From Candidatus Omnitrophota bacterium (GTDB lineage: Bacteria; Omnitrophota; Gorgyraeia; 1-14-0-20-64-10): 64,000 nt of DNA. The position numbers and the translations under genes were made by a program. The DNA is taken from contig JAMWCF010000001.1 of the NCBI GenBank assembly GCA_023818695.1, forward strand, positions 595,306-659,305, given 5' to 3'. Every line of letters starts with the position of its first letter. Positions within the stretch are counted from its first letter, which is position 1. The notes beneath the pieces were generated by a model. It saw nothing but the letters and a program-made list of their open reading frames with translations. It had not been told where the DNA came from and ran no database searches. Positions 1 to 64,000 of this stretch are shown one piece after another.

Positions 1-222
1 GTCCAGCTCCTTGTTTCTTTCGAACGCTTCCTGCTGCTCGGGAAGCAGGAGGCTGTAGGCGTAGGCCCTGGTATCCTCCGGGCTCATGACGGGAAACTGG
101 GTCAGCGGTATCAGCCCTTCGTCCACGCGCAGCATCGGGTGGGAATTGACCGTCAGGTGAAGGTCGGATGCCTTCTGATCCACCATGAGTTGCAACATCT
201 GTTTCAACTGCGGCTTCATCAT
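1..222 (-). CDS. pilT: Type IV pilus retraction ATPase, PilT family (N-terminal 74 codons; gene continues past window start)
   Basis: Not in the ORF track because it runs off the edge. The reverse complement of 1-222 reads MMKPQLKQMLQLMVDQKASDLHLTVNSHPMLRVDEGLIPLTQFPVMSPEDTRAYAYSLL, a typical PilT/PilU N-terminus. AAGGAG lies 5 nt upstream of the ATG at 222. Confidence 0.7.
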   Translation of the reverse strand, partial: MMKPQLKQMLQLMVDQKASDLHLTVNSHPMLRVDEGLIPLTQFPVMSPEDTRAYAYSLLLPEQQEAFERNKELD

Positions 223-260
223 CGCTTCTCCTTTGGCTGATGGTGCGATCTCTTGGGTCT

Positions 261-1709
261 TCATCCTTGTGCCGCCAGCGGCCCTCCTTCACTATGAACC
301 ACCCTGTTTTTCCCCTGCTCTTTGGCCAGCCGCATCAACTGCGTTGCCTTTGCGAACAGTTCGGCGGCCGTCGAGCCGTCCAATGGGTTCTCCCCAATGC
401 CGACGGAAACGGTCAAACGCTCCTGAATCTTCTGGTCCGTCCCCTTGAACACCTGCTGCTCAATGCGCTGCCGGATTCTTTCGGCGACCCGGATGGCGTC
501 CCTCTTGTTCCTCTCCGGCAGAATGACGCAAAATTCGTTCGGGCCCAGCCGGCCCGCCCGGTCCACCTCATTGAGCTCGGAACGGATCAGCTCGGCCACC
601 TGGGCTAGCATCCGATCCGCCTCCGCGCCGCCATACGCCGCTGGAATCCGTTTGAAATCGTCCAGGTTGAAAACGGCGAGAGAGCACGGGCGGTGATACC
701 GTTTGGCCCGCATGATTTCTTCCTCCAAGCGGTTCTTGGCGTACCTGGCGTTATAAAGTCCCGTCAGCTCATCCATGATCTCCAGCTTCTTAGCCCGCTT
801 GGTCAGGAGGTCGTTCTCGATGGCGATCGCCATCTGTTTGGCGAACACCTTGAGGATGTCCTGCATGTCGTCGTCAAAGGTGAAGTCCGGCTTGTTGTTG
901 GCGCAGATGAGGATCCCGACCGACTTGCCGATCGTATGCAGAGGCTGACAGATGGCGTTGGACATCCCGAAGGCCTGCTGAAGGGAGATCTTCTCCGGGG
1001 AAAAACCGCTGTTCCGGTCGATGAGGAGGATCTTCCTCTCGGTGGAAAGCCGCTGGAGCCACGGAAAAGAGAGCGTGGAGTTCACCAGTTTTTCCGCTTT
1101 GTGGCGGTTGGCGCCCATCGCCAGCCGGACGATGAAAAGGTCCGGCTCGGAGGAGGGTTCCAGGAAAACGTTCAGTTCCGCCTCCTCCAGCTGACACAGT
1201 TTCTCCAGGATGAAAACAACCACCTCCTCCACTTTGGCCGATTGGGTGATCAGATTGCTGACCTGCAGCAGGTTGGAGAGGGTGACGATTTTTCTGTTGA
1301 TCTCCAGGTGAAGATGCCGGGTCTCTTCTCCGTATACGCGAAGCTGCGCCATGTTCTCCCGCACCCGTTCCGTGATTTCATTCAGGGCGTTGCCCAGCAC
1401 CCCGACCTCATCTTCCGCCCGGACTTGAACCTTCTGGTCAACCTGACCGGCCGCGATCTGCTTTGCGTCTTCCGCCAGCTTGATCACAGGCAGGACGAAA
1501 GAGCGGCTGACGATGAATCCCAGGATGGAAATTCCGACGACGATGGTGATGACGACCCCCAGGTCCCATGAAAATCCGGTGTTCGGAAGGGTGTAGTTTG
1601 CCAGGATGTAGAAGAGGACCAAAAGGGGAACAAGGGACATCAGGCAGAAAGCCACCACAAGCTTTTCCTTGATCCCCCTGGACATAAGGGAAAAACGGAT
1701 CCTCTTCAT
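261..1709 (-). CDS. Membrane TM-HAMP-GAF protein with degenerate GGDEF domain (signature reads GPNEF)
   Basis: ORF 261..1772. The likely start is the ATG at 1709 (MKRIRFSLMSRGIKEK...), which overlaps the upstream stop as ATGA. It has two N-terminal TM helices and a HAMP-like stretch (VLPVIKLAEDAKQIAAGQ...). A GAF-like middle region is followed by a C-terminal GGDEF fold (ELTGLYNARYAKNRLEEE...RLGPNEFCVILPE). Confidence 0.8.
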   Translation of the reverse strand: MKRIRFSLMSRGIKEKLVVAFCLMSLVPLLVLFYILANYTLPNTGFSWDLGVVITIVVGISILGFIVSRSFVLPVIKLAEDAKQIAAGQVDQKVQVRAEDEVGVLGNALNEITERVRENMAQLRVYGEETRHLHLEINRKIVTLSNLLQVSNLITQSAKVEEVVVFILEKLCQLEEAELNVFLEPSSEPDLFIVRLAMGANRHKAEKLVNSTLSFPWLQRLSTERKILLIDRNSGFSPEKISLQQAFGMSNAICQPLHTIGKSVGILICANNKPDFTFDDDMQDILKVFAKQMAIAIENDLLTKRAKKLEIMDELTGLYNARYAKNRLEEEIMRAKRYHRPCSLAVFNLDDFKRIPAAYGGAEADRMLAQVAELIRSELNEVDRAGRLGPNEFCVILPERNKRDAIRVAERIRQRIEQQVFKGTDQKIQERLTVSVGIGENPLDGSTAAELFAKATQLMRLAKEQGKNRVVHSEGGPLAAQG

Positions 1710-1891
1710 TTCGGACCCCGCTGGCATTGCTCTTTCATCCATCGGTCGATCTCTTCTTTGTGAAACCGCCATTGTCTGCCGATCTTGGTGGCGGGGATGG
1801 CCTGATCTTTAGCAAGCCGGTAAACGGTAAACCGGCTGACCTGCATATAGGCCGCCACTTCGTCAATGGTCATTAATCGATCCATCATCAT
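1706..1891 (-). CDS. Excisionase/MerR-superfamily helix-turn-helix DNA-binding protein (61 aa)
   Basis: LMTIDEVAAYMQVSRFTVYRLAKDQAIPATKIGRQWRFHKEEIDRWM matches the excisionase-family HTH pattern. Confidence 0.75.
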   Translation of the reverse strand: MMMDRLMTIDEVAAYMQVSRFTVYRLAKDQAIPATKIGRQWRFHKEEIDRWMKEQCQRGPK

Positions 1892-1986
1892 CCCCTCTAA
1901 GACCAGCAGAGCTTATTCAGACGATAAAAAATCATTTTCTTATCACTCAACGCAAGTATGTCCTATTCCTGCTCAATAATTCAAGC

Positions 1987-2021
1987 TTGTGCAAATAGGC
2001 CAAAAGTGTGTTTTTGCACAA
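1987..2021. repeat. Perfect 9-bp inverted repeat TTGTGCAAA-N17-TTTGCACAA in the rodA/HTH intergenic region
   Basis: Read directly: ttgtgcaaa at 1987-1995 and tttgcacaa at 2013-2021 are exact reverse complements. Confidence 0.6.
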
Positions 2022-2132
2022 AAACGACAGCCGTCGGGAGTCAAATATAATAGGTAGGAAGCCGACCGATACCGGCGGAATCAAAGAAAAAATTTTGGAC
2101 GGCAACCGGATTTCAAGCTGGTGAGGAGCCGG

Positions 2133-3236
2133 CTAGGAATAGAGCGGGCGGCGAACTCCCACGGAAAGAATAACGCCGATCGCCACCAGACAGGTCAAAG
2201 TCCAGGACCCGCCGTAGCTCAAGAAGGGCAATGGGAGCCCCACCACCGGCATCAAACCCATCGTCATGCCGATGTTCACAATGACGTGGAACCACAAAAT
2301 CGTCATCAGCCCCACAATCAGCAGACGGCCGAACGGATCCCTCGTCTGGGTCGCGATCAAAAGGGCCCTGTAAAAGAGGGCCGCGAAAAGCGCCAGGCAC
2401 ACCGTCGTGCCGACAAAACCCCATTCTTCACCCACAATGGAGAAGATGAAGTCGGTGTGCCGCTCCGGAAGGAAATTGAGCTGGTTCTGCGTCCCTCCAA
2501 ACCAGCCCTTGCCCCACCATCCCCCCGAACCGATCGCCACTTTCGACTGGACCACCGTATAGCCGGCTCCGAGGGGGTCCAGGTTCGGGTTGAGGAAAAC
2601 CATCAGGCGGGAACGCTGATAGTCGGCCAGAAAATTCCACAAGACCGGGACCAGGGCGATTCCAGTCCCGACGACAAGCCACAGGACCTTCATCCGGATC
2701 CCCCAGACCAAAAGCATGGCAAGCGTCATGGGGATGAAACTGGACGCCGTCCCCAGGTTCGGCTCCTTCAGGATCAGTACCATCGGAAGTCCAGCCAACA
2801 GGCCGGCGCCGAAAAGCTGCTTCCAGCCGGAACCGGCCGTGTCCCGCTGGCTGCCGAGATACCTGGCCAGCACCAGCGCGGTCGTGATTTTGGCGAATTC
2901 TGACGGCTGGATCGTCAAACCTCCCACGCTCAACCATCTTTGGGCCCCACCCCTGACGACGCCCAATTCCAGGACGAGGATGAGAAGCAGCATATTCAAG
3001 CCGTACGCGACATACGCCCATTCAAGCCAGCGATGATAATCGATGCTGACCAGCACCACGGCGATCAGGGCCCCCATGGCGGCCCATACCATCTGCCGAT
3101 GAAGATAGCTGACCCCCATCTGTTGCGCCTTCTGAAAGGAAGCGCTGTAAAGGATCAGCAGGCCGATCCCCAGCAAAGCGGCGGTGATGAAGAGAGTCGG
3201 CCTGTCGATCCCCCGCAGTTGGCGCCACGTCAACAT
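2133..3236 (-). CDS. rodA: Peptidoglycan glycosyltransferase RodA (SEDS family)
   Basis: 367-aa multi-TM FtsW/RodA/SpoVE-type sequence (LGTASSF, PERHTDFIFS, GLPLPFLSYGGS). It lies directly downstream of PBP2 with a 1-nt overlap. Confidence 0.9.
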   Translation of the reverse strand: MLTWRQLRGIDRPTLFITAALLGIGLLILYSASFQKAQQMGVSYLHRQMVWAAMGALIAVVLVSIDYHRWLEWAYVAYGLNMLLLILVLELGVVRGGAQRWLSVGGLTIQPSEFAKITTALVLARYLGSQRDTAGSGWKQLFGAGLLAGLPMVLILKEPNLGTASSFIPMTLAMLLVWGIRMKVLWLVVGTGIALVPVLWNFLADYQRSRLMVFLNPNLDPLGAGYTVVQSKVAIGSGGWWGKGWFGGTQNQLNFLPERHTDFIFSIVGEEWGFVGTTVCLALFAALFYRALLIATQTRDPFGRLLIVGLMTILWFHVIVNIGMTMGLMPVVGLPLPFLSYGGSWTLTCLVAIGVILSVGVRRPLYS

Positions 3237-4966
3237 TACACGTACCCCAGTTCATGAAGGTAAACCAGCATATCCCGGACCAGAAGAGCCGCTTCCGCGC
3301 CGCCCCGGCCCCCGTGCTCCAAAAAGACGACGAAAGACACTTTCGGATCTCGCGGCGGGGAATAACCGGCAAACCACGCATGGCTCTGCCCTTTCCCGGA
3401 TTGAGCCGTCCCGGTCTTGCCGGCGGCCGGAATGCCGGGCAGTTGGGCCAAACGGCCCGTTCCGCTGTCGGAGCTGACGACCCGTTCCATCCCGGCCTTC
3501 ACCCGCTCCAGAACCTCTTTCTTGAACTCAAGCTGGCGGACCTCATACGCTTTCCCTTTTCGCTCTCCTTCAATCTCAAGCACCAGGTGCGGCTGTGGAA
3601 TCCGTCCCTCCATCGCGATCGCGGTGAAAAGCTGGAGGATTTGAATCGGCGTGGCCGTCAAAGCGCTTTGCCCGATGGCAAAGGAGAGGGTGTCCCCTTC
3701 CTGCCAGGGCTGCTGATGGGCTGTTTTCATCCAGGAGGGATTGGGGATAAAACCGATGCCCTCCCTGGGCAAGTCGATCTTGGTCTTTTGACCGAAACCG
3801 AACGACTCGGCTGCGTGACCGATTCCCTCCGGTCCCAGCCGGCGGCCGGTATTGTAGAAAAAGACATTGCAGGAGTGCTCAAGGGCGCGGATCACATCCT
3901 GCGGACCGTGCCCGGGATCCCACCAACAACGGAAGACGGACCTGCCGAGTTTGAACTCTCCGCCGCATTCAAAATGCGTCCCTCCCGTGATCTTCCCTTC
4001 CTGAAGTGCTTCGGAGGCAACAGCCACCTTGAAGGTGGAACCCGGAGGGACGGCGGACCGGATCGCCCGATTGAACATGGGCCTCTCCCTGGAGCGCAGG
4101 TAATTCCGAACCTCCTGCCGGCGGCTGAAATCCAGAAAAGCGTTTGGATCGAAAGTGGGGGCGCTGACGAGAGCCAGAATCTCGCCGCTGCGGGGCTCCA
4201 TAATGATGATGGCCCCCTTCTGCTCCGCCAGGAGCTGATGACAGAACTGCTGCAGCCGACCATCCAGAGAAACCCGGACCTGCCGTCCCCTCTGCGGAGG
4301 CAGGTATCCCATTTGACGGACCATGCGCCCGCGGTGATCCACCTCCACCTGCAGACCGCCGGAGTGCCCGCGCAAATACGGGTCGTACATCTGCTCTAAA
4401 CCGTCCTTGCCGACATAATCGCGGATCGTGTAACCGTACGGCTTCAGGCGGGTCAGCTCTTTTTCGGAAATCAACCCCAGATACCCCATCACCGGTCCAA
4501 GCGAAGCCCCCAGCAGGTAGCGGCGCTTCGGAATAGGCCGGACCAGCGTCCCGGGCAATTCACTCTTTTTCTCTTCGAGAAGAAACGCGGTGGCGGGTGG
4601 AAGATTGTGCACCAGCGTCACGGGAGCGAAAGGGGCCTGGTAGCCCCGCCGGTACGCCCTCGCCAGCTCTTCAGTGGAACGCTCGACAATGGGAGCCAGC
4701 TGCCGCCACAGGAGGGAGGGGCTGTCGACCTCCTGCGGAAAAACGGCGAGTTCAAAACTCATCTGGTCTTCAACCAGTGGGATCCCGTGCCGGTCCACGA
4801 CCGCCCCGCGCGAGGCCGGCAAAGGGACCAGCCGGATCCGGTTTTTGTCGGCTTTCTGCCGGTAGTAAGCCCCCTCCACAACCTGGTGGTGCAGCAACCC
4901 CACCCAGAGAAGGAGGAGGGCGGACATAATCACACGCTGCAGGAAAAGAAGGCGCATTCCAATCAT
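3236..4966 (-). CDS. mrdA: Penicillin-binding protein 2 (elongasome transpeptidase)
   Basis: N-terminal TM anchor plus the transpeptidase motifs STFK (GSTFKV), SCN (EHSCNVFF) and KTGTA. It is located between mreD and rodA. Confidence 0.9.
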   Translation of the reverse strand: MIGMRLLFLQRVIMSALLLLWVGLLHHQVVEGAYYRQKADKNRIRLVPLPASRGAVVDRHGIPLVEDQMSFELAVFPQEVDSPSLLWRQLAPIVERSTEELARAYRRGYQAPFAPVTLVHNLPPATAFLLEEKKSELPGTLVRPIPKRRYLLGASLGPVMGYLGLISEKELTRLKPYGYTIRDYVGKDGLEQMYDPYLRGHSGGLQVEVDHRGRMVRQMGYLPPQRGRQVRVSLDGRLQQFCHQLLAEQKGAIIIMEPRSGEILALVSAPTFDPNAFLDFSRRQEVRNYLRSRERPMFNRAIRSAVPPGSTFKVAVASEALQEGKITGGTHFECGGEFKLGRSVFRCWWDPGHGPQDVIRALEHSCNVFFYNTGRRLGPEGIGHAAESFGFGQKTKIDLPREGIGFIPNPSWMKTAHQQPWQEGDTLSFAIGQSALTATPIQILQLFTAIAMEGRIPQPHLVLEIEGERKGKAYEVRQLEFKKEVLERVKAGMERVVSSDSGTGRLAQLPGIPAAGKTGTAQSGKGQSHAWFAGYSPPRDPKVSFVVFLEHGGRGGAEAALLVRDMLVYLHELGYV

Positions 4967-4979
4967 CGGAAGAAGAGTC

Positions 4980-5495
4980 CTATCGGTCGACCCAAATGTG
5001 AATTTTTCTTTCCCGGCTGATCCTCAAGAAACGGCGCAGCAAAGGAAACAGCCAAAACGCACAGGCGCCGTTGACCGCCATCAGAACGGGAAGAATCAGC
5101 CACCACCACCGGTTCCAACCAACCATCGGGTCCGCCGCCACCGTCAAAAACCCGTAACAGAATTCCTGCAGACCGCTTAAAAGACCCACCCAGACCGCCA
5201 GAATGAAGGGATCCTCTTTCTCCACCATATGCCCGAACGCCCCCCACAGCCACCCGACGGCGGCAAAAGAGCAGGCGGCCGCTCCGAAAAGCCCCCCCGT
5301 CGCGGCGTCCCGCAGGAGTCCCAGTCCAAAACCCTGCGCCCAGAGGGGACGCCTTTCCTTCGAATGCGTTCCCATGAAAGCAAACAAAAGGAACAAGGGA
5401 TTGAAAAGGGACCTCCCGAACGGCACCAGGGGCACAAGTATGAAATCGGCGGACCAGCAGAAAAAAACTATGAGGAGGAATCGGAAAAGGGCCAC
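4980..5495 (-). CDS. mreD: Rod shape-determining protein MreD
   Basis: 171-aa polytopic membrane protein immediately after mreC. Assignment rests on position and hydrophobic profile. Confidence 0.75.
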   Translation of the reverse strand: MALFRFLLIVFFCWSADFILVPLVPFGRSLFNPLFLLFAFMGTHSKERRPLWAQGFGLGLLRDAATGGLFGAAACSFAAVGWLWGAFGHMVEKEDPFILAVWVGLLSGLQEFCYGFLTVAADPMVGWNRWWWLILPVLMAVNGACAFWLFPLLRRFLRISRERKIHIWVDR

Positions 5496-6283
5496 TTCAC
5501 CACCAAAACTTCTTCCACAGAGCCCAGATCGACGGCCGGTTTCAGCCGGGCCGTCTGGAACAGCCGGGAGGCATCCTCCACGACAACCGAGATGGAACCG
5601 ATGGCGATGTCGGCGGGGCAGAAGCTGACGCCCCCTGACGAGAGAACCTTATCACCTTCTTTTAACACCACGCCCAGAGGGATGTAGGTCAAAAGAGAAT
5701 CTCCGGAGGAGGTGGCGATCACCAGCCCCATGTCCCTGGATTGGGAAGCGACGGCTGACACCCTGAAGTGGGGGTCGTTCAACAGCATCACCCGGCTGAC
5801 CTCTTTGCCGACCTCGCTCAGCCGGCCGACCAACCCGGACGGCGCAATCACCGCCATGCCGTTTTTAAGACCGTGGCGTTGCCCCCTGTCGATCAGAAGG
5901 GTTCGCGACCAGCTTCCGAATTCCCTTCCGATCACTTCGGCAGGAACAAGCTCCCACCGGCTGTTCCTCTTCAGATCCAAAAGAGCCCTCAAGCGCTCGT
6001 TTTCCTCGAACAGCCCCCGGTGGGTCTCTTCGTGAGCGGAAAGGGTCATCACCTGCAGACGCAGGAACCGGTTCTCTTCCTGGAGAAAGGGCCATTGAAA
6101 GATCCCGAGGACGAAATGCTCGAACCCCACCTGGAAAGACCGGACCCCCTCCAGAGCCGGCTTGAGGACCGCCGCCAGACCCAGGCGCGTGCCGGAGCCG
6201 ATCTGTTGAGAAACAGAAGGCAACCAGAGGGGGGAGAAGGCGAGAAAAGCCAATACCGCGTACCGTTCTAAGTAACGACGCAT
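5468..6283 (-). CDS. mreC: Rod shape-determining protein MreC
   Basis: N-terminal anchor, coiled-coil (ENRFLRLQVMTLSAHEETHRGLFEENERLRALL) and a beta-rich C-terminal region (GMAVIAPSGLVGRL). It follows mreB. Confidence 0.85.
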   Translation of the reverse strand: MRRYLERYAVLAFLAFSPLWLPSVSQQIGSGTRLGLAAVLKPALEGVRSFQVGFEHFVLGIFQWPFLQEENRFLRLQVMTLSAHEETHRGLFEENERLRALLDLKRNSRWELVPAEVIGREFGSWSRTLLIDRGQRHGLKNGMAVIAPSGLVGRLSEVGKEVSRVMLLNDPHFRVSAVASQSRDMGLVIATSSGDSLLTYIPLGVVLKEGDKVLSSGGVSFCPADIAIGSISVVVEDASRLFQTARLKPAVDLGSVEEVLVVKWPFSDSSS

Positions 6284-6309
6284 GAAAAAAGATGTGAGGC
6301 GCTTTAAAT

Positions 6310-7338
6310 CTACGATTCATGCCACCGGGAAGCGGTGGTCGCCACCCGGCGCAGGGTCTTCAAATCGTTGAGGTATTTGCCGGTACCCAATGCCACAGCG
6401 GTGATCGGATCGTCCGCTAAGTGAAACGGCAGTCCCGTCTCTTCGGCCAGAAGCTTGTCGATCCCCTTCAGCAGAGATCCCCCGCCGGCCAGCACCACCC
6501 CTCTTTCAATCAGGTCGGAGGAAAGCTCCGGCGGCGTCCGTTCCAGCGTGATACGGACCGCTTCCGTGATCTGGGCCAGGGGCTCGGCGAGCGCCTCCCG
6601 GATTTCCTCGGAAGCGACAGTGACCGTCTTGGGCAGGCCGGCGATCAGATCCCGGCCCCGGACCTCCATCGTCACCTCCTGATCGAGAGGATAGGCGGAG
6701 CCGATCTTGACTTTGATCTCTTCGGCCGTCCGTTCGCCGATCATGAGATTATACGTTTTCTTCAGATGCTGGATGATCGCATCATCCATCTCGTCCCCGC
6801 CGACCCGGATCGATTTTGAAAAGACACTATCGGCGAGAGAAATAACCGCGATCTCCGTGGTACCGCCGCCGATATCAACCACCATGTTTCCGGCCGGCTC
6901 CTGGATCGGCAGCCCTACTCCAATGGCCGCCGCAATCGGTTCGGGTACCAGATGGACCTCCCGCGCACCGGCATGCAAAGCAGAATCCCTGACGGCCCGC
7001 TTCTCCACCTCGGTGATACCGGAGGGAACGGCGATCACCATGCGGGGCCGGACAATAACCCGGCGCGTCTGCACCTTTTTGATGAAGTGGCGCAGCATCT
7101 GCTCGGTGACGTCGAAATCGGCGATCACGCCGTCTTTCATGGGACGGATGGCCAGGATGGAACCGGGGGTGCGGCCCAGCATCCTCTTGGCCTCTTCCCC
7201 GACCGCCAGGACCTCTCCCCCATGGCGGGGAATGGCGACGACGGAGGGTTCGCACAGAACGATTCCCTGCCCCTTCGCGTAAACGAGAGTGGTTGCGGTG
7301 CCGAGATCTATCCCCATATCATTGGAGATCAATCCCAT
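6310..7338 (-). CDS. mreB: Actin-like rod shape protein MreB
   Basis: [36 protein letters not shown]... and [14 protein letters not shown] are canonical MreB blocks. The track ORF extends to 7383, but the ATG at 7338 gives the usual N-terminus. Confidence 0.95.
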
Positions 7339-7491
7339 CACACCATGATAGGCGCCGTTGGTCCAATGGCCGTTTTCGGGCATCTCTGCGGTAGGTCCTT
7401 TTAAATATTAAGGAAAGCTGTATCCTGTTGAGGTGAAACGAGCTAGCTTATTCTAGCAACCTTTTTCCCGACGTGTCAATCAGTTTCCTTC

Positions 7492-8781
7492 CTAACAGAC
7501 CTCTTCCAGCAGTTTCGGAAAATCGGGGAAAGAGATGTTCACCCATTCGAACCCTTCGATAACGGTGGGACCACCGGCCGTCAACGCGGCCACGGCAAGG
7601 GCCATGGCGGTCCGGTGATCGGAGAATGACCGGACCCGCGCTCCTTTCAGACGGACTGGCCCCTCAATGAAAACAGTATCCCCTTCAGCATGGATGCGCG
7701 CCCCCATCGCGGAGAGTCCCTCAACCATGGAATCGATCCTGTCCGTCTCCTTGACCCGCAGCTCTCCCGCCCCTCGGATCACCGTAGTCCCCTGGGCTTG
7801 AGTGGCCGCCACCATCAAAATCGGCAGCTCATCGATGAGCCGGGGAATCTCCTGCGGCTCAATGACGACCGCTTTCAGGGGACCGAAGGAGGCCGTGATC
7901 TCGCCGACCGGTTCCCAGCCGGTTTCTTTTTTATCTGGCGAGAGAACCAGACGCGCTCCCATCCGGGTGAGCAGATCTAGAACGCCTGTGCGGGTCGGGT
8001 TCAACCCGATCCGGCAGGTCGTCAGGGAAGAACCGGGAACGATGGAGGCGGCAACTAAAAAGAAAGCGGCGCTTGAGATGTCGGCCGGAACGGACAGCTC
8101 CCTCCCTCGCAGACTGTCCGATGGTTCCACCGTCACCTCGGTACCGCTGTTGCGTTTCAAGCGGGCCCCCAGGAAGGAGAGCATCCTTTCCGTGTGATCG
8201 CGCGAAAGAACCGGCTCCTTCACACTGGTCGGCCCCTGCGCGTAGAGACCCGCCAGCAAGACAGCCGACTTGACCTGGGCGCTGGGAATCGGGGAGACGT
8301 AGCGGATCCCTTTCAGGCGCCCTCCCTTGACCGTCAAAGGCAACAGATCTCCTCCCTTTGGACCCCGGATCTCGGCCCCCATTCTTTCCAGGGGCTCCGT
8401 CACCCTTTTCATGGGTCGGCGGGAAAGAGACTCATCTCCCTTGAGCGTGGAAGAGAAAGGCTGACCGGCCAGGATTCCCATGAGAAGCCTGGTGGTGGTC
8501 CCGGAATTGCCCATATCCAGCTCCTGTCTGGGCGGTTTTAATCCGTGCAGGCCTTTGCCCTGGACAAGAACGGCCCCATCCTTATCCTGGACCTCAACGC
8601 CGAGTTCTTCCACCGCCCTCCGGCTCGCCTCGACATCCGCCGATTTGAGGCAGTGAAGGATCCGTGTGGTCCCCTTGCTGATGGCCCCCAATAAAATGGA
8701 GCGGTGGGAAATTGACTTGTCTCCGGGAAAATGCAACCGGCCTGAGAGACCCCGGGCAGGATGTACGACGAAGTCAGCCAT
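7492..8781 (-). CDS. aroA: 3-phosphoshikimate 1-carboxyvinyltransferase (EPSP synthase)
   Basis: 429 aa with LPGDKSISHRSILL, GNSGTTTRLL and KETDRI blocks typical of AroA. Confidence 0.95.
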   Translation of the reverse strand: MADFVVHPARGLSGRLHFPGDKSISHRSILLGAISKGTTRILHCLKSADVEASRRAVEELGVEVQDKDGAVLVQGKGLHGLKPPRQELDMGNSGTTTRLLMGILAGQPFSSTLKGDESLSRRPMKRVTEPLERMGAEIRGPKGGDLLPLTVKGGRLKGIRYVSPIPSAQVKSAVLLAGLYAQGPTSVKEPVLSRDHTERMLSFLGARLKRNSGTEVTVEPSDSLRGRELSVPADISSAAFFLVAASIVPGSSLTTCRIGLNPTRTGVLDLLTRMGARLVLSPDKKETGWEPVGEITASFGPLKAVVIEPQEIPRLIDELPILMVAATQAQGTTVIRGAGELRVKETDRIDSMVEGLSAMGARIHAEGDTVFIEGPVRLKGARVRSFSDHRTAMALAVAALTAGGPTVIEGFEWVNISFPDFPKLLEEVC

Positions 8782-8823
8782 TGTGGATTCCAGCGAGACG
8801 AAAAGATAACGCCACCAGGCGGG

Positions 8824-9690
8824 CTAGGAAACGACTCGGACAGTATCCCCTTCCTTCAACTGGGTTTTCTGCTCCTCCACCAGGATGGTCGCGGCCGACA
8901 TGTTTTCGTAAAGCCGCTCCACTTGGGCTGCGCCGATCTGCTTGCCGCTCCTGAAGACATTCATCCGGGTACCGACCTCTATTCCGTCGTTGGAGCCGAG
9001 GTTCACGACGACGAAATTGAACTCCCTGTTGACCACCAGGACCTTCCCTTCCATGTCGGCAGAGGAGGGAGCGGCCGAAACGGCGATCCGCTCCGGCTGC
9101 GGTTGGGAAGCGACCGGAGCGGCGGCCGCCGGCGAGGCCGGAGCGGCTGGGGAAGCGCCCACCGGCGCGGCGGGCCGGACAACGATCCGTTCCGCCTGTG
9201 AGCTCTGGGCCGTCAACATCTCCTTCACCCGTTTTTCCAAGGCCTCTTTGGCCTGACGGAGGGTGGTCAGCTCATTGCTCAAGGCCTGATAGCTCTGCTT
9301 GGCCCGGGCCAGCTCATCGGCCACGGCCTTCTTCTCGTTTTCCAGCCCCCGCAGCTTTTCATTCAGCGAAGCGGCTTCCGAACGGACCTTGGTCAGCTCC
9401 CCGGACAGGGTCTCTCTGCTCCGCTTCTCGGCGGCCAGATCATCCGCCAGCTTCTTCGCCTGCGAGGCGGCGTCCGTCAGCTGCGTTTCCAGCGTCTGCT
9501 TGACGCTCTTGAGCTCCTCTATCTCCTTTTCCAGCGCCGCCTTGGCGATCTTGATCTTCTCCAGCTGATCCTCCACCCAAATGCGGCGGTCACGCTCCTT
9601 ATTCCGGTCAAGGAAGATAACGGCGGCGGCAGCGATCGCCCCCACCAAAGCCAGGGATAAAAGAATGGTGCCTAATTTGGGCTTGCCCAT
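8824..9690 (-). CDS. Membrane-anchored coiled-coil protein with small C-terminal beta domain (function unknown)
   Basis: Likely start is the ATG at 9690, with GGAGG 6 nt upstream. It has one TM helix and about 150 aa of heptad-like KELEx repeats, then an Ala/Pro linker. The C-terminus reads KVLVVNREFNFVVVNLGSNDGIEVGTRMNVFRSGKQIG. Confidence 0.6.
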   Translation of the reverse strand: MGKPKLGTILLSLALVGAIAAAAVIFLDRNKERDRRIWVEDQLEKIKIAKAALEKEIEELKSVKQTLETQLTDAASQAKKLADDLAAEKRSRETLSGELTKVRSEAASLNEKLRGLENEKKAVADELARAKQSYQALSNELTTLRQAKEALEKRVKEMLTAQSSQAERIVVRPAAPVGASPAAPASPAAAAPVASQPQPERIAVSAAPSSADMEGKVLVVNREFNFVVVNLGSNDGIEVGTRMNVFRSGKQIGAAQVERLYENMSAATILVEEQKTQLKEGDTVRVVS

Positions 9691-9742
9691 AAACATCCTC
9701 CGTTCGGTTGAGAGAATGAACGCAGTGTAGCACACCCTTTTT

Positions 9743-10669
9743 TCATGGCGCAAGTCTTTTCAAAGTCTGCTGGAGTTCCTCCGGCAGAGGAGAAACGAAC
9801 CGGACCTTTTTGCGCGTGGCCGGATGCGTGAATCCCAGCCGGTGGGCGTGAAGGGCCTGCCGCGGCGCTCCCTGCTGCGCGCCGTAGCGGCGGTCCCCCA
9901 GGATCGGGTGCCCCACGTGGGCCAGATGGACACGCAGTTGATGGGTCCGGCCGGTCTGCGGGTACAGCTCCAGAAAAGTGGCGTTGGAAAACCGCTTCAG
10001 CACCCGGTAGCGGGTGATCGCCTCCCTGCTGTGCGCGCCGCTGCGGACCGTCATTTTCTGCCGTCGTTTCGGATCCCTGCCGATCGGCTCCCGGATGGTC
10101 CCTTCATCCTGCGCCACAACCCCCTTGACGATCGCTTGATAGACCCGCTCCACGCTCCGATCGGAAAACTGGCGGCTGATGGCCCGGTGGGTCGCGTCAT
10201 CCTTGGCCACCACCAGAATCCCGGAGGTATCCTTATCAAGCCGGTGGATGATCCCCGGTTTGAACGGACCGGCCATGGAGGACAGCGCCAAACCGCGTCC
10301 CAACAGAGCGTTGACGAGCGTCCCGGCAGGGTGTCCGGGGGCGGGATGCACCACCAGTCCCGCCGGCTTATCCACGATCAGCAGCCACCGGTCTTCATAC
10401 AAGACGGAAAGGGGGATCGCTTCCGGTTTTAACGCAAGTCCTGCCGGCGGGGGAACCTCCATGTCGATCCGATCTTCCGGCGCGATCCGGTCGGAGGGCT
10501 CGCATGGCTCGCCGTTGATGAATACCCTTCCCTCTTTCATCAGCTGCTGGATCCTGGCGCGGGAGAGATCCGGGTTGCGCCCCGAGAGAAAAAGATCCAC
10601 CCTTGTGGACCGTTCTTCAGGCGGGACCCGGAAGCGACGGATGTCGGTGAAGGCAACGGGACCTGTCAT
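9743..10669 (-). CDS. rluD: 23S rRNA pseudouridine synthase, RluA/RluD family
   Basis: N-terminal S4 domain plus the catalytic block HRLDKDTSGILVVAKD. Confidence 0.9.
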   Translation of the reverse strand: MTGPVAFTDIRRFRVPPEERSTRVDLFLSGRNPDLSRARIQQLMKEGRVFINGEPCEPSDRIAPEDRIDMEVPPPAGLALKPEAIPLSVLYEDRWLLIVDKPAGLVVHPAPGHPAGTLVNALLGRGLALSSMAGPFKPGIIHRLDKDTSGILVVAKDDATHRAISRQFSDRSVERVYQAIVKGVVAQDEGTIREPIGRDPKRRQKMTVRSGAHSREAITRYRVLKRFSNATFLELYPQTGRTHQLRVHLAHVGHPILGDRRYGAQQGAPRQALHAHRLGFTHPATRKKVRFVSPLPEELQQTLKRLAP

Positions 10670-10679
10670 CGCTGGACAT

Positions 10680-11423
10680 TCAGGAGGAGGCCGGCGCCGG
10701 CCTTCTCGACAAGAGCATCGCGAAGGAAATGAAAACCGCTCCTGCGCTCCACCATTGGAAAACTGTCAATCCAAAGGCAAAAGGAGGGTTGTCCCCCCGG
10801 AGGAACTCGATGAGGAAGCGCCACGCACCGTAGAGAAGGCCGTAACTCAACGTGACGACTCCCGGCCGGAATCCGGCCCTACCGATCCCTTTGAGGATGA
10901 AATAAAAGATGAAGAGGATTCCCGTTTCATAGAGCTGGACCGGATGCCTGGCAACCGAATCGCCGGGAAAAACAACGGCCCACGGCAATCCGCTCGGCGT
11001 GCCGTAACAGCAACCGTTCAAAAAACAGCCAATCCGGCCGACGGCATGGGCCGCGACCAGGGCCGGCATCATGACGTCGAATGTCCTCCACGCCGGCATC
11101 CGTTTCGAGCGAACGAACCAAACGGCCGACGCGATGCCAGCGGTCAACCCACCGTAGAAGACGAGCCCCCCCCGGTCCAGCCGAATCACCTCAACGGGAT
11201 GGGACACAAAGAAAGGGAAATTCAAAGCGACAAAAGCTAGCCGGGCGCCGAGCAGACCGGCCGCCAGCGCCAGGATGGCCAGCGTTTGAATCTTTTCAGG
11301 ATCCAGGCCGGCGGCCCGGGCCCTGCGCTGGGCGATGGAGAGTGCGAGAATGAAGCCGATGGCCATCATCAGGCCGTAGCTATGGATGGTGAAATGGCCG
11401 AACTTCAATAGTGTGGGATACAC
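10680..11423 (-). CDS. lgt: Prolipoprotein diacylglyceryl transferase
   Basis: Polytopic protein with YGLMMAIGF, GGLVFYGG and GRIGCFLNGCCYG blocks typical of Lgt. Confidence 0.9.
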   Translation of the reverse strand: MYPTLLKFGHFTIHSYGLMMAIGFILALSIAQRRARAAGLDPEKIQTLAILALAAGLLGARLAFVALNFPFFVSHPVEVIRLDRGGLVFYGGLTAGIASAVWFVRSKRMPAWRTFDVMMPALVAAHAVGRIGCFLNGCCYGTPSGLPWAVVFPGDSVARHPVQLYETGILFIFYFILKGIGRAGFRPGVVTLSYGLLYGAWRFLIEFLRGDNPPFAFGLTVFQWWSAGAVFISFAMLLSRRPAPASS

Positions 11424-11436
11424 GAACTAAGAGCCC

Positions 11437-11877
11437 TTAATTATAACGCAGCATCTGCCAGGCCAGAAACAGTGCCCCGACGGTGATGCAGGAATCGGCA
11501 ACGTTAAAAACCGGCCAGACCCGGAAATCGAGAAAATCGATCACCCCGCCAAACCGGAACCGGTCGATCAGATTGCCGACCGCCCCCCCCAGGACCAGGC
11601 CGAAACTCACGAGGAACAGGGTCCCCCTGGCTTCCACGCGCCGCCACAGGGACCAGAAGAGGGCGGCGATGATGACGAACGTCGCCAGTGTCACCGGAAT
11701 GCTGTATCCCTTCAAGAGCCCGAAGGCGACGCCGGTATTTTTGACAAGGGTTAGATGGAAAAAATCCGGAATCACCGGATAGGTGGAGACGTTGGCCAAA
11801 AAATCTATCATCCAGGCCTTGGAAACCTGATCGACCAGAATAACGAGGAGGGTGACGCCGAAGATCCGGTTAGACAG
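11437..11877 (-). CDS. lspA: Lipoprotein signal peptidase II (start codon uncertain)
   Basis: NTGVAFG, GGAVGNLIDR and FNVADSCITVG are LspA motifs. The conserved TM1 (LLVILVDQVSKAW) lies upstream of the first ATG at 11811. No ATG, GTG or TTG exists between it and the TAG at 11887-11889, so CTG at 11877 is used here as a provisional start. Confidence 0.8.
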   Translation of the reverse strand: MSNRIFGVTLLVILVDQVSKAWMIDFLANVSTYPVIPDFFHLTLVKNTGVAFGLLKGYSIPVTLATFVIIAALFWSLWRRVEARGTLFLVSFGLVLGGAVGNLIDRFRFGGVIDFLDFRVWPVFNVADSCITVGALFLAWQMLRYN

Positions 11878-11886
11878 GGGCCCCCC

Positions 11887-12291
11887 CTATTCGCCAAGCC
11901 CGTAGGAGGATCCGGTCTCGCGGCGTCCCGTCTCTTCTTTGGCCTGGCAGGCGATGCACAGCCGCGCGTAAGGAATGGCCGTCAGACGCCGTTTGTTGAT
12001 CGGTTTGCTGCAGGAAAGGCAGTCGCCGAAACTCTTCTCCTGCACCCGCTTGAGGGCCTCATCGATCTCGTAGAGGATCTTCTGCGCGTTAGTGGCCAGC
12101 CCGAGGGAAAATTCCCGGTCGTAGCTGTCGGTCGCGGAATCGGCGATGTGAAGCGAATAGCCCGAGAGGTCCCCCGCGGCGTCCCTCGGAGACTGCAGCG
12201 CGTCCTCCTCGATGTGCCTCATCGCTTTGAGGATCTCCTCTTTCTTTTTAACGAGGAGCTGCTTGTATTTATCCAGATCTTTTTTCAACAT
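11887..12291 (-). CDS. DksA/TraR-family C4 zinc-finger protein
   Basis: Coiled-coil N-terminal region plus CLSC-N17-CIAC (CLSCSKPINKRRLTAIPYARLCIAC). Confidence 0.85.
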   Translation of the reverse strand: MLKKDLDKYKQLLVKKKEEILKAMRHIEEDALQSPRDAAGDLSGYSLHIADSATDSYDREFSLGLATNAQKILYEIDEALKRVQEKSFGDCLSCSKPINKRRLTAIPYARLCIACQAKEETGRRETGSSYGLGE

Positions 12292-12308
12292 GGTGGGCTT
12301 GCATTATA

Positions 12309-15125
12309 TCAGAGTTTACCCGCAGAAAAAGACGGTTTTGCAATATTTTCGACGCACCGATGGCAGAGGGCCGGGTGCTGTGCGGACCGGCCCACCGTGG
12401 GTAGGCGCATCCAGCAACGCTGGCATTTTTCGCCGGCGGCCCGCCGGACATGGATGGAAATCGGCTCCCCGCCGGGGGCGGACCCCTTCACCAGCCTCAA
12501 ACCCGATACGATGCAGGCCGCGGCCGCCTCCTGCTCGTGTGCTTTCAGGAACTCCCACTGCTTCTCGTCCCGGACGGTGATCTCCACCTCCGCCTCCAGG
12601 GAATCGCCGATGATCTCCTGCTGGCGGGCCTTTTCCAGCGACTTCATTATCTCGTCCCGCAACCGCAGAAGCTCCTCCCAGGTCTTCTCCAACTCCGCAT
12701 CCCTCGGCGGCAGGGTGTCGGCAGCGGGCCAATTGCTCATCTGGACCGGCGGAGCACCTGCCCGATGCAGGGCCTCCCACGCCTCGGAAGCGGTCACCGG
12801 CACCAGCGGCGCCGCCAGACGGATCAGCACGTCGGCGATGGTCCGGATCGCCGTCTGCGCCGAAAGCCGCTGGGGATTCTTGGGGTGAAAAGTGTAGAGC
12901 CGGTCCTTGACGACGTCCAGGTAGAAGTTCGACATCTCCACGGCGCAGAATTCGTGGATCGCCTTCACGACCCGGTGAAACGCATACTGGTCATAGGCCG
13001 CGGTGACCTCCTCCGCCAGGGCGTGCAGCCGGGAAAGGGCCCACCGGTCGATTTTCTCCAGGCGGGAAAAATCAGGCGGGCCGGCCGGCTCGAAATCGGA
13101 AACGTTGGCCAGACAGAACCGAATGGTGTTTCGGATCTTCCGGTAGAGATCAGCCACCTGGCCCAGGATCTCTTTGGAGAGGCGGATATCCTCCTTATAA
13201 TCGGAAGAGGCCACCCAAAGCCGCAGAACGTCGGCCCCTGTAGAGGCGATCACCTCCTGCGGCGCGATCACGTTTCCCAGCGATTTCGACATCTTCCGCC
13301 CCTGTCCATCCACCACGAAACCGTGGGTCAGGACCGACCGGTACGGTGCCGCCCCGTCCAGCGCGGCGGCGGTGATCAGCGATACCTGGAACCATCCCCG
13401 GTGCTGGTCGGACCCTTCCAGATAAAGATCAGCCGGATAAGAGAGCTCCTTCCTGCGCTGGAGAACCCCCCGGTGGCTGACCCCGGAGTCGAACCAGACA
13501 TCCAGGATGTCGGTTCCCCGGGTGAAGGAGGTCGAGCCGCAGCGGCATCTGAAGTCCGGCGGCAGCCAGGCGGTCACCGGCTCGGTGAACCACTTGTCGC
13601 TGCCTTCCGGATCCTTCTCGATTGCGTCGGCGAACCGCTGAATCACCGCCGGCTCCAGGATCCCTTCCCCGCACCCGGAGCAGATTACCGCCGGGATCGG
13701 GATCCCCCACAGCCGCTGGCGCGACAGACACCAGTCCGGCCGCAACCCCACCATGCTGCCGATCCGATCCTTCCCCTCAGGCGGGATCCAATGGACCTGG
13801 TGCCAGATGATCTCCCGAATCTTCTGCCGCAGGTTCTCATGGTCAATCTTCAGAAACCACTGATCGGTGGCCCGGAAGATGATCGGATTGTGACACCGCC
13901 AGCAATGGGGGTAATCGTGTTCCAGCGTGGCCACGCCCAGGAGATGGCCGCTGGCCTTCAGTTTCTCAATGACGGCCGGATTGGCCTGCTGGACCTGCCG
14001 CCCGTTGAACTCCGAAACCTCCTTCGGCAGCCCGGCGAACTTTCCCTGTGCGTCGACCGGCGCCAGGACCTCCAAATCGTACTTCCGGCCTGTTGCGTAG
14101 TCCTCGGCGCCGAATCCCGGCGCGGTATGAACGAGCCCGGTGCCGTCCTCAGCGGAAACATAGTCGGCTAAAACAACCTTCCCGTGCCGCAATCCGAACG
14201 GATGCAGGTAGGCGAGCCCCTCCAGAGAGGATCCTCTTATCCCGTCAACAAGCTGTCTCGACTCCCCGACCAAAACCCTGGCGCCCGGAGGCGGAGTGGA
14301 AAGGACGATCCATCCCTCCTTCCTTCCCCGGCCCCACACGGCGTACGAAAAGGATGGGTGCACCGCCACAGCAACGTTGCCCATGAGCGTCCAGGGGGTT
14401 GTCGTCCAGATAACAAGAAAAAGATCCTTCCCTTTCAGAGCGGGGAATTGTCCGGCCAGCCCGGCGCAGGCGGCCTCATCCAGCTTGAACTTCACGTAGA
14501 TCGACGGGGAGCTGTGCCGCTCGTACTCCACCTCCGCCTCCGCCAGCGCGGTCTCGCAGGACCAGCACCAGTTCACCGGCCGCCTGGCCCGGTAGACAAA
14601 CCCTTTCTGCGTCAGCTCCGCCAGCACCCGCAGGGCGGCGGTGACGTAGCCCGGCTCCAGCGTCAGGTAAGGGTTCTCCCAGTCGCCCAGCACCCCCAAC
14701 CGTTTGAACTGGTCCCTCTGGATGCCGACGTATTTCTTGGCGTACTGGCGAGCCTTGCGCCGGAAATCGGTCACATCCACCTGGTCCTTCGAGACCTTCA
14801 GTTCCTTCATGAGGGCGTACTCGATCGGCAGGCCATGGCAGTCCCATCCCGGGATGTAGGGGACCCTCTTGCCCCGCAGGATCTGGTAGCGGACCACGAA
14901 ATCTTTCAGGGTCTTGTTGAGGGCGTGGCCCATGTGGATATCCCCGTTGGCGTAGGGAGGGCCGTCGTGCAGAATATAGACGGGGGCTTTCTCCCGTGCG
15001 CAAAGGATTGTCCGGTAAAGCCCCTCCTTCTCCCATTTGGCCAGCACAACCGGTTCCGTCTGGGGCAGGTTTGCCCGCATCGGGAAGTCTGTCTTGGGAA
15101 GGTTCAGCGTGTTTTTGTAATCCAT
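12309..15125 (-). CDS. ileS: Isoleucine--tRNA ligase
   Basis: 938 aa with the HIGH-type motif (PPYANGDIHMGHALNK), KMSKS and a C-terminal Cys cluster (CQRCW...CHRC). Confidence 0.97.
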   Translation of the reverse strand: MDYKNTLNLPKTDFPMRANLPQTEPVVLAKWEKEGLYRTILCAREKAPVYILHDGPPYANGDIHMGHALNKTLKDFVVRYQILRGKRVPYIPGWDCHGLPIEYALMKELKVSKDQVDVTDFRRKARQYAKKYVGIQRDQFKRLGVLGDWENPYLTLEPGYVTAALRVLAELTQKGFVYRARRPVNWCWSCETALAEAEVEYERHSSPSIYVKFKLDEAACAGLAGQFPALKGKDLFLVIWTTTPWTLMGNVAVAVHPSFSYAVWGRGRKEGWIVLSTPPPGARVLVGESRQLVDGIRGSSLEGLAYLHPFGLRHGKVVLADYVSAEDGTGLVHTAPGFGAEDYATGRKYDLEVLAPVDAQGKFAGLPKEVSEFNGRQVQQANPAVIEKLKASGHLLGVATLEHDYPHCWRCHNPIIFRATDQWFLKIDHENLRQKIREIIWHQVHWIPPEGKDRIGSMVGLRPDWCLSRQRLWGIPIPAVICSGCGEGILEPAVIQRFADAIEKDPEGSDKWFTEPVTAWLPPDFRCRCGSTSFTRGTDILDVWFDSGVSHRGVLQRRKELSYPADLYLEGSDQHRGWFQVSLITAAALDGAAPYRSVLTHGFVVDGQGRKMSKSLGNVIAPQEVIASTGADVLRLWVASSDYKEDIRLSKEILGQVADLYRKIRNTIRFCLANVSDFEPAGPPDFSRLEKIDRWALSRLHALAEEVTAAYDQYAFHRVVKAIHEFCAVEMSNFYLDVVKDRLYTFHPKNPQRLSAQTAIRTIADVLIRLAAPLVPVTASEAWEALHRAGAPPVQMSNWPAADTLPPRDAELEKTWEELLRLRDEIMKSLEKARQQEIIGDSLEAEVEITVRDEKQWEFLKAHEQEAAAACIVSGLRLVKGSAPGGEPISIHVRRAAGEKCQRCWMRLPTVGRSAQHPALCHRCVENIAKPSFSAGKL

Positions 15126-15127
15126 GG

Positions 15128-15970
15128 TCAGCGGGCTGCCGATTTATCGAGGCCGATCTTTTCGATCAGGCCCGATATCAAACGGGTCACCTTCGGCTCC
15201 GCGGCCCTGGCGATCTCCAGGATCTCCTCCAGGACGGCCGGCTTGAGGATCTCCGGGATGCACATGTCGGTGATGCAGCTGACTCCCAGAACCCGCATCC
15301 CGCCGTGAACCGCCGCCAGCACCTCCGGCACCGTGGACATCCCGACCGCGTCGGCCCCAATCCCCCTTAAGAACCGGTACTCCGCCTTTGTCTCCAGATT
15401 CGGGCCGACCACCGCCACGTACACACCCCGGCGAAGCGGGATGTCGCATTCCCTGGCGACCAGCTCCGCCAGCCGCATCAGCTCCTCATCGTAAGGGGCC
15501 GACATATCCGGAAACCTCAAACCCACGGCGTCGTCGTTCGGACCGATCAGGGGATTGACACCCATCAGGTTGATGTGGTCGCTGATCAGCATCAGATCCC
15601 CCGCCTCGTAATCCGGGTTCATCCCTCCCGCCGCGTTGGAGATTAGAAGGGTCCTGGCCCCCAGTGCCCGCATCGCCCGCACCGGATACGCCACCTGGGC
15701 GGCGGTATACCCCTCATAAACGTGGAACCGCCCCTCCATGACGACCACTTCTTTCTCCGCCACCCGGCCGAAAACCAGCTGTCCCTTGTGGCTCTCCACG
15801 GTCGCCCTGGGAAAATGCGGGATCTGCGAATAAGGGATCTCCCGTGCGCCCCGGATCTTCCGCCCGAACCCTCCCAGACCGGTCCCTAAAATCACGCCGA
15901 TCTCCGGCTCGGACTGAACCGTCGCCCGCAGCGCCCCGACCGTTTCCTTCAGCTGCTCGGAGAGGGTCAT
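15128..15970 (-). CDS. Purine nucleoside phosphorylase (trimeric PNP-I family)
   Basis: GVILGTGLG, GRFHVYEGY, ISNAAGG and GADAVGMSTVPE blocks. Confidence 0.9.
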   Translation of the reverse strand: MTLSEQLKETVGALRATVQSEPEIGVILGTGLGGFGRKIRGAREIPYSQIPHFPRATVESHKGQLVFGRVAEKEVVVMEGRFHVYEGYTAAQVAYPVRAMRALGARTLLISNAAGGMNPDYEAGDLMLISDHINLMGVNPLIGPNDDAVGLRFPDMSAPYDEELMRLAELVARECDIPLRRGVYVAVVGPNLETKAEYRFLRGIGADAVGMSTVPEVLAAVHGGMRVLGVSCITDMCIPEILKPAVLEEILEIARAAEPKVTRLISGLIEKIGLDKSAAR

Positions 15971-16263
15971 CGCATCCGCATCCCCATGTCCAGGAGCGTC
16001 CGAACCAGAAAATGCTGCACCCCCTGCAGAAGGAGCAAAACAACGATCGGCGAGATGTCGATCATCCCGATGGGAGGAATGATCCGGCGGGCCGGTTCCA
16101 GCACCGGATCGGTCGCCTTGTGAAGAAACTGGACGACCGAATTGAATGGGTCCGGATTGACCCAGCTTGCCAAAACACGAAAGATGATGATCCAGGTGTA
16201 GATCGTCAGCGCCCCATTGAGGATCTGCGCCAAAGCGGTGAAAAGATTGCCGATCACGAACAT
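15967..16263 (-). CDS. yggT: YggT-family membrane protein
   Basis: The internal ATG at 16263 gives 98 aa (MFVIGNLFTALAQILNGALTIYTWIIIFRVLASWVNPDPFN...), typical YggT. The longer track ORF (to 16419) overlaps proC and is Arg/Gly-rich. Confidence 0.8.
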   Translation of the reverse strand: MFVIGNLFTALAQILNGALTIYTWIIIFRVLASWVNPDPFNSVVQFLHKATDPVLEPARRIIPPIGMIDISPIVVLLLLQGVQHFLVRTLLDMGMRMR

Positions 16264-16267
16264 CGCT

Positions 16268-17080
16268 TTATCCTCCCATCTCTTTCGCCCGGGCCGCGGC
16301 CGACCGAATCCCTCTTTCCAGAACCGCGCCGAGTTGCCCTCGTTCAAAAACCTTGAACGCCGCCTCCGTGGTCCCTCCCTTGGAGGTAACCCGCGCCCGC
16401 AAAGCACGCGGGTCCTCACCGGAAGAGGCGGCCAGCAGGGCCGCGCCGGCAGCCGTCTGCAAAACCAGCTCCTGGGCGACGGCCCGCGGCAGCCCCAGCG
16501 CGCGCCCAGTCTCGATCATCTTCTCCATCAGGTAAAAGAAATAAGCCGGCCCGGAACCGCTGACCGCTGTCACGGCGTTGATCATCCGCTCCGGCACGCG
16601 GACCACCCGTCCGACGCAGCCCAGAATCCGCTCGGCGGTCCGCAGAGCCCCTTGCCCCGCCGCTGTGCCGCCGGCGACGGCCGACATCCCGACCCCCACC
16701 AAAGCGGGGGTATTGGGCATCACACGAACGACCGGAATCCCCTTGCCGAGCCGTTTTTCAATCCAGCGGGTCGAAACACCAGCCGCAATGGAGATCACCA
16801 GCGGCCGGTGCGCCAGGGAACCTTTGATCTCCTCCAGGACCTCCTCCATCTGCTGGGGCTTGACCGCCAGGATAATGATTCCGGCGCGGGCCGCCTCCGG
16901 ATTGGAGCAGCCGACGCGAACTTTGAAAACCCGGCTGACCTTTTTCAGCTTTCCTCTGTCCGAATCCCAGACAACCAGACTCGACGGGTGCATGAAACCG
17001 ACCTTCAGCATCCCATGGATCAGGGCCTGCCCCATGTTCCCGCACCCGATCACTCCGATTTGCACCCTTCTATCCTTCAC
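16268..17080 (-). CDS. proC: Pyrroline-5-carboxylate reductase
   Basis: [14 protein letters not shown] Rossmann motif and the C-terminal [10 protein letters not shown] block. Confidence 0.92.
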
Positions 17081-17750
17081 CTTTCACCTGCGCCCTTTCA
17101 CCGAAGATCGCCGTCCCCACCCGCACCATCGTCGCCCCTTCCTGCACCGCCACCTCAAAATCGTTGCTCATGCCCATTGACAGTTCAGCCAACCCCAGGG
17201 AGGCCGCTAATTCCCGAACAGACCGGAAAACCGGACGGGCCTCCTCGGGGTCCTGCGCGAAGGGCGCCATGACCATCAGCCCTTCCAGCCGGAGCCGGTC
17301 CATCCGTTTGACTCGCTCGACCAAATCGGCCGTCTGCTCCGGTGAAACCCCGTAGCGGCCCTCCGCCCGCGCGGCGTTGACCTGCACCAGCACCCGAACC
17401 GGCCCCCTTCCCATCGTTTGCGCCGATTTCTGGATCGATTCGGCCAGCTCGAGCCGGTCCAGGGAGTGGATCACATCGAAGATCTCAAGCGCGGTTTTGA
17501 CCTTGTTCCGCTGAAGATGACCGATCAGGTGCCAGGTCGGCTTCCGGCCCAAAACCGGCTGCTTTTCGGCGGCTTCCTGCACCCTGTTCTCGCCCAAATC
17601 GGCGACACCGCAGAAGAGCGCCTCCTGGATCTTGTCCGTTGGAATCCCCTTCGTCACGCAGACCAGTCGAACTCCGACAGGATCCCGGCCGACCGCCAGA
17701 GCGGCCCGCCGGATCCGGGAACGGACCTCTTCGAGGTTTTTTCCGACCAT
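17070..17750 (-). CDS. yggS: YggS-family pyridoxal-phosphate homeostasis protein
   Basis: RLVCVTKG (PLP lysine), [19 protein letters not shown] and VRVGTAIFG. The start is taken at the ATG at 17750. Confidence 0.88.
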
Positions 17751-17820
17751 GAACTGCCCATTATAACAGAACTTCTCCGGGGCGGTTGCACACTTCACCC
17801 GGCCGTGGTACGGTGGCTAC

Positions 17821-18738
17821 ATGCGGATCTGCTCCCTTCTTCCCTCGGGAACCGAAATCCTCTACGGGCTCGGGCTCGGACGCTCCCTGGTAGGCCGAAG
17901 CGACGACTGCGACTACCCCGCCCAGGTCAAAAGGAAACCCCAGGTGGTGACCAGCCGGGTGGCGCGCCTGGCCCCCCAGGACAGCCAAAAAATCCATGAG
18001 GCGGTCCTTCAATTGCGCCGCCAGAGAAAACACCAGTTCACGCTGGACATCCCGGCGCTCAAGAAGCTCAAACCGGACTTGGTCGTCACCCAGAACATCT
18101 GCGCCGTCTGCGCCGCCTCCCACCCGGAGGTGGAGGCGGCCATGCGGGAGCTGGCGCCGATCCCTCACATGGTTTCCCTCTCGGCCACAAAACTTCGGGG
18201 CGTCCTGGAAGAGATCCGCCTGCTGGGAGCGGCCACCGGCCGGCAGACGCAGGCCCAAAAACTGATCCGGCAGTTGGAACATCGGATCAGCAGGATTCAA
18301 ACGAAGGTCCAAAAGACGAAAACCCGCCCGAGGGTCTGGTGCTGTGAGTGGCTTGAACCTTTGATGGCGGCCGGACACTGGCTGCCGGAACTGGTGGCTC
18401 TGGCTGGGGGCCAGGACCGGCTCGGGTTTCCCGGGGATGAGTCCCGCTGGCTGGATTGGCAAGAGGTCCGCCGCTACGATCCGCAGGTGATCATCGTCAT
18501 GCCCTGCAGCTATTCGATCCCCCAAACCGTGCGGGAACGGTGGCGGCTGACCCGCCGACCCGGCTGGAAGGAATTAAGCGCCGTCCGGAACAGCCGGGTT
18601 TTCGCCGTCGAGACAAGTTTTTTTCACCGGGCCGGTCCCCGGTTGGTGGACGGCCTCGAACTGCTGGCCGCCCTCATCCACCCCGATCTTTTCTCCGCAG
18701 CCCCGCTCCTCAAAAAGCGGTTCCGCCCGCTCCTATAG
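17821..18738 (+). CDS. Periplasmic-binding-protein-fold protein (cobalamin/siderophore-binding family) with no evident signal peptide
   Basis: MRICSLLPSGTEILYGLGLGRSLVGRSDDCDYP and KPDLVVTQ resemble BtuF/FecB-type class III binding proteins. The N-terminus begins directly with the first beta-strand. Confidence 0.7.
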   Translation: MRICSLLPSGTEILYGLGLGRSLVGRSDDCDYPAQVKRKPQVVTSRVARLAPQDSQKIHEAVLQLRRQRKHQFTLDIPALKKLKPDLVVTQNICAVCAASHPEVEAAMRELAPIPHMVSLSATKLRGVLEEIRLLGAATGRQTQAQKLIRQLEHRISRIQTKVQKTKTRPRVWCCEWLEPLMAAGHWLPELVALAGGQDRLGFPGDESRWLDWQEVRRYDPQVIIVMPCSYSIPQTVRERWRLTRRPGWKELSAVRNSRVFAVETSFFHRAGPRLVDGLELLAALIHPDLFSAAPLLKKRFRPLL

Positions 18739-19104
18739 ATCCTGCAGCTGCCCTTCCAACCGGCTGACCTTCAAATCGATCCGCAGCCCGCGCGCCGACC
18801 GCAGATGAATCAGAAAAACCCCTCCGCTTTTTTCGAGATCCAGCAGAGCACCGCCGAACGGCCTGGCGTCAAACTCCTCCCAGATCGACATCCCCTCCAC
18901 ATGACGAATGATCAGCTGACAGCGGCCCCACGATTTCTCCTCTTTCCTGAAAAGCCCAGCCGCCTTCCTCTTCTCCTGCAGGGGACGGGCGGTTTCGACC
19001 GAAAAAACGCCCTCTTCCGCGACGCGGCATCCCGCCTTCTCGAAATCGGCCTCCGCCAGCATCTCCATGATTTTTCGAAGCTCCTCTTCGGTCGTGAATT
19101 TCAT
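18733..19104 (-). CDS. Hypothetical protein (123 aa), last gene of the AstA-containing operon
   Basis: The ATG at 19104 overlaps the M28 peptidase stop as ATGA. I recognise no family. The longer track ORF (to 19569) is an out-of-frame overlap with the M28 gene. Confidence 0.45.
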   Translation of the reverse strand: MKFTTEEELRKIMEMLAEADFEKAGCRVAEEGVFSVETARPLQEKRKAAGLFRKEEKSWGRCQLIIRHVEGMSIWEEFDARPFGGALLDLEKSGGVFLIHLRSARGLRIDLKVSRLEGQLQDL

Positions 19105-19946
19105 TTCACCGTCTCCAGAATTCCCTCCAGCACCCCTTGCGCCACCTTTCTCAAGAACGGCAGATCCAGCGTTTCCAGGGTATCCTGCGGCGTGTGGTAA
19201 TAGGGGTTCCTGAAATAAGCGGTGTCGGTGATCAAGAGGGCCGGATAACCGGCGTCCCAGAAAGGGGCGTGGTCGCTGGCACGCAACCCCTCCACCAATC
19301 CCCCCCTCCCCGGCAGCGTGATGGTCTCGATCCGCAGACCGTTCACCCTGCGCATCCCCCGGACAAAAGATTTCAAGAAGCGGCGGGAACGCCAATTCGC
19401 TCCCACTCCGATGAAATCCCCCTTCGCAGGATAAAAATAAGAAAGCCCCTTCGGATACGACTGCTTCGCGCCGGTGAAACCAAGCATCTCCAGACTGATC
19501 ATCCCTCGAAGCGCCGCCCCCTCCCGTTTCAGGCGCCCGGCGTAATGCGAGGATCCGACCATCCCCCACTCTTCCAGGTTGAACGCTGCGAACCGCACGC
19601 GCCTGCCGGCCGGATGCCCGCTCATAAGACGGGCCAGCTCTAGCATAACGGCCAGCCCGCTGGCATTGTCGTCCGCGCCAACCGTACCGTCCACCGCGTC
19701 GAAATGGGCGCCCACCAGCAGGGGAACGCCGGCCTCTTCCCTTTTTTTGGCAATCAGGTTCCAGAACCGGTCCCCTTCAAACAGGAAGGGATCCTCCTCC
19801 ACCTCGTAACCGAAACCGGACAGGCTCTGCTTCACGAAATCCGAAACTTTCCGGATCCCCTCGGGATCAGCCAGTGGAGACCGGCGACAACAGACCGCCC
19901 TTAAAAACCGATCCAGCGACTCCGGTTCGACCCGCGGAATCTCCAT
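19101..19946 (-). CDS. M28-family zinc aminopeptidase
   Basis: GAHFDAVDGTVGADDNASGLAVMLELARL and FNLEEWGMVGS are M28 metal-ligand blocks. Confidence 0.85.
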   Translation of the reverse strand: MEIPRVEPESLDRFLRAVCCRRSPLADPEGIRKVSDFVKQSLSGFGYEVEEDPFLFEGDRFWNLIAKKREEAGVPLLVGAHFDAVDGTVGADDNASGLAVMLELARLMSGHPAGRRVRFAAFNLEEWGMVGSSHYAGRLKREGAALRGMISLEMLGFTGAKQSYPKGLSYFYPAKGDFIGVGANWRSRRFLKSFVRGMRRVNGLRIETITLPGRGGLVEGLRASDHAPFWDAGYPALLITDTAYFRNPYYHTPQDTLETLDLPFLRKVAQGVLEGILETVK

Positions 19947-20881
19947 CAGCCCTTGCGGAAGAAGGTCATCTGCCTGGCGAAAGGCCGGGCCCTTTCCTCC
20001 AGTTCAGCCAGCTGGAGCCGGTTCATCGGCTGGAAAGCGGCCGCCGCCCGAACGTTGGCCTCCACCTCGGCCGGGGAGGAACAGCCGACGATCGCGGTGC
20101 TGACCCCTTCCAGGGAAAGGACGTAACCCAGCGCCTCCTCGGGTGAGAACCGCAGAGGATCCTCCAGGAGCCGGCCCCTGGCCATCACCTTCATGCCGAT
20201 CACCCCCATCCCTCTTTCGCGGGCCACGGGGAGGAACACCTTCAGAAAAGAGGACCCCTGCCGGTCGCCGGGGTTCAGCGCCACCAGTGCCGTATCAAAC
20301 GGGTAGCGTCTGGCCGCCTCCGCGAGGATGGTCGGGTCGTAATGGCCGGTGATGCCGACGAAACGGATCAGCCCTTCCCGCCTGGCCTGCTCGACCGCCT
20401 GGATCACCCCGTCCCTGGCGAAGATCGCCTCCAGATCCGACGCGTCGCGCAGGTCATGCAACTGCCAGAGATCCAGATGGTCGGTCCGCAACCGTCTTAA
20501 AGAGTTGTCCAGAAGTTTCAGGGCCCCGTCCCTGCTGCGGTAGTGTGTCTTGGAAGCCAGGAAGATCTTCTCCCGGCTGCCCTGAAGCCCTTCCCCCAGA
20601 TAATCCTGGCTCTCCTCATAAGCGGGGGCGGTGTCGAAATAGTTGACCCCCAGCTCCAGCGCCTTGCGGATGACCGGCACCGCCTGCTTCATCCGTCCGG
20701 TCGACCGCATGACCCCCTCCCCGCCGAGGCCGAACAGCGTCACGGAAACGCCGGTCCGGCCCAGCGGCCGCGTGGGAAGCACTGTTGTTTCTCCGGCGGC
20801 CTGCGAGGTGCCGGTCATCTTTAAAAGCCCGAGGGAAACAGCCGCCCTGCCGATCCGGTTTAAAAACTGCCTCCGAGTCAT
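19946..20881 (-). CDS. Aldo/keto reductase with twin-arginine (Tat) signal peptide
   Basis: The start at 20881 (ATGA overlap) gives MTRRQFLNRIGRAAVSLGLLKMTGTSQA. This is followed by an AKR fold (GVNYFDTAPAYEESQ, DLWQLHD). Confidence 0.85.
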   Translation of the reverse strand: MTRRQFLNRIGRAAVSLGLLKMTGTSQAAGETTVLPTRPLGRTGVSVTLFGLGGEGVMRSTGRMKQAVPVIRKALELGVNYFDTAPAYEESQDYLGEGLQGSREKIFLASKTHYRSRDGALKLLDNSLRRLRTDHLDLWQLHDLRDASDLEAIFARDGVIQAVEQARREGLIRFVGITGHYDPTILAEAARRYPFDTALVALNPGDRQGSSFLKVFLPVARERGMGVIGMKVMARGRLLEDPLRFSPEEALGYVLSLEGVSTAIVGCSSPAEVEANVRAAAAFQPMNRLQLAELEERARPFARQMTFFRKG

Positions 20882-21801
20882 CCTCCCACCTGTCCCAGAT
20901 CCATCAGCATGCATTTGACCGATCCCCCTCCTTTCTCCAGAAATTCAGACACGTCGACAGGACAAGGAACGACCCCACGCGACCGGACCTCCCGATAGAC
21001 GGCGCCGGTCAAGCCGTCCGGCATCAGGAGAACGGATCCAACCTGAAAGCTGTTGGCGGCGAACCTCTCCCCATCCTGCCGGCTTAAGGGAACCAGCCGA
21101 TCCTTGAACCGCCTTGTAAGAATCAAACGGGACGACTCTTCCAGGGCCTCCAGATAAACCAGCAGAAACTCCCGGTGAGGCCCGAAAGAGCAGAAAACGG
21201 TGTCGCCGTGGTAATGGGTCTCCAGCGTCAATTCCAGCGGGATGATCTCCCTGTCCGTCACGATCCGCTTCAACCCCGACAGGGCCCGCTGGTCGGAACG
21301 GAACCCGTAGACCCGCCTGTAAGGCGGGAATCCCCAGCGGGGAACCCAACGCTGCTGCCTGATGGGGCCGTAGGTAAACAGGTACGCGCTCTTCTGCGGA
21401 TCGCCGGAGGGATCCCCGACCGGAAAGAAGTCGGCTTCCCCCTCAAAGGGATGGGGATCCGGGAAATCAATCACCTGTAGGAAGGGGATCCGTTCCAGGG
21501 CGCGCCGGTAATGTTCCTTCTCTCCGGACCGGCCCGGGTTCAGGTTGCTCAAAACAACCCTCTCCCCGTACCGGAAACCGGCGTTAGCCGGGAAAACCAG
21601 CCCGGGCAGATCCTTCACCGCCGGGACGATGAAAACCTTCGCCGCGCACTCCTCCAGCGCCGCTTTCAGGTTCAGCCACTGCTCAACCGCCCTGGCCGTG
21701 TTGACCTTCTTGCGCCGGCCGAATCGGTCCCGGGTGTGCGGATTTCCGCCGGACCGGATGTGAAAATGGGCCGGATCGCCGAGCAGGACTGCTTGAGCCA
21801 T
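20878..21801 (-). CDS. Guanidino-group-modifying enzyme fold protein (amidinotransferase/DDAH/arginine-deiminase superfamily)
   Basis: The start at 21801 (ATGA overlap with the ALDH stop) gives 307 aa. The C-terminal GGGSVKCM carries the superfamily catalytic Cys context, and HYHGDTVF and FEGEADFF blocks are present. Confidence 0.7.
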   Translation of the reverse strand: MAQAVLLGDPAHFHIRSGGNPHTRDRFGRRKKVNTARAVEQWLNLKAALEECAAKVFIVPAVKDLPGLVFPANAGFRYGERVVLSNLNPGRSGEKEHYRRALERIPFLQVIDFPDPHPFEGEADFFPVGDPSGDPQKSAYLFTYGPIRQQRWVPRWGFPPYRRVYGFRSDQRALSGLKRIVTDREIIPLELTLETHYHGDTVFCSFGPHREFLLVYLEALEESSRLILTRRFKDRLVPLSRQDGERFAANSFQVGSVLLMPDGLTGAVYREVRSRGVVPCPVDVSEFLEKGGGSVKCMLMDLGQVGG

Positions 21802-23312
21802 CAGACCGGCAGCGCCCGCTTCTCCAAAGGCCTCTGATCCCGCGTGACGGCGACCGGGTAGGTGCAGTAATAGGTGGAAAAGAGGCCGGTCGGCTTGAAG
21901 GAGCCGGATGCTTTTGTCCCGCCGAATGGAAGCTTGCCTGTTGAAAAGATCGTCCCCTTGTTCCAATTCACCAGGCCGGTATCCAGCTTCGGGAAGATCC
22001 GCTCAAAATGCTGACGGCTCCCGCTGAAAACGGAGGTGACCAGCCCGTAAGAAACTTCATTGTTCAGGGCAACCGCCTCCTCGTCGTTCCTGACCAGGTA
22101 GATGGCTGCGTCCGGCCCGAAGATCTCCTCCTTCCGGTAATGCTGGGAGCTGTTCCGGGAGGGGTTCTCGCACAGATGGACTCCTTGCGTCACGTAATAG
22201 CCGCGCCGTTCACCCCAACTCCCCAGCGTCCTGCCCGCGCGAAGCGTTTCAAAACCCTCCTCCTGCGCCAGCTTCATGTACCGAGTGAATTTCGCGGCGG
22301 CCTCATGGCTGATCAGCGGTCCCATCAGGATATCCTCCCCAAGGGAATACCCGATCTTGACCCTGTCCGCCGCCGCCAGGAAGAGATCCAGGAACGGTTT
22401 GGCAATCTTCTTGTTGACGATGATCCGGCTGGTCGCGTTGCACCGCTGGCCCGACATCGAATAGGCTGCGACCGCCGATTCCCTGGCGGCCAGCTCCAGG
22501 GGCGCGTCCTCCAGCACCAACCCGGCGTTCTTCCCTCCCATCTCCAGCGCCAGGCATTTCTGCGGCGCGTCCAGGGTGGCCTCTTTGATCGCCTGCCCCG
22601 TCGCCGTGGAGCCGGTGAACAGAACGCCGGAGACCATCCGGTGTTTGATCAGCTGCAATCCCACCGCCCCCCCTCCCTGCACCAGGTTGAAAACGCCCGG
22701 CGGGAAACCGGCGGTGTGAATGCACTCGGCCAAGAGCTGTCCCGTGAAAGGGGTGTACTCGGACGGCTTGAAGACCACCGTGTTGCCGGTCAAAAGGGCC
22801 GGAATGATGTGGCTGGCGGGAGTATGCGCCGGGAAGTTGAAGGGCCCGATCACCGCCAACACCCCGTGGGGCCGGTACCGGCACTCGCCGGTCACACCCG
22901 GGGCGATGGCGACCTCAAATGGAGCGATAAGCTCCAACCCGGCTCCGACGATCTCGTCGACCTTTGCCACGAGACGGTCGGTCTCCCTCCGGGACTCCGT
23001 CACCGGCTTGCCGGCCTCCCGGCTGATCAGGGTGGTCAATTCCGGCAGACGCTTCTTCAGAACCCGCTGGAGCCGTCTCATGGCGGCGATCTTCTTCCGG
23101 ATCGGATAATCGGCCCAGGCGGCGAAGGCCCGCCGGGCGGATGGGACCGCCTCCTCCACCGCCTCCGTTGAAACGACCACCGAGCCGACCGGATTCAGCA
23201 GGTCCCCGGGATCCTCGCTGATCAGCTCCATTCCCCTCTTGGGCCGGACAAACCGGCCTCCTATATAATTCCCCTTAAACCCGGCAAACATAGACCCTCT
23301 CCCCTGGGACAA
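21801..23312 (-). CDS. NAD(P)-dependent aldehyde dehydrogenase (AstD-like by context)
   Basis: FTGSTATG, LEMGGKNA and GQRCNATSR (catalytic Cys), then EEIFGPD. The start may instead be the internal ATG at 23291. Confidence 0.9.
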   Translation of the reverse strand: MSQGRGSMFAGFKGNYIGGRFVRPKRGMELISEDPGDLLNPVGSVVVSTEAVEEAVPSARRAFAAWADYPIRKKIAAMRRLQRVLKKRLPELTTLISREAGKPVTESRRETDRLVAKVDEIVGAGLELIAPFEVAIAPGVTGECRYRPHGVLAVIGPFNFPAHTPASHIIPALLTGNTVVFKPSEYTPFTGQLLAECIHTAGFPPGVFNLVQGGGAVGLQLIKHRMVSGVLFTGSTATGQAIKEATLDAPQKCLALEMGGKNAGLVLEDAPLELAARESAVAAYSMSGQRCNATSRIIVNKKIAKPFLDLFLAAADRVKIGYSLGEDILMGPLISHEAAAKFTRYMKLAQEEGFETLRAGRTLGSWGERRGYYVTQGVHLCENPSRNSSQHYRKEEIFGPDAAIYLVRNDEEAVALNNEVSYGLVTSVFSGSRQHFERIFPKLDTGLVNWNKGTIFSTGKLPFGGTKASGSFKPTGLFSTYYCTYPVAVTRDQRPLEKRALPV

Positions 23313-24309
23313 CGTTCAACAACCCCAGAACCTCCGCGCGGACCGCCACCTTCCCTTTTGATAGAAGCGCCGGCGCCATGACGGCCCGGAACCGTCCCTC
23401 CTTCTGCGTGCCGATGAGATACCGGCCGGCCGGCTTTCCTTCCGTCTGTTTTATCCTTACAGATTTCGTCTGGCGAATCAACCGGATCCGACTGCTCCTG
23501 GCCGTGTAATAAGGCCCGCCATCGAACGGCTCGATCTGCGGGATCGGCTTAAACCCGATGGCCCGCAAAAGACCGGCGGCCCGCCGCGCCTGCGGGTGGA
23601 CCGCCCCGATCGCCTTTTGAACATAGCCGGGCAGCAGCGCGCAGTAAATCGGCTCGTGCGGCAAAAGGGCCCAGATGAATTCCTTGTTGGTCACACTCAA
23701 CCGGTCCGCTGCTGCGTAGGAAAAACCGGTGAACTCCCGGCCGATCCTCTCCCAGAAAGGGGACCTGTTGCCTCTGCCCATCGCGCCCCGGTACTCGACC
23801 AGCACCTCTTTCTCGAACCGCTGGGGGTGAACCGCCATGTACAGGAAGCGGACGTAAGACAGCTGCAACCCGCACTGCTGGGGATGCCGCCTGTAGCGGG
23901 GCAGAACAATCAACCCACCCACTTCGGTCGGCCCGTCTTCCGTATAGCCCAGCTGCAGCGTCCGGTGCGTCCGCTTGATGCCGGTGGTCCGGCTGCGCAT
24001 CGTCTTGGAACCAAGCAGAAACCACAGGTGCGGATGTCCCGGGATGCCGTGTTTGGCGATGATCAGCGAACAGCCGACGATCTTCAGCCCCCGCGAGGTT
24101 TTTGTTTCAAGGACGAAGAGATAATGGGCCCTGGATCTCGGCAGCCGCCCAGCAAAAGAGTCCTCCGAGGTCTTCAGCAGATGCCGGATATAGGAACGAT
24201 CCGCCGGCAGGTTGTAAGAATCCAGTTTCCTGGCCAGCGGGAAAACCCCCTCAAAATCCTCTGGTCCTGCCTGCCGGATCAAAAACACCGGTCCGTCCGT
24301 TACATGCAT
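23275..24309 (-). CDS. astA: Arginine N-succinyltransferase family protein
   Basis: Alignable by eye to E. coli AstA: YLFVLE, SPFWERIGREF, HEPIY, IGAVHPQ and FDGGPYY, with a similar length (344 aa). Confidence 0.8.
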   Translation of the reverse strand: MHVTDGPVFLIRQAGPEDFEGVFPLARKLDSYNLPADRSYIRHLLKTSEDSFAGRLPRSRAHYLFVLETKTSRGLKIVGCSLIIAKHGIPGHPHLWFLLGSKTMRSRTTGIKRTHRTLQLGYTEDGPTEVGGLIVLPRYRRHPQQCGLQLSYVRFLYMAVHPQRFEKEVLVEYRGAMGRGNRSPFWERIGREFTGFSYAAADRLSVTNKEFIWALLPHEPIYCALLPGYVQKAIGAVHPQARRAAGLLRAIGFKPIPQIEPFDGGPYYTARSSRIRLIRQTKSVRIKQTEGKPAGRYLIGTQKEGRFRAVMAPALLSKGKVAVRAEVLGLLNVVPGERVYVCRV

Positions 24310-25712
24310 GTCTTCTCCAGAAATCTCTTATAAAACCGGATTGCGTCCTTCAACTGCTTGATGCTGACCGATTCATTCGGCTGATGGATATTCCCCTGCG
24401 CTGTGCCCGGGCCGATGACGACCGAGGGGATCCCCACCTTACTGTAAAGACCGGCTTCGGTACAACCGGACTTGCATCGCGGCCGGGTGTTCAGCCGGAC
24501 CGACTTCAGCGCCGACAGAACCGCCTTGGCCACTTCGGATTTCGGGTCCGTTTCCAGGGGCGGGTTGTCCCGCTCGAGGCAGAACTGCCAGTCGGGACCT
24601 GGATGCCCCAGCCGCTGGGTTAGTTTCTGTTCGATCACACGCACCGCCTTGTGCACCGGTCTGCCGGCCAAGGGACGAGCGTCGAACGTCAGAGACCATC
24701 CCTCTCTCGTTTCCCGGAGCCAGGTAAAGTTCCAGGTCATACGGGGCGGATCGAAGCTGCTGTCCTTGAATTTTTCCAGTGGAAGAAAAACGGTTCGGAC
24801 CTCATCCATCACCCACATCATATCTTCCCATGGAAACCTGGGATACCAACCGGGATTCAATCGCTGCGCTTTGACCTGGCAACCCTTGGCGGATGGAAAA
24901 AAAACTTTTGGATGGGGTCCCAGGGAGAATCGCACAGAGGCGGACGCGGGGATCACGTTATGCCCCGATCCTCCCTGCCAGGAGAGGACGGCGATCTTCG
25001 AAAAGCGGGCCTTCAACTTCCTCAAAAAAGCGGCGGACAAATCCAACGCGTTGACCCCCAGATGGGGTGTGCTGGAGTGAGCCGGTTTGCCGGTAAAAAC
25101 GGCTTCATAAACCCACTCCGCAGCGGACGGGCGGTGGAGACCTTTGGTCTTGAACAGGATCTCCGCTACAGCCAATCCCTTGTGCCTGGTCACCAGATGA
25201 AGTTCCGTTGGCTCCCCCACCAGCGCCATCTTCGGTTTCGGCAGATCCCCCTGGCAAAAGCGGGCGGCGCCCCGCAGACCCGACTCCTCCCCGAATGTCC
25301 CCAGCAGAAAAATCTGCCGGGTAAACCGATCCGTGGGCAGATCGACAAGAGCGGCAAGTTTGCACAGGATATCCAGCTTTGTGTCGGCCACCCCCAATCC
25401 GTACAATGTGTTTCCATGCCGAGTCATCTTCCAGGGATCCCTCCCGGTTTTGGTCCACAGAGCCGGATCTCCCGCATCGACGGTGTCCAGGTGCGTTGTC
25501 ATCAGCAGGGGCTGTTTGCCTGCGCCGGCAACCGCCGCAACGTTCATGAAGATCAACTCCCCGACCCGGTTCTCCTGGTAAATCACATCCAGACCGAACC
25601 GCCTGAAAAGGGACCCCAGGTAAACGGCGCAGTCGAGGTTGCTGGACCAGGTGACCGTGTTGAACCGGATCAGACGTTCGGCTTCTTCCACCAAATCAAA
25701 CGATTTCCCCAT
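24300..25712 (-). CDS. M20-family metallohydrolase (ArgE/DapE-type deacylase)
   Basis: LLMTTHLDTVD, GLGVADTKLD, GEESG and HQPNE blocks of the M20 family. Confidence 0.8.
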   Translation of the reverse strand: MGKSFDLVEEAERLIRFNTVTWSSNLDCAVYLGSLFRRFGLDVIYQENRVGELIFMNVAAVAGAGKQPLLMTTHLDTVDAGDPALWTKTGRDPWKMTRHGNTLYGLGVADTKLDILCKLAALVDLPTDRFTRQIFLLGTFGEESGLRGAARFCQGDLPKPKMALVGEPTELHLVTRHKGLAVAEILFKTKGLHRPSAAEWVYEAVFTGKPAHSSTPHLGVNALDLSAAFLRKLKARFSKIAVLSWQGGSGHNVIPASASVRFSLGPHPKVFFPSAKGCQVKAQRLNPGWYPRFPWEDMMWVMDEVRTVFLPLEKFKDSSFDPPRMTWNFTWLRETREGWSLTFDARPLAGRPVHKAVRVIEQKLTQRLGHPGPDWQFCLERDNPPLETDPKSEVAKAVLSALKSVRLNTRPRCKSGCTEAGLYSKVGIPSVVIGPGTAQGNIHQPNESVSIKQLKDAIRFYKRFLEKTCM

Positions 25713-26516
25713 TCACGAACCCGTTTCAAAACGGTGTGGCCACACTTCACTCATGATGCCGTCCACCCCGCAAGCGGCCAGCTGTTCGATCTGCCGGGCC
25801 GTCCTGGCCGTCCAGGCATAGGCCTTCAGACCTTTCGCGTGAATCCGCTTGACCGAGCGGGGGTTGATCCACTTCCGGTAAACAACCAGCCCGTCAATTC
25901 CGAGCCGCCGCGCCGTCCATAGCCGCCGCTTTGTGACGGCGGCACTGTAGCCGGTGACCCAAAAAAGCGGGTGACGGCCCTGATCAGACTGCCGCCACCG
26001 CTTCAGGGCCCTCACAACGGAGAAACCGGCATAAAGAGGCCGGTTTCCTCTTTCCCTTTGGAAAAACCGGACGAGCTCCTCCTGCCCCTGATCGGCCTTG
26101 ACATCCAGGAATAGGCCGACGCCCCTGTCCCGGCAAAAATCCCACACCTGCTCCAAGCGCGGGATCCTTTCTCCGAGAAAGCGGGGAGAAAACCACCCGC
26201 CCGCCTCTAAGCGGCGGATCTCGTCCCACGTCATCGTTTTGATCCGCCTCTTTAACCCGACTGTCCTCTTCAAAGTGGGGTCATGCAGGGCGACCCACAC
26301 ACCGTCTTTCGTCCGGCGCAGATCAATTTCTACAAAAACGGCCCCTTTTTCAACCGCCTGCCGGACGGAAACCAGCGTGTTTTCCGGGGCGTGAGCCGGA
26401 TCTCCCCGGTGCGCGATCAGAATGACCTTCTTTTTCACCCGCCCATCATACCACAAGAGGTCATGGAGCCTGATGCGCGGCACTTTAGCACCACTGAACC
26501 TTGACATTTGGCACAA
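25713..26516 (-). CDS. Glycerophosphodiester phosphodiesterase family protein (start uncertain)
   Basis: ILIAHRGDPAHAPENTLVSVRQAVEKGAVFVEIDLRRTKDGVWVALHD is the GDPD signature. The track start (TTG at 26516) sits inside the rpoN promoter, so the GTG at 26438 (VKKKVILIAHRG) is a plausible true start. Confidence 0.85.
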   Translation of the reverse strand: MCQMSRFSGAKVPRIRLHDLLWYDGRVKKKVILIAHRGDPAHAPENTLVSVRQAVEKGAVFVEIDLRRTKDGVWVALHDPTLKRTVGLKRRIKTMTWDEIRRLEAGGWFSPRFLGERIPRLEQVWDFCRDRGVGLFLDVKADQGQEELVRFFQRERGNRPLYAGFSVVRALKRWRQSDQGRHPLFWVTGYSAAVTKRRLWTARRLGIDGLVVYRKWINPRSVKRIHAKGLKAYAWTARTARQIEQLAACGVDGIMSEVWPHRFETGS

Positions 26517-26529
26517 AACTTGCTATACT
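26501..26529 (+). promoter_or_regulatory. rpoN promoter: sigma-70 TTGACA-17-TATACT with a nested consensus sigma-54 element TGGCAC-N5-TTGC
   Basis: Read directly: TTGACA at 26501-26506, TATACT at 26524-26529, TGGCAC at 26509-26514 and TTGC at 26520-26523. The GG-to-GC spacing matches the -24/-12 consensus. The element ends 27 nt before the rpoN ATG. Confidence 0.6.
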
Positions 26530-26556
26530 CTATTTACCATCGTTGGCTCCCCGACC

Positions 26557-27975
26557 ATGGATATATCAACCCAACAGAAACAACAGCAATCACTTACACT
26601 CACTCCAAGTCTCCGCTTGGCCTTGGAAGTTCTCCGAATACCCCTGGCCGAACTGGAGATGTACCTCCAGCAGCAGCTTGAAGAGAATCCCCTGCTTGAA
26701 AAGACTGAAGACCCCTCCGAGCTGGAAGGGGCCCCCGAGATAGAACCCCTCCATGATTCGACAGTCGCCTCCGATGACGACCCGGCGGATGACTTTGAAA
26801 CAAACATTTCGGAACTCTGGCAGGAGAACGACGGTTTTAACCCCTCTCAACAGGAGGAGCCGTTCGCTCCCAGCGTCGTCAGCAAAAGCTTGCCGCTTCA
26901 CGACTACCTCCTGCACCAGCTCTATAGCCAACAGCTCGATGGACAAACAAAGCGGGCCGCCGAAATCCTTCTCAACTGGCTTGACCCGGACGGCTACCTT
27001 TACAGCCCTCTGGAGGAGATCTCGCAATCAGAGGAAATACCGGTGTGCGACCTTGAAAAGGGGCTGGCGGTGATCCAGCGGTTTGAGCCGGCCGGGGTGG
27101 GCGCTCGCTCTCTGACGGAATGTCTGCTGATTCAGTTGGCCCATCGCGGAGATGGAAACGGGCTGGCAGCCCAGATCATCTGGGACCATTTTGACCTGCT
27201 GGTGAAGCAGAAGTGGCATCAGCTGGCTTCCAAGCTTCGGATTCACATCGACGCTCTGCAGGAAGCGGTCCAGACCATCGCCCGGCTTGATCCGAAACCA
27301 GCCCGGAATTTTTCAGGGGAGGTTTCCCTGCCGGTCACCCCCGATCTGATCATGCGGCAGGCCAAGGACGGCTATGAGGTGGAGGTCAACGATGAATCCC
27401 TTCCGAAGCTTATCTTGAGCTCCACCTACCGCCAGATGCTGCGATCTCCCAGCTCCTCTTTCGAAACCAAAACGTTTATCCGGGAAAAAATGCGGCAGGG
27501 CTCTTGGCTCATTAAAGCGATCGAACAGAGGAAACAGACCCTCCTGTCGATCGCCCGGTGCGTCGTGCAGCTGCAGAAGGATTACTTCACCCAGGGAATC
27601 CAGTTTCTGCGGGCGTTGACCCAGGAGGAGATCTCCAAAATGGTGGGTTGCCACCCCTCCACCATCAGCCGGGCCATCGCCGGCAAGACGATCCAGACCC
27701 CTTACGGCGTCGTTCCGCTCGAAACGTTTTTCGGCGGGGGCATTTCCTTGCCGGAACAGGACGGCAAGAAGCTGCCCTCCAGAACAATTCAGGCGGAGAT
27801 CGAAAATCTGATCGCCCGGGAAAATCCGGAGAAGCCGTTGAGCGACCATGCCCTGGCGCTGATACTGCGCGAGAAGGGGTATCCGGTCGCCAGGCGGACC
27901 GTCGCGAAGTACCGGACCCAGCTGAAAATCCTGCCGGCCCATTTCCGCCACAAGCTCGTCAGCCGTTCCGCGTAA
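26557..27975 (+). CDS. rpoN: RNA polymerase sigma-54 factor
   Basis: The start at the ATG at 26557 gives region I (MDISTQQKQQQSLTLTPSLRLALEVLRIPLAELE...ENPLLE). The core-binding region, the HTH and the RpoN box ARRTVAKYR are all present. Confidence 0.95.
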   Translation: MDISTQQKQQQSLTLTPSLRLALEVLRIPLAELEMYLQQQLEENPLLEKTEDPSELEGAPEIEPLHDSTVASDDDPADDFETNISELWQENDGFNPSQQEEPFAPSVVSKSLPLHDYLLHQLYSQQLDGQTKRAAEILLNWLDPDGYLYSPLEEISQSEEIPVCDLEKGLAVIQRFEPAGVGARSLTECLLIQLAHRGDGNGLAAQIIWDHFDLLVKQKWHQLASKLRIHIDALQEAVQTIARLDPKPARNFSGEVSLPVTPDLIMRQAKDGYEVEVNDESLPKLILSSTYRQMLRSPSSSFETKTFIREKMRQGSWLIKAIEQRKQTLLSIARCVVQLQKDYFTQGIQFLRALTQEEISKMVGCHPSTISRAIAGKTIQTPYGVVPLETFFGGGISLPEQDGKKLPSRTIQAEIENLIARENPEKPLSDHALALILREKGYPVARRTVAKYRTQLKILPAHFRHKLVSRSA

Positions 27976-28060
27976 GTTCCCTTACCCGCAGCACCACCCG
28001 CAGACAAAGAACCGGCTTCAAAATTCCGCTGAATTTTTTGGAGCGGAGGGAGGTTGCTTT

Positions 28061-29107
28061 TTAAGAACTGGATGCTTCGCTGGGAATGATGTGCGATACG
28101 GACAGGGCGGTCTGCGCCAAACCGATCAGCTTGCGCAGCAGCTCAACGTCCTCCACAGAGAAGGAGGTGGCCTCCCTCGTGCTTCTCAAGTTCAGAACGC
28201 CGACCAGGTGATCGCCGGAGCCGTGGGAGAAGGGGGCCACTAGAGAAGAGGTCAGCTCGGGCCGCCTCATCCGGCTGGAGATCTGCGGATCGGTTTCCTG
28301 GCGGCCGACGAGAAGGATCTCTTTCCTTTCCAAAGCCAATCCCGCCATGCTCCCGAAGGAGGAGAAAGCCCCAACCCGGACTACCTCCTCCGGCAGCCCG
28401 GAGGCCGCCGCGATCCGGAACATCCTCTTTTTATCATCGTAGAGGAGGATCGACCCACCCTCCGCGTGCGTCGCCGCGCAGGCGACATCGAGGAAAGCAT
28501 TCCAGAGGCGTCCTCCGTAATGCTTTAGGATCACCTGGTCCACCTGCCCGAAAGGAAGGATCCCCTTGAGCTGGTTGGCCTGGTAGGCCATCTCCAGCAG
28601 GGAGTTGCCCATCTCCTCCAGCATGGAGAGGACCGCCTTGAAGGTGGTGTAGGTGTACGCCTTGAGGGTCAACAGGAGCTCCCAGACCGGCGCGGGATCC
28701 ACACCCATCTGGACCGCTCTCTGCCGGAACGACTCCGCGCTTTCCCTCGGACCCAGAACAACGGGACCGATCACCAGGTATCCCACGATCCAATTTGCCG
28801 AGGCCCGCAGGGGGATGGCAGCAAATGAAAAACCGAGGGGCCTGGTGGTGGCGGTGGTCATCTGCGGGAGGATTTCAGCGGAGGGAAACAGTTCCTCCAT
28901 CTCATCGCCGATTTGCAGAAGTTCGACCATCCGGGAAGCGTCTATCCCGGCTGGCCAGGAGGGATCGACGAGATGCATTTTGGAAACCGACAGAGTCCGA
29001 ATCCCCACCCCCAGAACCCGTGAGAAATGGGACTGCAGCCGATGCCAGCGGTCGGGCGGGATCAGCTCCAAAAGTTCGGGCCGACGCTCCTGCTCGTATG
29101 AGGTCAT
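28061..29107 (-). CDS. Sensor protein with PocR-like N-terminal domain and C-terminal GAF domain, no output domain
   Basis: 348 aa. The N-terminal half resembles PocR-type ligand-binding domains (FAAIPLRASANWIVGYLVIGPVVL). The C-terminal half is GAF-like (GGSILLYDDKKRMFRIAAASGLP...LVAPFSHGSGDHLVGVLNL). It is the third gene of the kinase/activator operon. Confidence 0.7.
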   Translation of the reverse strand: MTSYEQERRPELLELIPPDRWHRLQSHFSRVLGVGIRTLSVSKMHLVDPSWPAGIDASRMVELLQIGDEMEELFPSAEILPQMTTATTRPLGFSFAAIPLRASANWIVGYLVIGPVVLGPRESAESFRQRAVQMGVDPAPVWELLLTLKAYTYTTFKAVLSMLEEMGNSLLEMAYQANQLKGILPFGQVDQVILKHYGGRLWNAFLDVACAATHAEGGSILLYDDKKRMFRIAAASGLPEEVVRVGAFSSFGSMAGLALERKEILLVGRQETDPQISSRMRRPELTSSLVAPFSHGSGDHLVGVLNLRSTREATSFSVEDVELLRKLIGLAQTALSVSHIIPSEASSS

Positions 29108-29136
29108 AGAAAAAATTTTAGTTGTAGAATCAATCG

Positions 29137-30528
29137 TTAAAAATTCGACCGGAGACGGTCTGGGTCAATCGAAAACCGCTTCAGTTTGTGGTACAAAGTC
29201 GCCCGGTGAATGCCCAGCCTTTTGGCGGCAAGAGACCGGTTGTAGCCGCATTCCTTCAAGACCTTCATGATGATCTCCCGCTCCGGGTCCCGAAGTGCCT
29301 CCTTCAGGGTGGACGGGTCATCGCCATTTTCGGCCTGCGGCGCCGGCTCCTGTGACAGATGGGGAGGCTCCCCCCGCCGGATCGTGTCCGGCAGGTCCTC
29401 CACATCGACAAAGGTTTTTTGATTCATGACGATCGCCCGCTCGATGGCGTTTTCCAGCTCGCGGACATTGCCCGGCCAGGGATACCGCCTCAAGAGATCC
29501 AAAGCGGCTGGCGTCACGCTGTCCATCGTTCTTCCCATCTGGGTGGAAATCTTTTTGAGGAAATGCTCCACGAGGATGGGAACGTCGCTGGCCCTCTCCC
29601 GCAAGGGGGGAATGTGGAGTGAAATAACGTTGAGACGGTGATAAAGGTCTTCCCTGAATTTCCCTTCCTTTACAAAGGCATCCAGATTCCGGTTGGTCGC
29701 CGCAATGATCCGGACATCGACCCGGATGGTCCTGTTGTCTCCCACCCGCTCAAATGTCCGGTCCTGAATGACCCGCAGGACTTTGACCTGCATGGCCGGC
29801 GAAAAGGTATCAACCTCATCCAGCAGAATGGTCCCGCCGTCCGCGACCTCGAAACGGCCCTCCTTGTCCCGGATGGCGCCGGTGAAAGATCCCCGGACGT
29901 GACCGAAAAGCTCGCTTTCCAAAAGGGTCTCCGGCAGAGCCCCGCAGCTGACTTCCACAAACGGGTTCTTGCATCTCTTCGGGTCGGCCCGGTGGATCGC
30001 GTGGGCGATCACTCTTTTGCCGGTCCCGCTTTCGCCCCTTAACAGAACGGTGGCCGGACTTTGGGCGATGAGCGTGATCTTTCTGCGGAGATCCTCCATG
30101 GAAGCGTGGTGTCCGACGATCGCGGAGAACGGGTCGGCGGCCGCCGGCTCGTCGTAGGAGGTGGTCGTCGCCAGCGCCCGCTGAACCGTGGCCTCGAGCT
30201 GTTCCGTCTGAATCGGCTTTGTCAGGAAATCGAAGGCGCCGTTGCGGAACGCCCCGACCGCCGTGTCCAGATTGCCGAAGCCGGTGATCAAAACAACGTT
30301 GATATCAGGATACCTGTTTTTGATGTGCTCCAGCAGGCTCAGGCCGTCCACCTGCGGCATCTTCAGGTCGGTCAGAACCAGCTGAAACTTGCCTCCCTTA
30401 AGCTGCTCCATCGCTTCGGTCCCGTCCGAGGCGACCTCGACGTTGAAGCGCATCTCCTTAAGCTGCTCATAGAGAGAACCCCGGATCAGCGGGTCATCAT
30501 CGACGACAAGGATGCGGTTTCTTTCCAT
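29137..30528 (-). CDS. Sigma-54-dependent response regulator (NtrC family; PrsR-like by context)
   Basis: REC domain (ILVVDDDP...LVLTDLKMP) and AAA+ domain with Walker A GESGTGK. The sigma-54 contact loop is the GSFTGA variant of GAFTGA. A C-terminal Fis-type HTH is present (LAAKRLGIHRATLYHKLKRF). The start is taken at the ATG at 30528. Confidence 0.93.
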   Translation of the reverse strand: MERNRILVVDDDPLIRGSLYEQLKEMRFNVEVASDGTEAMEQLKGGKFQLVLTDLKMPQVDGLSLLEHIKNRYPDINVVLITGFGNLDTAVGAFRNGAFDFLTKPIQTEQLEATVQRALATTTSYDEPAAADPFSAIVGHHASMEDLRRKITLIAQSPATVLLRGESGTGKRVIAHAIHRADPKRCKNPFVEVSCGALPETLLESELFGHVRGSFTGAIRDKEGRFEVADGGTILLDEVDTFSPAMQVKVLRVIQDRTFERVGDNRTIRVDVRIIAATNRNLDAFVKEGKFREDLYHRLNVISLHIPPLRERASDVPILVEHFLKKISTQMGRTMDSVTPAALDLLRRYPWPGNVRELENAIERAIVMNQKTFVDVEDLPDTIRRGEPPHLSQEPAPQAENGDDPSTLKEALRDPEREIIMKVLKECGYNRSLAAKRLGIHRATLYHKLKRFSIDPDRLRSNF

Positions 30529-30532
30529 TGGA

Positions 30533-31699
30533 TCAATCCCCCTTCTCTTCCTGCCCCGCCGTGGGGACATGAATCCGGAATGTGGTCCCAATGCCCGTTT
30601 GACTTGTAAAATCGATGCTGCCGCCGGAGCGCTCCACGGCCTCCTTGGCGATGATCAGCCCCAGACCGTTTCCCTGGTGAGGCGGCTTTGTGGAAAAGAA
30701 CGGTTCGAAAAGGCGGGACCGCACCTCCTCCGGGATGCCGCAACCGGTGTCCTGAATGAGCACATCTACGTGGGCGTTTTCGCAGCGGGTCGCCACCGTG
30801 AGCGTGCCGCCGGTGGGCATGGCGTCGAAGGAATTTTTGATCAGGTTCATCACGGCGTGCTGCAAACCGGCATCCATCACCGGCGGCAGTTTTTCCTGGA
30901 AGTCCTTGATCACCTCCACCTGCTGAAACTTGCTGCGGTGACGGAACAGCAGCAACGCGTCTTCGATCAGACGGTTGAGGTCGGCCAGACGACCGGTCGT
31001 TGAGGAGGTTTGGCGGGCGATTTCAAGGAAGGCGGTCGCCGCCCGGACCATCCGGTCAAGCCCCTCCTTCACATGAAGAATGTACTCTCTTTCGGGAGCA
31101 TCCTCCGGCATCTTCTCCAGAGCCAGGTGCGTATACCGGAGAACCCCGTCCAGGGGGTTGTTCAGCTCATGGGCGATCCCTCGGGCGATCTTGCCGATCG
31201 AGGCCCGGTACTCGGTTTGGCGCAGCTGTTTCTTGAGACGGACCATCTCGGAAATATCACACAGCGAGATCACCAGGGTCTGCCGGCCGATCTCATCCTC
31301 CGGCGTTGCCCGGACGCAGAACCGGACCCATTTTTCCTTCTCGATGTTGAGATCGAACTCCACCAGGTCTTCGGCGGGAGGGCTGGTGATGAGGCAGGAA
31401 AAGCTCTTGGCGAACTCGGTGTTCTTAAAGAAGGGCATCGCCTCAAAGAGGGTCTGCTGGGCGACCTGGTCCTTCTCCAGGCCAAGGAGCTTCAGGGCGG
31501 CCGGATTCACCGCGCAGATGATCGCCTTCTGGTCGACCACAAGACAGCCGCACGGGAACGTATCGACGATCTGCTCCCAGGTCTTTACGTCGTTGACAGT
31601 TATGCCGTCGATTTCCATGGAAGAAAGGCCGTGAAGGGCGTCGTCCTTTTTCGACACACGGGAAACCTCTTTTCTAATACTTTTGACGAACGGTGTCAA
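30533..31699 (-). CDS. Soluble PAS-domain sensor histidine kinase
   Basis: No TM segments. It has a PAS-like N-terminal region, the HisKA H-box IAHELNNPL and HATPase_c blocks (NLIKNSFDAM, DTGCGIP, GNGLGL). The start is TTG at 31699, preceded by AAGGAG. Confidence 0.9.
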   Translation of the reverse strand: MTPFVKSIRKEVSRVSKKDDALHGLSSMEIDGITVNDVKTWEQIVDTFPCGCLVVDQKAIICAVNPAALKLLGLEKDQVAQQTLFEAMPFFKNTEFAKSFSCLITSPPAEDLVEFDLNIEKEKWVRFCVRATPEDEIGRQTLVISLCDISEMVRLKKQLRQTEYRASIGKIARGIAHELNNPLDGVLRYTHLALEKMPEDAPEREYILHVKEGLDRMVRAATAFLEIARQTSSTTGRLADLNRLIEDALLLFRHRSKFQQVEVIKDFQEKLPPVMDAGLQHAVMNLIKNSFDAMPTGGTLTVATRCENAHVDVLIQDTGCGIPEEVRSRLFEPFFSTKPPHQGNGLGLIIAKEAVERSGGSIDFTSQTGIGTTFRIHVPTAGQEEKGD

Positions 31700-31739
31700 G
31701 GGAAATCTCCTTTTCCCCTTCCCGATGCGTTATAGGTGA

Positions 31740-31768
31740 AGTATAGTCACGCCAAGGGGTAAAATCAA
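31740..31768 (-). promoter_or_regulatory. Candidate sigma-70 promoter TTGATT-17-TATACT for the kinase/activator/GAF operon
   Basis: The minus strand reads TTGATT (31768-31763), a 17-nt spacer, then TATACT (31745-31740). The -10 hexamer ends 40 nt upstream of the TTG start. Confidence 0.45.
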
Positions 31769-31805
31769 GGCGAAATCTAGATTTAATAACGACTAATCGC
31801 CGGCC

Positions 31806-32429
31806 TCAACTGACGATCTGAAGCTGTGCAAGCGCTGCTAAAAAGCGGTTGAGACGATCCTGGCTCTTGATCGGATCTTCCCTGGACGTGGAGATCCTCA
31901 CCAGCGTCCCGTACATCGATCTGCCTTTCAGGAGGTCGGAAAAAAGCCACCATTGCTGCTGATAATAATTCGGAGTCACACGCCCGTTGGCCGTGAACCA
32001 GTACCAGGTTTCATACTCTTTCCCCTCCTGGGCGATGACCAACCGCATCAGCCGCTGCCGGCGCCCTCCCAGCTCTACGGTCATCGGACCCCGCTGCCTG
32101 ATTTCAAAGTCGGCCCCCGCGAAACAGATCTCCGGAGGATGGAAAGCAGCCCTGTTTTTGCCGAACCCGCCGACCCGGGCGAACAGAACGGCCGGCTCCT
32201 CCGGTACAGCGTACTCGACCAGAGTCACATCTTTGGTCTCCAGTATTTCGTAGGTCCTGGCATCCACGCCGACAGGGGTCCCCTTCCATTCGCCGATCGA
32301 TTCCGGCAGGGGGGAAGCGGCAACCACCTGCCCTTGGCTGTTCGCGTTATTGGCGGCCCACACGAGGCCAGCCGCCGACACCATGACCAGGAAAGCTATC
32401 GGTGAAGGACGAAAGAGGGCAGAGACCAT
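31806..32429 (-). CDS. epsI: EpsI-family exosortase-associated protein
   Basis: The internal ATG at 32429 gives 207 aa with an N-terminal TM helix. EWKG...HPPEICFAGADFE and WYWF blocks are typical of EpsI. It lies immediately downstream of the exosortase. Confidence 0.75.
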   Translation of the reverse strand: MVSALFRPSPIAFLVMVSAAGLVWAANNANSQGQVVAASPLPESIGEWKGTPVGVDARTYEILETKDVTLVEYAVPEEPAVLFARVGGFGKNRAAFHPPEICFAGADFEIRQRGPMTVELGGRRQRLMRLVIAQEGKEYETWYWFTANGRVTPNYYQQQWWLFSDLLKGRSMYGTLVRISTSREDPIKSQDRLNRFLAALAQLQIVS

Positions 32430-33268
32430 TTTTCCATCGCCTTGCTCAACCAGGCCAAAGCCGCCAAAGCCACGCCGAACACTACGAACCCGGAACCGTA
32501 ATGAATGAAACTCTCGGCAATGTATGGGCCGTAAATCGCCGAGAGAAGAACCAGCGCGATAATCCGGATCATGTTGGCCCCCAACGCAATCGGGATGGAA
32601 GCCACCACGATCGCCGCCTTTTTCCAGCGCTGGGAACCGGCCGGCAGAAGGGCCGTCCACAGCGTGGAGAGGGCGATCAGGCTGATCAAGGACCGCAGGC
32701 CACTGCAGGTGTCATCCACGATAACCGAGACTCCCGGGACATGGAGCATGGAGCCAGCTTGGGCCACCGGAATGCCCATCATCCGGATCACGCCGGCCGC
32801 CATCGAGGCAGCCAGGATCTTCATCCGGAAGCTCAAAGCGATCAGCGTGACGCCAGGCAAAGGAACCATGAAAAGGAGAAACAGCAATGGGAACCGCAAT
32901 TCCCACAGCATCCGGCGACCGCAGAGGACCCATACCAGCCCATACAGGGCCGCCAGCATCGCGAAGCCGGAAACCACGCCGATCGAAAGCAGCGTGGCGG
33001 CCAGGTGCACCACCACCGCGGGCACCAGCAGGAACAGACCCGCGAAACTGGGAGCACGCGGAATGTTTTTCAACTGTTCACGCCGGCGCCATACCAGCCA
33101 GATGCTGGCGAAGGGGATCAGCCACCCGTGGGAATAGAAGGAATCGGCCGACTCGAAACGCTCGGCCATCCACAGGAAGGTGGGCCAAAAAAGGAAGAGG
33201 AACAGGCCGGCCCACAACGGCCAGACGATGAAACGGCCCGGTGCTGTGGTCCCGCCAAGGAAGCTCAT
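32396..33268 (-). CDS. Exosortase (EpsH/Xrt family transpeptidase)
   Basis: 290-aa polytopic protein with the exosortase catalytic block DDTCSGLRSLISL and conserved Arg/His context. An ATGA overlap links it to the upstream TPR gene. Confidence 0.88.
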   Translation of the reverse strand: MSFLGGTTAPGRFIVWPLWAGLFLFLFWPTFLWMAERFESADSFYSHGWLIPFASIWLVWRRREQLKNIPRAPSFAGLFLLVPAVVVHLAATLLSIGVVSGFAMLAALYGLVWVLCGRRMLWELRFPLLFLLFMVPLPGVTLIALSFRMKILAASMAAGVIRMMGIPVAQAGSMLHVPGVSVIVDDTCSGLRSLISLIALSTLWTALLPAGSQRWKKAAIVVASIPIALGANMIRIIALVLLSAIYGPYIAESFIHYGSGFVVFGVALAALAWLSKAMEKWSLPSFVLHR

Positions 33269-34176
33269 CGAACCCCCGGAGCTGCTCCCTGCGGCGTGGA
33301 AGTCGTATTGGCGCCGCCCTGCGCCGGCGGCGTTTCAGGTTTTTTGAGCTGGTCCATCTGATATTGGGCCACTTTCACGAATGGATGTTTCGGAAATTCG
33401 TTGATCAGCCGCGAGAAGGCGGCAGCCGCCTTTTCCGGGTTGTCCAGGTTTTTCTGGTAAATCTTCCCCAGATTCAGAAGGGCGAAGGGTTTATCGATCC
33501 CCTTGACCTTTGAATTGGTCAGCTCTTCCAAAACGCTCACCGCTTCCTGCCACCGGTGAAGCTGCTGATAGGCCGCCGCCAAATACTGCTTGACCTGGAA
33601 TTCGATCTCCTTGGACGGCGCGTTGAGGATCAGTTTTTTGTAGTGGCTGACCGCCCCCTCGTAGGCCCGCAGGGCTTCGGAAGATTCCTTGCGCTTCTCA
33701 TACACCGCCGCGATGTAGAGGGGAGACTGAAGACCCAAAAGCGTCCAGGGATGATACTCGGCAAGATCCTTGTAGGCCTTGACGGCATCATCCCACTGGT
33801 CCTGCGCCTCATACGATTTGGCGATCGCCATCCTGGCACTCATGCACAGCTGGGAAAACCGGTGGTAATCCTGTAGGACGAGCCGGTACTTTTCCCGCGC
33901 CCTCTCATGCTTCTTCTGAAATTCATAGAGAGAGCCGATCGACAGCTGCGCCCGCCCCGACCACTCGGTCCCCGGCAATTGGGTGATCAGCTTGTTGTAA
34001 GCGTCGATCCCCTTCGCGTACTGCTCCGGCGTCGCTTTAGCTGGATCTTTGAAGATCGGGGCGCTGACCTTCTGGGCCTTCCAGAAAAGCCGCTCGCCGT
34101 TATACTGCTCACTGCACCCCGACAGCGCCGCTATGGAAAAGATAACAAGTGTCCCAACAAAATTCTTAAGCAACAA
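33265..34176 (-). CDS. TPR-repeat lipoprotein (short PrsT-like)
   Basis: Canonical lipobox AALSGC after a signal peptide, followed by multiple TPR-like repeats. The TTG start at 34176 is preceded by AAGGAGG. Confidence 0.8.
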   Translation of the reverse strand: MLLKNFVGTLVIFSIAALSGCSEQYNGERLFWKAQKVSAPIFKDPAKATPEQYAKGIDAYNKLITQLPGTEWSGRAQLSIGSLYEFQKKHERAREKYRLVLQDYHRFSQLCMSARMAIAKSYEAQDQWDDAVKAYKDLAEYHPWTLLGLQSPLYIAAVYEKRKESSEALRAYEGAVSHYKKLILNAPSKEIEFQVKQYLAAAYQQLHRWQEAVSVLEELTNSKVKGIDKPFALLNLGKIYQKNLDNPEKAAAAFSRLINEFPKHPFVKVAQYQMDQLKKPETPPAQGGANTTSTPQGAAPGVR

Positions 34177-35077
34177 CGGTTCCCTCCTTTGCGCTGCGTC
34201 CCATCCATTGAGATGGCACCCGCTCCGTTGCCTGCGGCGCGGACAACCCTTCCGGCCGGTGAAGACACCAGAGGTGGGCGATGCTCACCGTCAGCAAAGC
34301 ATCTACCGTCATCCACATCAAAAGACGGATTCCCGTCAGAAGAAAAGCGATTTCAGGCGTTGAACCGATGACCCACTGGGTGACCCTCCCTTCCGGCAGA
34401 AGGAAGGCGAAAAGGAACAAAGGGGCGGTGAAAACGATCACTGCGGAGAGGGTACTCAAAGGGAAACGGATCGACTCCTTGATGCCTCGGAGGATCGCCT
34501 TCCACCAGCTCAATCCTTCGAAAACCGCCGCCGGGATCGCGTAAACGAACAACCACTGAATCAGAACGGCAAAACAGATCGGATGCCAGACAGCCAGTTT
34601 CCCGCTCGGAATGACCTTCAGCAGAGCTTCCAGGGCGCCCCGCCCCACGCTCCACAAGATGAGCCAGATCAGGGCAACGGTGATATACCGGACCTTTTTG
34701 CCCGCCAGCGCTTCCCTCAAGGAAAGCGGCTTGGCCTGATGAGTTTGCCGAACCATCTCACAAGCGACACCCGACAAAAAGGCGCCTGCCAGCACGGAAG
34801 CAACCACGTGGGTATGTTTCGTGACGTAATAGATAAACCACATGTGCCAGGGGTAATGGAGGACCCTGTCGCTGTAAAAATACCGGACCGGCGGGGCCAG
34901 AAGGGTTGAAAAAGGAGGGTGCGGGGCCAGCCACACCAGCCCGACCAGCGCTATTTCAACAAAAAGCGCCATGATAAAAGGGAGCCACAGCTTTTGGGCG
35001 GGGCCGAAAATCTGGAAAGTTCTTCCCCACATCTGCAGCCATTCCTGAAATCTTTTCACAATGGATATATTGGCCAC
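34166..35077 (-). CDS. Polytopic membrane protein of unknown function in the exosortase operon
   Basis: 303 aa with at least 6 hydrophobic segments. I recognise no family. The start is GTG at 35077, 30 nt after the mini PEP-CTERM gene stop. Confidence 0.6.
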   Translation of the reverse strand: MANISIVKRFQEWLQMWGRTFQIFGPAQKLWLPFIMALFVEIALVGLVWLAPHPPFSTLLAPPVRYFYSDRVLHYPWHMWFIYYVTKHTHVVASVLAGAFLSGVACEMVRQTHQAKPLSLREALAGKKVRYITVALIWLILWSVGRGALEALLKVIPSGKLAVWHPICFAVLIQWLFVYAIPAAVFEGLSWWKAILRGIKESIRFPLSTLSAVIVFTAPLFLFAFLLPEGRVTQWVIGSTPEIAFLLTGIRLLMWMTVDALLTVSIAHLWCLHRPEGLSAPQATERVPSQWMGRSAKEGTVVA

Positions 35078-35107
35078 GGCTGTTTTCTTATCCTTTTCCC
35101 TGCGGGT

Positions 35108-35416
35108 CTACGATTTCGATTCTGTTTTCCGGGCGCGCCGGCGCGCGAACGCCAACCCTGCCGCCCCCGCTCCGAAAAGGGCCATGCTAGCCGGTTCCGG
35201 ATTGTGCACAACAGGATTGCCCCCCACGGTGGTGGAGCCGGATGACCCGGACCCGCCGAATCCGCTTCCACTGGAAGAAAAAGAGGAGGAGCCTCCTCCG
35301 AAAAATCCAAAGAAGTCGGTGAACCCGCTGCCACCGCCACTTCCACCGCAACCGGAGGTCAAAAAGATGGACGATCCAACTAATACCATTGATAAAAACG
35401 TTTTCTTCTTCTTCAT
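35108..35416 (-). CDS. Mini PEP-CTERM protein (102 aa), Gly/Ser/Phe-rich, with lipobox-like signal peptide
   Basis: MKKKKTFLSMVLVGSSIFLTSGC is followed by GGSGGGSGFTDFFGFFGGGSSSFSSSGSGFGGSGSSGS. The sequence ends with PEPASMALFGAGAAGLAFARRRARK (PEP motif, TM helix, basic tail). A GGAAGG/GGGAGGG RBS lies upstream. Confidence 0.8.
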   Translation of the reverse strand: MKKKKTFLSMVLVGSSIFLTSGCGGSGGGSGFTDFFGFFGGGSSSFSSSGSGFGGSGSSGSTTVGGNPVVHNPEPASMALFGAGAAGLAFARRRARKTESKS

Positions 35417-35482
35417 TCTGCCTTCCTACCCTCCCTTAACGAATAAATCCAGTTCCTTTAATCTATGACTGTATAGATATTT

Positions 35483-35500
35483 AAGCAGAATGCGTACCAA
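35483..35500 (-). promoter_or_regulatory. Sigma-54 (-24/-12) promoter of the exosortase operon
   Basis: The minus strand reads TTGGTACGCATTCTGCTT. GG and GC have exact consensus spacing, and the element ends 66 nt upstream of the ATG at 35416. Confidence 0.6.
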
Positions 35501-35670
35501 ATGACGTATCTTCTTGACGCCTGTCTATATTTTTTAACTTGTTTATTATAAGTCAGTTACAATTACCTATTCGCCTGTGTGCCGACTCTGAAAAATCATT
35601 AACCTCTGTTAAACTGTCTCATCTTAAATTATTGTTGCATTTTATATACATTTTTGTCTATTTAAGTTAA

Positions 35671-35711
35671 CAAAAAATAGGACGGCCCTCCTTCTACAAG
35701 GAGAGCCGTCC
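35671..35711 (-). terminator. Rho-independent terminator after the 227-aa PEP-CTERM gene
   Basis: The minus strand reads GGACGGCTCTCCTT-GTAG-AAGGAGGGCCGTCC, a 14-bp stem with one G-U pair. It is followed by TATTTTTTG and lies 33 nt after the stop. Confidence 0.7.
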
Positions 35712-35744
35712 CACTGGGGTTACACTAAATAAGCTTCGAGATGA

Positions 35745-36428
35745 TTACTTCCGGCAAAACCGGCGAAAGCCGGCAGCCGCCATGCCGAAGCCGAGCAACA
35801 GCATGGAACCCGGTTCCGGGATCACTCCGATGAAGCCCTGGTCCGGAATGAAATCATCGGGTTCAAAACCTCTGTTATCCAGTTTGGCAAAACCCTGCGC
35901 TCCGGGGAATGGGGCCAGGTACAACGGCAGGAAGGTCGCAGGCGCGTAAACCTCGATCACCGATCCCAACGCGCCGGCGCCACCACCGACAATGGCGCCG
36001 CTTCCATCCCGGATAACCACCGTGCCCAAACCACCCTCATTGAAATTAATGATCCGGTCATCGGTGCTCGTCAAGGCACTGTCCCCGTCAAAATCGATGG
36101 CGAAGACAAAAAGCGACTCCTCACCCGGCAAAGAGCCAGGCCCGCCGGCAAAGGTCGGTGGAGCGTAGGTGGTCATCAGGAAATAGAGCCCGTCGTCGCT
36201 CGGGTCTCCACCGAACTCATCCTCCACCCTTAACGAGGAGATGTCCCACGGATCGCTGATATTCAGCAACGGGTTGACATTGAATTCGTTGGGATCGCCC
36301 GCCGCGATGATGAAGGAATCCCATTCCGTTCCCGTAATCACGCCATCCACGACCGGCACAGCGGAGGCGGTGCCCGCGAAGGCAACCAATCCCATCGCTA
36401 ACGCCGAAAACAGTACAAACTTTTTCAT
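35745..36428 (-). CDS. PEP-CTERM domain secreted protein (227 aa)
   Basis: Signal peptide MKKFVLFSALAMGLVAFAGTASA and C-terminus IPEPGSMLLLGFGMAAAGFRRFCRK. Confidence 0.85.
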   Translation of the reverse strand: MKKFVLFSALAMGLVAFAGTASAVPVVDGVITGTEWDSFIIAAGDPNEFNVNPLLNISDPWDISSLRVEDEFGGDPSDDGLYFLMTTYAPPTFAGGPGSLPGEESLFVFAIDFDGDSALTSTDDRIINFNEGGLGTVVIRDGSGAIVGGGAGALGSVIEVYAPATFLPLYLAPFPGAQGFAKLDNRGFEPDDFIPDQGFIGVIPEPGSMLLLGFGMAAAGFRRFCRK

Positions 36429-36472
36429 TTTTCCATTTCTCCTTATCTAGTGTTCCCCATTAAAACGATATA

Positions 36473-37216
36473 TCAACGAAGCCCAACACCCTTGCCGGTC
36501 ACCATCACCAGGAAAGTGGCCGCCAAAATCCGGACATCCAGCATCAAGCACATCCGCTTGATATAAAGAACGTCAAACCGGAGCTTCCTTTTCACATCCG
36601 CGAGGGTCCTGTCATACCGATAATAGACCTGGGCCAAACCGGTCATTCCCGGCTTGACATACAGCCGGTAGCCGTAACCCGGAATCTCTTTGTTGAGCTG
36701 GTCTACAAAACAGGGTCGCTCCGGCCGGGGCCCCACGAGGCTCATCTCCCCTTTCCAGACATTGATCAGCTGTGGCAGCTCGTCCAGGTGGGTCACCCTC
36801 AAAAATCTCCCCACCGGCGTCACCCGGGGATCTTCCGCCGAATGGCGCGCCCACACCGGCCCGGTCGCCGCTTCCGCGTCATGCACCATGGAGCGGAATT
36901 TGAACATGTTGAAGAGATCGCCTGACCGCCCCACCCGCTCCTGGGTGTAGAAGACCGGCCCTCTCGAAGTCAGCTTGATCGCCGCAGCGATCAGCAGCAT
37001 CACGGGCGCGAAAGCGACAATCAGCAGAGTGGAACCGACGAAATCGACCACCCGTTTGAGGGCTAATCGCCACCAGTACCTGGAGTTCAAAATCACATCC
37101 GGGTAGTTGAGGGCAAGGAAGGAACCAATCCGATCTACCGTCTCCTTGCGGATTACGTTCCACCGGGTCATCAACCCCTGCTGTCTATTCACCCATCGAG
37201 CGACTAAGACTGTCAT
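36473..37216 (-). CDS. Polyprenyl-phosphate sugar phosphotransferase (bacterial sugar transferase, priming enzyme)
   Basis: One TM helix plus the PVFYTQERVGRSGDLFNMFKFRSM, DELPQL, GEMSLVGPRP and GMTGLAQV blocks. Confidence 0.9.
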   Translation of the reverse strand: MTVLVARWVNRQQGLMTRWNVIRKETVDRIGSFLALNYPDVILNSRYWWRLALKRVVDFVGSTLLIVAFAPVMLLIAAAIKLTSRGPVFYTQERVGRSGDLFNMFKFRSMVHDAEAATGPVWARHSAEDPRVTPVGRFLRVTHLDELPQLINVWKGEMSLVGPRPERPCFVDQLNKEIPGYGYRLYVKPGMTGLAQVYYRYDRTLADVKRKLRFDVLYIKRMCLMLDVRILAATFLVMVTGKGVGLR

Positions 37217-37268
37217 TTTCTTCTATTAACTTTCCGTTCGAGACAAGAACTCCTCTCTCTTGCAGATA

Positions 37269-37286
37269 AAGCAGGAACTATGCCAG
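37269..37286 (-). promoter_or_regulatory. Sigma-54 (-24/-12) promoter of the sugar-transferase / PEP-CTERM-227 unit
   Basis: The minus strand reads CTGGCATAGTTCCTGCTT with consensus GG/GC spacing. The element ends 52 nt upstream of the ATG at 37216. Confidence 0.6.
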
Positions 37287-37467
37287 TTCTTGCAGAAGAT
37301 CCCAACTAGGGGAAAATTGCTACCATAATCGACTTACTTTACTAGTGTTACGACTTCTTCTTCGATTCCTCTTCAGCGAGGATTTGTTCCTGGAATTTAC
37401 TCTTTTCTTACAATCTGTCTTGATGAAACAACTTGTCGCGTCGTGCAGATGCTACAAAAGACAATTT

Positions 37468-38253
37468 TTAAGCTCTTGTCTTCTTGCGAGAGCGGAAACC
37501 CAGGAGGCCTAAACCAGCGCCCAAGAGAGCCAACGAAGCCGGCTCTGGAATAACACCATTCCCTCCACCGCCTGTGCCGCGGAAGCCCCACTCTTCAAAA
37601 GATCCCTGGTTCGGGTCGTTCTCGCCAAATCTGGAATAAAGATAAACGTACTGGCTCGTCGGCCCGGTGAACAAACTGTTCGGAACGTAAAGGAACATGT
37701 CCTTCTGCCCCTGACCAGCTCCGATAGAAGCATCCAACCGGACGTAGCTGTTCTCGCCGGCGTCCATCCGGTAAATCAGGGTTCCGGAAATATCGATCAA
37801 CCCGCCGGTGAAGGTTTCCACCGACTGGTTTGGCGTGATCGAAAGGAAAATTTGGACTTCATCCAGCGACAGGAAACGCTGGGCCCCACCTGGCTCACCT
37901 ATATCGAGTGAGAATTCCCTGTAATCGGTCCCATCAACATTGATGACGGGAATCTGGGAGATCGTGATCTCATGGTTATGCTGATCGCTGGCCTTGTTGT
38001 CCAAGACGTTATCGACCGTCGTGTTGTAGGCCTGCTCAATGGCGCTGTCGTTACCGGTACGGTCGATCTGGACAAAAGCGGGAAAAGTGCCTGTCCCGGT
38101 GCCGGTCTGGATATCCCGGCTGTAAAGGGCCCCGTTGATGATCCCTTCCGTGGTACCTCCGGTCAGGTCCAGAACCACCGCCTCGGCCGGCGACGCCGCC
38201 AGGCCGAAACCGATCAACACCGCAATAATCCCTGTTTTTATGAGTTCCTTCAT
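37468..38253 (-). CDS. PEP-CTERM domain secreted protein (261 aa)
   Basis: Signal peptide ending SPAEA and C-terminus IPEPASLALLGAGLGLLGFRSRKKTRA. Confidence 0.85.
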   Translation of the reverse strand: MKELIKTGIIAVLIGFGLAASPAEAVVLDLTGGTTEGIINGALYSRDIQTGTGTGTFPAFVQIDRTGNDSAIEQAYNTTVDNVLDNKASDQHNHEITISQIPVINVDGTDYREFSLDIGEPGGAQRFLSLDEVQIFLSITPNQSVETFTGGLIDISGTLIYRMDAGENSYVRLDASIGAGQGQKDMFLYVPNSLFTGPTSQYVYLYSRFGENDPNQGSFEEWGFRGTGGGGNGVIPEPASLALLGAGLGLLGFRSRKKTRA

Positions 38254-38300
38254 AATTCCTTTTCCTTAGCTGTGGAGAAAGACGTTGTTCATGTTAAATG

Positions 38301-38318
38301 AAGCAGGTTCCATGCCAA
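38301..38318 (-). promoter_or_regulatory. Sigma-54 (-24/-12) promoter of the 261-aa PEP-CTERM gene
   Basis: The minus strand reads TTGGCATGGAACCTGCTT with consensus GG/GC spacing. The element ends 47 nt upstream of the ATG at 38253. Confidence 0.6.
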
Positions 38319-38412
38319 TATTCGGATTTAAGCGTATTTATGCAATATTCTCGTTCTTAAATCGGCTGTACGTTGAAATTCATCAACATCTGTTCTCGCA
38401 TTCAACAATTGT

Positions 38413-39540
38413 TTATCTGGCGCGATCCCAGGCAACCCTTTTCCCGGACAAGAGATACCGGAACAGGCCGGCCAGCATGGCGAAATTCCCGAAACAGAAG
38501 TAGAAGACCGGCGACAGAACCGGAATCGGGAGCCCTTTCTGCTGGCAGAAATAGCCGGCGTAAGCGGCCAGGTAAAACAAGGACTGCAGAAGGAAGACGC
38601 TTTTCGCTAAACCGGCCGGAAGCCAAAAGCCGGAGATAAAAAGGGCAATCATGAAAAGGGGGGCCAGCGTCCTCAACACCTTGTGCGAAAAGAAGCTCAA
38701 CGCCGTCCAGCCGAGCAGGGGGTTGAGCATCCGCCTCAATTCGACCACCTGCTGGCAGTTGCCCGCGGCGATCCGCCGGCGGCGGGCGAACTCTCCCTCC
38801 ACCGAGGCCATCTCCTTCTCCCACGCGACCGCTTCCGGCTCATAGACGGCCCGGTAGCCGGCGGAGACGATCTTCATCGGGATCAGGTAATCGTCGTTGA
38901 TGGAGAAGCCGCTCAAGGGCTCAAACAAATCCTTCCGGATGGCGTAAAGAGCCCCATGGGCCCCCAAAATCGAGTGGAGCCGGCTCTCCTGCCGTTTGAT
39001 GAACGTCTCGTACTTCCAGTAAAGCCCCTCCCCTTCGGACCGCAGATCGGCTGATCCGGCCAGGCGGTAAAGGCCGCAGACGCATCCCACTCGGGGGTCG
39101 GCAAAATTCCTCACAAGGTTCTTCAGCGCCCCCGGCTCCAGGTGGCTCGATGTATCGGAGAAGACAATGATCTCCCCTTTCAGGTGAGGGACGATCATGT
39201 TGAGCATCGCCGACTTGCCGACGTGATGATCCATCCGGATGAGCCGGATCCCTTTGGACCGGTAACGCTCGACAATGGCGTTGGTCTTATCGGTGGAACC
39301 GTCGCTGGCCACCACGATCTCCAGCTTCTCCTGGGGATAGTCGAGCCCCAGGGTATTGCGCAGCTTCTCCTCGATCTGGATCTCTTCGTCGTATGCCGGG
39401 ATTAAAAAGGAGACCGCGGGGGTGATCCCCTCTTTCTTCGGCTCCCGGCCGAAGAGAAGGGCCAGCCCCCAGATCAGCAGCGGGTATCCGATGTAGATGT
39501 AGAAAAGCGCCGCGAATGAAACCCAGAAAAGGTCACGCAT
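38413..39540 (-). CDS. Membrane-embedded family 2 glycosyltransferase (synthase-like topology)
   Basis: N-terminal TM helix, then a GT2 core (SFLIPAYDEE, VASDGSTD, FSDTS, NDDYL). Several C-terminal TM helices follow. Confidence 0.85.
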   Translation of the reverse strand: MRDLFWVSFAALFYIYIGYPLLIWGLALLFGREPKKEGITPAVSFLIPAYDEEIQIEEKLRNTLGLDYPQEKLEIVVASDGSTDKTNAIVERYRSKGIRLIRMDHHVGKSAMLNMIVPHLKGEIIVFSDTSSHLEPGALKNLVRNFADPRVGCVCGLYRLAGSADLRSEGEGLYWKYETFIKRQESRLHSILGAHGALYAIRKDLFEPLSGFSINDDYLIPMKIVSAGYRAVYEPEAVAWEKEMASVEGEFARRRRIAAGNCQQVVELRRMLNPLLGWTALSFFSHKVLRTLAPLFMIALFISGFWLPAGLAKSVFLLQSLFYLAAYAGYFCQQKGLPIPVLSPVFYFCFGNFAMLAGLFRYLLSGKRVAWDRAR

Positions 39541-40339
39541 TGGGAACGATCCGCCGCTTGAGCTGTTCGTACCAGTAGACGCCCAGCATTTTCTTCAGGA
39601 GCCAGATCAGCTGCTGCTGACCGACTGCCCACCAGAAAGCCGGCTGCCATCCCTCCACCATCGAGACCACCCTTTCGATGGAGAAGGGACGGCGGACGAC
39701 AATCCGGCGCAGGGCCAGCGGATGGGTCTGCGGGCCGTTGGTGCCGATGGTCGACACCCAGGCGGCCTCGTAGCCGGCCTTCTCAACCGCCTCGGCGATC
39801 GGCCGGTTCCAGAAACCGCCCGGCGCCGCGATCGCGGTGATCGGCACTCCCAGTTTTTCCTCCAGCACCTTCTTCGATTCGACGATTTCTCTTTCCATCT
39901 CATCCCTGGAAAGCTGCGAAAGGGGCCTGTGGGAAACGCCGTGGGAGCCGATCTCCATCCCCAGAAAAACCATCTTCTTCAGGTCCTCCCAGGTGACGTA
40001 CCCCGGCCGGCCGATCAGGTCGAGGGTGACAAAAAAGGTCCCGCCGAAGCGATAACGAACCAGCAGAGGGGCGACCCGTTCCAGATGATTTTTATAGCCG
40101 TCGTCGAACGTCAGGACCACCGTCCGCTTCGGGAGGTCCTGCTTCCCCTGCTGCCAGGCGATGAACTCCCTCGAGCTGGCGGTCCGGTACCCCAGCCGTT
40201 TCAGGCGGGAAAGGATCGCTTCGAACTCCGTGACGGTGATGCTGTAAAAACCGTCCCCATGGGAGGCGGACCGCTGCGTCTCGGAGATCACGTCATGCAG
40301 CGTCAGCGCCGCTATCCTTGTGCCGTTGTGTTCCGTCAT
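39533..40339 (-). CDS. Polysaccharide deacetylase (CE4 family)
   Basis: The ATG at 40339 (ATGA overlap) gives 268 aa. VVLTFDDGYKNH and IGSHGVSH are CE4 motifs. The long track ORF (to 40918) is a spurious N-terminal extension overlapping the upstream gene. Confidence 0.85.
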   Translation of the reverse strand: MTEHNGTRIAALTLHDVISETQRSASHGDGFYSITVTEFEAILSRLKRLGYRTASSREFIAWQQGKQDLPKRTVVLTFDDGYKNHLERVAPLLVRYRFGGTFFVTLDLIGRPGYVTWEDLKKMVFLGMEIGSHGVSHRPLSQLSRDEMEREIVESKKVLEEKLGVPITAIAAPGGFWNRPIAEAVEKAGYEAAWVSTIGTNGPQTHPLALRRIVVRRPFSIERVVSMVEGWQPAFWWAVGQQQLIWLLKKMLGVYWYEQLKRRIVPNA

Positions 40340-43300
40340 GATCCTGCCAGGAGCGCTTGGAGTTTCTCGATCAACTCCGCCATTTCCTGCCTGTGCTTCA
40401 TCAGTAGTTCCGGATCCTTCGAATAGCTCCTGGGGGACTCCAGCAGATCGGGGTCGATTGCCAGGAGGGTCTTCGCCTCGTTCTCGAAGGCCGGGTTCGA
40501 CCTGCCCTTTCTCTTCACCGCCTCTAGGGTTTCCTGAAGCCGGACGAGGTACTCGTAATCTTCGATCCCATCCCGAATCGCCTCCAAGCGGATGGAGGGA
40601 ACCGGCCCATCCTCCCCCGGATAAAAGAGAAACCCGTTGCCGTTCTGGTCCCGCGCGAAGCTGGCCGGGTTCCGCGCGGGGTCCCCTTCCCAGAAGTTCA
40701 CGCACCAGTAGAGAAGACCGGTGGCACCGGTCTTCCAGCAGATCCAGGGGAGGATCCGGGCCGCCATCGCTGGATAGTCGATGACCGGCGTCGGATACGG
40801 GTGGCTGGGCGAGGAGGCGTAGATCCAGACCTCCTTGCCCTGCCTTTTGTACTCCTCCACCAGCTCGGTGGAGACGGAGGTGTTCCGCAAACAGAGGATG
40901 TCGGCATCTTTCAGCCATCGCCGGTATTTCGACGGGTGAGGCGCCTCATGCATCACCAGGAGATTGCGCAGGCCCGGATCGGCCCGGTGGATCGCTTCCA
41001 TCACTTTTGCCGCCTGCGGGTCGCCGGGTTTCGGCTCGTCGTAAACATAGACGTACGCCTGGTCGATGGCTCCCAGCCGGCGCAGGGCGGCGGCGGCCCG
41101 ACCGTACCAGGAGACGGCCTCCGCCAGCTCTCGGGAATCAGCCGGCCAGTTGTTGCCGAAATTCCCACCCCGCCGGCCGACGCCGAAGGCGGTCAAACCC
41201 ATTCGCCTGTACTCCTCGAGCTCTTCTCCGAAAGAGGCGGCGGAAGGGTCCGCTCCCCAGACGGGGGAAATCCGGTACCGGAGCATCTCCCGGAAATAAA
41301 TTTCCTGCAGTTCATCCATCCGGCCGGCCCATTTTGAACCGTTTGGAACGAACTCCCGGTATGCTTTTTCCAGTCGAAACCGGTAGAAGTCAAACGCGGT
41401 TTTCAGGTGCGGAAGGTCCGGCAGGTTGAAGTTCCAGATCCATACCCGGAGATCGACATTTTTCCTGTTGCCCGACTGGTCGGTCAAAGTCAGAGTTCCT
41501 CGGTACCGGCCGGGGACCGCGTTTTCAGGCGCCGTCAGCGTGACCCAGACCGGCTGGACTTTTCCGGCCGGCACTTCCACCCGGTCCGCCTTGATCAAGG
41601 GATCAGGCCATTCTCCGACAAACTCCACCGGGTAGTACGGCGCGCTCGTCCTGACATACTCCACCTTCGACAGACCGATCCGGTCGCGGGAGATCACCGC
41701 CCCGGAAAGCTCGTGCGCCAGGTCGCTTGTCTTCATGGCGATGGTTGCTCCCTTCTCGCCACCGATCAGGACAAGCTGAACCGATTCCGCCTCACCGCCG
41801 GCCAGCGAAAGAAGCAGAGGGTTTCCCAGTTTGCCCGTAAACCGCTCCGGCTCCCGGAAAACCTTCATCGCGGCCGGGGCCCACCCGATGCGCCAATCGG
41901 TCGGCTGTTCCGATTCTGGCTGTGGGACGATGGGAGTTTCCGACCTCGTTTTGGGGACCGGCGGCGGGGACAATTCCTCGTCGTTGTCATCTTCACTCCT
42001 CTGCACGGCGGCAGGCGGCTTCACCGACGTGACAGCCACCTTGGCCGGCTCCGACTCCCGCGGCTCCAACCGAACCGCGTCCAGATAGAAAGATTCCTCG
42101 CTCCCCGGCCGCCACCTGAAGAGGGACAGCTCTTCGATCCGGCGCAGGTCCAGGTGGGCGGAGGCGTCCTGAAGGCGCATCGCCAGCGTGACCGGCGAAG
42201 AAGGAGGCAGGATCACCTCCTCCTTGTAAAGACGCCCCGCGGCATCCCCGATCTGAACAAACAACCGTTCCTGGGAGGAGTATGGGTTGTACAGGTCGAT
42301 CGCCAGGAGGCGGAACCGGCTCCAATCTTTCAGGCCGGCGCTGAACTTCAGGAAGTCGGAAAGGATCAGTTTGGGGGATTGCCTGTCTTTGAAGGTGGCG
42401 ATCGCTCCGAACTCCCCCTTTGTCCGGAAATTGTTTGTCCTGCGAAGGACGGCCCCCCGGCCGCGCCACCGGACCCGGCTCTCCGATTCCGTTTCGAAAT
42501 CGGCCAAAATCAGACTTCCACCCGCCGCTGAAGAAAGAGAACCGAAACGACCTTTCTCGCCGGCGCCTGGGATCAACCTGAAATCCAGCCGCCCGATTTC
42601 AGGCGGGGCCATCAACCGGTACGGCCTCTCCTTCCAACCGATCCCCCTGCTGATGTACAGAACCGTCTTTCCCTCCTGGATGCGGCCGGACATGTAAGGA
42701 CCTCGATTCGCGTGATCGGAAAAGCGTCGGATCCAGCCGATGCCAATCTGCCCGCCGTGGGTGTGGCCGGCCAAAACCAGCGGGATACCGGCCTTCACGG
42801 CCTCCGGCATGATATCCGGCGAGTGGGCCAGCAGGATCACCGGCGCGCCGGTCGGGATCCCGCTGACCGCCTGGCTCAACCGATCCCGCCCCTCCACCGG
42901 ATCGTCCACGCCGGCCAGCCAGACGCCTGTATCCTCCAGCGCTGCCGACTCATTCCGCAGGACCCTCGCTCCAGCCGCGGCCAACCCTTCCGAGAATGTC
43001 CCCGCCGGCAGGGCCGCGTTGTCGGTATTGCCGGGGACAACCCATATGCCGCCCAATGCCCGCAGCTGCTCGATCAGATCCAGCGCAACAGGCCAACCCT
43101 CCGCCCGATTGACCAGATCGCCGGTGATGACGATCCAATCCGGGTTCAAAGCGTTGACCTGGCGAACCAGCTGTTGCTCGCGGAAGCCGAGCCGGTCGAC
43201 ATGCAGATCGGCCAAATGGACCAGGCGCCGGCCGTCCAGCGCCTGGGCCAGCAGCCCTCGCGTCAACTCCAGCCGGGTGACGGTCAGCCGGTTCGGCTCC

Positions 43301-43374
43301 ACGACGCGGACATAGAAGAAAAGAAGCCCCGCCGCGATCACGCCGCCGGCCGCCAAACGCCATTTTGACTTCAC
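40336..43374 (-). CDS. Fusion protein: TM anchor, COG1408-type metallophosphoesterase, unknown domain with Pro/acidic linker, and GH123-like/DUF4091 glycoside-hydrolase-like region
   Basis: The N-terminal region has LADLHVD, ITGDLVN, PGNTDN and GHTHGGQ. The C-terminal region of about 540 aa has blocks I associate with DUF4091/GH123 (GEAESVQLVL, WPDPL, RLEAIRDGIEDYEYL). The GTG start overlaps the GT4 stop as GTGA. Confidence 0.75.
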   Translation of the reverse strand: MKSKWRLAAGGVIAAGLLFFYVRVVEPNRLTVTRLELTRGLLAQALDGRRLVHLADLHVDRLGFREQQLVRQVNALNPDWIVITGDLVNRAEGWPVALDLIEQLRALGGIWVVPGNTDNAALPAGTFSEGLAAAGARVLRNESAALEDTGVWLAGVDDPVEGRDRLSQAVSGIPTGAPVILLAHSPDIMPEAVKAGIPLVLAGHTHGGQIGIGWIRRFSDHANRGPYMSGRIQEGKTVLYISRGIGWKERPYRLMAPPEIGRLDFRLIPGAGEKGRFGSLSSAAGGSLILADFETESESRVRWRGRGAVLRRTNNFRTKGEFGAIATFKDRQSPKLILSDFLKFSAGLKDWSRFRLLAIDLYNPYSSQERLFVQIGDAAGRLYKEEVILPPSSPVTLAMRLQDASAHLDLRRIEELSLFRWRPGSEESFYLDAVRLEPRESEPAKVAVTSVKPPAAVQRSEDDNDEELSPPPVPKTRSETPIVPQPESEQPTDWRIGWAPAAMKVFREPERFTGKLGNPLLLSLAGGEAESVQLVLIGGEKGATIAMKTSDLAHELSGAVISRDRIGLSKVEYVRTSAPYYPVEFVGEWPDPLIKADRVEVPAGKVQPVWVTLTAPENAVPGRYRGTLTLTDQSGNRKNVDLRVWIWNFNLPDLPHLKTAFDFYRFRLEKAYREFVPNGSKWAGRMDELQEIYFREMLRYRISPVWGADPSAASFGEELEEYRRMGLTAFGVGRRGGNFGNNWPADSRELAEAVSWYGRAAAALRRLGAIDQAYVYVYDEPKPGDPQAAKVMEAIHRADPGLRNLLVMHEAPHPSKYRRWLKDADILCLRNTSVSTELVEEYKRQGKEVWIYASSPSHPYPTPVIDYPAMAARILPWICWKTGATGLLYWCVNFWEGDPARNPASFARDQNGNGFLFYPGEDGPVPSIRLEAIRDGIEDYEYLVRLQETLEAVKRKGRSNPAFENEAKTLLAIDPDLLESPRSYSKDPELLMKHRQEMAELIEKLQALLAGS

Positions 43375-44474
43375 AGGTGAAGCTCCTCATAAACCAGCAG
43401 GGTCTGCTGAACCATCCGCTGAAGCGTGAACTCCTCTTCGACCCTGCGGCGGGCCCGCTCCCCCATCCGGCGTCGCAGAGCCGGATCGGCGATGAGACGC
43501 TGGATGGCCGCCGCCAGTTTCTGCGGTTTCTTCGGCGGCACAAGCAGGCCGGTCTCCTCCGGAACCACCAGCTCCGGGTTGCCGCCGACCGCCGTGGCCA
43601 CCACCGGCTTTCCAGCCGCCATCGCCTCCAAGATCACGTTGGAACACCCCTCATAAACGGAGCTGACTGCTAAAAGGTCCAGGGCGCCGTAGAGACCGGC
43701 CAATTCCTGCCGGCTCTGGAAGAACCGGACCGACTTTTGGATTCCCAGATCGACGGCGAGCTTTTCCAGCCGCTCCTTCCGGTCGCCGTCACCGACGATC
43801 AAAAAGAGTGCCTCCGGAGCGTTCCGGAGAACCAAAGAGGCGGCTTGCAGGAAGGTCTCATGGTCTTTCACCGGTGCCAGCCGGCCGACAATGCCAATGA
43901 GAGGAACATCCGCTTGGACTTGAATTTCCCGACGGAACGACCCGTTGGCGCCGCAGGGACTGAAAAGCGCTGGATCCAGCCCGTTATAAATCACCGAGAT
44001 CTTCTGCGAGCCGACACCCTCTCTGCTTCGCAGGACATCCCCCACCGCCCTGGCGTTGACGATGAACCGGTCGGTCCATCGCTTTAGGAACCGGTCCGCC
44101 CAAACGTAATGGAGCGGCTTGTCCGGTTCCACCGATCGAACGGTGCTCACGATATGAGGGACCCCCGCCCTCCTGGCGGCCAACCGGCCGTAAAGATCGG
44201 CGGTGAAAAGCCAGGTCTGGACGATCTGCGGTCTTGACTGCGCCAGCGCCTGCTTCACGCGGCGATACGTCCCCCACGACCAGGTCCCCTCATGGGGAAT
44301 CAAGGTCAGCGGAACTCCCATCTGTTGGACGGCCTGGACATAGGACGCCTTCTTTTCGGAGAGGGCGATCACCTCCGTCTCATGGCCCATGGCTTGCAGA
44401 CCTTTTAGAAGCTCCACCAGCTGACGCTGGGCCCCGCCCAACCCAAGGTCATCGATCACGTGAACGATTTTCAC
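43371..44474 (-). CDS. Family 4 glycosyltransferase (GT-B)
   Basis: MKIVHVIDDLGLGGAQRQ N-terminus and the C-terminal EGCSNVILEAMAAGKPVVAT E-x7-E block. Confidence 0.9.
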   Translation of the reverse strand: MKIVHVIDDLGLGGAQRQLVELLKGLQAMGHETEVIALSEKKASYVQAVQQMGVPLTLIPHEGTWSWGTYRRVKQALAQSRPQIVQTWLFTADLYGRLAARRAGVPHIVSTVRSVEPDKPLHYVWADRFLKRWTDRFIVNARAVGDVLRSREGVGSQKISVIYNGLDPALFSPCGANGSFRREIQVQADVPLIGIVGRLAPVKDHETFLQAASLVLRNAPEALFLIVGDGDRKERLEKLAVDLGIQKSVRFFQSRQELAGLYGALDLLAVSSVYEGCSNVILEAMAAGKPVVATAVGGNPELVVPEETGLLVPPKKPQKLAAAIQRLIADPALRRRMGERARRRVEEEFTLQRMVQQTLLVYEELHL

Positions 44475-45781
44475 GGCGTCCCCAGCAAAAATTCTTTTTC
44501 CCTGTTTTCATCCAACGTGAAGGCAACCGGCCCATCGCTGCCTTTGATACGGACGGTCACGGAAGCACCCGCCTGCGCCAGGAAGCGGACCCGGATCTTT
44601 CCATCGGCAACACCCAATGTCTCGAATGGGACATCGGCAATCAGGTACCGGTTCACGTAGGGGGGAATGACGAAATCCCGGTACTGATGTGGGTTTCCAT
44701 CCAAACCGGCTTCCGCCGCCTTGGCGATGTTGTACGCTTCCCGGGCGGTGACGTAATGCAGGACGTAATTCTTCCCGTCGTTGTATTTCTTCTCAAGATA
44801 GCTGTGCATCCTGTCGGCCCAGCCGCCGAGAACCGCCTCATGGTCCTTCGCCAGCGCGCCGTGCGTGAAGACCTTCACGAAGACCCACTCGGGACGTCCT
44901 TTCACGTGAACGCCGGTCCGCACCCAGGCATCGATCCGCTCCGGCGTCGGCTGATATTCCATCGTCACGTCTCCGTGGTCGTACTCCGGACGGATCCCTT
45001 TCCAGCGAACTACCGACGGCCCCTCGAAGATCAGCAGGTCGCCGGCGGCGGTCCCTCCCACCCGCATCTCGGTACCGGAATCGTACGACTTCGGTTTGGC
45101 CGGATCATCATGCGCATAGAAGAGTCGGTTGACGGTCCTCGGATGCATCTTTCCCCAGGAGGGGTGAGTGAAATCGGCGTAACAGCCGACCTGCTTGAGC
45201 AGGATCAGCTCGTTGTTGACCCCGCATGCCCCCTGCCTGGAATTGTCCAGAGCCCACAGCCCATGGATGAACCCGAAAGCGGTTTTCGGTTCCGGCTCCG
45301 CCGTGACAAAAGAGCCGGATTCTTTGGACAGAGTGATCGCGTGGCCGATCTTTTCCAGGAAGCTCTTCTCGTCGTCCGCCCAGTGGTGCAGGTGCAGTTC
45401 CACCTCCCCATAGCCGTCAAAACTCAAGGAGGCCAGTTGTCTCAAGAAAGATCGCTTCTGGGCGTCGTCCGATTGAGCAAAAAACCAGAACCAGCTGTGC
45501 TGCGGCCTCCTGCCGTCGGCGTCCTGGTGGGCGTCCGCCATGCGGGGATAAGCATCGAGCCACCGGTCCATGGTCTGCTGGTCGTGCGGCTCGAAATGGT
45601 CCACGAAAGTGAACATCACATGGGTCGGCCCCTGCACCGCCTCCGCAGGCCGGCCAGCCGGCAGCTGGTCGGCCACATAACTCCACAGCCAGGGATAACG
45701 GTTGTCAGCAACCACCGCCGCCGCGACCAGCGCCGCAACGGCCGCAATGGCCGCAAATCTTTTCATGTCCGGGCGATTCAT
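44471..45781 (-). CDS. Membrane-anchored protein of unknown function (436 aa); possible metal-dependent carbohydrate-active hydrolase
   Basis: The ATG at 45781 (ATGA overlap) gives an N-terminal anchor MKRFAAIAAVAALVAAAVV. His/Asp-rich blocks follow (FTFVDHFEPHD, VELHLHHW, FIHGLWALDN, VFTHG). I cannot name a family. The longer track ORF is a spurious extension. Confidence 0.6.
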   Translation of the reverse strand: MNRPDMKRFAAIAAVAALVAAAVVADNRYPWLWSYVADQLPAGRPAEAVQGPTHVMFTFVDHFEPHDQQTMDRWLDAYPRMADAHQDADGRRPQHSWFWFFAQSDDAQKRSFLRQLASLSFDGYGEVELHLHHWADDEKSFLEKIGHAITLSKESGSFVTAEPEPKTAFGFIHGLWALDNSRQGACGVNNELILLKQVGCYADFTHPSWGKMHPRTVNRLFYAHDDPAKPKSYDSGTEMRVGGTAAGDLLIFEGPSVVRWKGIRPEYDHGDVTMEYQPTPERIDAWVRTGVHVKGRPEWVFVKVFTHGALAKDHEAVLGGWADRMHSYLEKKYNDGKNYVLHYVTAREAYNIAKAAEAGLDGNPHQYRDFVIPPYVNRYLIADVPFETLGVADGKIRVRFLAQAGASVTVRIKGSDGPVAFTLDENREKEFLLGTP

Positions 45782-47235
45782 TCCGACCTCTCCCTCCATC
45801 CAGCGTACTCTGCCGCCGTCATCGGGCGGCGCTGCTCCAGCACCCATAGTTTCGCCACCACGCCGGCGAGCATCCAGAAATAGCCGGAAATCTCCTGGAA
45901 TCCAAAACAATGGCTGAACAGGTTGGCCACCGTCATGCCCACAACGCCGGCGGCGAACCCGAGCGCGATCCCATTCACCTGCCGGTCCGCCGTCCTCTGA
46001 TAGAGCCTGACCGCCTGGTCCACAGCCAAGCAGAGGATCAGAAAGAACAGCAGAGCCGCCGGGATCCCCTGCTCCGCGGCGATCATCAGGAAAGCGTTGT
46101 GGGCGTTGTCGAACTCCATCCGTCCGCTGCTGTAATCGGCGAAAAAGCCGGCGAAGGCCCCAAAACCGACCCCCCACCAGGGGTGGTCCTGGATGATCCG
46201 CACCGACGTGTCCCAGATCTCGAAACGGTCGGAGGCACTGGCTTCCAGAAGGCGGGTCAGATCCAGCGAAGCGGCTGCCTCCTTCGGGGCGTTTTTCGCC
46301 ACGGTCATCTCCAGCCGGTACCGGATGCCGCCGGGTAAAAAAGCCGGATTCATCAAAAGGAACAGCCCCGTCGCGACCGCCAGGACAAACAGACCCTTAT
46401 GCCGAAACCAAGCGGCCGCCAGTACACCCGCGGCGAAAGCCAGGTACCCTCCCCTGGAGAAGGTCACCATCAACCCCCGCAGGGAGAAAAGGAACGGAAT
46501 CGCCAGAAACCAGTAGGAACGTCGCCTGGGATCGGCCAGGAAGAGGGCCGGAAAGAAAAACATGTAGGAAACGAAGAAGGCCCCCAGCCGGTTCGGCTCA
46601 TCCGCGATTCCCCAGACCCGCGATGACTCGAAGCTGTCTCCACCCGATCCGACATATTCCCATGTCGCCATCATCCCGACCATGAAAACCGCCCCCAGAA
46701 TGACGCTGATGAGGGTCTTGGCGCTCCTGGCGTCCCGTACGGTCCAAAAAACCAGGAAGAAGAAACCGATCTGCATCAGCCAGCCGGCCAGCTCGGACGA
46801 ACGGGACCAGAAATACCACTCCCCATAAAGGAAGGAAGCCCTGAAGAGGGAAAAAACCGACAAACCGGCGAAGAGGGCGACGGCCCCGCCCAGCGGCGTC
46901 CAGGAGAAAAACCGGGCATCCATCCGTCTGCCGGCCAGAGCCAGCGCGAGCACGGCGCCAGCCAGCAAGCCGGTCAGCAGGATGTTCGGCGTCTCCGCCG
47001 GGTCGGAAACCAGCCGGCCAAACGGCAGGTAAGCCGCCAGAAGGTACAGAGACATCTCCGGCGAATCTTTCGTCCACCAAGCGAACGCCGCGAAAGCAAC
47101 GGCCAGCAGGAGGAACGGCACGGAGACCTCCTTCATGAACAGGACGGCGAACCCGCCCACCGCCAATGCCGGGAGCCAGATCCTCTCGTCCAGTTCAGGA
47201 ACCCATCTTTTCACGGCGGCCGAAATCGAATTCAT
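45778..47235 (-). CDS. O-antigen ligase/polymerase-like (Wzy_C) membrane protein, paralogue 1
   Basis: At least 10 TM segments, with the TFSRGGYLAFAAG and HPWWGVGFGAF...NAHNAFLMIAAEQGIP blocks. Start is the ATG at 47235 (ATGA overlap) or the GTG at 47244. Confidence 0.8.
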   Translation of the reverse strand: MNSISAAVKRWVPELDERIWLPALAVGGFAVLFMKEVSVPFLLLAVAFAAFAWWTKDSPEMSLYLLAAYLPFGRLVSDPAETPNILLTGLLAGAVLALALAGRRMDARFFSWTPLGGAVALFAGLSVFSLFRASFLYGEWYFWSRSSELAGWLMQIGFFFLVFWTVRDARSAKTLISVILGAVFMVGMMATWEYVGSGGDSFESSRVWGIADEPNRLGAFFVSYMFFFPALFLADPRRRSYWFLAIPFLFSLRGLMVTFSRGGYLAFAAGVLAAAWFRHKGLFVLAVATGLFLLMNPAFLPGGIRYRLEMTVAKNAPKEAAASLDLTRLLEASASDRFEIWDTSVRIIQDHPWWGVGFGAFAGFFADYSSGRMEFDNAHNAFLMIAAEQGIPAALLFFLILCLAVDQAVRLYQRTADRQVNGIALGFAAGVVGMTVANLFSHCFGFQEISGYFWMLAGVVAKLWVLEQRRPMTAAEYAGWRERSE

Positions 47236-48350
47236 CGGTACCACGCCCTCTTTCGGGAAATCTCTTCCTTATAGACATCCTCCACCTGGTCCGCCATCTG
47301 CTCCAGGGAAAAGCGCTCCTGCACCGTCCTTCTGGCCGCTTCCGCCACGGAGTGCTGCTGATCCAGCCGTCCAAGCAGATCGACCATCTTCTCGGCCAAA
47401 CCGTCCGGGTTGCCGGCCTCCACCAGGTAGCCGTCCTCGCCGTCCGAGATCACCTGCTTCAGGTCCCCCACATCCGTCGCCACGACCGGAAGCCCCATCG
47501 CCATCGCCTCCAATACGGCTAAAGGCAACCCTTCCCTCCTGGAGGGCTGAACATACAGGTCGGCCCCGGTCAGCCATCGGTTGACGTCATCCCGCATGCC
47601 GGTGAGAGTCACCGCTCCGTTCAAGCCCAGCCGGTCCTGCAACTTGACCAGGTTCTGCTTTTCGGGGCCGTCCCCGACGATAACCAGCCGGGCCCGGGGC
47701 TCCTGCCGCAGGACAACCGAGAAGGCCTTCAAAAGGTCATCATGCCCCTTCTCGGAGGAAAGGCGACCCACCGACACGACCACCTTGTCCTGGGGCTTCC
47801 AGCCCATCTGCCTGCGCAAAAATTCCCGGTCCTCCGGGCTGTAATCGCAGACAATGCCGTTGGTGATAAAAGCGCACTTGGAAGGGGGAATCCCTGTCTT
47901 CTTCTGGTATCCCTCCATCACTTCCCGTGAGGCGAACATCACCAGGTCGGTTATGTGGGTGAAGATCCGGTCGAGGACAAAGTGGATCTCTTTTCGCCAC
48001 GGCTGCATCCCGTGCTCGTGGGCGATCACCACCGGTACCCCCGCCAGCCGCCCGGCGAGCCGTCCCCAGACGTTGGCGCCCCAGAGGTGGGTGTGCACGA
48101 CCTCGATTTTTCGGGAGCGCATCTCCTTCTGAAGACGCCAGACCAACCCCACATCCACCTTCCACCGCTTCTTCAGGGAGATCACCGGGATGCCGAGCAT
48201 CTCCATTTTATCGGCGAAAACACCGGCTTCGTTCAGGGTGAAGACCGTCACCTCATGGCGGCGCTTCACCATCTCGCCGGCGAGCCGCATCAGCACCTGC
48301 TCCGCCCCGCCGAGCCCCAAAGACCAGATCACATAAGCGATACGCATCAC
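47232..48350 (-). CDS. Family 4 glycosyltransferase (GT-B)
   Basis: RIAYVIWSLGLGGAEQ N-terminus and EGLPLAVLEAMAMGLPVVAT. Confidence 0.9.
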   Translation of the reverse strand: MMRIAYVIWSLGLGGAEQVLMRLAGEMVKRRHEVTVFTLNEAGVFADKMEMLGIPVISLKKRWKVDVGLVWRLQKEMRSRKIEVVHTHLWGANVWGRLAGRLAGVPVVIAHEHGMQPWRKEIHFVLDRIFTHITDLVMFASREVMEGYQKKTGIPPSKCAFITNGIVCDYSPEDREFLRRQMGWKPQDKVVVSVGRLSSEKGHDDLLKAFSVVLRQEPRARLVIVGDGPEKQNLVKLQDRLGLNGAVTLTGMRDDVNRWLTGADLYVQPSRREGLPLAVLEAMAMGLPVVATDVGDLKQVISDGEDGYLVEAGNPDGLAEKMVDLLGRLDQQHSVAEAARRTVQERFSLEQMADQVEDVYKEEISRKRAWYR

Positions 48351-49144
48351 GTGTGGTTCACTCTCTGAACCGCCGCATGCATCCAGTCGTAAGCGCCGGC
48401 CAGCTTCTTCTCGAAATCGCGCAGGGAATCAAAAGCACTGACCTCCGTGCGGCTGATGGCGAACGGGTCCATCCCCTGTTTGACAGCGCCGGGCTTCACC
48501 GTGAAGGCACCGGCGTAACCGGTTTTTTCGACGAGCTGTCTGATCTCATCGTTGTAATAGCCAGCTGGGTAGCAGAAGTAATCGACCGGCCTTTCCAGCC
48601 CCTCCTCCAGAATCTCTTTGCACCCCCGAATCTCCCAGTCCCACTCTGAAGCGGGGATCTTCGTCAGCTTCCGGTGGGTCACGGAGTGTCCCCCGATCTC
48701 CTGGCCGGCATCAAGCATCCGCCGCATCTGCTCCCAGGTCATCGGCCGGTCGGCCTCCGGGCGACCGGCCTGGCCGGACTGGATGAACTCCGTCGGCACG
48801 AAGAAACAGGCAGTGAATCCCCAGCGTTTCAGCTCTGGAAAAGCATAAAGGTAGTTGTCCTCGAAGCCGTCGTCGAAAGTGATGGCGACCCTGCGTCCGG
48901 AAACACCGTTGCCGCCCCGAATCCATTTTGTCACCTGGCTCATGGTCAGCCCCCGGTAGCCGGCCTCATGCAGGAATTGCATCTGCTCGGCAAACCGCTT
49001 CACCGGCACGCAGAGGCGGTCCTCCGGATGGGCGTCGGTCACCCGGTGGTAGGTGAGCACCCGGATCCCGCCGCCGCCGCCAACCAGCCGAATGGCACCG
49101 TAGGCCACTTCACTCAATATGTCCCGCAGCAATCCTTTCACCAA
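48347..49144 (-). CDS. Polysaccharide deacetylase (CE4 family)
   Basis: VAITFDDGFEDNY and IGGHSVTHRKL motifs. The start is TTG at 49144 or GTG at 49141, after GGAG. Confidence 0.85.
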   Translation of the reverse strand: MVKGLLRDILSEVAYGAIRLVGGGGGIRVLTYHRVTDAHPEDRLCVPVKRFAEQMQFLHEAGYRGLTMSQVTKWIRGGNGVSGRRVAITFDDGFEDNYLYAFPELKRWGFTACFFVPTEFIQSGQAGRPEADRPMTWEQMRRMLDAGQEIGGHSVTHRKLTKIPASEWDWEIRGCKEILEEGLERPVDYFCYPAGYYNDEIRQLVEKTGYAGAFTVKPGAVKQGMDPFAISRTEVSAFDSLRDFEKKLAGAYDWMHAAVQRVNHT

Positions 49145-50342
49145 TACTCCGTTGAAAGATTTCCCTCAATTGCCGCCCCGTGCGCTCCAGCGAAAACCTC
49201 TCCCTCACCCGCTGGTGCCCGACCTCCGCCAGACTGCGGCGCAAGGCCGGCTTGTACCAGAGCTTCTTGACGGCATCCGCCAGCGCCTCCGGCGACTCTT
49301 CCGGGATGATCCAGCCGCTCTTGCCGTGCTCCACCAACTCCCGCAGAGAAGGCAGATCGCACGAAATGACAGGTGTCTTGGACGCCAGCGCTTCGATCAA
49401 AACGTTCGGGATCCCCCAATGGATCTTCGACACCAGCGGCAGGACAAACAGATCCGCCTGCCTGTAAAAATCAGCCACCGTCTCCTGACTCACATAGCCG
49501 ACGATGGCCATCTGCCCTGCTAAACCGTAACGCCGGATCATCCCCCGCAGCTTCCTCTCAAGGAACCCCCCGCCGGCGATCGTGCATCGAAAGGGGAATC
49601 GGCTCTCCTTCAGTATCCGGCAGCTTTCGATGAGCGTCTCATACCCCTTGCACGGCAGCAGGGACCCCACCGACAGGATCTGGCAGACGCCGTTTCCCGG
49701 CTTCTGCGCCGGCGCGAATCTTTCCAGATCCACCCCGTGGTAGCTCACGAAAACCTTGTCCCCTGTCCCGTTTTTTGCGATCCGGGACAAATAGCCGCGG
49801 TTATATTCGGTGCAGGTCAGCGTGAACCGCGCTTCCCGCACCTTCTCCGCCAGCGCCGGGTTGGCCGTGTAGATGTCGTGCGCGTGGCCGGACATGCTGA
49901 AGGGGATCCCTGTCAGCCGGTTAATCACCACAGCCGCCGTCGCCGGGTAGGTGGCCCAGAAAGCGTGCAGGTGCGAAACCCCTTTCTCCCGGGCAATGCG
50001 AGCGAAATGGACTGTCTTCGGGAAGAAGGCGACGCTTTTCAGCAAAACAACCGGGTTCTTCCAATGCCGGCTGACAACCCATCCCAGCGCCCCTGCGTAC
50101 CAGGCCGGCGTCGACCGGAGAAAAGCCAGATGGCTCCTCCACACATCGGCCGAAAAGAAAAACGGCGCGTAGACCGTGCTCTTCTGAAGCGGCTTTGCCT
50201 GCTCATGCACCACCTTGTCCCTGCACGGCCTCAAGGAGAAAATAACGGTCGCCTCCTCTCCTTTGGACAGCTCCACTAGCTCCCGGAGGATGAAGGCCTC
50301 GTCGTATCTGGGAAATTGACTCAAGATAAAACCGACGGCCAC
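49110..50342 (-). CDS. Family 4 glycosyltransferase (GT-B)
   Basis: C-terminal GIPNVLIEALASKTPVISCD and the general GT-B layout. The GTG start abuts the upstream stop. Confidence 0.88.
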   Translation of the reverse strand: MAVGFILSQFPRYDEAFILRELVELSKGEEATVIFSLRPCRDKVVHEQAKPLQKSTVYAPFFFSADVWRSHLAFLRSTPAWYAGALGWVVSRHWKNPVVLLKSVAFFPKTVHFARIAREKGVSHLHAFWATYPATAAVVINRLTGIPFSMSGHAHDIYTANPALAEKVREARFTLTCTEYNRGYLSRIAKNGTGDKVFVSYHGVDLERFAPAQKPGNGVCQILSVGSLLPCKGYETLIESCRILKESRFPFRCTIAGGGFLERKLRGMIRRYGLAGQMAIVGYVSQETVADFYRQADLFVLPLVSKIHWGIPNVLIEALASKTPVISCDLPSLRELVEHGKSGWIIPEESPEALADAVKKLWYKPALRRSLAEVGHQRVRERFSLERTGRQLREIFQRSIGERIAAGHIE

Positions 50343-51839
50343 TTACGCCTCCTGTACCTCTTTCGCTTTCCTGCGTTCCAGCGCCAGACGCCTCATCTCC
50401 TGCCGTTCCATCAGCACACCCCTGATCACGATGGCGCAGAGGATCCAGAAATAGCTGGAAACCGCCTGGTCATCCATCCGGGAACCAAACATGTTGGTCA
50501 CCACCAAACCGCACAACCCGGACAGCACCCCCAGCGCGATCGCCTTCAAATCCAGATCTTTGGTCCTGCGGTACAGCCACCAGGAATAATAAAGGGCCAT
50601 CAGCAGAACCAGCAGAAAGACAGCCAGCGTCGGCAGTCCCATTTCCGCGGCGATCAACAGGTAGCTGTTGTGGGCATCCATGTGCCCGATTGCCCCCTCC
50701 GTATAGGACGGAATGAAAGCCGGGAAAGCGCCGTACCCGACACCCCACAGAGGGTGCTCTTCAATCATCTTCAAGGCCCCTTTCCAGATCTTGATCCGGG
50801 TGGAAGCGCTTGCCTCCAGCCCTTCCTCCAGAGCCCCCTCGGCCAACAAGCTGGAGGAAGGCCCCCTCTCAACCGCCGTCTGGCTCATCCGGTACCGGAT
50901 GCCGGCTGGCAAGAAGATCGGGTTGGCAACGATCACCGCTCCCACTGCCAGCACCGCCAGGAACATTATCTTGCTGCGGTAGAAAAAGGCAGCCAGGATG
51001 CCGGCGGCAAACCCCAGATAGGCGCCGCGGGAAAAAGTCACCATAATTCCGCGGAAACAGAGCCCGAACGGAATCAGCAAAAACCAGGCCTTGGCCTTCT
51101 TCGAAAAGGTCAAGAAATAGCCGAAGAAAAGGAACATGTAATAGACGAAGAAAGCCCCCAGCGTGTTGGAATGCTCGGCAATGCCGCCGACGCGGGCTTT
51201 CTCCAGACTGCTGTCATCCACATACATGTAATCCCGGATTGACATCAGGGCCACCATCACCATCGCCACCATGATCAGGATGACAACCGTCTTAAGGATC
51301 CTCTTCTCCCGAACCACCCAGAGGGTCAGGAAATAGAGGAAAACCGGGGTGAACCATCTTTTAAAGTGGGTGACGATTTCCGACATGTACCAGCCGCCGT
51401 ATTCAAACCCGGTCCGAACCAGCGAGATCGCCCCCATGAAACAGAAAAGAGCCACCCCAAAATTCATCGGCGACGACATCGGTACCCTGTGCCTGCTGTT
51501 GACGATCTTCATCGAATGGCCAATGATGACCCAGCCGATCAGGATGTTAGTCATGTTCAGCGCGTACGCGTTCGTCCCGAAATCGCCGGTCAGCAGACGG
51601 CTGAACGGAAGGTAGGCCACCAGCACGTAGAGAGGCATCTCCGGATACTGAATGCCGGTCATTAACAATCCCAAAAGGGACAGCCCTCCGAGAGCAGCTA
51701 TAACGCCACTGGGCAGGGAAACTTCCTTAACCACAATAAAACCGAAAAGGCCGATCACCATGATCATCGGCCAAATCCGTCTATCGACCTGGATCCGCCC
51801 CCTTTTTGGTTTACTGACTGCTATGGTCCCCGGCAACAT
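50343..51839 (-). CDS. O-antigen ligase/polymerase-like (Wzy_C) membrane protein, paralogue 2
   Basis: TFSRGAYLGFAAG and HPLWGVGYGAF...DAHNSYLLIAAEMGLP. It is collinear with paralogue 1. Confidence 0.8.
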   Translation of the reverse strand: MLPGTIAVSKPKRGRIQVDRRIWPMIMVIGLFGFIVVKEVSLPSGVIAALGGLSLLGLLMTGIQYPEMPLYVLVAYLPFSRLLTGDFGTNAYALNMTNILIGWVIIGHSMKIVNSRHRVPMSSPMNFGVALFCFMGAISLVRTGFEYGGWYMSEIVTHFKRWFTPVFLYFLTLWVVREKRILKTVVILIMVAMVMVALMSIRDYMYVDDSSLEKARVGGIAEHSNTLGAFFVYYMFLFFGYFLTFSKKAKAWFLLIPFGLCFRGIMVTFSRGAYLGFAAGILAAFFYRSKIMFLAVLAVGAVIVANPIFLPAGIRYRMSQTAVERGPSSSLLAEGALEEGLEASASTRIKIWKGALKMIEEHPLWGVGYGAFPAFIPSYTEGAIGHMDAHNSYLLIAAEMGLPTLAVFLLVLLMALYYSWWLYRRTKDLDLKAIALGVLSGLCGLVVTNMFGSRMDDQAVSSYFWILCAIVIRGVLMERQEMRRLALERRKAKEVQEA

Positions 51840-51857
51840 GGGTTTCTATTTCTTTTC

Positions 51858-54194
51858 TCACTTTTTCAAAAGCTTCTCATACACCGCCATCACCTGAGCG
51901 GCGTTTCGATCCATGGTGAAATCGTTCCTGACCCTGTAATGGGCCTTGTTCACCAGCCCGGCCGAAAAACCAGGACTGCAGATCAAGCGCTTGATCGCCT
52001 CCGCCATTTCCTTGACGTCTCCCGGCTCCACCAGCAGACCTGTCTCCTCGTTGACCACCACATCCTTCACGCCGCCGCCGGAGGTGGCGACCACCGGCTT
52101 TTTGGCCGCCATCGCCTCCAGAATCACCAACCCGAACGGCTCCGGCTGGGTGGAAGCGTGAACCACCAGGTCCGCCGCGGCGTAAACCGGCCAGATATCC
52201 TCCTGCCACGGCACGAAACGGACCTTTCTCTCGATATCCAGCTCCCTCACCAACTCTTTCAGCTTCGCCAGGTACGGCTCACCCGGCTGGGTGTCGTTGC
52301 CGACCACAAGCCCCACCACCGGGAAATGCTCCCGAATCACCTCAGCCAGGGCCCTCAAATAGACCTCCTGCCCTTTCCAGGGAACCAGCCGCCCAATGAT
52401 CGCCACCCCGATGTCTCCCGGCGTCAGCCCCAGCGACTGTCTCTGTTGCGCCCTCTGAACTTCCATCTGGATGAACTGCCCGTCCAGCCGAAGGCCGTTT
52501 TGGATGGCGATGACGTTCTTGCCCGGCAGTTGCTCTCTGTAATAAGCCGCCCCCGCTTCGCTGATGCAGATAAATTCATCCACAAAGCGGACCGCGAAAC
52601 GCTCCATCTTCGTCAGCGGCCTCCACCCGTGGAGGTGGCAGACCGTCTTGCAGCCGACCAAACGGGCCGCCATCAACAGAGGCAGGTGGGACAAAATCTC
52701 GTTGTTTAGGTGCACCAGCTTGAACCGGTTGCGCCTCAACCACCTCGATATCGAAACGACCGTCAGGGCTATCTGAAAAACCCCCGAAATCCCTTCCCTG
52801 TAACGCCATCCGGGCCGGACCGTCAGAGCCACCCCCTGCTCACGGATCTTCTTGATAAACGGCCCTTCCTCCGCCGCCAGCACATGCGGGCTGTACCGCT
52901 GGTGATCCAACTGAAGAAGCAGATCATGCAGATACCGTGCCGACCCCCCGAACCCGGATCCGGACTCGGCGATGAGAATCCTCTTCGGTTTGCCGGTCCC
53001 GCACAGGCCGATGAATCGGTTGGCCATTACCTGCCAGCTGTACCTCATCTCGACCTTCCGCCTTGCCTCCCGGCCAAACTCTTCCCGAATGGCCGGATCC
53101 CTTATCAGGGTCTGCAGGGCCTCCGAGAACCCTTCCGCCCCTTTTTCCGGATAGACCAGCAAACCGTCCACCCCGTGCTGGATGATCTCCGCCGGCCCCC
53201 CCTGCTGGAAAGCGACCACCGGGATCCCGGTGGCCATCGCCTCCAGGATCACCAGACCGAACGGCTCCTTCCAAACAGAGGGGAACGCCAACATGTCGCT
53301 CATCAGGAAATAGTCGGTAATCTCATCCCGGGAGACGTGCCCCACGAACCGGATCCTCTCCTCCCATCCTTTGGCCTGTTCCTTGAGCTTCTCTATATAG
53401 GAAGTGGTCCGGCCGTCGGAGAAGGTGTGGGCCCCCACCAAAACAAGCAGCGGTTGCCGCGGGTCCTTCGGGTCTGGCCTGCCGCCGGCGGCCTTCTTGA
53501 AGGCCTCGAGCAGGTGATGAACCCCCTTCTCCTCCACCAGGCGGCCGACATAAAGAACGACCGGCCTCTCTCCCACCCCGTGCTTCTCCCGCAACTGGAT
53601 CCGGCTCTCCATTCGGCCCCAATAGGGGCTGAAAAGCTCCGGACTGACCCCGTTAGGAAGCGGAACCGTTTTTGCCTTGAGGGCGGGCCTCCTCTCGGTG
53701 ATCACCTGGGCCATGTACCGGCTGCAGCCAGTGATCAGGTCACAGGATTCCGCCGTCTCTCCGTTCCAGACCCTGTCCCCTTTCAAGTTGCTCTCATTGT
53801 GGATGGAAAGGATCAGCTTGGCGTAGGGGGCCGCGTTCTTCAGAACCGGCACGAACTGGACCCGGCTGTGGACCCAGATGACATCCGGGTTCAGCAGGGC
53901 GATCCGTCCGGCGGCCCACGCGGCGTAAGGCCTGTAATAAAGCGGGGACTCGCTCTGCTTGAAAGGCAGTTTCCAACTGGACAGCAGAAGCTTATCCAGC
54001 AGATTGGACTTCCAGCGGTAATAACTCCTGTGCCCTTTTCTCTCATAAGCCGCCAGCCCCTTGCTGGAGATCCCGTAGATATGAACCTCGTGCTCACTCA
54101 AGCGGGCCGAAACCTCTTCAATGACCGTTTCCGTTGCCCCACCTCGGATCGGCGGGACCGGAAAAACTTCAGGCGCAACGATCGCAATTTTCAT
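51858..54194 (-). CDS. Tandem (double) family 4 glycosyltransferase, two GT-B modules in one polypeptide
   Basis: The ATG at 54194 (ATGA overlap) gives 778 aa. Module 1 has MKIAIVAPEVFPVPPIRGG...EPFGLVILEAMATGIPVVAF. Module 2 has RILIAESGSGFGGS...EPFGLVILEAMAAKKPVVAT. Confidence 0.85.
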   Translation of the reverse strand: MKIAIVAPEVFPVPPIRGGATETVIEEVSARLSEHEVHIYGISSKGLAAYERKGHRSYYRWKSNLLDKLLLSSWKLPFKQSESPLYYRPYAAWAAGRIALLNPDVIWVHSRVQFVPVLKNAAPYAKLILSIHNESNLKGDRVWNGETAESCDLITGCSRYMAQVITERRPALKAKTVPLPNGVSPELFSPYWGRMESRIQLREKHGVGERPVVLYVGRLVEEKGVHHLLEAFKKAAGGRPDPKDPRQPLLVLVGAHTFSDGRTTSYIEKLKEQAKGWEERIRFVGHVSRDEITDYFLMSDMLAFPSVWKEPFGLVILEAMATGIPVVAFQQGGPAEIIQHGVDGLLVYPEKGAEGFSEALQTLIRDPAIREEFGREARRKVEMRYSWQVMANRFIGLCGTGKPKRILIAESGSGFGGSARYLHDLLLQLDHQRYSPHVLAAEEGPFIKKIREQGVALTVRPGWRYREGISGVFQIALTVVSISRWLRRNRFKLVHLNNEILSHLPLLMAARLVGCKTVCHLHGWRPLTKMERFAVRFVDEFICISEAGAAYYREQLPGKNVIAIQNGLRLDGQFIQMEVQRAQQRQSLGLTPGDIGVAIIGRLVPWKGQEVYLRALAEVIREHFPVVGLVVGNDTQPGEPYLAKLKELVRELDIERKVRFVPWQEDIWPVYAAADLVVHASTQPEPFGLVILEAMAAKKPVVATSGGGVKDVVVNEETGLLVEPGDVKEMAEAIKRLICSPGFSAGLVNKAHYRVRNDFTMDRNAAQVMAVYEKLLKK

Positions 54195-55150
54195 GAGTTT
54201 CCCATATAGTTGAACGCAAGCTTCCACACACAGCGAAACATTCCGATGTAAGGCCGGGCCAAGCGCGAGGGAGCTGTGAAGCGTTTCCCATCGTATTCTG
54301 GCCACCACAGCAAAATCCCGACAAAAGGAAACATTCGGATGGCGCTCCAGTACTGAGCTGCGGCATCCAGGTACTGCCGCCGTTCCTCATAAGTAAGGGC
54401 CAGATCAAAAAGATCTTGGGCTATCCGCTTGAACTTCAAGAAGCGGGAGACCCCCGTCTGCTTACCGGTTTTGATCTTGGAAAAGATCGTCAGGTGTTCT
54501 TCCAACCGCCGGACTTTATCGGCCGATAAATTCTGCTTCGGCTCCGGATAGCGGTAAATAGCGAGCACTTCCCACAAGCCGTCAAAGGGATATTTCTCGG
54601 CGAGCCGCAGCCACATATCCAAATCGGCGCAAATGCGCAGTTTCGTATTGAATTTTCCGATTTTTTCGAGGCAGGAGCGCCGCATCATAACCGTCAGCGT
54701 TGGGATATAATTCCCTGTGAAGATTTCTGCCATCGTGTGGGCGCGGTGCTTGTACGGAAAAACTTCCACTTCCTTGCCATTGCGTTCGATGCTCATCCGA
54801 CCATAGACAAACCCGAGGGCAGGATTCTTCTCCATCATCTCAACCTGGCGAACCAATTTCCCCGGCAACCAGCGGTCATCGTCGTCCAGTATGCAAACAA
54901 ATTCCCCCTTGGCGTTTTCGAGCCCGACGTTCATCGCGGAGGCAACCCCTCCGTTTCCTTTCCGAAAACCCCGGATCCTCGGATCTTTTCTCTGGTACTC
55001 CTCGATCACCTGCCAGGTTTCGTCGGGCGAGCCGTCGTCAACGATGACGTGCTCCCAGTCGGTAAAGGTCTGTGCGAGGACAGACTCGATCGCCCGCCTC
55101 AAGAGGTCGGCCCGGTTGTAGGTGGCCGTAACGACAGTGACCTTCGGCAT
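54191..55150 (-). CDS. Family 2 glycosyltransferase
   Basis: VTVVTATYNRADLL, VIVDDGSPD and ILDDDD blocks. Confidence 0.88.
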   Translation of the reverse strand: MPKVTVVTATYNRADLLRRAIESVLAQTFTDWEHVIVDDGSPDETWQVIEEYQRKDPRIRGFRKGNGGVASAMNVGLENAKGEFVCILDDDDRWLPGKLVRQVEMMEKNPALGFVYGRMSIERNGKEVEVFPYKHRAHTMAEIFTGNYIPTLTVMMRRSCLEKIGKFNTKLRICADLDMWLRLAEKYPFDGLWEVLAIYRYPEPKQNLSADKVRRLEEHLTIFSKIKTGKQTGVSRFLKFKRIAQDLFDLALTYEERRQYLDAAAQYWSAIRMFPFVGILLWWPEYDGKRFTAPSRLARPYIGMFRCVWKLAFNYMGNS

Positions 55151-56097
55151 CAGGAAACCTTCCCCGCGCGGGAAATCGCTTCGACCGGCTTACGCCGGAG
55201 CCAATCCCCAAAACAACCGGCGATCATTCCCCGGTAAAAATGCCTTTGCAGCCAATAATAAAGGGCTTCCTGCTTCTTTCCAGCCATCCAGCTCTTGGCC
55301 GCCTTCCCCGAGAGATCGAACCATTCCCGAACGGTCCATAACGGCACTCGGAAAACGACCTTCCCTTTACGCTCTCTCCGCAGTCCCTCGGCGCAAGAAT
55401 AGCCATGCCTGAAAAACCTTCCGGCTATACCCGCTGGAGTAATTTTGGCGGCGTCGATCTTATGCAAAACGGCCGCGCGCGGCTGGTAAACAAGCTTGCA
55501 TCCTTTCCGAAACAATCTCCGAAACCAATCGGCGTCCTCTGCACATCCCGGTGTGGTGGAGTATTCCCCATATCGAAGAAACAGCTCTTTCTTATATGCA
55601 CAATTCGAACCAACGAACGTCGTCAAAATGTCGGACACAACAAGCGGCTTGTCGCCGTAGTTAACCATGCCCAGCTGGCGAAGCAGGCTGTCGTGGAGCC
55701 ACTCCGGTCTCCGACTCAACCAATAAGGCCGCGTCGGACCACCAACTCCATCGGCCTGATACTGCTCAAAGGTAACAAACAGTGTATGCAACCAATTCTC
55801 CGGAATAAGAACGTCGTCATCGAGGAAAACGGTAATTTCCCCGACCGCTATTTTCAAAGCGCTGTTCAAAGCGTGCGCCTTACCTTGCAGGGACTCAAAA
55901 AGATATTTCAGAGGGACCGGATACCCCACTCTGGTTTCCTCGACAATCTTCCTGGTCGAGTCGGATGAGCTATTGTCTGAAACAACAACCTCATACTCGA
56001 ATCGCCCACCTGTCTTCTGGAGGGCAAGACCCGTGAGAACCTCTTTAAGGCTTTCAGCTCGATTACGGGTCGCTATGATAACGCTTATGCTTGGCAT
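55150..56097 (-). CDS. Family 2 glycosyltransferase
   Basis: ISVIIATRNRAESL, VVVSDNSSSD and FLDDDV blocks. Confidence 0.88.
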   Translation of the reverse strand: MPSISVIIATRNRAESLKEVLTGLALQKTGGRFEYEVVVSDNSSSDSTRKIVEETRVGYPVPLKYLFESLQGKAHALNSALKIAVGEITVFLDDDVLIPENWLHTLFVTFEQYQADGVGGPTRPYWLSRRPEWLHDSLLRQLGMVNYGDKPLVVSDILTTFVGSNCAYKKELFLRYGEYSTTPGCAEDADWFRRLFRKGCKLVYQPRAAVLHKIDAAKITPAGIAGRFFRHGYSCAEGLRRERKGKVVFRVPLWTVREWFDLSGKAAKSWMAGKKQEALYYWLQRHFYRGMIAGCFGDWLRRKPVEAISRAGKVS

Positions 56098-57014
56098 CTG
56101 ACCTGAACCGTTCCTGAGATGAGGCCCAGCTGGCCCCAGAATTGGAATTCCGATTGGATCGCTCTTACGCGGTGACCTACAAGATAGAAAACAACAGCAC
56201 CGATTCCATTTTTAAGGCATTCAGCAACCAACCAGACGGGAACCCTTTTATGCGCGGAAGGAAACATCATTGGGATCGAGTAACCGCCTTGATAGGTTCT
56301 CTGACGAAGGAATCTCATGGAGACGCGCTCCGACTCCACTTTATGGTAGACGACGGCCCGGGGCGTGTAGACTACTGTGCCCCCCAACTCTATGATGCGC
56401 AGTACTAACTCGGTTTCTTCCCCGAAATACCGCTTCTTGCCCTTCACGCCAAGTTCGGTCCGAAACAGACCAACCCTGGCCAGCGTTGATTTCCGAAAGG
56501 CGATATTCGCCCCGTAGGGGAGACAACCGTTCTTCTTTGTCGCAACAACAAGCTCTGGACCATAATCAAGCATGGAAAGGGCCATCAGAACTCTTTTCAA
56601 AATAGCTGGATCCCGAAAACAATCCGGCAGTGGCACAGACCACAACGGAAGGATTTTACCGCCGACGCATTCAACACGCGGATCAGCGAACGCCTCTGAA
56701 ATCCCCAAAAGCCATTTCGGTTCAGCAACCACGTCATCATCGGTAAATACGATGATATCGCCGCTGGCTTCTTCAATCGCCCGATTCCTGGCGTTGCTGA
56801 GCCCTTGTTTTGGCTCGAAAACATACCGAATAGGAACGGCTGCATTGGTTTTGATGATCTTCTCCACGACAGCGCGGGTGTCGTCGCTGCTGTTGTTGTC
56901 CACGACGATAATCTCGAAATTTTGCCCCGGAGGCACTTCCTGCCCGATCAAAGAGTGAAGCGTGTCGGCGAGACTCCTGCTTCTGTTATAAGTGCTGATC
57001 GCCACGCTTAACAC
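56085..57014 (-). CDS. Family 2 glycosyltransferase
   Basis: LSVAISTYNRSRSL, IIVVDNNSSD and FTDDDV blocks. The probable GTG start at 57014 has GGGAG 6 nt upstream. The track ORF extension to 57161 is Arg-rich. Confidence 0.85.
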   Translation of the reverse strand: MLSVAISTYNRSRSLADTLHSLIGQEVPPGQNFEIIVVDNNSSDDTRAVVEKIIKTNAAVPIRYVFEPKQGLSNARNRAIEEASGDIIVFTDDDVVAEPKWLLGISEAFADPRVECVGGKILPLWSVPLPDCFRDPAILKRVLMALSMLDYGPELVVATKKNGCLPYGANIAFRKSTLARVGLFRTELGVKGKKRYFGEETELVLRIIELGGTVVYTPRAVVYHKVESERVSMRFLRQRTYQGGYSIPMMFPSAHKRVPVWLVAECLKNGIGAVVFYLVGHRVRAIQSEFQFWGQLGLISGTVQVRCQA

Positions 57015-57562
57015 GGGAATCTCCCTTGAACCTCGTTGAGAATTGCTCCCACGTTCTTTTGATATGCTGCAAGCGAACCGCGGCTCTTGACGTATTGACG
57101 GACCTCGATACCCTCCCTTTTTCTGTCGGCAGAATCTTCCGGGATGCTCGACAAGACGCATTCAAATACCTGCACAATTTGTCCTTTCAGCCTGTCCCTT
57201 AAAACGGAGCTGGCGCAAGCGCCAAACCATCCCCTTAATCCGTCATCAAAGTTAATTATGGCAACAAGCGGTGCCCTCACCGAAAACGATTCCCCCAAAA
57301 AAGAGACCGACATCGCCTTATGAATGCTCATATTCGCCAAACTTCCAGCTCCATCCTCGACCCCTTCGGATCCCATATTCAAAAGGCGCAATCCCTCTTG
57401 ATCATCGGCCGAATCATCGTGGAAAAACCGCTCTCCCCAATAATGAGGAACCGGATCTCTTCGCGTCACCGTAGCGGCAGGTGGTAAATCCAACCCTCTC
57501 AAAATCAGCATCATGATCTCCTGCCAATTCTCCCAGATCCGGGAATCCCGGCTCCAGATCAA
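57008..57562 (-). CDS. Hypothetical protein (184 aa), coding status uncertain
   Basis: Open frame with a TTG start in the low-GC patch. I recognise no family. It could be a remnant. Confidence 0.35.
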   Translation of the reverse strand: MIWSRDSRIWENWQEIMMLILRGLDLPPAATVTRRDPVPHYWGERFFHDDSADDQEGLRLLNMGSEGVEDGAGSLANMSIHKAMSVSFLGESFSVRAPLVAIINFDDGLRGWFGACASSVLRDRLKGQIVQVFECVLSSIPEDSADRKREGIEVRQYVKSRGSLAAYQKNVGAILNEVQGRFPC

Positions 57563-57640
57563 GACCGACGAGCGAAAACCAAGAAATTCTGAGAAATCCG
57601 TTGTCCTATATAGGAACGCCGATCATTTTCTATCCAGAAA

Positions 57641-58282
57641 TCAAAAGTTCCTCCGTAATAATCTAAATACTCGGTAAACATCCCCCTTCTTTTCAGAACC
57701 TGTCGTAACCATATCGGGATCCATCGCCCCAAGGACGCGGCGCTTTAAATTCTCTCTGTCGAAGAGAAAACGCATGAGGTGCTGGCCGTACCGAAAGTTC
57801 GGCATAGTAATAACGAGCCACCCCCTTTGAATTGACGAGGTCGGCATGCTTTGCTATTACCTCAGCGCAATTCTCGAAGTGCCCAACAAACCCAAAAGAT
57901 GTAACAACATCAAATTTCTCGATTGGATTTCAAGAAAGAAAATCGGCGTTATACAATTGATAATCTCGCACATCGTTCAGCCTAAAAAGCTCAGGGACGC
58001 GCTTGAGTGATTCGGAAAAACCGATCCATGTACTCGATATCCGAATCGCCTGGAGAAAAAGCAGAGGAACTCTCCTGGCGAACATCCGATTTCGAGGCAA
58101 CGTAGCCCGACCTTATGGGGCAAGTATTTCTCGAACAATTCTTGAAACAAAACTTTTTCTACGATCTTGGCCTTGTATTGTTTCCAGCGGCCATCCCAAT
58201 ACTGCTTTTCGACTCGCATGACTGAAGAAGACGAAGCTCGGGTAAGTTCCACGGCATCTAAAACATTTTTCCATTGCAACAC
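57641..58282 (-). pseudogene. Decayed class I SAM-dependent methyltransferase (two frameshifts and one in-frame TGA)
   Basis: Three fragments in different frames read collinearly. The first is ...LRCLEIGCSPGEFLCFFSRRFGYRVHG. The second is IGFSESLKRVPELF...ADFLS*NPIEKFDVVTSFGFVGHFENCAEVIAKHADLVNSKG. The third is GWLVITMPNFRYGQ... The breaks lie near 58021-58030, at the TGA at 57930-57932 and at the C5 run at 57821-57825. Confidence 0.65.
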
Positions 58283-58303
58283 CTGCTTGACCTTCTTACC
58301 TTA

Positions 58304-59320
58304 TTACCGACGGCTCGGCACGTTCGAAACCCACTCCTGATAGCCAATCTGACGCTTCCGGAAACCCTGGATTGCGGTCTTTGGAGCCCGAAAAAAAGCG
58401 ACGGCTTTCTCACGAAGCCGCCCGACGCAATAGTCCAGCGACAGGGCAACGCGGTTCGGCCAAAGACGCGGGATCAACTCCAGCTGGCTGTTGTAGCGGA
58501 CGAGAAAATCCCCGAACATACCGTGCTCTGTGATATCCATATTCCATTTTTTCTGAAAATACCGGTAACCTTCGTAAACGGACCTCAGGTCCCAGCGCCA
58601 TGAAAAAAATCGGATGTCGTCAACCGTGATCGGAGCCGACTTGTTGTAATAAACGACGGCTTTCGGCTCAAACCACATTTTCAGCCCGGCGCGATCCCAT
58701 ACCAAACCGGAGTCCACCTCTCCTGCTTCGAGGAGATTTTCATCGAACGCGTTCAGCCGTAGCGTCGGCTCGATTTCAACCAACTGGCAGTGCAATTCGC
58801 CGTAATCCACCGGCTGGCGCTTCAGATTGGAGCTGTCGGCAAGTACCTTCCCGTAAAACCGGCAATGCTTGTGGCCGTAGGCCTTGTCTCCCTCATAAGT
58901 CACATAGAGGTCGTTGCCCGCTGTATGGATCCGCTTTTTTGTTTCTAAGACCACGGGCTCTACCATGACGGCACCCGTGTCGCGCTGGCAATCCAGCATC
59001 GCGGCGAGCCAGCCGGCACGGACGAAAACATCGTTATCCATCAAGACCGCCAACTTGGTTTTTGCCTCCCTCATCCCGATATTTCTTGCCTGCGCCTGAT
59101 TGAGGAAATTCGGATTAAAAATAAACCGGGCCTTGCCACCGAAACGTTCAGCCCAGCGTCTTTTTAAATGTTCGGGCGCTCCGCCGATGACCGCAATCAG
59201 GTCGAACGGCTGATCAGTATTGGCGAATATCTCTTCCAAACATCTCTCCGTCGGAGAGAATCTGTCCCGCGCGTTAACGATGATCGTCACCTTTTCCACG
59301 AAGCCGCCCTCCCTGCACAT
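58304..59320 (-). CDS. GT2-like glycosyltransferase, atypical subfamily (paralogue of 60981..62012)
   Basis: VTIIVNARDRF...VLMDNDVFVRAGWL is a GT-A-type DxD context. The C-terminal FFSWRWD...FQKKWN block is shared with the paralogue. Confidence 0.7.
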   Translation of the reverse strand: MCREGGFVEKVTIIVNARDRFSPTERCLEEIFANTDQPFDLIAVIGGAPEHLKRRWAERFGGKARFIFNPNFLNQAQARNIGMREAKTKLAVLMDNDVFVRAGWLAAMLDCQRDTGAVMVEPVVLETKKRIHTAGNDLYVTYEGDKAYGHKHCRFYGKVLADSSNLKRQPVDYGELHCQLVEIEPTLRLNAFDENLLEAGEVDSGLVWDRAGLKMWFEPKAVVYYNKSAPITVDDIRFFSWRWDLRSVYEGYRYFQKKWNMDITEHGMFGDFLVRYNSQLELIPRLWPNRVALSLDYCVGRLREKAVAFFRAPKTAIQGFRKRQIGYQEWVSNVPSRR

Positions 59321-60015
59321 TCGACTGTTCGATCAACCTGCTGCACAACATAAAGATGCTCCGCGTGCAAGAGAAGCCCGTACAAGATGGAGATACTGCC
59401 TAGCATCTCGAAGCCCTCTTCCAGAAAAACCTCCATTTTGAACAAAAACCCCCGGTAAATCTGAAATACACTATGAAGAACCTCCAGACCAAGAGCTGCC
59501 CCAAAAAGAAATACCGATCCAAGGATCAAATACCTTCTGGATTTTGCGGTCCCGTGCAGGCACTGCCGAAAGTTCAAAACCAGCCACACAAATACGATCG
59601 CAAAAATCGGGCCGATCAGGACCGGCCATCCCAAATTGAATGCGGCTGGCAGGAAACCGGCGCTAACGAACCGACTCAAAATGCTGCCTGCCGTCTCATG
59701 AAATCCAGCGGTTTCATCGCAGGATAAAAACAGCAGGCCGAAAGCAGTCATCCGCCACATGTTTTTCTCTTTCCGAACAGACGAAAAACTCGCGCACGCG
59801 TAAGCCGCCGCAGAGGCCAGCGCCAACAAGAATCTCGAGAACCAAGCCGCCACGTTTGCTTCGCCATCCAGATTGAACAGACGGCAGAACTGCCAAACTT
59901 TTTCTTCACCCAACATAGAACTGATGACGAAAAGGAAAGCCAAAACCCCAACGGACGCAAGAAGGCCCGCTACAAAGGACCGCCGGTCAATCTCGATCAG
60001 AAAAGTCTGTCGCAT
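59287..60015 (-). CDS. Polytopic membrane protein of unknown function
   Basis: 242 aa with about 6 hydrophobic segments. I recognise no family. Confidence 0.6.
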   Translation of the reverse strand: MRQTFLIEIDRRSFVAGLLASVGVLAFLFVISSMLGEEKVWQFCRLFNLDGEANVAAWFSRFLLALASAAAYACASFSSVRKEKNMWRMTAFGLLFLSCDETAGFHETAGSILSRFVSAGFLPAAFNLGWPVLIGPIFAIVFVWLVLNFRQCLHGTAKSRRYLILGSVFLFGAALGLEVLHSVFQIYRGFLFKMEVFLEEGFEMLGSISILYGLLLHAEHLYVVQQVDRTVECAGRAASWKR

Positions 60016-60024
60016 CGATTCCTC

Positions 60025-60963
60025 TTATCCAATTGCTCGAAGCGCCGAAACCGTCAATACGGCATACGGTTTCAAAGGCAAAAAGATTCCGGAAAAACCC
60101 TTTACCTTCTCATCCCGAAACTGGGTTCCCAAGCACGCGTCCCGGCTGATCGCCCTGCTGATAAGCCGGAAAGCTTCCTTTGCCTTCCCTCCCTTCAAAG
60201 CCGCTGTGCCGCACAGATACTCGAATTTCGCCAGCTGTCTTTCTGCCGAGCGTGGATCTCTCATCTCCTGCCGGTATTGCTTCAAGATCGACTCATAAAA
60301 ACGGCGATATCCCTCGTAAAGCCGGACCGGTTCGGAGGTGGTGCTGGTCTTATGCCGCCGGTATTCCGCAACCGGCTCATCCAGAAAATCGATCAGGAAC
60401 CTTTTAGCGATTCTCAACCAGAGCTCGTGGTCCTCCACCGCCGGCAAAGTTGGATCAAAAAGGCCGGCTGTCTCAAAACAGCCCTTTCTGACGATGACGG
60501 TTGAGGTCGTAATGCAGTTCGGACCGTTCAGGAGATCCTCAAATGTTCTGGCGATCATCCTGGGCTCAAGCCGTTTTTTGTCAGGCGTTTCAACGTCGTA
60601 GGACCACATCCTGGCATAGAGCAAACCGGTCTCCGGCTTCTGTCGGAGGAACTCCATTTGTCGCTCCAGTTTGTGAGGCAACCAAATGTCATCCGAGTCC
60701 AGGAAAGCGATATACGGCGCAACTGCTTTGAGGATACCTGTATTGCGCGCGGCGGCCACACCCTGGTTTTTCTGACGGATGTAGGTCACCCACGGCAGAT
60801 AAGGCAGGATGACCGCTTCGGTGTCGTCCGTCGAACCGTCGTCTACGACGATCACCTCCAGCGGCTCCCGGAAGGTCTGCCGGCGAACGCTTTCCAGGGC
60901 GTCTCTTAAGAGAGATGCCCTGTTGTAGGCCGGAATAATGATGCTGACGCTGGGAGCGCTCAT
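60025..60963 (-). CDS. Family 2 glycosyltransferase
   Basis: VSIIIPAYNRASLL, VIVVDDGSTD and FLDSDD blocks. Confidence 0.88.
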   Translation of the reverse strand: MSAPSVSIIIPAYNRASLLRDALESVRRQTFREPLEVIVVDDGSTDDTEAVILPYLPWVTYIRQKNQGVAAARNTGILKAVAPYIAFLDSDDIWLPHKLERQMEFLRQKPETGLLYARMWSYDVETPDKKRLEPRMIARTFEDLLNGPNCITTSTVIVRKGCFETAGLFDPTLPAVEDHELWLRIAKRFLIDFLDEPVAEYRRHKTSTTSEPVRLYEGYRRFYESILKQYRQEMRDPRSAERQLAKFEYLCGTAALKGGKAKEAFRLISRAISRDACLGTQFRDEKVKGFSGIFLPLKPYAVLTVSALRAIG

Positions 60964-60980
60964 GGCTTAAAACCCCGCGG

Positions 60981-62012
60981 CTAGTTGGCCGCAGCGCCAA
61001 CTTCCTCCCGGCGAACAACACTCGATTCCTTCTGAAGCTGCTCAATCTCTGGGATATGCAACCGGGGTTCTTTGCTGAAAGGAAGGTTCCCCATCCCCAG
61101 CATCCGTCGGACCTTGTTCAGGATCCGGTACGGCATCAGCGAATAGCGAACCTTGTTGCTGTGTTCCTTCACCCAGTGAAGGCGGCGGGCCGTAGAGAGA
61201 GGGTGCAGATTCCATTTGGAGCGGAATTTGTCGAGTGACGCTGACGATCTGCCGACGTCCCACCGGTAGAGGAAATACCTTTTCGAGACCGGATCCAACC
61301 GGAAAATCCGCTCGTACTCGTACGCAACCACCGATTTCGGCTCCAGGAGGATCTTCTCTCCTGCGTTCCGGATCCGAAGGGAGTAATCCACATGCTCGGC
61401 AATGTTCAGGTCGTCCAGCGGCCCGATTTTGTCGAGCAGGGACTTCCGGAACAGGACCCCATGCCACTCGAAGAACTCCGACTCCTTCCGGCGGCGGTCC
61501 GGATACTGCTCGAGGGAGACTCCAGAATACGGCATCGTGCTGTCCAGTAAAATCTGGCCGTTGGCCATTCGTTTTCGCAGGAGCCGTCCCTCGGCGACGT
61601 GGATCTTGCGGGTCGGGTCGTTGAGCTTGACCGTCAGGTAAACAGGGTGAACACAGCCCACCTTCTCTTCGTCAGCGCAGGTCACCAGCGCCTCCAGCCA
61701 GCCAGCATCCACCTCCACGTCATTGTCGATAAAAACGACATACTCGGTGTCAACCAGCTTGATCGCCTGGTTGACAAACTCGTGCGGGTATCTGAACTTG
61801 TCGGACCAAATGATTTTACAGTTTGGTTTGGCCTTCTCCAGAGCGCGCAGTTCCTTCCGGATAAACTCCGGGGCATTCCCCTCCATGACCAGCATCTTGA
61901 AGATCGGGGAGGTCTTTTCATAGACTCCGCGGACCACCTCCGGGAACATGTTGAAGCTCTCCCGGGGGACAACTACCACGGTCGTACGGATAGGATTTTC
62001 ACGTTCGTTCAT
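60981..62012 (-). CDS. GT2-like glycosyltransferase, atypical subfamily (paralogue of 58304..59320)
   Basis: The ATG at 62012 is preceded by AAGGAG. TTVVVVPRESF...VFIDNDVEVDAGWL and FLYRWD...FRSKWN blocks are present. The track extension to 62294 is spurious. Confidence 0.7.
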   Translation of the reverse strand: MNERENPIRTTVVVVPRESFNMFPEVVRGVYEKTSPIFKMLVMEGNAPEFIRKELRALEKAKPNCKIIWSDKFRYPHEFVNQAIKLVDTEYVVFIDNDVEVDAGWLEALVTCADEEKVGCVHPVYLTVKLNDPTRKIHVAEGRLLRKRMANGQILLDSTMPYSGVSLEQYPDRRRKESEFFEWHGVLFRKSLLDKIGPLDDLNIAEHVDYSLRIRNAGEKILLEPKSVVAYEYERIFRLDPVSKRYFLYRWDVGRSSASLDKFRSKWNLHPLSTARRLHWVKEHSNKVRYSLMPYRILNKVRRMLGMGNLPFSKEPRLHIPEIEQLQKESSVVRREEVGAAAN

Positions 62013-62023
62013 TTTCTTCTCCT

Positions 62024-62986
62024 TTAAGCTCTTGAAAACGGGCAGGCGGGATTTACCGATCCGCGCAGGCGGCCGGTCCAGTGAGCAAACCGCTCCTTGA
62101 GGAACGACGTCTGGAACCGCCACCACAGCTCCGCCTGAAGCCGGGCCGATTCGCTTGCGCTTCCCTTTGCCCGGACGTACCGGATCCCCGCCTCGGCCAG
62201 CTTCTTCCAGCGCCAGGCCGGAATGATGCTCACCAGGTGGTGCCACTTCCAATCGGTCTGATGGGCCTGGGTGTAGCCGATGTCCACAAACCACTTCCTG
62301 TAAAACTCCGGCGTGACCCGTTCCGCTCCCACCTTGTGATGGACAACGGCCGATGGCTCATAATAGATTTCGGCTCCCTGTCTCGCCCAACGTTCGCACA
62401 GCTCAAAGTCCTCCCCGCCTACCCAGCGGTCCCCCCGGCGGCCGAGGGTCACGTCGAAGATGCCGTATTTTGGAAGCTTGGAGCGGCGCAGTGCGCAGTT
62501 GGTGGTCAGAAAAGCGGCATTGTCTGGCCCCAGCCGCTTGCGCTGGGATCCGTAGTCTACCCGCGGCATCGGACCCAGGAGGTCGTTTGAAAGCCACTCC
62601 GGCCGTGGCGTAAGCCACATCGGGATCACTTTGCCGCCTACCATATCGGCTCCTGTCTCCTGGAAACAGCGGGCGACGGCCCCCATCCAGCCGGGCTCCG
62701 CGACGGCATCGTCATCCATGAAAAGGACGATCTCTTCTCTGGCCGCCAGAAGGCCGCGGTTTCGGGCGTAGGCAATCCCCTGGCTCCTTTCAAGGACGTA
62801 CCGGACGGGAAAACCGCCCTGCCGAGCGAACTCTTCCACAACTTCCCTTGTCTGGTCCACGCTGTTGTTGTCGACCACAATGACCTCCCCGAGGATCCCG
62901 GCGGAAGCTTCCTGCCACAAAAGGGAGCGCAGGGTGTCCCTCAAACTCTCGCACCGGTTGTAGGTGCAGACGACGATGCTGATCAT
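62024..62986 (-). CDS. Family 2 glycosyltransferase
   Basis: The ATG at 62986 (TGATG junction) gives MISIVVCTYNRCESL, VIVVDNNSVD and FMDDDA. Confidence 0.85.
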   Translation of the reverse strand: MISIVVCTYNRCESLRDTLRSLLWQEASAGILGEVIVVDNNSVDQTREVVEEFARQGGFPVRYVLERSQGIAYARNRGLLAAREEIVLFMDDDAVAEPGWMGAVARCFQETGADMVGGKVIPMWLTPRPEWLSNDLLGPMPRVDYGSQRKRLGPDNAAFLTTNCALRRSKLPKYGIFDVTLGRRGDRWVGGEDFELCERWARQGAEIYYEPSAVVHHKVGAERVTPEFYRKWFVDIGYTQAHQTDWKWHHLVSIIPAWRWKKLAEAGIRYVRAKGSASESARLQAELWWRFQTSFLKERFAHWTGRLRGSVNPACPFSRA

Positions 62987-64000
62987 CAGGCCACCTGTGC
63001 CGGTCGAGAGCCGTTGCCGGTGCGGCTCAACGAATGGAGCTTCTCTCCAAGCTGGTCGGGCAACTCCCCTTTCAGGAAGATCCTGGCCCAGATCTCCACT
63101 CCAAGAAGGTTGTGCATGACGGTCGGCATCCGGTCCGCCCGGGCGACGATCGCTTCGGTCTCCTGTCGGCCCCATTTGAGAAGTTCGGAAGCCATCCCGG
63201 ATTTCAGCAAGCCGGATGCGGCGAGGAAAGTCCGCAGGGGAACCGCAAAGTGGATCTTCCTGGCGTGGGTGATTTCGGGGGGCAGCTTGTTTCCTCGCTC
63301 CGCCGCTTTCTTGACCACCCATTTCGTCTTCCCCTCGTTGTACTTCATCCACCGGGGGAAATGCATCCCCAGAGCCATCATCTCGTTCTCCAGAAACGGC
63401 ACCCGGGCCTCCACCGAGGCGGACATGCTAATCCGGTCGTTCCGGTGGAGGATCGCCTGGAGGTTGCCGTACCAATCCTCGAAGGCGCGGGCGAGGAACG
63501 CTCGGTCCTCGATCGGCTCAATCTTTTCCAGCTTCTTAAAGAGGGCTTCGTGCCGAAACAGCCGGCGGCCGCCGTCGCTCACGCTGGCGAACCGGATGAA
63601 CTCCTGGTCATCGGGGATCTGCTCCATACGGTAGAACGGATCTCGCTTGAGAGGACCAACGTCGATTGGCTCCAGCTTCGGATGGAGTTTGCCGGCCAGT
63701 CTGAAGGCCGGAATGTTAGGGATGAAACGGGAATGGAGCCGGCGCCTGCGCCACATCTGATAGGCCTTCACCTGCCAGGGATAGCCGCCGAACAGCTCGT
63801 CTGATCCCTCGCCGGTGACCACCACCTTGATTCCATCGGCGTGGCAGGCCCGGACCACCATGATGTACGGCATATCGTTGGCATGGCAGTTCGGCTGGTC
63901 CCCATGCCAGATCGCCGTCGGCCAAAGGCGCAGGAGCTCTTCCCGGTTGACGTTGATCCGCCGGACCTGGATGCCGGCATGCCGGCCGACCTTTTCCGCC
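62986..64000 (-). CDS. Asparagine synthase (glutamine-hydrolysing)-like amidotransferase, C-terminal part; gene continues past window end
   Basis: VVTGEGSDELFGGYPW is the synthetase-domain signature. The frame stays open upstream of the track ATG to position 64000 (...NVNREELLRLWPTAIWHGDQPNCHANDMPYIMV...). Its position matches the exosortase-associated amidotransferases. Confidence 0.85.
   Translation of the reverse strand, partial: AEKVGRHAGIQVRRINVNREELLRLWPTAIWHGDQPNCHANDMPYIMVVRACHADGIKVVVTGEGSDELFGGYPWQVKAYQMWRRRRLHSRFIPNIPAFRLAGKLHPKLEPIDVGPLKRDPFYRMEQIPDDQEFIRFASVSDGGRRLFRHEALFKKLEKIEPIEDRAFLARAFEDWYGNLQAILHRNDRISMSASVEARVPFLENEMMALGMHFPRWMKYNEGKTKWVVKKAAERGNKLPPEITHARKIHFAVPLRTFLAASGLLKSGMASELLKWGRQETEAIVARADRMPTVMHNLLGVEIWARIFLKGELPDQLGEKLHSLSRTGNGSRPAQVA

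Follow-up and report, generated by a model that had tools for sequence, protein, structure and literature searches.

Sigma-54 holoenzyme is unusual among those of the sigma factors in binding its promoters tightly but remaining silent until activated by an ATPase, and a bound, inactive sigma-54 holoenzyme is therefore in effect a repressor. Promoters in which sigma-54 and sigma-70 elements overlap are known from glmY of Escherichia coli and Salmonella and from glmZ of Salmonella (Reichenbach et al. 2009; PMC3045617), and at glmY of both organisms transcription from the sigma-70 promoter is repressed by sigma-54 holoenzyme (PMC3045617). Repression through a sigma-54 site that overlaps another promoter is likewise attributed to Zafar et al. 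2014 in PMC4591121, while mutations of RpoN sites in Yersinia have both positive and negative effects (PMC7657599). The locus described here would share with these occlusion cases a silent sigma-54 closed complex repressing an overlapping sigma-70 promoter, but those cases concern other genes, and in the reports on them none is autoregulatory and conservation across a phylum-level clade plays no part.

A parallel might also be struck with rpoN genes under the control of their own product. Negative autoregulation has been described for R. etli (rpoN1) and R. leguminosarum (as summarised in PMC3916325 and PMC3538637). There, the expression of rpoN falls under the action of sigma-54 itself, which is the same logic as that of the occlusion model developed below; according to these summaries, the effect was shown genetically in those rhizobia, whereas here it is deduced, and for an unrelated lineage. 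The rpoN2 gene of B. japonicum is reportedly a further such case, ascribed to Kullik et al. 1991. On a wider scale, a 2025 computational survey (PMC12316311) found rpoN to be preceded by sigma-54 motifs in Verrucomicrobiia, Planctomycetia, Bacilli, Clostridia and Proteobacteria and read these boxes as promoters transcribing rpoN; the text of the survey gave no match to "Omnitroph". In Geobacter and Dokdonia, rpoN itself is within the listed sigma-54 regulon.

Layout of the nested element upstream of rpoN

In the window, i.e., the whole 64 kb stretch of DNA analysed, positions 26501-26529 read directly as TTGACA-tt-TGGCAC-aaaac-TTGC-TATACT (Table 1). A sigma-54 box (TGGCACaaaacTTGCt) that matches TGGCAC-N5-TTGC(W), with W = T, at 10/10 positions and with correct GG-N10-GC spacing lies in the correct orientation within the spacer of a sigma-70 promoter scoring 11/12 (-35 6/6, 17-nt spacer, TGn, -10 5/6), and the rpoN ATG follows after a gap of 27 nt. 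The TG (26521-26522) of the -12 element doubles as a putative extended -10 (TGn) for sigma-70. This nesting, its position and the gap to the ATG had been described in an earlier note, and they are confirmed both by the sequence and by an independent assembly (Logan SRR27730036, L179) that is identical to the window across 26380-26600. The predicted starts of the two holoenzymes are 1 nt apart, with a 21-nt leader lacking an obvious Shine-Dalgarno sequence; placement by the annotated 5' end of E. coli glmY, 13 nt past the C of the -12 GC, points to 26536 here.

Table 1. Features of the rpoN locus, in window coordinates
Feature	Position	Strand	Details and support
GDPD gene, revised start GTG 26438 (most likely)	25713-26438	-	241 aa; Pfam GDPD; relatives' lengths; conserved N-terminus
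sigma-70 -35 hexamer TTGACA	26501-26506	+	Sequence; TTG kept in 7/8 related promoters
sigma-70 spacer	26507-26523	+	17 nt
sigma-54 -24 element TGGCAC	26509-26514	+	GG = 26510-26511; TGGCA invariant in 8/8 related promoters
N5 (aaaac) between -24 and -12	26515-26519	+	
sigma-54 -12 element TTGC	26520-26523	+	GC = 26522-26523; TGC invariant in 8/8
sigma-70 -10 hexamer TATACT	26524-26529	+	A2 in 8/8, T6 in 7/8 related promoters
Predicted common transcription start	26535-26536	+	sigma-54 +1 ~26535, sigma-70 +1 ~26536; standard motif-to-start distances
rpoN (sigma-54)	26557-27975	+	472 aa; Pfam Sigma54_AID/CBD/DBD, E-values 3e-12 to 4e-51
PocR/GAF sensor protein, conserved convergent neighbour of rpoN	28061-29107	-	Synteny
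NtrC/AtoC-type sigma-54 activator (response regulator, AAA+, Fis-type HTH)	29137-30591	-	Domains; conserved synteny
PAS histidine kinase, partner of activator	30533-31699	-	Domains

Within the window, the only exact matches to the sigma-54 motif and to the sigma-70 motif are those of this element. From base composition, 0.13 sigma-54 boxes, 0.002 sigma-70 hexamer pairs and 2e-9 occurrences of the nested 22-base pattern would be expected per window. A generic promoter scan gave it as the sole 11/12 sigma-70 promoter in 20-33 kb, flagging the TG before the -10; scanning the window for Rfam families and tRNAs gave no matches. One-mismatch sigma-54 boxes number three in the window against 3.85 expected, which is chance level; thus, the significance of the element lies in its position, nesting and conservation, and not in the box by itself.

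At the base level, TGGCAC-agtta-CTGC-ATAAT of glmY is to be set beside TGGCAC-aaaac-TTGC-TATACT at this locus. In both, a sigma-70 promoter encloses the -24/-12 element, with its -10 hexamer in contact with the -12 GC; genes for a sigma-54 activator two-component system lie adjacently, and both holoenzymes are expected to use the same start (here by prediction only). At glmY, sigma-54 holoenzyme without an activator is known to repress the sigma-70 promoter, and such repression here would be a further likeness. Thus, the nested architecture that had been noted as striking is not unprecedented, glmY sharing the overlapping design (PMC3045617). The two differ in that the -10 of glmY includes the C of the GC (CATAAT), whereas here it begins 1 nt past the GC, and in the much greater strength of the sigma-70 part at this locus (TTGACA, 17 nt, TGn), the glmY -35 being read as TTTCTT at the 17-nt position. 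Upstream of glmY there are three GlrR sites and IHF sites, whereas none were detectable here in a crude search of 250 nt. Finally, the host of the one belongs to Enterobacteriaceae and that of the other to Omnitrophota, and the target of the one is an sRNA, whereas that of the other is the sigma-54 gene itself, which would close a feedback loop.

The locus encodes both a sigma-54 whose DNA-binding RpoN box is intact (ARRTVAKYR, invariant among homologues of 456-473 aa) and a Sigma54_activat protein, the NtrC/AtoC-type protein of Table 1. A 517-aa open reading frame from an ATG at 26422, which would put the motif inside coding sequence, was rejected on account of the lengths of the homologues and their alignment from MDIS..., and also because the flanks of the motif are at random identity and its distance to the ATG is variable. 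Some 10 kb from rpoN, the genes of a PEP-CTERM protein and of an EPS glycosyltransferase have candidate sigma-54 promoters (37271-37285 and 38303-38317), and these are without sigma-70 hexamers. Repeats can be seen by eye upstream of these two promoters, with no counterpart near rpoN.

The element had further been said to overlap the annotated start region of the divergent GDPD gene. This is true of the automatic annotation of L179, in which GDPD begins from an ATG at 26507, but biologically the overlap is probably an annotation artefact. The GDPD proteins of relatives are 223-240 aa long, a relative (L081) has a stop codon at the place of the N-terminal extension and the N-terminus is conserved (MKKKVILIAHRG in the window, MEKIFDLIAHRG in L081); hence, the gene most likely starts at GTG 26438, 62 nt away from the -35 and clear of the promoter.

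Conservation across Omnitrophota and beyond

The same block lies 5' of rpoN in seven other Omnitrophota genomes, whose RpoN proteins are 48-60% identical to that of the window, so that the check for conservation in relatives that the earlier note had proposed came out positive. In all eight carriers TGGCA, TGC, the TA of the -10 and the GG-N10-GC spacing are invariant; on both flanks of the block pairwise identity is 0.25-0.31, i.e., at the random level, and the distance from motif to ATG ranges from 15 to 40 nt. The variable positions of the block are exactly those left free in the sigma-54 consensus, and the invariant ones are the sigma-54 core. Since an invariant -24/-12 core stands between randomised flanks, sigma-70 function alone is no explanation, and the direct action of sigma-54 on its own promoter that had been predicted gains support from these comparisons. 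In the relatives, the -35 departs from the sigma-70 consensus at 1-3 positions and the -10 at 1-2, and the perfect double consensus that had been reported thus holds for the window genome but not for its relatives. In three of the eight carriers (L086, L087 and L137) the -35 is only 3/6, and given this weakness rpoN could be transcribed mainly from the sigma-54 element there.

The 10-base core pattern, expected ~4e-5 times per random 125 nt, was found in 8/11 clade loci sampled through protein as against 1/78 distant rpoN loci. The latter, at 32-40% identity, were returned by a scan of a genome collection with an RpoN alignment, which was saturated by universal RpoN-box peptides and yielded distant loci only. 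On these sequence grounds the nested block is not a product of chance.

The block has been kept despite changes in its surroundings. A GH3 gene lies upstream in L085 and L137, with just ~20-120 nt between promoter and upstream gene, and TatC lies upstream in L086; in L139 there are a tRNA-like sequence upstream, PilZ/FeeM genes downstream and no adjacent activator system. L081 and L084 have in common a 70-nt block by the start of GDPD as well as the core promoter of 29 nt, but what lies between these two differs in length and shows no sequence relationship. The nested promoter block has been lost from one nested subclade, in which rpoN forms an operon with a kinase and an activator.

Among the distant rpoN loci, boxes scoring at least 8/10 occur in 18/78 as against 4/78 controls, mostly in Verrucomicrobiota. 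These PVC loci resemble the present one in having a -24/-12 box directly 5' of rpoN (L008, L015, L016, L020, L049, L057, L064 and L067 in our sample), but the boxes sampled there are without surrounding sigma-70 hexamers.

The strict nested pattern was also sought in metagenome contigs, a collection evidently without close relatives of the window genome, and returned 47 matches in ~28 families, none of them near or upstream of rpoN. The genes 3' of these matches are miscellaneous, and many are phage-like. Thus, the pattern, too, is found at many unrelated genes; it is not diagnostic on its own and is no predictor of rpoN.

Proposed occlusion feedback and its rivals

The reading favoured here, to which somewhat better than an even chance is given, is that this dual-occupancy promoter serves as a sigma-54 homeostat through negative feedback by promoter occlusion. 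Sigma-70 holoenzyme would drive rpoN from the strong promoter, and as sigma-54 accumulated its holoenzyme would come to sit on the nested site. Being unable to melt DNA without an activator ATPase, it would stay there as a stable closed complex, and since the predicted footprints of the two holoenzymes coincide, the bound complex would shut out sigma-70 holoenzyme and bring rpoN transcription down. The outcome would be a negative feedback by which the level of sigma-54 is kept constant. Such a role agrees with the presence, in the one element, of both a very strong promoter and a very strong operator-like site. Moreover, the rpoN intergenic region has no other good sigma-70 promoter, so that the nested one would be needed for any start of sigma-54 synthesis. 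In Geobacter, overexpression of RpoN inhibits growth (PMC2725144), suggesting that tight control is valuable.

A glmY-type dual control, which is possible but rather unlikely, would have sigma-70 provide basal expression and the kinase/activator pair, on a specific signal, switch on transcription by the nested sigma-54 promoter at the identical start, boosting sigma-54 when its regulon is needed (e.g., for the nearby PEP-CTERM/EPS genes), with occlusion only while the activator is off. The NtrC/AtoC-type protein is the candidate activator, should the rpoN promoter also be activatable: together with its PAS kinase it is conserved beside rpoN in at least five carriers (six with P0004, whose promoter DNA is unread), just as the activator two-component system of glmY is encoded right beside the dual promoter (PMC3045617). 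The operon of rpoN with kinase and activator in the motif-less subclade speaks for a persistent functional link, and the candidate promoters of the PEP-CTERM and EPS genes would offer a regulon close by. However, neither inverted repeats nor k-mers were shared beyond the level of shuffled sequence among the 250-nt regions 5' of the promoter in 7 taxa, in a crude search that is blind to degenerate, lineage-specific and distant sites. The unrelated stretch between GDPD-start block and core promoter in L081 and L084, the short distance to the upstream gene in L085 and L137 and the block in L139 without an adjacent activator system likewise weigh against dual control. It is because no conserved activator site was found in this search that negative feedback by occlusion, as moderately probable, is favoured over the tentative dual control; the negative outcome of the enhancer search and the example of L139 tilt the balance towards occlusion and are no proof of it.

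Two further explanations would each dispense with one of the holoenzymes. The sigma-70-like hexamers might be incidental AT-rich flanks of an essentially sigma-54-dependent promoter, i.e., one of positive autoregulation, bootstrapped by read-through or by a weak unrecognised promoter. This would agree with the poor -35 of three carriers and with the enrichment of boxes without hexamers upstream of rpoN in related phyla, which is equalled in the 2025 survey (PMC12316311); the plain boxes of Verrucomicrobiota fit sigma-54-dependent rpoN transcription in the wider PVC group. It is nevertheless the least probable of the readings, as the sigma-70 elements of the window reach 11/12 plus TGn, the TA, A2 and T6 of the -10 are conserved and the hexamers are missing from the other candidate sigma-54 promoters of the genome. 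Furthermore, read-through is impossible since rpoN is divergent from the upstream gene, and a sigma-54 gene dependent solely on sigma-54 cannot start itself. Alternatively, sigma-54 might have no role, in which case an ordinary strong sigma-70 promoter would have kept its spacer as an operator for a repressor reading GCA-N9-TGC or through phylogenetic inertia. The -24/-12 consensus has a partial dyad symmetry that a dimeric regulator could use, and the metagenome matches away from rpoN are in keeping with this explanation. That it is very improbable follows from the way in which the variable and invariant positions mirror the free and core positions of the sigma-54 consensus, from rpoN itself being the gene downstream and from the sigma-54 boxes 5' of rpoN in related phyla, too; inertia is excluded because the flanks are fully randomised. 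To negative feedback by occlusion, the preferred reading, a conditional boost by an activator could be added.

Nested promoters and possible sigma-54 homeostasis

Among phage promoters, the register-specific nesting is ~five-fold over-represented, with 7-8 families as against 0-3 for any one of six controls made by shifting or scrambling, which hints that phages, too, may exploit the occupancy of host sigma-54. Taking this further, nested sigma-54-in-sigma-70 promoters might be a regulatory device both general and ancient, with sigma-54 holoenzyme acting as a titratable repressor; on rpoN the device would have been a self-measuring homeostat since the ancestor of the Omnitrophota clade, perhaps derived from the plain sigma-54 box of PVC bacteria. 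This is a speculative proposal and on present evidence an improbable one.

The overlapping design itself is known, and what is new here is its glmY-like form in a different phylum and on a proposed feedback circuit of rpoN, by which it is extended from an enterobacterial oddity to another phylum and another kind of circuit. The 29-bp element can be tested in E. coli although the source organism is uncultivated. In Omnitrophota, it offers a reference point from which sigma-54 promoters and the PEP-CTERM/EPS regulon can be defined. If the proposed feedback is true, a sigma-54 site built into the spacer of the promoter of its own gene would constitute a very compact gauge and stabiliser of free sigma-54 holoenzyme.

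Promoter and neighbourhood of rpoN

The sigma-54 box nested within a sigma-70 promoter, which the earlier note had described in front of rpoN, is present as described when the window sequence is read directly, and the promoter region is identical in an independent assembly (L179, Logan SRR27730036). The -35 matches its consensus at 6/6 positions and the -10 at 5/6, the 17-nt spacer encloses TGGCAC-N5-TTGC, and the element ends 27 nt from the rpoN ATG. Motif scans of the 64 kb window return one perfect match each for the sigma-54 box and the sigma-70 hexamer pair, against chance expectations per window (at its base composition) of 0.13 and 0.002, respectively, and of 2e-9 for the full nested pattern. 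In a generic promoter scan, it is the sole 11/12 sigma-70 promoter within 20-33 kb, with a TG directly before its -10. Since this TG belongs to the -12 TTGC, it would be read both by sigma-54, as part of its -12 element, and by sigma-70, as the TGn of an extended -10. The predicted starts, 12 nt past the C of GC for sigma-54 and 7 nt past the -10 for sigma-70, agree to within 1 nt. The predicted rpoN leader is 21 nt long and lacks a clear Shine-Dalgarno sequence.

Coordinates of the features (in the window, unless a related locus is named)
Feature	Position	Strand	Remark
Nested element	26501-26529	+	
Sigma-54 box	26509-26523	+	within sigma-70 spacer
Predicted sigma-54 start	26535	+	
Predicted sigma-70 start	26536	+	
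rpoN ATG	26557	+	
GDPD-rpoN intergenic region	26439-26556		118 nt, if GDPD starts at GTG
GDPD start, GTG	26438	-	favoured
GDPD start, ATG	26507	-	automatic annotation, rejected
Extended -10 TGgTATGAT	26445-26453	-	6 nt ahead of GDPD GTG
Its counterpart TGaTATGAT	L081, about 3659-3680		
GTTTGC / GTTAnC / CCGnnAAC-like repeats	L081, 3780-3850		in 380-nt GDPD-rpoN spacer
-10 hexamer to rpoN	L086, 2980-3000		ends 9 nt before ATG
-10 hexamer to rpoN	L139, 2985-3000		ends 8 nt before ATG
PocR/GAF gene	28061-29107	-	
Sigma-54 activator	29137-30591	-	
PAS histidine kinase	30533-31699	-	
Sigma-70-like promoter	31768-31740	-	kinase-activator operon
Candidate TGGCAT-N5-CTGC	37271-37285	-	intergenic, 55 nt upstream of EPS priming glycosyltransferase (TIGR03025)
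Candidate TGGCAT-N5-CTGC	38303-38317	-	intergenic, 50 nt upstream of PepA-like PEP-CTERM protein
Genes listed beside the two candidates	36473-37216, 37468-38253, 35745-36428, 31806-32660		

The rpoN ORF encodes a complete sigma-54 (Pfam AID, CBD and DBD domains) with the RpoN box ARRTVAKYR unchanged among homologues; its top matches are from Candidatus Omnitrophota, the nearest being merely 60% identical. Before it on the minus strand lie astD-like, astA, M20 peptidase and GDPD genes, and convergent with it, in order, a PocR/GAF protein, an NtrC/AtoC-type sigma-54 activator, a PAS histidine kinase and an EpsI/exosortase-like gene, an order kept in the closest relatives. The PocR + GAF sensor protein, without an output domain or an NCBIfam match, is a convergent neighbour conserved in seven genomes, and its gene is probably the end of the kinase-activator operon.

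Overlap of the element with the start region of the divergent GDPD gene, as the earlier note had it, probably exists only in the automatic annotation, which begins GDPD inside the -35. Against this start stand the lengths in relatives (223-240 aa), a stop codon in the equivalent stretch of the related locus L081 and the conserved N-terminus, which together point to the GTG and thereby place the promoter wholly within the intergenic region. The extended -10 just ahead of this GTG suggests that the divergent promoters lie back to back and that the GDPD transcript is nearly leaderless.

No sigma-54 match in the window other than the rpoN site reaches 10/10. Two further good intergenic candidates, before EPS and PEP-CTERM genes, suggest that canonical -24/-12 promoters are in use in this organism, and show that sigma-70 hexamers are not general to its sigma-54 promoters.

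Conservation among Omnitrophota

Related genomes were sampled via the RpoN protein, i.e., blind to the motif, and seven besides the window carry the block before rpoN, as the earlier note's proposal of conservation in relatives required. TGGCA, TGC and the TA of the -10, that is, the sigma-54 core and the first bases of the -10, are invariant across the eight promoters. As the alignment was anchored on this core, conservation is more fairly judged by how many upstream regions contain such a core in the first place: by chance, 125 nt of random sequence would hold about 4e-5, and it was found at 8/11 clade loci versus 1/78 distant rpoN loci.

The block before rpoN in eight genomes (mean pairwise identity of the 40 nt flanks: upstream 0.25, downstream 0.31)
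Locus	RpoN identity	-35		-24	N5	-12	-10
window		TTGACA	tt	TGGCAC	aaaac	TTGC	TATACT
L081	60%	TTGACG	at	TGGCAC	aaaat	TTGC	TATACT
L084	59%	TTGACG	at	TGGCAC	gaaat	TTGC	TATACT
L085	53%	TTGACG	at	TGGCAC	gcgaa	ATGC	TAGACT
L137	51%	TGTACC	gt	TGGCAT	agaat	ATGC	TAGAAT
L086	50%	TTGTGC	ac	TGGCAT	ggaat	GTGC	TAAACT
L087	49%	TTGCGC	at	TGGCAT	gaaat	ATGC	TAAAAC
L139	48%	TTGAGA	ct	TGGCAT	gaaat	GTGC	TATCGT
Mean pairwise identity		0.62		0.90 (TGGCAY)	0.63	0.81 (NTGC)	0.70

The block is kept at L085 and L137 although the upstream neighbour is GH3, at L086 with TatC as neighbour, and at L139 with a tRNA-like sequence upstream and PilZ/FeeM genes downstream. Its carriers span the whole clade in a rough neighbour-joining tree, and the three clade loci where it is absent (L088, L089, L138) form one nested subclade; it is also absent in the more distant Omnitrophota L001, L037 and L043. 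The simplest reading is that the block would be ancestral in the clade and was lost once. In that subclade rpoN is the first gene, or a member, of an operon that also holds genes for a 4HB_MCP histidine kinase and a sigma-54 activator, an alternative coupling of rpoN to an activator system. From the position of the -10 hexamers, the rpoN mRNAs of L086 and L139 would have little or no leader.

The pattern beyond the clade

The strict nested pattern has 47 matches in the metagenome collection (about 28 families), none of them upstream of rpoN; the genes downstream are a mixed set (Lon, ClpB, RadC, a pseudopilin and many phage-like proteins). Thus, finding the pattern does not by itself point to rpoN, and it is the conservation at rpoN that argues for function. 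Several metagenome families, including the largest, match phage families of viral contigs. In these contigs, the real register, the one compatible with sigma-54, gave 7-8 independent families (20 hits), versus 2 and 3 with the -24 element shifted 1 nt towards the -35 and the -10, respectively, 0 with a 2-nt shift either way, and 0 and at most 3 with the scrambled elements TGTGCAY and TTCGGAY. This excess over the six controls (0-3 families each) is modest and the numbers small, but it could hint at a use of sigma-54 occupancy by phage promoters.

A sigma-54 box matching 8/10 or better lies in the 200 nt before rpoN at 18 of the 78 distant loci, and one of 9/10 at eight, versus 4 and none in a same-size region inside rpoN. 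Most of these loci are, by their titles, Verrucomicrobiota, and around these boxes no sigma-70 hexamers were found in the nested register. This agrees with a 2025 survey (PMC12316311), in which the region before rpoN was enriched in sigma-54 promoters in Verrucomicrobiia, Planctomycetia and other classes, 'implying autoregulation'; hence a sigma-54 box at rpoN is a PVC-wide theme, with its embedding in a sigma-70 promoter apparently specific to this Omnitrophota clade. The plain Verrucomicrobiota box (L008, L015, L016, L020, L049, L057, L064, L067) mostly lies ~35-65 nt upstream of rpoN (178 nt in L057), often followed by a second TTGC, e.g., TGGCGCgattaTTGCTTGCG.

Precedents and regulatory readings

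Overlapping sigma-54/sigma-70 promoters, repression by a silent sigma-54 holoenzyme and rpoN autoregulation are already known. The closest characterised case, E. coli glmY (promoter TGGCAC agtta CTGC ATAAT, annotated 5' end 13 nt past the C of GC), has the same layout, but its sigma-70 part is much weaker and its -10 (CATAAT) shares the C of GC, whereas that of rpoN begins one base later. At glmY, both holoenzymes use the same start site, the sigma-54 holoenzyme represses the sigma-70 promoter without the activator GlrR, almost completely in Salmonella, and the genes of the activator system are adjacent (PMC3045617). Elsewhere, sigma-54 acts as a repressor at sites that overlap another promoter (PMC4591121), RpoN site mutations in Yersinia have both positive and negative effects (PMC7657599), rpoN is under negative autoregulation in R. 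etli and R. leguminosarum (PMC3916325, PMC3538637), and excess RpoN inhibits growth in Geobacter (PMC2725144).

The mechanistic steps are all inferred, from an anatomy and a conservation that are observed. We lean towards negative feedback on rpoN by promoter occlusion: a crude comparison of the 250 nt upstream gave no conserved enhancer, inverted repeats and k-mers being shared no more than in shuffled controls, L139 is without adjacent activator genes, and a near-perfect sigma-70 promoter with a perfect sigma-54 site would fit strong expression that is held down by the gene's own product. Second, as a possible if doubtful reading, is a glmY-like arrangement with conditional activation; an activator is encoded beside rpoN in the window. 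The close pair L081/L084 has in common the core promoter and a 70-nt block adjoining the GDPD start, the stretch between the two being unrelated; the short repeats of L081 are absent from L084 and the window. Conservation of the spacer for reasons other than sigma-54 is unlikely, the invariant spacer bases being those of the sigma-54 core, and so is a purely sigma-54-dependent promoter, set beside such sigma-70 hexamers.

New here are the overlapping design on rpoN itself, its conservation over a deep clade within an uncultivated phylum, and a -12 element that doubles as the extended -10.

Follow-up and report, generated by a model that had tools for sequence, protein, structure and literature searches.

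A small open reading frame in an exosortase locus of Candidatus Omnitrophota bacterium raises the question of what is encoded by a gene whose 102-aa product appears to combine a lipoprotein signal at its N-terminus with a PEP-CTERM sorting signal at its C-terminus, and what such a product might do among the genes of the sorting machinery. To our knowledge, twenty years after the PEP-CTERM/exosortase system was predicted, its cut site, its attachment target and the destination of its cargo are not known. The usual exosortase substrates are large and diverse and probably carry glycans.

The mini-protein gene and its family

We analyzed a stretch of 64,000 nucleotides (hereafter the 64-kb window), in which the sequence-only reading had proposed a 102-aa ORF. 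The quoted translation reads exactly so on the minus strand (35108..35416), with an ATG start and a stop codon at 35108-35110. Two purine runs resembling Shine-Dalgarno sequences, GGGAGGG and GGAAGG, are located 5-20 nt 5' of the ATG, and a sigma-54 type -24/-12 promoter element, TGGTACGCATTCTGCT, is found on the same strand at 35484..35499, 68 nt upstream of the ATG, where a promoter had been placed before (35483-35500). Shuffled sequence would be expected to give 0.13 matches to TGGYAYN5YTGCW, and four were observed in the 64-kb window; three of these are just 5' of genes in the mini-protein locus. Of 21 non-redundant homologues, 14 likewise have a sigma-54 -24/-12 site upstream, compared with 1.3% of background 330-nt windows. 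An intrinsic-terminator-like hairpin on the minus strand (35676..35715), composed of an 18 bp stem and a T run, ends the upstream PEP-CTERM gene and separates it from the mini-protein gene, which is thus the first gene of its own transcription unit, as had been claimed for the ORF behind this promoter.

Homologues of the mini-protein are numerous. A word search detected 23 of them, and a profile search (E<=1e-10) revealed at least 384 clusters at 50% identity, nearly all of 85-146 aa and matching from end to end. In the first alignment, no variation is seen at G22, C23, N72, P73, E74, P75, L80 and G84, and 157 members share 33-64% identity otherwise. Six longer sequences, namely P0089, P0122, P0124 and P0151 (1300-2500 aa) and P0110 and P0169 (~368 aa), proved to be read-through concatenations of consecutive PEP-CTERM genes and were not accepted as fusions. 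Judged by these homologues, the family is real and widely conserved in Omnitrophota-type bacteria and their relatives. The organisms that carry it are uncultured. Names attached to the homologue clusters are just "hypothetical protein" or "PEP-CTERM motif"; no family model or role describing the mini-protein is present in NCBIfam or Pfam, and a literature search returned no description of a protein with the two signals (lipobox or lipoprotein and PEP-CTERM), in agreement with the earlier remark that no role for such dual-signal mini-proteins was known to its author. This widespread and uncurated cassette could become the basis of family models for annotation.

We considered whether the ORF might have arisen by chance in G+C-rich low-complexity DNA. 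Overlapping shadow ORFs are indeed present in its other frames, and a collection of 5.8 billion proteins contains no identical match to the mini-protein although a neighboring protein is found there, implying that the depositors' annotation seems to lack the gene, which was apparently missed in its own genome. Nevertheless, hundreds of homologues retain both termini in the protein frame, their synteny is conserved, and the gene has Shine-Dalgarno runs and a sigma-54 promoter of its own. The conservation data effectively refute a chance ORF, to which we give practically no credence; on the comparative evidence, the gene encodes a genuine, conserved and doubly tagged envelope mini-protein.

Two conserved ends and a variable linker

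The N-terminal signal peptide, MKKKKTFLSMVLVGSSIFLTSGC, comprises residues 1-23 (35348..35416, minus strand) and ends in the lipobox L-T-S-G-C23. It matches a PS51257-type pattern, which we coded as a regular expression from the PROSITE entry, with a Lys among the first 7 residues, an uncharged h-region and Cys at position 23; a helix is predicted by AlphaFold2 at residues 3-22. The LTSGC sequence had been said to fit a relaxed lipoprotein pattern, and relaxed is the right word because Thr replaces Leu at -3, a position that is Leu in 40% and Thr in 17% of the family. The lipobox Cys is present in all 157 members, with Gly at -1 in 94% and Ala, Ser or Thr at -2. When a strict lipobox pattern was applied, 125 of 134 representatives passed, and the remaining 9 retain x-G-C. 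Asp at +2 occurs in no family member, and the Cys is followed by a C-x-GGGG sequence in which Gly occupies positions +3 to +6 in 71-82% of the 157 members. Genes for both Lgt and LspA are located within the 64-kb window, namely lgt (prolipoprotein diacylglyceryl transferase; 10680..11423, minus strand; PF01790, 194 bits), needed for the proposed lipidation, and lspA (signal peptidase II; 11437..11811, minus strand; PF01252, 116 bits). Under the -3/-1 rule, T-S-G would also be a permissible site for signal peptidase I.

At the opposite end, residues 71-75 (35192..35206, minus strand) form H-N-P-E-P, a family-specific form of the PEP motif, and residues 76-102 (35111..35191, minus strand) contain the transmembrane helix ASMALFGAGAAGLAFA and the basic tail RRRARK(TESKS). 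The tripartite arrangement PEP-ASMALFGAGAAGLAFA-RRRARK-TESKS thus stands at the very end of the protein, and AlphaFold2 places a helix at residues 75-100. Scores of 27.6 bits for PF07589 (Pfam gathering score 20.7) and 23.3 bits for TIGR02595 (cut-off 16) agree with the PEP-CTERM sorting signal that had been recognized by eye, as does the combination of an N-terminal signal peptide with an exosortase gene 1.8 kb downstream in the same operon. PEP is found in 100% of the members and is preceded by a distinctive [VI]-A-T-V-H-N (His at -2 in 78%, Asn at -1 in 85%), and the Leu/Gly positions of the helix are 98-100% conserved among the 157 members. In other PEP-CTERM proteins of the same loci, by comparison, Ile or Val occupies -1 in 27 of 29. 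The mini-protein also differs from the named PEP-CTERM subfamilies (NF038129, THxN, EDSAP-1, XDP1, cistern, CCXG, QFxxD and PepA), failing every model: none gave a full-length match, and those that matched covered just the C-terminal 20-55 residues with 17-24 bits against cut-offs of 60-125. Taken together, the alignments support the view that both end signals are under selection.

Between the two ends lies a linker (residues 24-70; 35207..35347, minus strand) that opens with an oligo-Gly run and had been described as about 55 residues of nearly pure Gly, Ser and Phe. From C23 to P75 there are 53 residues with 18 Gly, 13 Ser and 7 Phe (72% G+S+F), and the proposed disorder is consistent with the AlphaFold2 model, in which the region between the helices at 3-22 and 75-100 has no secondary structure and a pLDDT of about 51-56. 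Linkers of the family range from 37 to 100 aa (median 54) and contain 29% Gly and 20% Ser (about 49% G+S) with 1% Lys and Arg; conservation is limited to the two ends of the protein, and the linker is free to vary. The comparison with FG repeats applies to this copy alone: Phe accounts for a mean of 4% of family linkers and is absent from many, and LF..LFG-type motifs occur in 43 of 156 members. A cohesive domain of the nucleoporin FG-repeat kind was therefore rejected, since Phe-Gly repeats are not conserved across the family.

These features bear on an alternative in which the mini-protein would be an ordinary small PEP-CTERM cargo of the matrix, cut by signal peptidase I after T-S-G, carrying an incidental Cys and serving as a glycosylated EPS filler. 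Signal peptidase I accepts Thr at -3 and Gly at -1, and Ser/Thr-rich low-complexity regions, thought to be glycosylated, occur in many PEP-CTERM proteins (Haft preprint, 10.1101/2023.06.07.544157). However, an incidental Cys would hardly remain at +1 in 157 of 157 sequences that are 33-64% identical, together with the conserved residues at -1 and -2, and a lipobox was found in 0 of the 29 other PEP-CTERM proteins of the same loci; the operon position and the special HN-PEP are conserved as well. We regard this alternative as highly improbable, and the earlier view that the mini-protein is not bulk cargo is borne out by its own HN-PEP variant and by its lipobox.

The locus and its constant partners

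The gene that follows (34166..35077, minus strand) encodes a 303-aa helical membrane protein with about six transmembrane segments and invariant LHYP, PE and D motifs (hereafter the 6-TM protein), which we used as a marker. By searching with it, independently of the mini-protein, 34 distinct loci were collected, and a mini-protein gene lies immediately 5' of the 6-TM gene in 31 of them. No Pfam or NCBIfam family covers the 6-TM protein, which has no sequence match in the PDB and, despite a confident model (pLDDT 89), no significant Foldseek match; the best one, CysZ (TM 0.46-0.64, E 0.2-0.4), was not accepted as a homologue. The next gene (33265..34176, minus strand) encodes a 303-aa TPR lipoprotein with the canonical lipobox A-L-S-G-C, a short counterpart of PrsT, and is followed by those for an EpsH-family exosortase of unclassified subtype (32396..33268, minus strand; PF09721, 203 bits; TIGR02602, 170 against a cut-off of 105) and EpsI (DUF3485; 31806..32429, minus strand), whose listed ORF extends to 32660 and whose true start is probably an internal Met near 32429. 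Further along the minus strand are genes for a PAS histidine kinase without a membrane domain (30533..31699), a PrsR-like sigma-54-dependent response regulator that scores below the equivalog cut-off (29137..30591) and a PocR/GAF sensory protein (28061..29107), whose position is conserved in loci L001, L004 and L071. The sigma-54 gene itself, rpoN (26422..27975), lies beyond them on the plus strand and is also adjacent in L005 and L071. On the other side of the mini-protein gene, the minus strand encodes a 227-aa ordinary PEP-CTERM protein with a signal peptide of the signal peptidase I type and VIPEP (35745..36428), a polyprenyl glycosylphosphotransferase of the Bac_transf type (36473..37216; sigma-54 site at 37270-37285) and a 261-aa PepA-like PEP-CTERM protein (37468..38253; sigma-54 site at 38302-38317). 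Since the locus has its own polyprenyl-phosphate glycosylphosphotransferase, a protein primer for polysaccharide synthesis would be unnecessary, and we found nothing in support of such a role.

In every locus with enough flanking sequence, an exosortase gene is located within 7 kb of the mini-protein gene, and similar mini-ORFs were thus found near other exosortases in a conserved neighborhood, as the sequence-only reading had suggested looking for. Its statement that the mini-protein gene heads the exosortase operon is correct for this locus and at least 17 related ones, where it leads a sigma-54 operon that includes the exosortase, but not in a second arrangement (L001, L004 and L071), where the exosortase is 3-7 kb upstream and the mini-protein gene closes an array of PEP-CTERM genes. 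In two of these loci (L004 and L071), the trio of mini-protein, 6-TM and TPR genes adjoins the kinase and regulator genes rather than the exosortase. Because the exosortase shifts its position between loci, the constant partner of the mini-protein gene is the 6-TM/TPR pair. No mini-protein accompanies the cassette of 6-TM, TPR and exosortase genes in Eisenbacteria, KSB1, Elusimicrobia and some Omnitrophota loci (L009-L017, L040 and L054), implying that the mini-protein is an accessory and not a core part; a universal core component of this exosortase type was accordingly rejected.

The suggestion of a dedicated substrate, one target for one enzyme, did not survive, because each locus contains 3-9 PEP-CTERM genes (3 at the locus studied here and 8 in L071) and the gene adjacent to the mini-protein is that of the 6-TM protein, not the exosortase. 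The mini-protein resembles the JDVT-CTERM pairs, in which a small target is co-regulated with an adjacent membrane protein in a two-gene neighborhood (10.1101/2023.06.07.544157), and it differs from such dedicated pairs in that the exosortase is shared with other substrates and that the paired 6-TM neighbor has no protease or sortase signature and is also found in loci that lack the mini-protein.

A close parallel in gene content is XrtA/PEP-CTERM with PrsT (a TPR lipoprotein), PrsK and PrsR (Haft 2006, PMC1569441). Both have an exosortase, EpsI, a TPR lipoprotein, a histidine kinase and a sigma-54 response regulator, and in both sigma-54 promoters precede PEP-CTERM genes. None of the equivalog cut-offs was reached, though (XrtA, 180.7 against 208; PrsT, 29.7 against 312; PrsK, 77.6 against 300; PrsR, 374.5 against 502.6), and the kinase at the present locus lacks a membrane domain, whereas the 6-TM protein and a mini-substrate of the lipoprotein type are additional. 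By these model scores, the locus is of an unclassified exosortase type.

In a sensory alternative, the trio of mini-protein, 6-TM protein and TPR lipoprotein would supply the membrane-less PAS/GAF kinase and the sigma-54 regulator with their input from the envelope side. The state of exosortase cleavage of the mini-protein would report the sorting capacity and feed back on the sigma-54 promoters, much as the small disordered lipoproteins RcsF or NlpE report the state of the envelope. A kinase without a membrane domain implies that something else must sense the envelope, and the XrtA system likewise combines a TPR lipoprotein, a kinase and a sigma-54 regulator (PMC1569441). The trio stands directly before the kinase, regulator and PocR-GAF genes in both arrangements while the exosortase moves, and the sigma-54 promoter of the mini-protein gene itself would close an autoregulatory loop; the position of the trio beside kinase and regulator in L004 and L071 fits a sensory role as well. 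On the other hand, no similarity could be detected between the 6-TM protein and the membrane domain of PrsK, of which it might have been a split-off version, or any family, and in the KSB1 locus a multi-TM kinase is encoded in addition to the 6-TM protein. The cassettes that lack a mini-protein also argue against this role, as does the middle of the protein, which is free to vary although sensors usually have a conserved binding surface. We consider the sensory reading unlikely, if with a real chance of being right.

A possible connector between membrane and exosortase acceptor

We tentatively propose that the mini-protein is a flexible connector from the membrane to the exosortase acceptor in an Omnitrophota-type exosortase/EPS system, a reading with a substantial chance of being correct although we would not yet rely on it. 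After export by Sec, the two helices of the precursor would keep it in the inner membrane, with a loop of ~50 residues in the periplasm. Lgt and LspA would then exchange the N-terminal helix for a diacylglyceryl-Cys23 anchor, and the exosortase would remove the C-terminal helix and transfer the new C-terminus to an acceptor, which could be a lipid or a polysaccharide of the matrix. Exosortases are believed to work by transpeptidation, the substrate being left with a new moiety (PMC11980579). The adjacent 6-TM/TPR pair would probably help the exosortase and may read the special [VI]ATVHN-PEP motif. The resulting lipopeptide, C-x-GGGG...VHNPEP, would have about 53 residues, with sequence important at its two ends only, and would be made together with the sorting machinery once the sigma-54 regulator turns the locus on. 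That the finished product is a floppy lipopeptide of ~50 residues is probable; that it is a tether to EPS is a guess.

Several features of this proposal have precedents in PEP-CTERM proteins such as PepA of Zoogloea resiniphila and Aquincola tertiaricarbonis, which share with the mini-protein the signal peptide, a PEP abutting a transmembrane helix with a basic tail, and an EPS locus with an exosortase, a promoter of the RpoN (-24/-12) type and a downstream TPR lipoprotein gene. The RpoN-dependent pepA lies upstream of prsT, a TPR lipoprotein gene, and flocs need both (PMC9850573). In contrast to the PepA type, the mini-protein has about 100 aa instead of 200-300, no folded domain, a signal of the lipoprotein type instead of the signal peptidase I type, and H-N instead of Ile or Val before PEP.

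The HN-PEP variant might instead block cleavage. A further alternative is that the mini-protein stays uncleaved as a pseudo-substrate docked in or beside the exosortase through HN-PEP, anchored by its lipid and its helix, and serves an exosortase/6-TM/TPR complex as its gate, inhibitor, primer or assembly factor. The residues in front of PEP are systematically unlike those in any co-resident substrate, the pairing with the 6-TM protein is nearly one-to-one, and in L026 no stop codon separates the two genes. The membrane topology would allow such a fusion, since a cytoplasmic position is predicted both for the basic tail and for the N-terminus of the 6-TM protein. However, this fusion is a single case and may be a sequencing error, and PEP, the helical Leu/Gly pattern and the basic tail show the same degree of conservation as in true substrates. 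An uncleaved subunit appears distinctly unlikely to us.

Returning to the connector, the most specific form of it would be a lipid-peptide-polymer conjugate, in which a diacylglyceryl-Cys lipopeptide of ~53 residues is joined by the exosortase through ...VHNPEP to exopolysaccharide or to a second lipid. In this specific form we think it unlikely. If true, an exosortase would here be making a covalent link from membrane to matrix, the first such tether to be identified and a staple for EPS similar to Braun's lipoprotein (Lpp), and diderm bacteria would have a new means of fastening matrix polymers to the cell. Lpp ties the outer membrane to peptidoglycan, its C-terminal residue being covalently joined to the latter by L,D-transpeptidases. 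The comparison is a functional analogy between small tethers with a lipid-anchored N-terminus and does not extend to homology: Lpp is a helical trimer, whereas the mini-protein is predicted to be disordered and Gly/Ser-rich, and the joining enzyme would be the exosortase. Substrates of ArtA (PGF-CTERM) and rhombosortase (GlyGly-CTERM) receive a lipid at the C-terminus (PMC11980579), and if the exosortase adds a lipid, the mini-protein product would similarly be membrane-anchored via its processed C-terminus. It would differ from them in being already lipidated at the N-terminus, so that the peptide would carry lipid at both ends; no description of such a peptide was found for ArtA, rhombosortase or exosortase systems.

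With about 50 mature residues, no folded domain and a built-in lipid handle for purification, the family would offer a natural minimal substrate that could serve as a small model for finding the attachment target of exosortases. Owing to this small size and the lack of a folded domain, its product would be the simplest handle on the acceptor, by intact-mass spectrometry. It also brings a conserved and slightly different recognition motif, ATVHN-PEP, and the new 6-TM family and the short TPR lipoprotein are candidates for parts still missing from the sorting machine. In a bolder variant, the lipid-anchored C-x-GGGG N-terminus could itself be the acceptor for other PEP-CTERM cargo, by analogy with the pentaglycine that serves sortase A, a role that would depend on a free alpha-amine and hence on the absence of Lnt.

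A family of small proteins with sorting signals at both ends

The ORF at positions 35108-35416 (minus strand) exists exactly as the sequence-only reading had it, with 102 codons starting at an ATG that is preceded by Shine-Dalgarno-like purine-rich runs. Its C-terminus scores 27.6 bits against PF07589 (curated threshold 20.7) and 23.3 bits against TIGR02595 (curated threshold 16), and by every sequence-level criterion this mini-protein is assigned to the PEP-CTERM class. Its N-terminus, MKKKKTFLSMVLVGSSIFLTSG-C23, matches the PROSITE-type lipoprotein pattern, and by sequence the protein likewise qualifies as a bacterial lipoprotein; because position -3 is T instead of L, the term "relaxed lipobox" used for it was accurate. 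G, S, and F make up 72% of the stretch from C23 to P75. When the family alignment was supplied, AlphaFold2 placed helices only at residues 3-22 and 75-100 and gave no structure for the middle (pLDDT ~51-56), i.e., the linker is predicted to be disordered. The lipidation proposed earlier is in keeping with the presence of the lipoprotein pathway, as both enzymes for N-terminal modification are encoded in the 64-kb window: Lgt (10680-11423, minus strand; PF01790, 194 bits) and signal peptidase II (lspA, next to ileS; 11437-11811, minus strand; PF01252, 116 bits). They belong to a minus-strand cluster (10680-15125) of ileS, a dksA-like zinc-finger gene, lspA, and lgt. The listed lspA ORF has just 124 aa and begins at position 24 of the 142-position profile, so an alternative codon upstream may be where the gene really starts.

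A word-indexed search detected 23 proteins (84-146 aa) sharing the three-part build, with G22-C23, N72-P73-E74-P75, L80, and G84 as invariant alignment columns. Profile searching of 1.84 billion cluster representatives yielded 384 clusters at E<=1e-10, the looser cut-off of E<=1e-3 giving 5367 clusters with generic PEP-CTERM tails among them. Among the best 150 matches, 134 are 85-146 aa long and aligned end to end; 125 of these fit the lipobox pattern in its strict form, and the remaining nine keep a hydrophobic stretch followed by x-G-C. In the 157 members pooled for residue statistics, Cys occupies +1 in 100% and G occupies -1 in 94%, residue -2 is A/S/T, +2 is never Asp, and +3 to +6 are Gly in 71-82% (C-x-GGGG). 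PEP is preceded by [VI]-A-T-V-H(78%)-N(85%) and followed by A-S-[ML]-A-L(98%)-F-G(91%)-x-G(100%)-L-A-G...RRRK. The linker ranges from 37 to 100 aa (median 54; G 29%, S 20%, D+E 9%, K+R 1%, F 4%). Thus, only the two ends are conserved, and the F-richness noted in the window copy is real there and in a minority of members but not family-wide (LF..LFG-type motif in 43/156).

Both tags were also compared with 29 non-redundant larger PEP-CTERM ORFs from the window and related loci. Not one of these carries a genuine lipobox (the sole regex match precedes the real start) and 27 have I or V immediately before PEP, so in this comparison both the lipobox and the H-N-PEP variant are specific to the mini-protein. 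Tandem arrays of 5-7 PEP-CTERM genes (~200-270 aa) occur directly 5' of the gene for a six-transmembrane (6-TM) protein in three related loci (L010, 4735-9844; L011, 4932-9837; L071, 2116-6884); their products have SPase-I type signals and P[IV]PEP motifs, and in L010 and L011 the array occupies the mini-gene's place.

The mini-protein falls into no named PEP-CTERM subfamily among NCBIfam models, and no description of a lipobox combined with PEP-CTERM in one protein was found in the literature searched. No identical copy is present among 5.8 billion proteins (best match, 52% identity), whereas the adjacent protein is 100% identical to an NCBI nr entry (locus tag NC910_03310) from a Candidatus Omnitrophica MAG; the annotation deposited for this genome therefore seems to have missed the mini-gene. 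The mini-proteins make up a widespread subfamily that lacks curation, is distinctive in its architecture, and has a new family as partner.

Gene order and sigma-54 control

On the minus strand, an exopolysaccharide (EPS) gene set (~38-62 kb; GT2/GT4 transferases, two Wzy-like proteins, deacetylases, and a GH123-like protein) is followed by a PepA-like PEP-CTERM gene, Bac_transf, a PEP-CTERM gene, and a terminator with a sigma-54 promoter. From this promoter the order is mini-gene, 6-TM protein (34166-35077), TPR lipoprotein (33265-34176; canonical lipobox A-L-S-G-C), EpsH-family exosortase (32396-33268), EpsI (31806 to a probable start near 32429), PAS kinase, sigma-54 response regulator, and PocR/GAF protein. 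The exosortase and regulators of the window score under every XrtA-system equivalog cut-off, so this exosortase is of an unclassified type, and the mini-protein lies outside NCBIfam's definition of an XrtA system.

The promoter at 35483-35500 is a sigma-54 -24/-12 element, TGGTACGCATTCTGCT, and a strong hairpin terminator lies between the mini-gene and its upstream gene; the mini-gene therefore heads a transcription unit, as had been proposed. The window has four matches to the pattern TGGYAYN5YTGCW versus 0.13 expected, and three of these sites lie just 5' of locus genes (the mini-gene, the sugar transferase, and the PepA-like PEP-CTERM gene). Of 21 non-redundant cases, 14 have a strict sigma-54 site <=330 nt 5' of the lipobox codon, versus 1.3% of background windows. 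The PocR/GAF gene (28061-29107, minus strand; 9368-10411 in L001, 13036-14055 in L004, and 11827-12852 in L071) directly follows the sigma-54 response regulator and is kept in all cassette arrangements; its product is an extra, unstudied regulatory component of the cassette. Beyond it, on the opposite strand, lies rpoN (26422-27975, plus strand), which also adjoins the locus in L005 and L071. At 26509-26524 (plus strand), 87 nt into the ORF listed for rpoN, is a perfect sigma-54-type site, TGGCACAAAACTTGCT; either this is a chance occurrence, or the true rpoN start is further downstream and the gene is autoregulated.

Contigs with mini-protein homologues show the same neighbors as the window. 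Linkage was examined independently by using the 6-TM protein as anchor (alignment A5 and motifs LHYPxHLWF and WLAPHPPFS) in 49 metagenome loci. Where at least 500 nt lay upstream of the 6-TM gene (34 distinct loci), a full-length mini-gene was immediately 5' of it on the same strand in 31, with gaps of 19-350 nt. The doubly tagged mini-protein is conserved, and it is co-regulated and co-located with the exosortase system. The invariant Cys and this synteny contradict two explanations: that the protein is ordinary SPase-I cargo, which is very improbable, and that the ORF is not a gene, which we consider practically dismissed.

The order mini-gene, 6-TM, TPR, EpsH, EpsI, (kinase), and sigma-54 regulator is found in the window and at least 17 loci. 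In a second arrangement (L001, L004, and L071), EpsH-EpsI-Bac_transf and an array of up to eight PEP-CTERM genes come first, and the mini-gene, 6-TM, and TPR genes stand next to the kinase and regulator. Thus, the description of the mini-gene as leader of the sortase operon holds for the window and those loci, but its constant partners are the 6-TM protein and TPR lipoprotein, not the exosortase. This second arrangement, together with the mini-gene's autoregulatory promoter, would suit a sentinel substrate signaling to the membrane-less kinase and sigma-54 regulator, a role that we consider rather improbable. When genomes were scanned with the 6-TM alignment, 6-TM/TPR/exosortase cassettes that lack the mini-gene turned up in Eisenbacteria, KSB1, an Elusimicrobia MAG, and others, and in two Omnitrophota-type loci (L040 and L054) a larger ordinary PEP-CTERM gene replaces it. 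This makes the mini-protein an accessory of a single clade of the cassette. The system is not a "dedicated" one in the one-target sense.

The 6-TM partner and a possible tether

The 6-TM protein (303 aa; alignments A4/A5, loci L007-L070) has a confident all-helical AlphaFold model (pLDDT 89, pTM 0.84). It matches no Pfam or NCBIfam family and has no PDB sequence relative, and a structure search returned nothing significant (top match CysZ, weak). In its well-conserved family, the LHYP, P-E, and D motifs are invariant. Judged by hydropathy and the positive-inside rule, the protein would cross the membrane six times and have both termini in the cytoplasm; LHYP and P-E would then face the periplasm, on the same side as the substrate's PEP motif. 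In Omnitrophota, Planctomycetia-labelled MAGs, Elusimicrobia, KSB1, and Eisenbacteria, it is always beside the TPR lipoprotein and exosortase, and is a candidate for a missing component of this unclassified exosortase type. The 6-TM and TPR proteins form a single ORF in L040 (4908-6782), L043 (4911-6722), L050-L052, L056, and L060, and in proteins P0077 and P0087 (502 aa); what was the lipoprotein signal peptide would then serve as TM helix 7, and these fusions are Rosetta-stone style evidence that both proteins cooperate. In L026 (3699-5048, plus strand), no stop separates the mini-gene from the 6-TM gene (449-codon stop-to-stop frame), which is either a natural, topologically possible fusion or a sequencing/assembly error. 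Both kinds of fusion make sense topologically and hint that the proteins associate physically.

RpoN-dependent PEP-CTERM genes have been reported to adjoin a TPR lipoprotein gene needed for flocs (PMC9850573), a PrsT/PrsK/PrsR module has been described (PMC1569441), and exosortases are seen as transpeptidases whose substrates are left with an unknown moiety (PMC11980579). The mini-protein might be exported by Sec and processed by Lgt/LspA at Cys23, after which the exosortase would cleave at or after PEP and pass the new C-terminus to its acceptor. The product would be a ~53-residue lipid-anchored connector, with functional conserved ends and a middle serving as entropic spacer. The best reading, held tentatively and by analogy with Lpp, is a membrane-to-matrix tether. 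Alternatively, the mini-protein could be an uncleaved pseudo-substrate or an assembly subunit of an exosortase/6-TM/TPR complex; the departure of HN-PEP from the usual motif and the near one-to-one pairing favor this, and we regard it as unlikely. The sequence-only reading of a lipidated substrate, primer, or tether is supported in part, the observation itself being confirmed. The mini-protein would offer a minimal, mass-spectrometry-friendly substrate, predicted to be lipid-tagged, for the unsolved exosortase reaction. Its hosts are uncultured bacteria.

Other genes of the window

Within the EPS locus, a 1012-aa ORF (40336-43374, minus strand) combines a calcineurin-like metallophosphoesterase with GH123-like N-terminal and catalytic domains; it overlaps the next gene and its start is uncertain. 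GH123-like genes appear again in L004 and L005. Two Wzy_C (O-antigen ligase/polymerase-like) proteins are encoded at 45778-47244 and 50343-51839 (both minus strand), and a 568-aa ORF reported as lying between them (44471-46177, minus strand) matches no Pfam family. At the window edge, a HAMP-GAF-GGDEF diguanylate cyclase (261-1772, minus strand) is followed by a cell-shape cluster of rodA, PBP2, mreC, and mreB (2133-7383).

Follow-up and report, generated by a model that had tools for sequence, protein, structure and literature searches.

Sigma-54 sites located before PEP-CTERM genes were described by Haft et al. (2006, BMC Biol 4:29, PMC1569441), who reported the motifs in Proteobacteria only. 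In the PrsK/PrsR/PrsT system of the same study, which features a "PEP-CTERM box", motif 1 is 17 nt long, ends in TTTACA and is located some 63 nt before the sigma-54 motif (PMC1569441). For one gene of this kind, pepA of Aquincola tertiaricarbonis, an RpoN1-dependent promoter with a mapped transcription start site has been characterized, and it carries TGGCAC as the -24 box and CTGCTT as the -12 box (PMC9850573; related Zoogloea floc system). A different type of arrangement is known from glmY of E. coli, where sigma-54 and sigma-70 initiation takes place at the same nucleotide (reviewed in PMC4152352). In this work we present an analysis of a 64,000-nt stretch of DNA, called here the window, from Candidatus Omnitrophota bacterium (GCA_023818695.1 JAMWCF010000001.1:595306-659305), and we report the sequence elements of its PEP-CTERM/exosortase locus, their statistical excess, conservation and synteny. 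The principle, sigma-54 in front of PEP-CTERM genes, is already known in Proteobacteria; the regulators and the putative enhancer differ here. Different from the known cases are the phylum Omnitrophota, a two-component system other than PrsK/PrsR, another candidate enhancer motif, and a conserved, linked rpoN gene with its own sigma-54 box inside a sigma-70 promoter.

The locus shares several traits with the Prs system: PEP-CTERM genes that follow long non-coding regions, with a sigma-54 motif some tens of nucleotides ahead of them; a regulator of NtrC architecture (REC, AAA+, Fis-type HTH) accompanied by a histidine kinase; and linkage to exosortase, EpsI, TPR and EPS glycosyltransferase genes. 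It differs in its host, which belongs to Omnitrophota and not to Proteobacteria, and in its regulator, kinase and TPR protein, all of which score far below the Prs cutoffs. The PrsR identity (TIGR02915) was rejected for the regulator, whose 374.5 bits fall short of the cutoff of 502.6; the AtoC (469 bits) and NtrC (422 bits) models score higher but also below their cutoffs. The kinase was likewise rejected as PrsK (TIGR02916, transmembrane; 77.6 bits, cutoff 300, with the catalytic domain alone matched), and the TPR protein as PrsT (TIGR02917; 29.7 bits, cutoff 312; 303 aa long, where the model spans about 900 aa). Whereas PrsK is a multi-pass membrane protein, the kinase encoded here is a soluble PAS kinase, and the place of motif 1 is taken by a candidate enhancer, the dyad TGTYG-N8-CRACA, some 150 nt upstream. 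Unlike in the Prs system, promoters are borne here by the exosortase operon and the priming transferase, beyond single-gene PEP-CTERM units, and rpoN is physically linked to the locus. With pepA of Aquincola the locus has in common an identical -12 box, CTGCTT, in all three of its elements, and its 261-aa protein is a weak, sub-threshold match to the PepA family (floc_PepA, 35.7 bits, cutoff 80); however, the Aquincola case concerns a betaproteobacterium with PrsK/PrsR and is experimental, while the present one is read from sequence.

Judged by protein family matches, a PEP-CTERM/exosortase sorting system is present, composed of an EpsH-family exosortase and PEP-CTERM-tailed proteins (Table 1). 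XrtA is the closest exosortase subtype, at 180.7 bits and below its cutoff of 208, and all three PEP-CTERM proteins exceed the TIGR02595 cutoff of 16 bits. The unit following element P1 encodes, in this order, the 102-aa PEP-CTERM protein, the membrane protein, the TPR protein, the exosortase and EpsI. The P2 unit comprises the polyprenyl glycosylphosphotransferase and then the 227-aa PEP-CTERM protein, and the P3 unit the 261-aa PEP-CTERM protein. Public data give an alternative start of the priming transferase at 37171. Behind the 261-aa gene no intrinsic terminator was detected, so P3 transcripts may enter the P2 unit, and the picture of three units is perhaps less clean.

Table 1. Features of the Omnitrophota PEP-CTERM/exosortase locus, with positions counted from the first nucleotide of the window
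Feature	Coordinates	Strand	Details
rpoN promoter	26501..26529	+	sigma-70 -35 TTGACA (26501-26506), 17-nt spacer, -10 TATACT (26524-26529)
rpoN (sigma-54)	26557..27975	+	TIGR02395 390 bits, cutoff 277; RpoN box ARRTVAKYR
GAF/PocR-domain protein, 348 aa	28061..29107	-	conserved after the regulator in 26 loci
NtrC-family sigma-54-dependent response regulator, presumed activator	29137..30528	-	REC, AAA+ (GSFTGA, GESGTGK), HTH_8
PAS-domain histidine kinase, AtoS-like, 388 aa	30533..31699	-	no obvious membrane segment
Sigma-70-like internal promoter, TTGATT-17-TATACT	31740..31768	-	gap between EpsI and kinase genes; could give the two-component system basal expression
EpsI, exosortase-associated protein	31806..32429	-	after the exosortase
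Exosortase, EpsH family	32396..33268	-	TIGR02602 170.4 bits, cutoff 105.6
TPR protein	33265..34176	-	303 aa
Membrane protein, 303 aa	34166..35077	-	no family match; synteny kept in 35 loci
Mini PEP-CTERM protein, 102 aa, Gly/Ser-rich	35108..35416	-	lipoprotein-type signal (LTSGC); opens the exosortase operon
P1, putative sigma-54 -24/-12 promoter, TTGGTACGCATTCTGCTT	35483..35500	-	16.4 bits; predicted transcription start about 35473
Weak, tentative candidate UAS for P1, TGTATATAAAATGCAACA	35633..35650		2 mismatches; 151 nt upstream of TGG (best dyad match at -152)
Intrinsic terminator	35676..35715	-	18-bp stem and T-run; closes the P2 unit
PEP-CTERM protein, 227 aa	35745..36428	-	44-nt gap after the transferase; read as co-transcribed with it
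Polyprenyl glycosylphosphotransferase (EPS priming sugar transferase)	36473..37216	-	TIGR03025 295.7 bits, cutoff 295.55; PF02397
P2, putative sigma-54 -24/-12 promoter, CTGGCATAGTTCCTGCTT	37269..37286	-	15.4 bits; predicted transcription start about 37259
Weak, tentative candidate UAS for P2, AGTTGTTTCATCAAGACA	37416..37433		2 mismatches; modal position, 148 nt upstream of TGG
PEP-CTERM protein, 261 aa, signal peptide	37468..38253	-	TIGR02595 22.4 bits, cutoff 16
P3, putative sigma-54 -24/-12 promoter, TTGGCATGGAACCTGCTT	38301..38318	-	15.9 bits; predicted transcription start about 38291
Candidate UAS for P3, TGTTGATGAATTTCAACG	38371..38388		1 mismatch; 71 nt upstream of the -24 TGG

The first-pass annotation had placed three -24/-12 elements on the minus strand at P1, P2 and P3, and all three sequences were found there. 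The consensus spacing and the common CTGCTT ending ascribed to them hold for each element, with GG-N10-GC in a TGGCAC-N5-TTGCW-like context, and the distance from the motif end to the ATG, proposed to be 47-66 nt, amounts to 66 nt (P1), 52 nt (P2) and 47 nt (P3). The elements are intergenic and point at the respective start codons (ATG at 35416, 37216 and 38253). That they precede every PEP-CTERM transcription unit was borne out within the window, where a regex scan gave no further PEP-CTERM-tailed ORF. The upstream glycosyltransferase operon, said to be devoid of such an element, indeed has none within the window, its best match of 13.7 bits being located inside an ORF. The intact rpoN and the regulator with REC, AAA+ and HTH_8 domains agree with the sigma-54 gene and NtrC-type activator expected nearby. 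The absence of a -35/-10 pair was also essentially right, as the region of 28-39 kb contains 4 sigma-70-like matches against 3.6 expected, and the sole one overlapping an element is a weak TTGGCA-16-TAACAT pair over P3 (the 38318 site).

Under a sigma-54 position weight matrix that was not derived from P1-P3 but was based on the Barrios 1999 compilation and written once the sites were known, so that its weights could be biased toward them, P1-P3 occupy ranks 2-4 among about 128,000 positions, with a gap before rank 5. Rank 1 belongs to the site before rpoN (18.2 bits), and these top four matches are all intergenic and correctly oriented. The window holds 4 matches of at least 15 bits, compared with 0.45 in block shuffles; when the intergenic regions were shuffled, the observed score was reached in 11/20000 (P1), 14/20000 (P2) and 7/20000 (P3) cases, that is 3.5e-4 to 7e-4. 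The post hoc pattern TGGYAYN5CTGCTT has 3 matches against 0.05 expected. Each of P1, P2 and P3 departs from TGGCAC-N5-TTGC at two positions, and a flat-mismatch search of the whole window with TGGCAC-N5-TTGCW and up to 2 mismatches gave no enrichment (22 matches, 23.8 expected); what makes the sites significant is therefore their weighting by position, their location and their conservation between species.

Conservation was followed in 52 related Omnitrophota loci, consisting of 15 GTDB species-representative loci and 37 further non-redundant metagenome loci. The motif recurs in this set at orthologous positions, namely ahead of the mini PEP-CTERM/exosortase operon, the priming sugar transferase, larger PEP-CTERM genes and rpoN; among the 15 representative loci it is again found before the mini PEP-CTERM gene, the transferase and rpoN. 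The 37 independent metagenome loci yielded 35 matches of at least 14 bits, 14 of them before the transferase, 6 before PEP-CTERM genes, about 10 before rpoN and about 5 elsewhere, which leaves approximately 30/35 in front of these three gene classes. Box variants are class-specific across species: at least 14 other loci have a TGGTAC-type site orthologous to P1 in front of their mini PEP-CTERM gene, which belongs to the exosortase operon, at least 20 have a TGGCAT-type site orthologous to P2 in front of the priming transferase, and P3-like sites stand before larger PEP-CTERM genes in loci L026, L014 and L008. The boxes persist across dozens of species with exosortase identities of just 53-72 % and with diverged flanking DNA, and in 39 aligned promoters the information content is limited to TTGGYAYG-AACCTGCT. 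Matches of at least 12 bits precede 21/52 PEP-CTERM-tailed ORFs, compared with 79/1773 other ORFs. The cassette of histidine kinase, response regulator and GAF protein is syntenic with the exosortase wherever a locus reaches far enough (the regulator in 31 loci), and TTGACN-17-TATNNT occurs at the same place before the kinase gene in 19/37 loci.

A candidate enhancer was recognized as a dyad, GTTG-N8-CAAC, discovered in a first set of loci and replicated in an independent one, where 3/9 occurrences fell within 1.8 % of the DNA (p = 4.6e-4). When up to 1 mismatch is allowed, the longer form TGTYG-N8-CRACA concentrates between -130 and -185 relative to the -24 box: 22 sites were counted at 19/39 promoters, where 0.44 would be expected, and some of the sites are paired, about 21 nt apart. 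The dyad is strong in just about half of the promoters, and upstream regions of rpoN are almost devoid of it (1/16 within 400 nt). Within the window a 1-mismatch dyad occurs at P3 only, P1 and P2 having 2-mismatch sites; the placement at P3 is atypical, nearer than the -130 to -185 mode, and the intergenic region there is just 159 nt long.

It had been proposed that these elements form a sigma-54 regulon by which the exosortase operon, its substrates and the priming transferase are activated together, and this reading is supported by the nearby machinery, orthologous conservation, PEP-CTERM enrichment, candidate enhancer and synteny. From the DNA we infer the regulatory interactions outlined here, including which protein is the activator, what the dyad does and whether rpoN autoregulation is negative. 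Sigma-54 holoenzyme would form a closed complex at each -24/-12 box, and firing would need the active NtrC-family regulator of the same cluster, which is presumed to be the activator of P1-P3. The adjacent soluble PAS kinase presumably phosphorylates it, and the conserved GAF protein may modulate the process. The active regulator would assemble on the TGTYG-N8-CRACA dyad, typically some 150 nt before the -24 box, and would then remodel the closed complex via ATP hydrolysis, switching on jointly the exosortase operon, the EPS priming transferase with the 227-aa substrate, and the 261-aa substrate. Basal supply of the kinase, regulator and GAF protein would come from their own sigma-70-type promoter, and P1 read-through into these genes would add positive feedback. 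P1-P3 are very probably true sigma-54 (RpoN) promoters of the Omnitrophota PEP-CTERM/exosortase locus. A wider proposal, which we put forward tentatively and consider possible rather than probable, is that Omnitrophota possess a self-contained, independently assembled and phylum-conserved sigma-54 module, in which a non-Prs two-component system acting via a previously undescribed enhancer, TGTYG-N8-CRACA, co-activates exosortase, substrates and EPS priming; rpoN would be a part of the module, throttling itself via the spacer box, and sigma-54 in these small-genome bacteria would perhaps serve largely for cell-surface/matrix remodelling.

Two other explanations concern P1-P3 directly. The elements could resemble the consensus by chance in AT-rich intergenic DNA, the real promoters being unrecognised ones of sigma-70 or another type; the two deviations per site, the background frequency of two-mismatch matches and the weak sigma-70-like pair over P3 speak in favour of this. 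It is nevertheless hardly credible, being opposed by the ranks under the weighted matrix, by shuffle frequencies below 1e-3 per region, by the concentration of strong matches in the independent set before just three gene classes and by the chance level of sigma-70-like matches in the region, and conservation at orthologous positions in dozens of species despite diverged flanks effectively refutes it. Alternatively, the sigma-54 promoters are genuine, but their activator is another enhancer-binding protein encoded elsewhere in the genome (e.g. a true PrsR orthologue), the dyad then being a site of that protein or of an unrelated factor. The score of the neighbouring regulator under the PrsR cutoff would agree with it, as would the clarity of the dyad in less than half of the 39 promoters and its weakness at P1 and P2. 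Against it stands the kinase-regulator-GAF cassette, which keeps its synteny with the exosortase in all loci of sufficient length, as is usual for a cognate regulator; moreover, neither TTTACA nor TGTAAA of the proteobacterial motif 1 was found upstream of P1, P2 or P3, and the locus encodes neither a PrsK-like nor a PrsT-like protein. We regard this second explanation as improbable and retain the neighbouring regulator as the presumed activator.

A separate question of sign arises for rpoN, which is monocistronic, convergent with the exosortase operon and linked to it in 21 loci. Within the spacer of its sigma-70 promoter lies a perfect sigma-54 box, TGGCACAAAACTTGCT (26509-26524, plus strand), an architecture kept in 16 species, and this position inside the gene's own promoter suggests autoregulation. 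As in glmY, the box is embedded in a sigma-70 promoter with the same predicted start, the sigma-54 and sigma-70 starts being predicted at 26535 and 26536; unlike glmY, which has the activator GlrR, IHF sites and dominant sigma-54 transcription, no enhancer is apparent here, and the target gene is rpoN itself. With a consensus box in the spacer and no enhancer, the holoenzyme would occupy its own promoter, throttling rpoN by negative autoregulation. Negative autoregulation has been reported for rpoN1 of Rhizobium etli and rpoN2 of Bradyrhizobium japonicum. The site might instead be a working sigma-54 promoter (positive autoregulation) or provide dual sigma-54/sigma-70 initiation, as the perfect consensus and the coincidence of starts, exactly as in glmY, would allow; since the dyad is nearly absent from rpoN promoters, compared with its frequency at the PEP-CTERM/transferase promoters, and no activator site is apparent, we find this unlikely and favour the repressive operator, although a different activator may act there. 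The site before rpoN, although the best sigma-54 match of the window, had been overlooked in the first-pass annotation.

The three -24/-12 elements placed on the minus strand by the first-pass annotation (P1 before the mini PEP-CTERM/exosortase operon, P2 before the priming transferase and the 227-aa gene, P3 before the 261-aa gene) were found exactly as described, and at the level of sequence the observation is real. All three show the GG-N10-GC spacing and the CTGCTT ending, and they occupy AT-rich gaps (intergenic GC 36-40 % vs 59 % in the window) 47-66 nt from the start codon. The pattern TGGYAYN5CTGCTT occurs 3 times in the window vs 0.05 expected, with the pattern taken post hoc from P1-P3 themselves. 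A flat search of the window for TGGCAC-N5-TTGCW with up to 2 mismatches gave 22 matches vs 23.8 expected, i.e. no enrichment, so mismatch counting alone cannot tell P1-P3 from noise. With a sigma-54 position weight matrix (an approximation of the Barrios 1999 compilation) the top four positions on both strands of the window were a box before rpoN (18.2 bits), absent from the first-pass annotation, and P1, P3 and P2 (16.4, 15.9 and 15.4 bits, respectively); the fifth match (13.7 bits) falls within an ORF. Four matches reach at least 15 bits vs 0.45 in composition-preserving block shuffles, and when the intergenic regions of P1-P3 were shuffled, the real score was equalled in 7-14 of 20,000 cases each. 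The alternative reading of P1-P3 as sigma-70 promoters was dropped, since sigma-70 matches in the scanned 28-39 kb of the window were not above chance, in line with the earlier remark that no convincing -35/-10 pair is evident at these three positions. An Rfam scan of the whole window matched no RNA family, so the long leaders correspond to no known riboswitch or sRNA.

Promoter elements and genes of the exosortase locus and the neighbouring rpoN
Feature	Position	Strand	Details
rpoN -35	26501-26506	plus	TTGACA
rpoN sigma-54 box	26509-26524	plus	TGGCACAAAACTTGCT; best match of window
rpoN -10	26524-26529	plus	TATACT
rpoN ATG	26557	plus	
rpoN, convergent	26557-27975	plus	NCBIfam/Pfam
GAF/PocR protein, 348 aa	28061-29107	minus	NCBIfam/Pfam
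NtrC-family sigma-54-dependent response regulator	29137-30528	minus	NCBIfam/Pfam
PAS histidine kinase	30533-31699	minus	NCBIfam/Pfam
Sigma-70-like pair, gap between EpsI and kinase genes	31768-31740	minus	TTGATT-17-TATACT
EpsI	31806-32429	minus	NCBIfam/Pfam
Exosortase	32396-33268	minus	NCBIfam/Pfam
TPR protein	33265-34176	minus	NCBIfam/Pfam
303-aa membrane protein, no family	34166-35077	minus	no NCBIfam match
102-aa Gly/Ser-rich PEP-CTERM lipoprotein, downstream of P1	35108-35416	minus	NCBIfam/Pfam
P1	35500-35483	minus	TTGGTACGCATTCTGCTT; 66 nt from motif end to ATG (35416)
Strong intrinsic terminator	35715-35676	minus	
227-aa PEP-CTERM protein	35745-36428	minus	NCBIfam/Pfam
Polyprenyl glycosylphosphotransferase, downstream of P2	36473-37216	minus	NCBIfam/Pfam
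P2	37286-37269	minus	CTGGCATAGTTCCTGCTT; 52 nt from motif end to ATG (37216)
261-aa PEP-CTERM protein, downstream of P3	37468-38253	minus	NCBIfam/Pfam
P3	38318-38301	minus	TTGGCATGGAACCTGCTT; 47 nt from motif end to ATG (38253)
GT2 glycosyltransferase, final gene of long EPS operon	38413-39540	minus	NCBIfam/Pfam

NCBIfam and Pfam annotation upheld the earlier gene assignments, including the nearby rpoN and NtrC-type activator: RpoN has the ARRTVAKYR box, and the response regulator the AAA+ Walker A motif GESGTGK and the loop GSFTGA. In a regex scan of the window the only PEP-CTERM-tailed ORFs were those of 261, 227 and 102 aa. In the 102-aa protein a lipoprotein-type signal (LTSGC) goes together with a Gly/Ser-rich low-complexity body and a PEP-CTERM tail, and most related loci have such a gene at the head of the exosortase operon; build and place together point to an unusual obligate mini-substrate.

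An NCBI protein of a Candidatus Omnitrophica MAG matches the exosortase at 100 % identity, and the locus is also found on Logan contigs of SRR27730039 and SRR27730037. A GTDB genome search with the single exosortase protein gave no match; with an alignment of 28 exosortases as the query, 15 loci from GTDB species representatives and 50 from metagenomes were retrieved, 37 of the latter being non-redundant (315 kb in total). The GTDB matches are Omnitrophota, with a few records carrying Planctomycetes-like titles. Among the Omnitrophota-type loci, L003, L009, L010 and L015 are titled 'uncultured Planctomycetia/Planctomycetales bacterium' in GTDB/ENA records, probably a taxonomic label carried over from binning pipelines.

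Applied to the GTDB loci, the matrix found strong sites before three gene classes, namely the mini PEP-CTERM gene heading the exosortase operon (L003, L004, L005, L008, L013, L014, L016, L017), the priming transferase (L008, L009, L011, L013, probably also L016, L003, L007) and rpoN. Orthologous promoters keep class-specific boxes, TGGTAC before the exosortase operon and TGGCAT before the transferase, which argues for descent with constraint and against repeated chance. The independent metagenome set contains 35 matches of at least 14 bits: 14 lie before the transferase, 6 before PEP-CTERM genes, 4 before automatically classified rpoN, about 6 more before ORFs that have the RpoN box RRTIAKYR at their end, and about 5 elsewhere. 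Taking all DNA together, a promoter-zone match of at least 12 bits precedes 21 of the 52 PEP-CTERM-tailed ORFs vs 79 of 1773 other ORFs, a background which still includes transferase, rpoN and overlapping spurious ORFs; many PEP-CTERM ORFs with no match are the second gene after the transferase, as is the 227-aa gene here. Across 39 aligned promoters only TTGGYAYG-AACCTGCT carries information content, with no conservation in the flanks. On sequence grounds, the interpretation as a sigma-54 regulon is right in substance.

Upstream of the promoters, exact k-mers (k = 6-8) were not found above shuffles, and the three upstream regions of the window share no 7-mer. A spaced dyad search yielded GTTG-N8-CAAC in 5 of 19 upstream regions (shuffle max-statistic: mean 2.4, maximum 4), and 6 of its 14 occurrences in 263 kb lie at most 300 nt upstream of a sigma-54 box. 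The dyad hypothesis, fixed before the independent loci were retrieved, was replicated in them, with 3 of 9 occurrences in 1.8 % of the DNA (binomial p = 4.6e-4). In its extended form, TGTYG-N8-CRACA with at most 1 mismatch, the candidate activator site is clustered from -130 to -185 relative to the -24 TGG, where 22 sites in 19 of 39 promoters stand against 0.44 expected from the background rate; position was not used in deriving the motif. Some promoters, e.g. those of L005 and L024, have two sites about 21 nt apart, and a strong orthologous site, CTGTTGAATTCCCGCAACAG, is present in the related locus L045. Such a layout is as expected for an NtrC-family activator with a Fis-type HTH. The signal is weaker in the window, where P3 has TGTTGATGAATTTCAACG (38388-38371) at -71, and for P1 and P2 nothing better than two mismatches was seen, at -151 and -148 respectively.

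The sigma-54 box of rpoN lies inside the 17-nt spacer of a near-consensus sigma-70 promoter, and the predicted sigma-54 and sigma-70 starts coincide (26535-26536). The layout TTGnnn, 2 nt, TGGCAY-N5-nTGC, TAnnnT is kept in 16 species (TTG in 13/16, TAnnnT in 15/16), only one of which has a TGTYG dyad within 400 nt upstream of rpoN; rpoN is linked to and convergent with the cluster in 21 loci. This arrangement points to autoregulation of rpoN by sigma-54. The negative sign we infer only from occlusion: without an enhancer, bound sigma-54 holoenzyme would block the sigma-70 promoter. A Geobacter RpoN regulon study, consulted for a precedent, discusses no rpoN autoregulation. As for the two-component system, a TTGACN-17-TATNNT pair, its spacer constant at 17 nt, stands in 19 of 37 related loci where the window has TTGATT-17-TATACT before the kinase gene. 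A sigma-70 promoter therefore probably gives basal expression of the genes for the kinase, the regulator and the GAF protein, and transcripts from P1 that run on into them could provide positive feedback.

Environmental bacteria widely carry PEP-CTERM/exosortase systems, which are linked to the formation of floc and biofilm matrix. To our knowledge their regulation is described only in Proteobacteria, and our literature search found nothing linking Omnitrophota to PEP-CTERM regulation. In Proteobacteria, a sigma-54 -24/-12 motif and motif 1 (17 nt, ending in TTTACA, about 63 nt upstream) stand before most PEP-CTERM genes; the phylogenetic profile of both motifs matches PrsK, PrsR and PrsT, and they are common to Proteobacteria only, further regulators being predicted elsewhere (Haft et al. 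2006, PMC1569441). In Aquincola, pepA is RpoN1-dependent, with a mapped TSS behind TGGCAC...CTGCTT (PMC9850573). The Omnitrophota locus shares the sigma-54 logic of the Prs system, but its proteins fall below the membership scores: 374.5 vs 502.6 bits for the regulator (PrsR), 77.6 vs 300 for the kinase (PrsK), which is a soluble PAS kinase, and 29.7 vs 312 for the TPR protein (PrsT). Motif 1 is absent upstream of P1-P3 and differs from the enhancer candidate in both sequence and distance.

Thus a known regulatory principle, not a new one, is extended on sequence grounds to a new, uncultured phylum with non-orthologous regulators, i.e. another sensor, activator and candidate enhancer. The same logic with different proteins and enhancer speaks for a recurrent solution, not a proteobacterial peculiarity, and enhancer-dependent, all-or-none control of matrix proteins appears to be such a solution. 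What the analysis adds is the cross-species proof of the promoters, the candidate enhancer, the basal promoter of the two-component system and, at the linked rpoN, a dual promoter that is conserved. The functions assigned to promoters, dyad, regulators and rpoN are read from sequence; for organisms not yet grown, the three promoters, the candidate enhancer consensus, the regulators' basal promoter and the presumably autoregulated rpoN promoter are testable parts, which could be rebuilt in a heterologous host.

Several genes of the region deserve mention on their own. The exosortase scores above the general EpsH-family cutoff and below every named-subtype cutoff (best XrtA, 180.7 vs 208), homologues 60-72 % identical number in the hundreds in Omnitrophota metagenomes, and it may represent an unnamed subtype. 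The exosortase and the two-component system are in strict synteny with the 303-aa membrane protein in 35 loci and with the 348-aa GAF/PocR protein in 26. Within the long minus-strand glycosyltransferase operon, about 1.1 kb (57162-58303) contains only short or overlapping ORFs, none convincing, and neither an Rfam match nor a sigma-54 site. The EPS operon also encodes, at 40336-43374 (minus) just upstream of a polysaccharide deacetylase gene, a 1012-aa protein in which metallophosphoesterase and GH123-type glycoside hydrolase domains form an unusual fusion.
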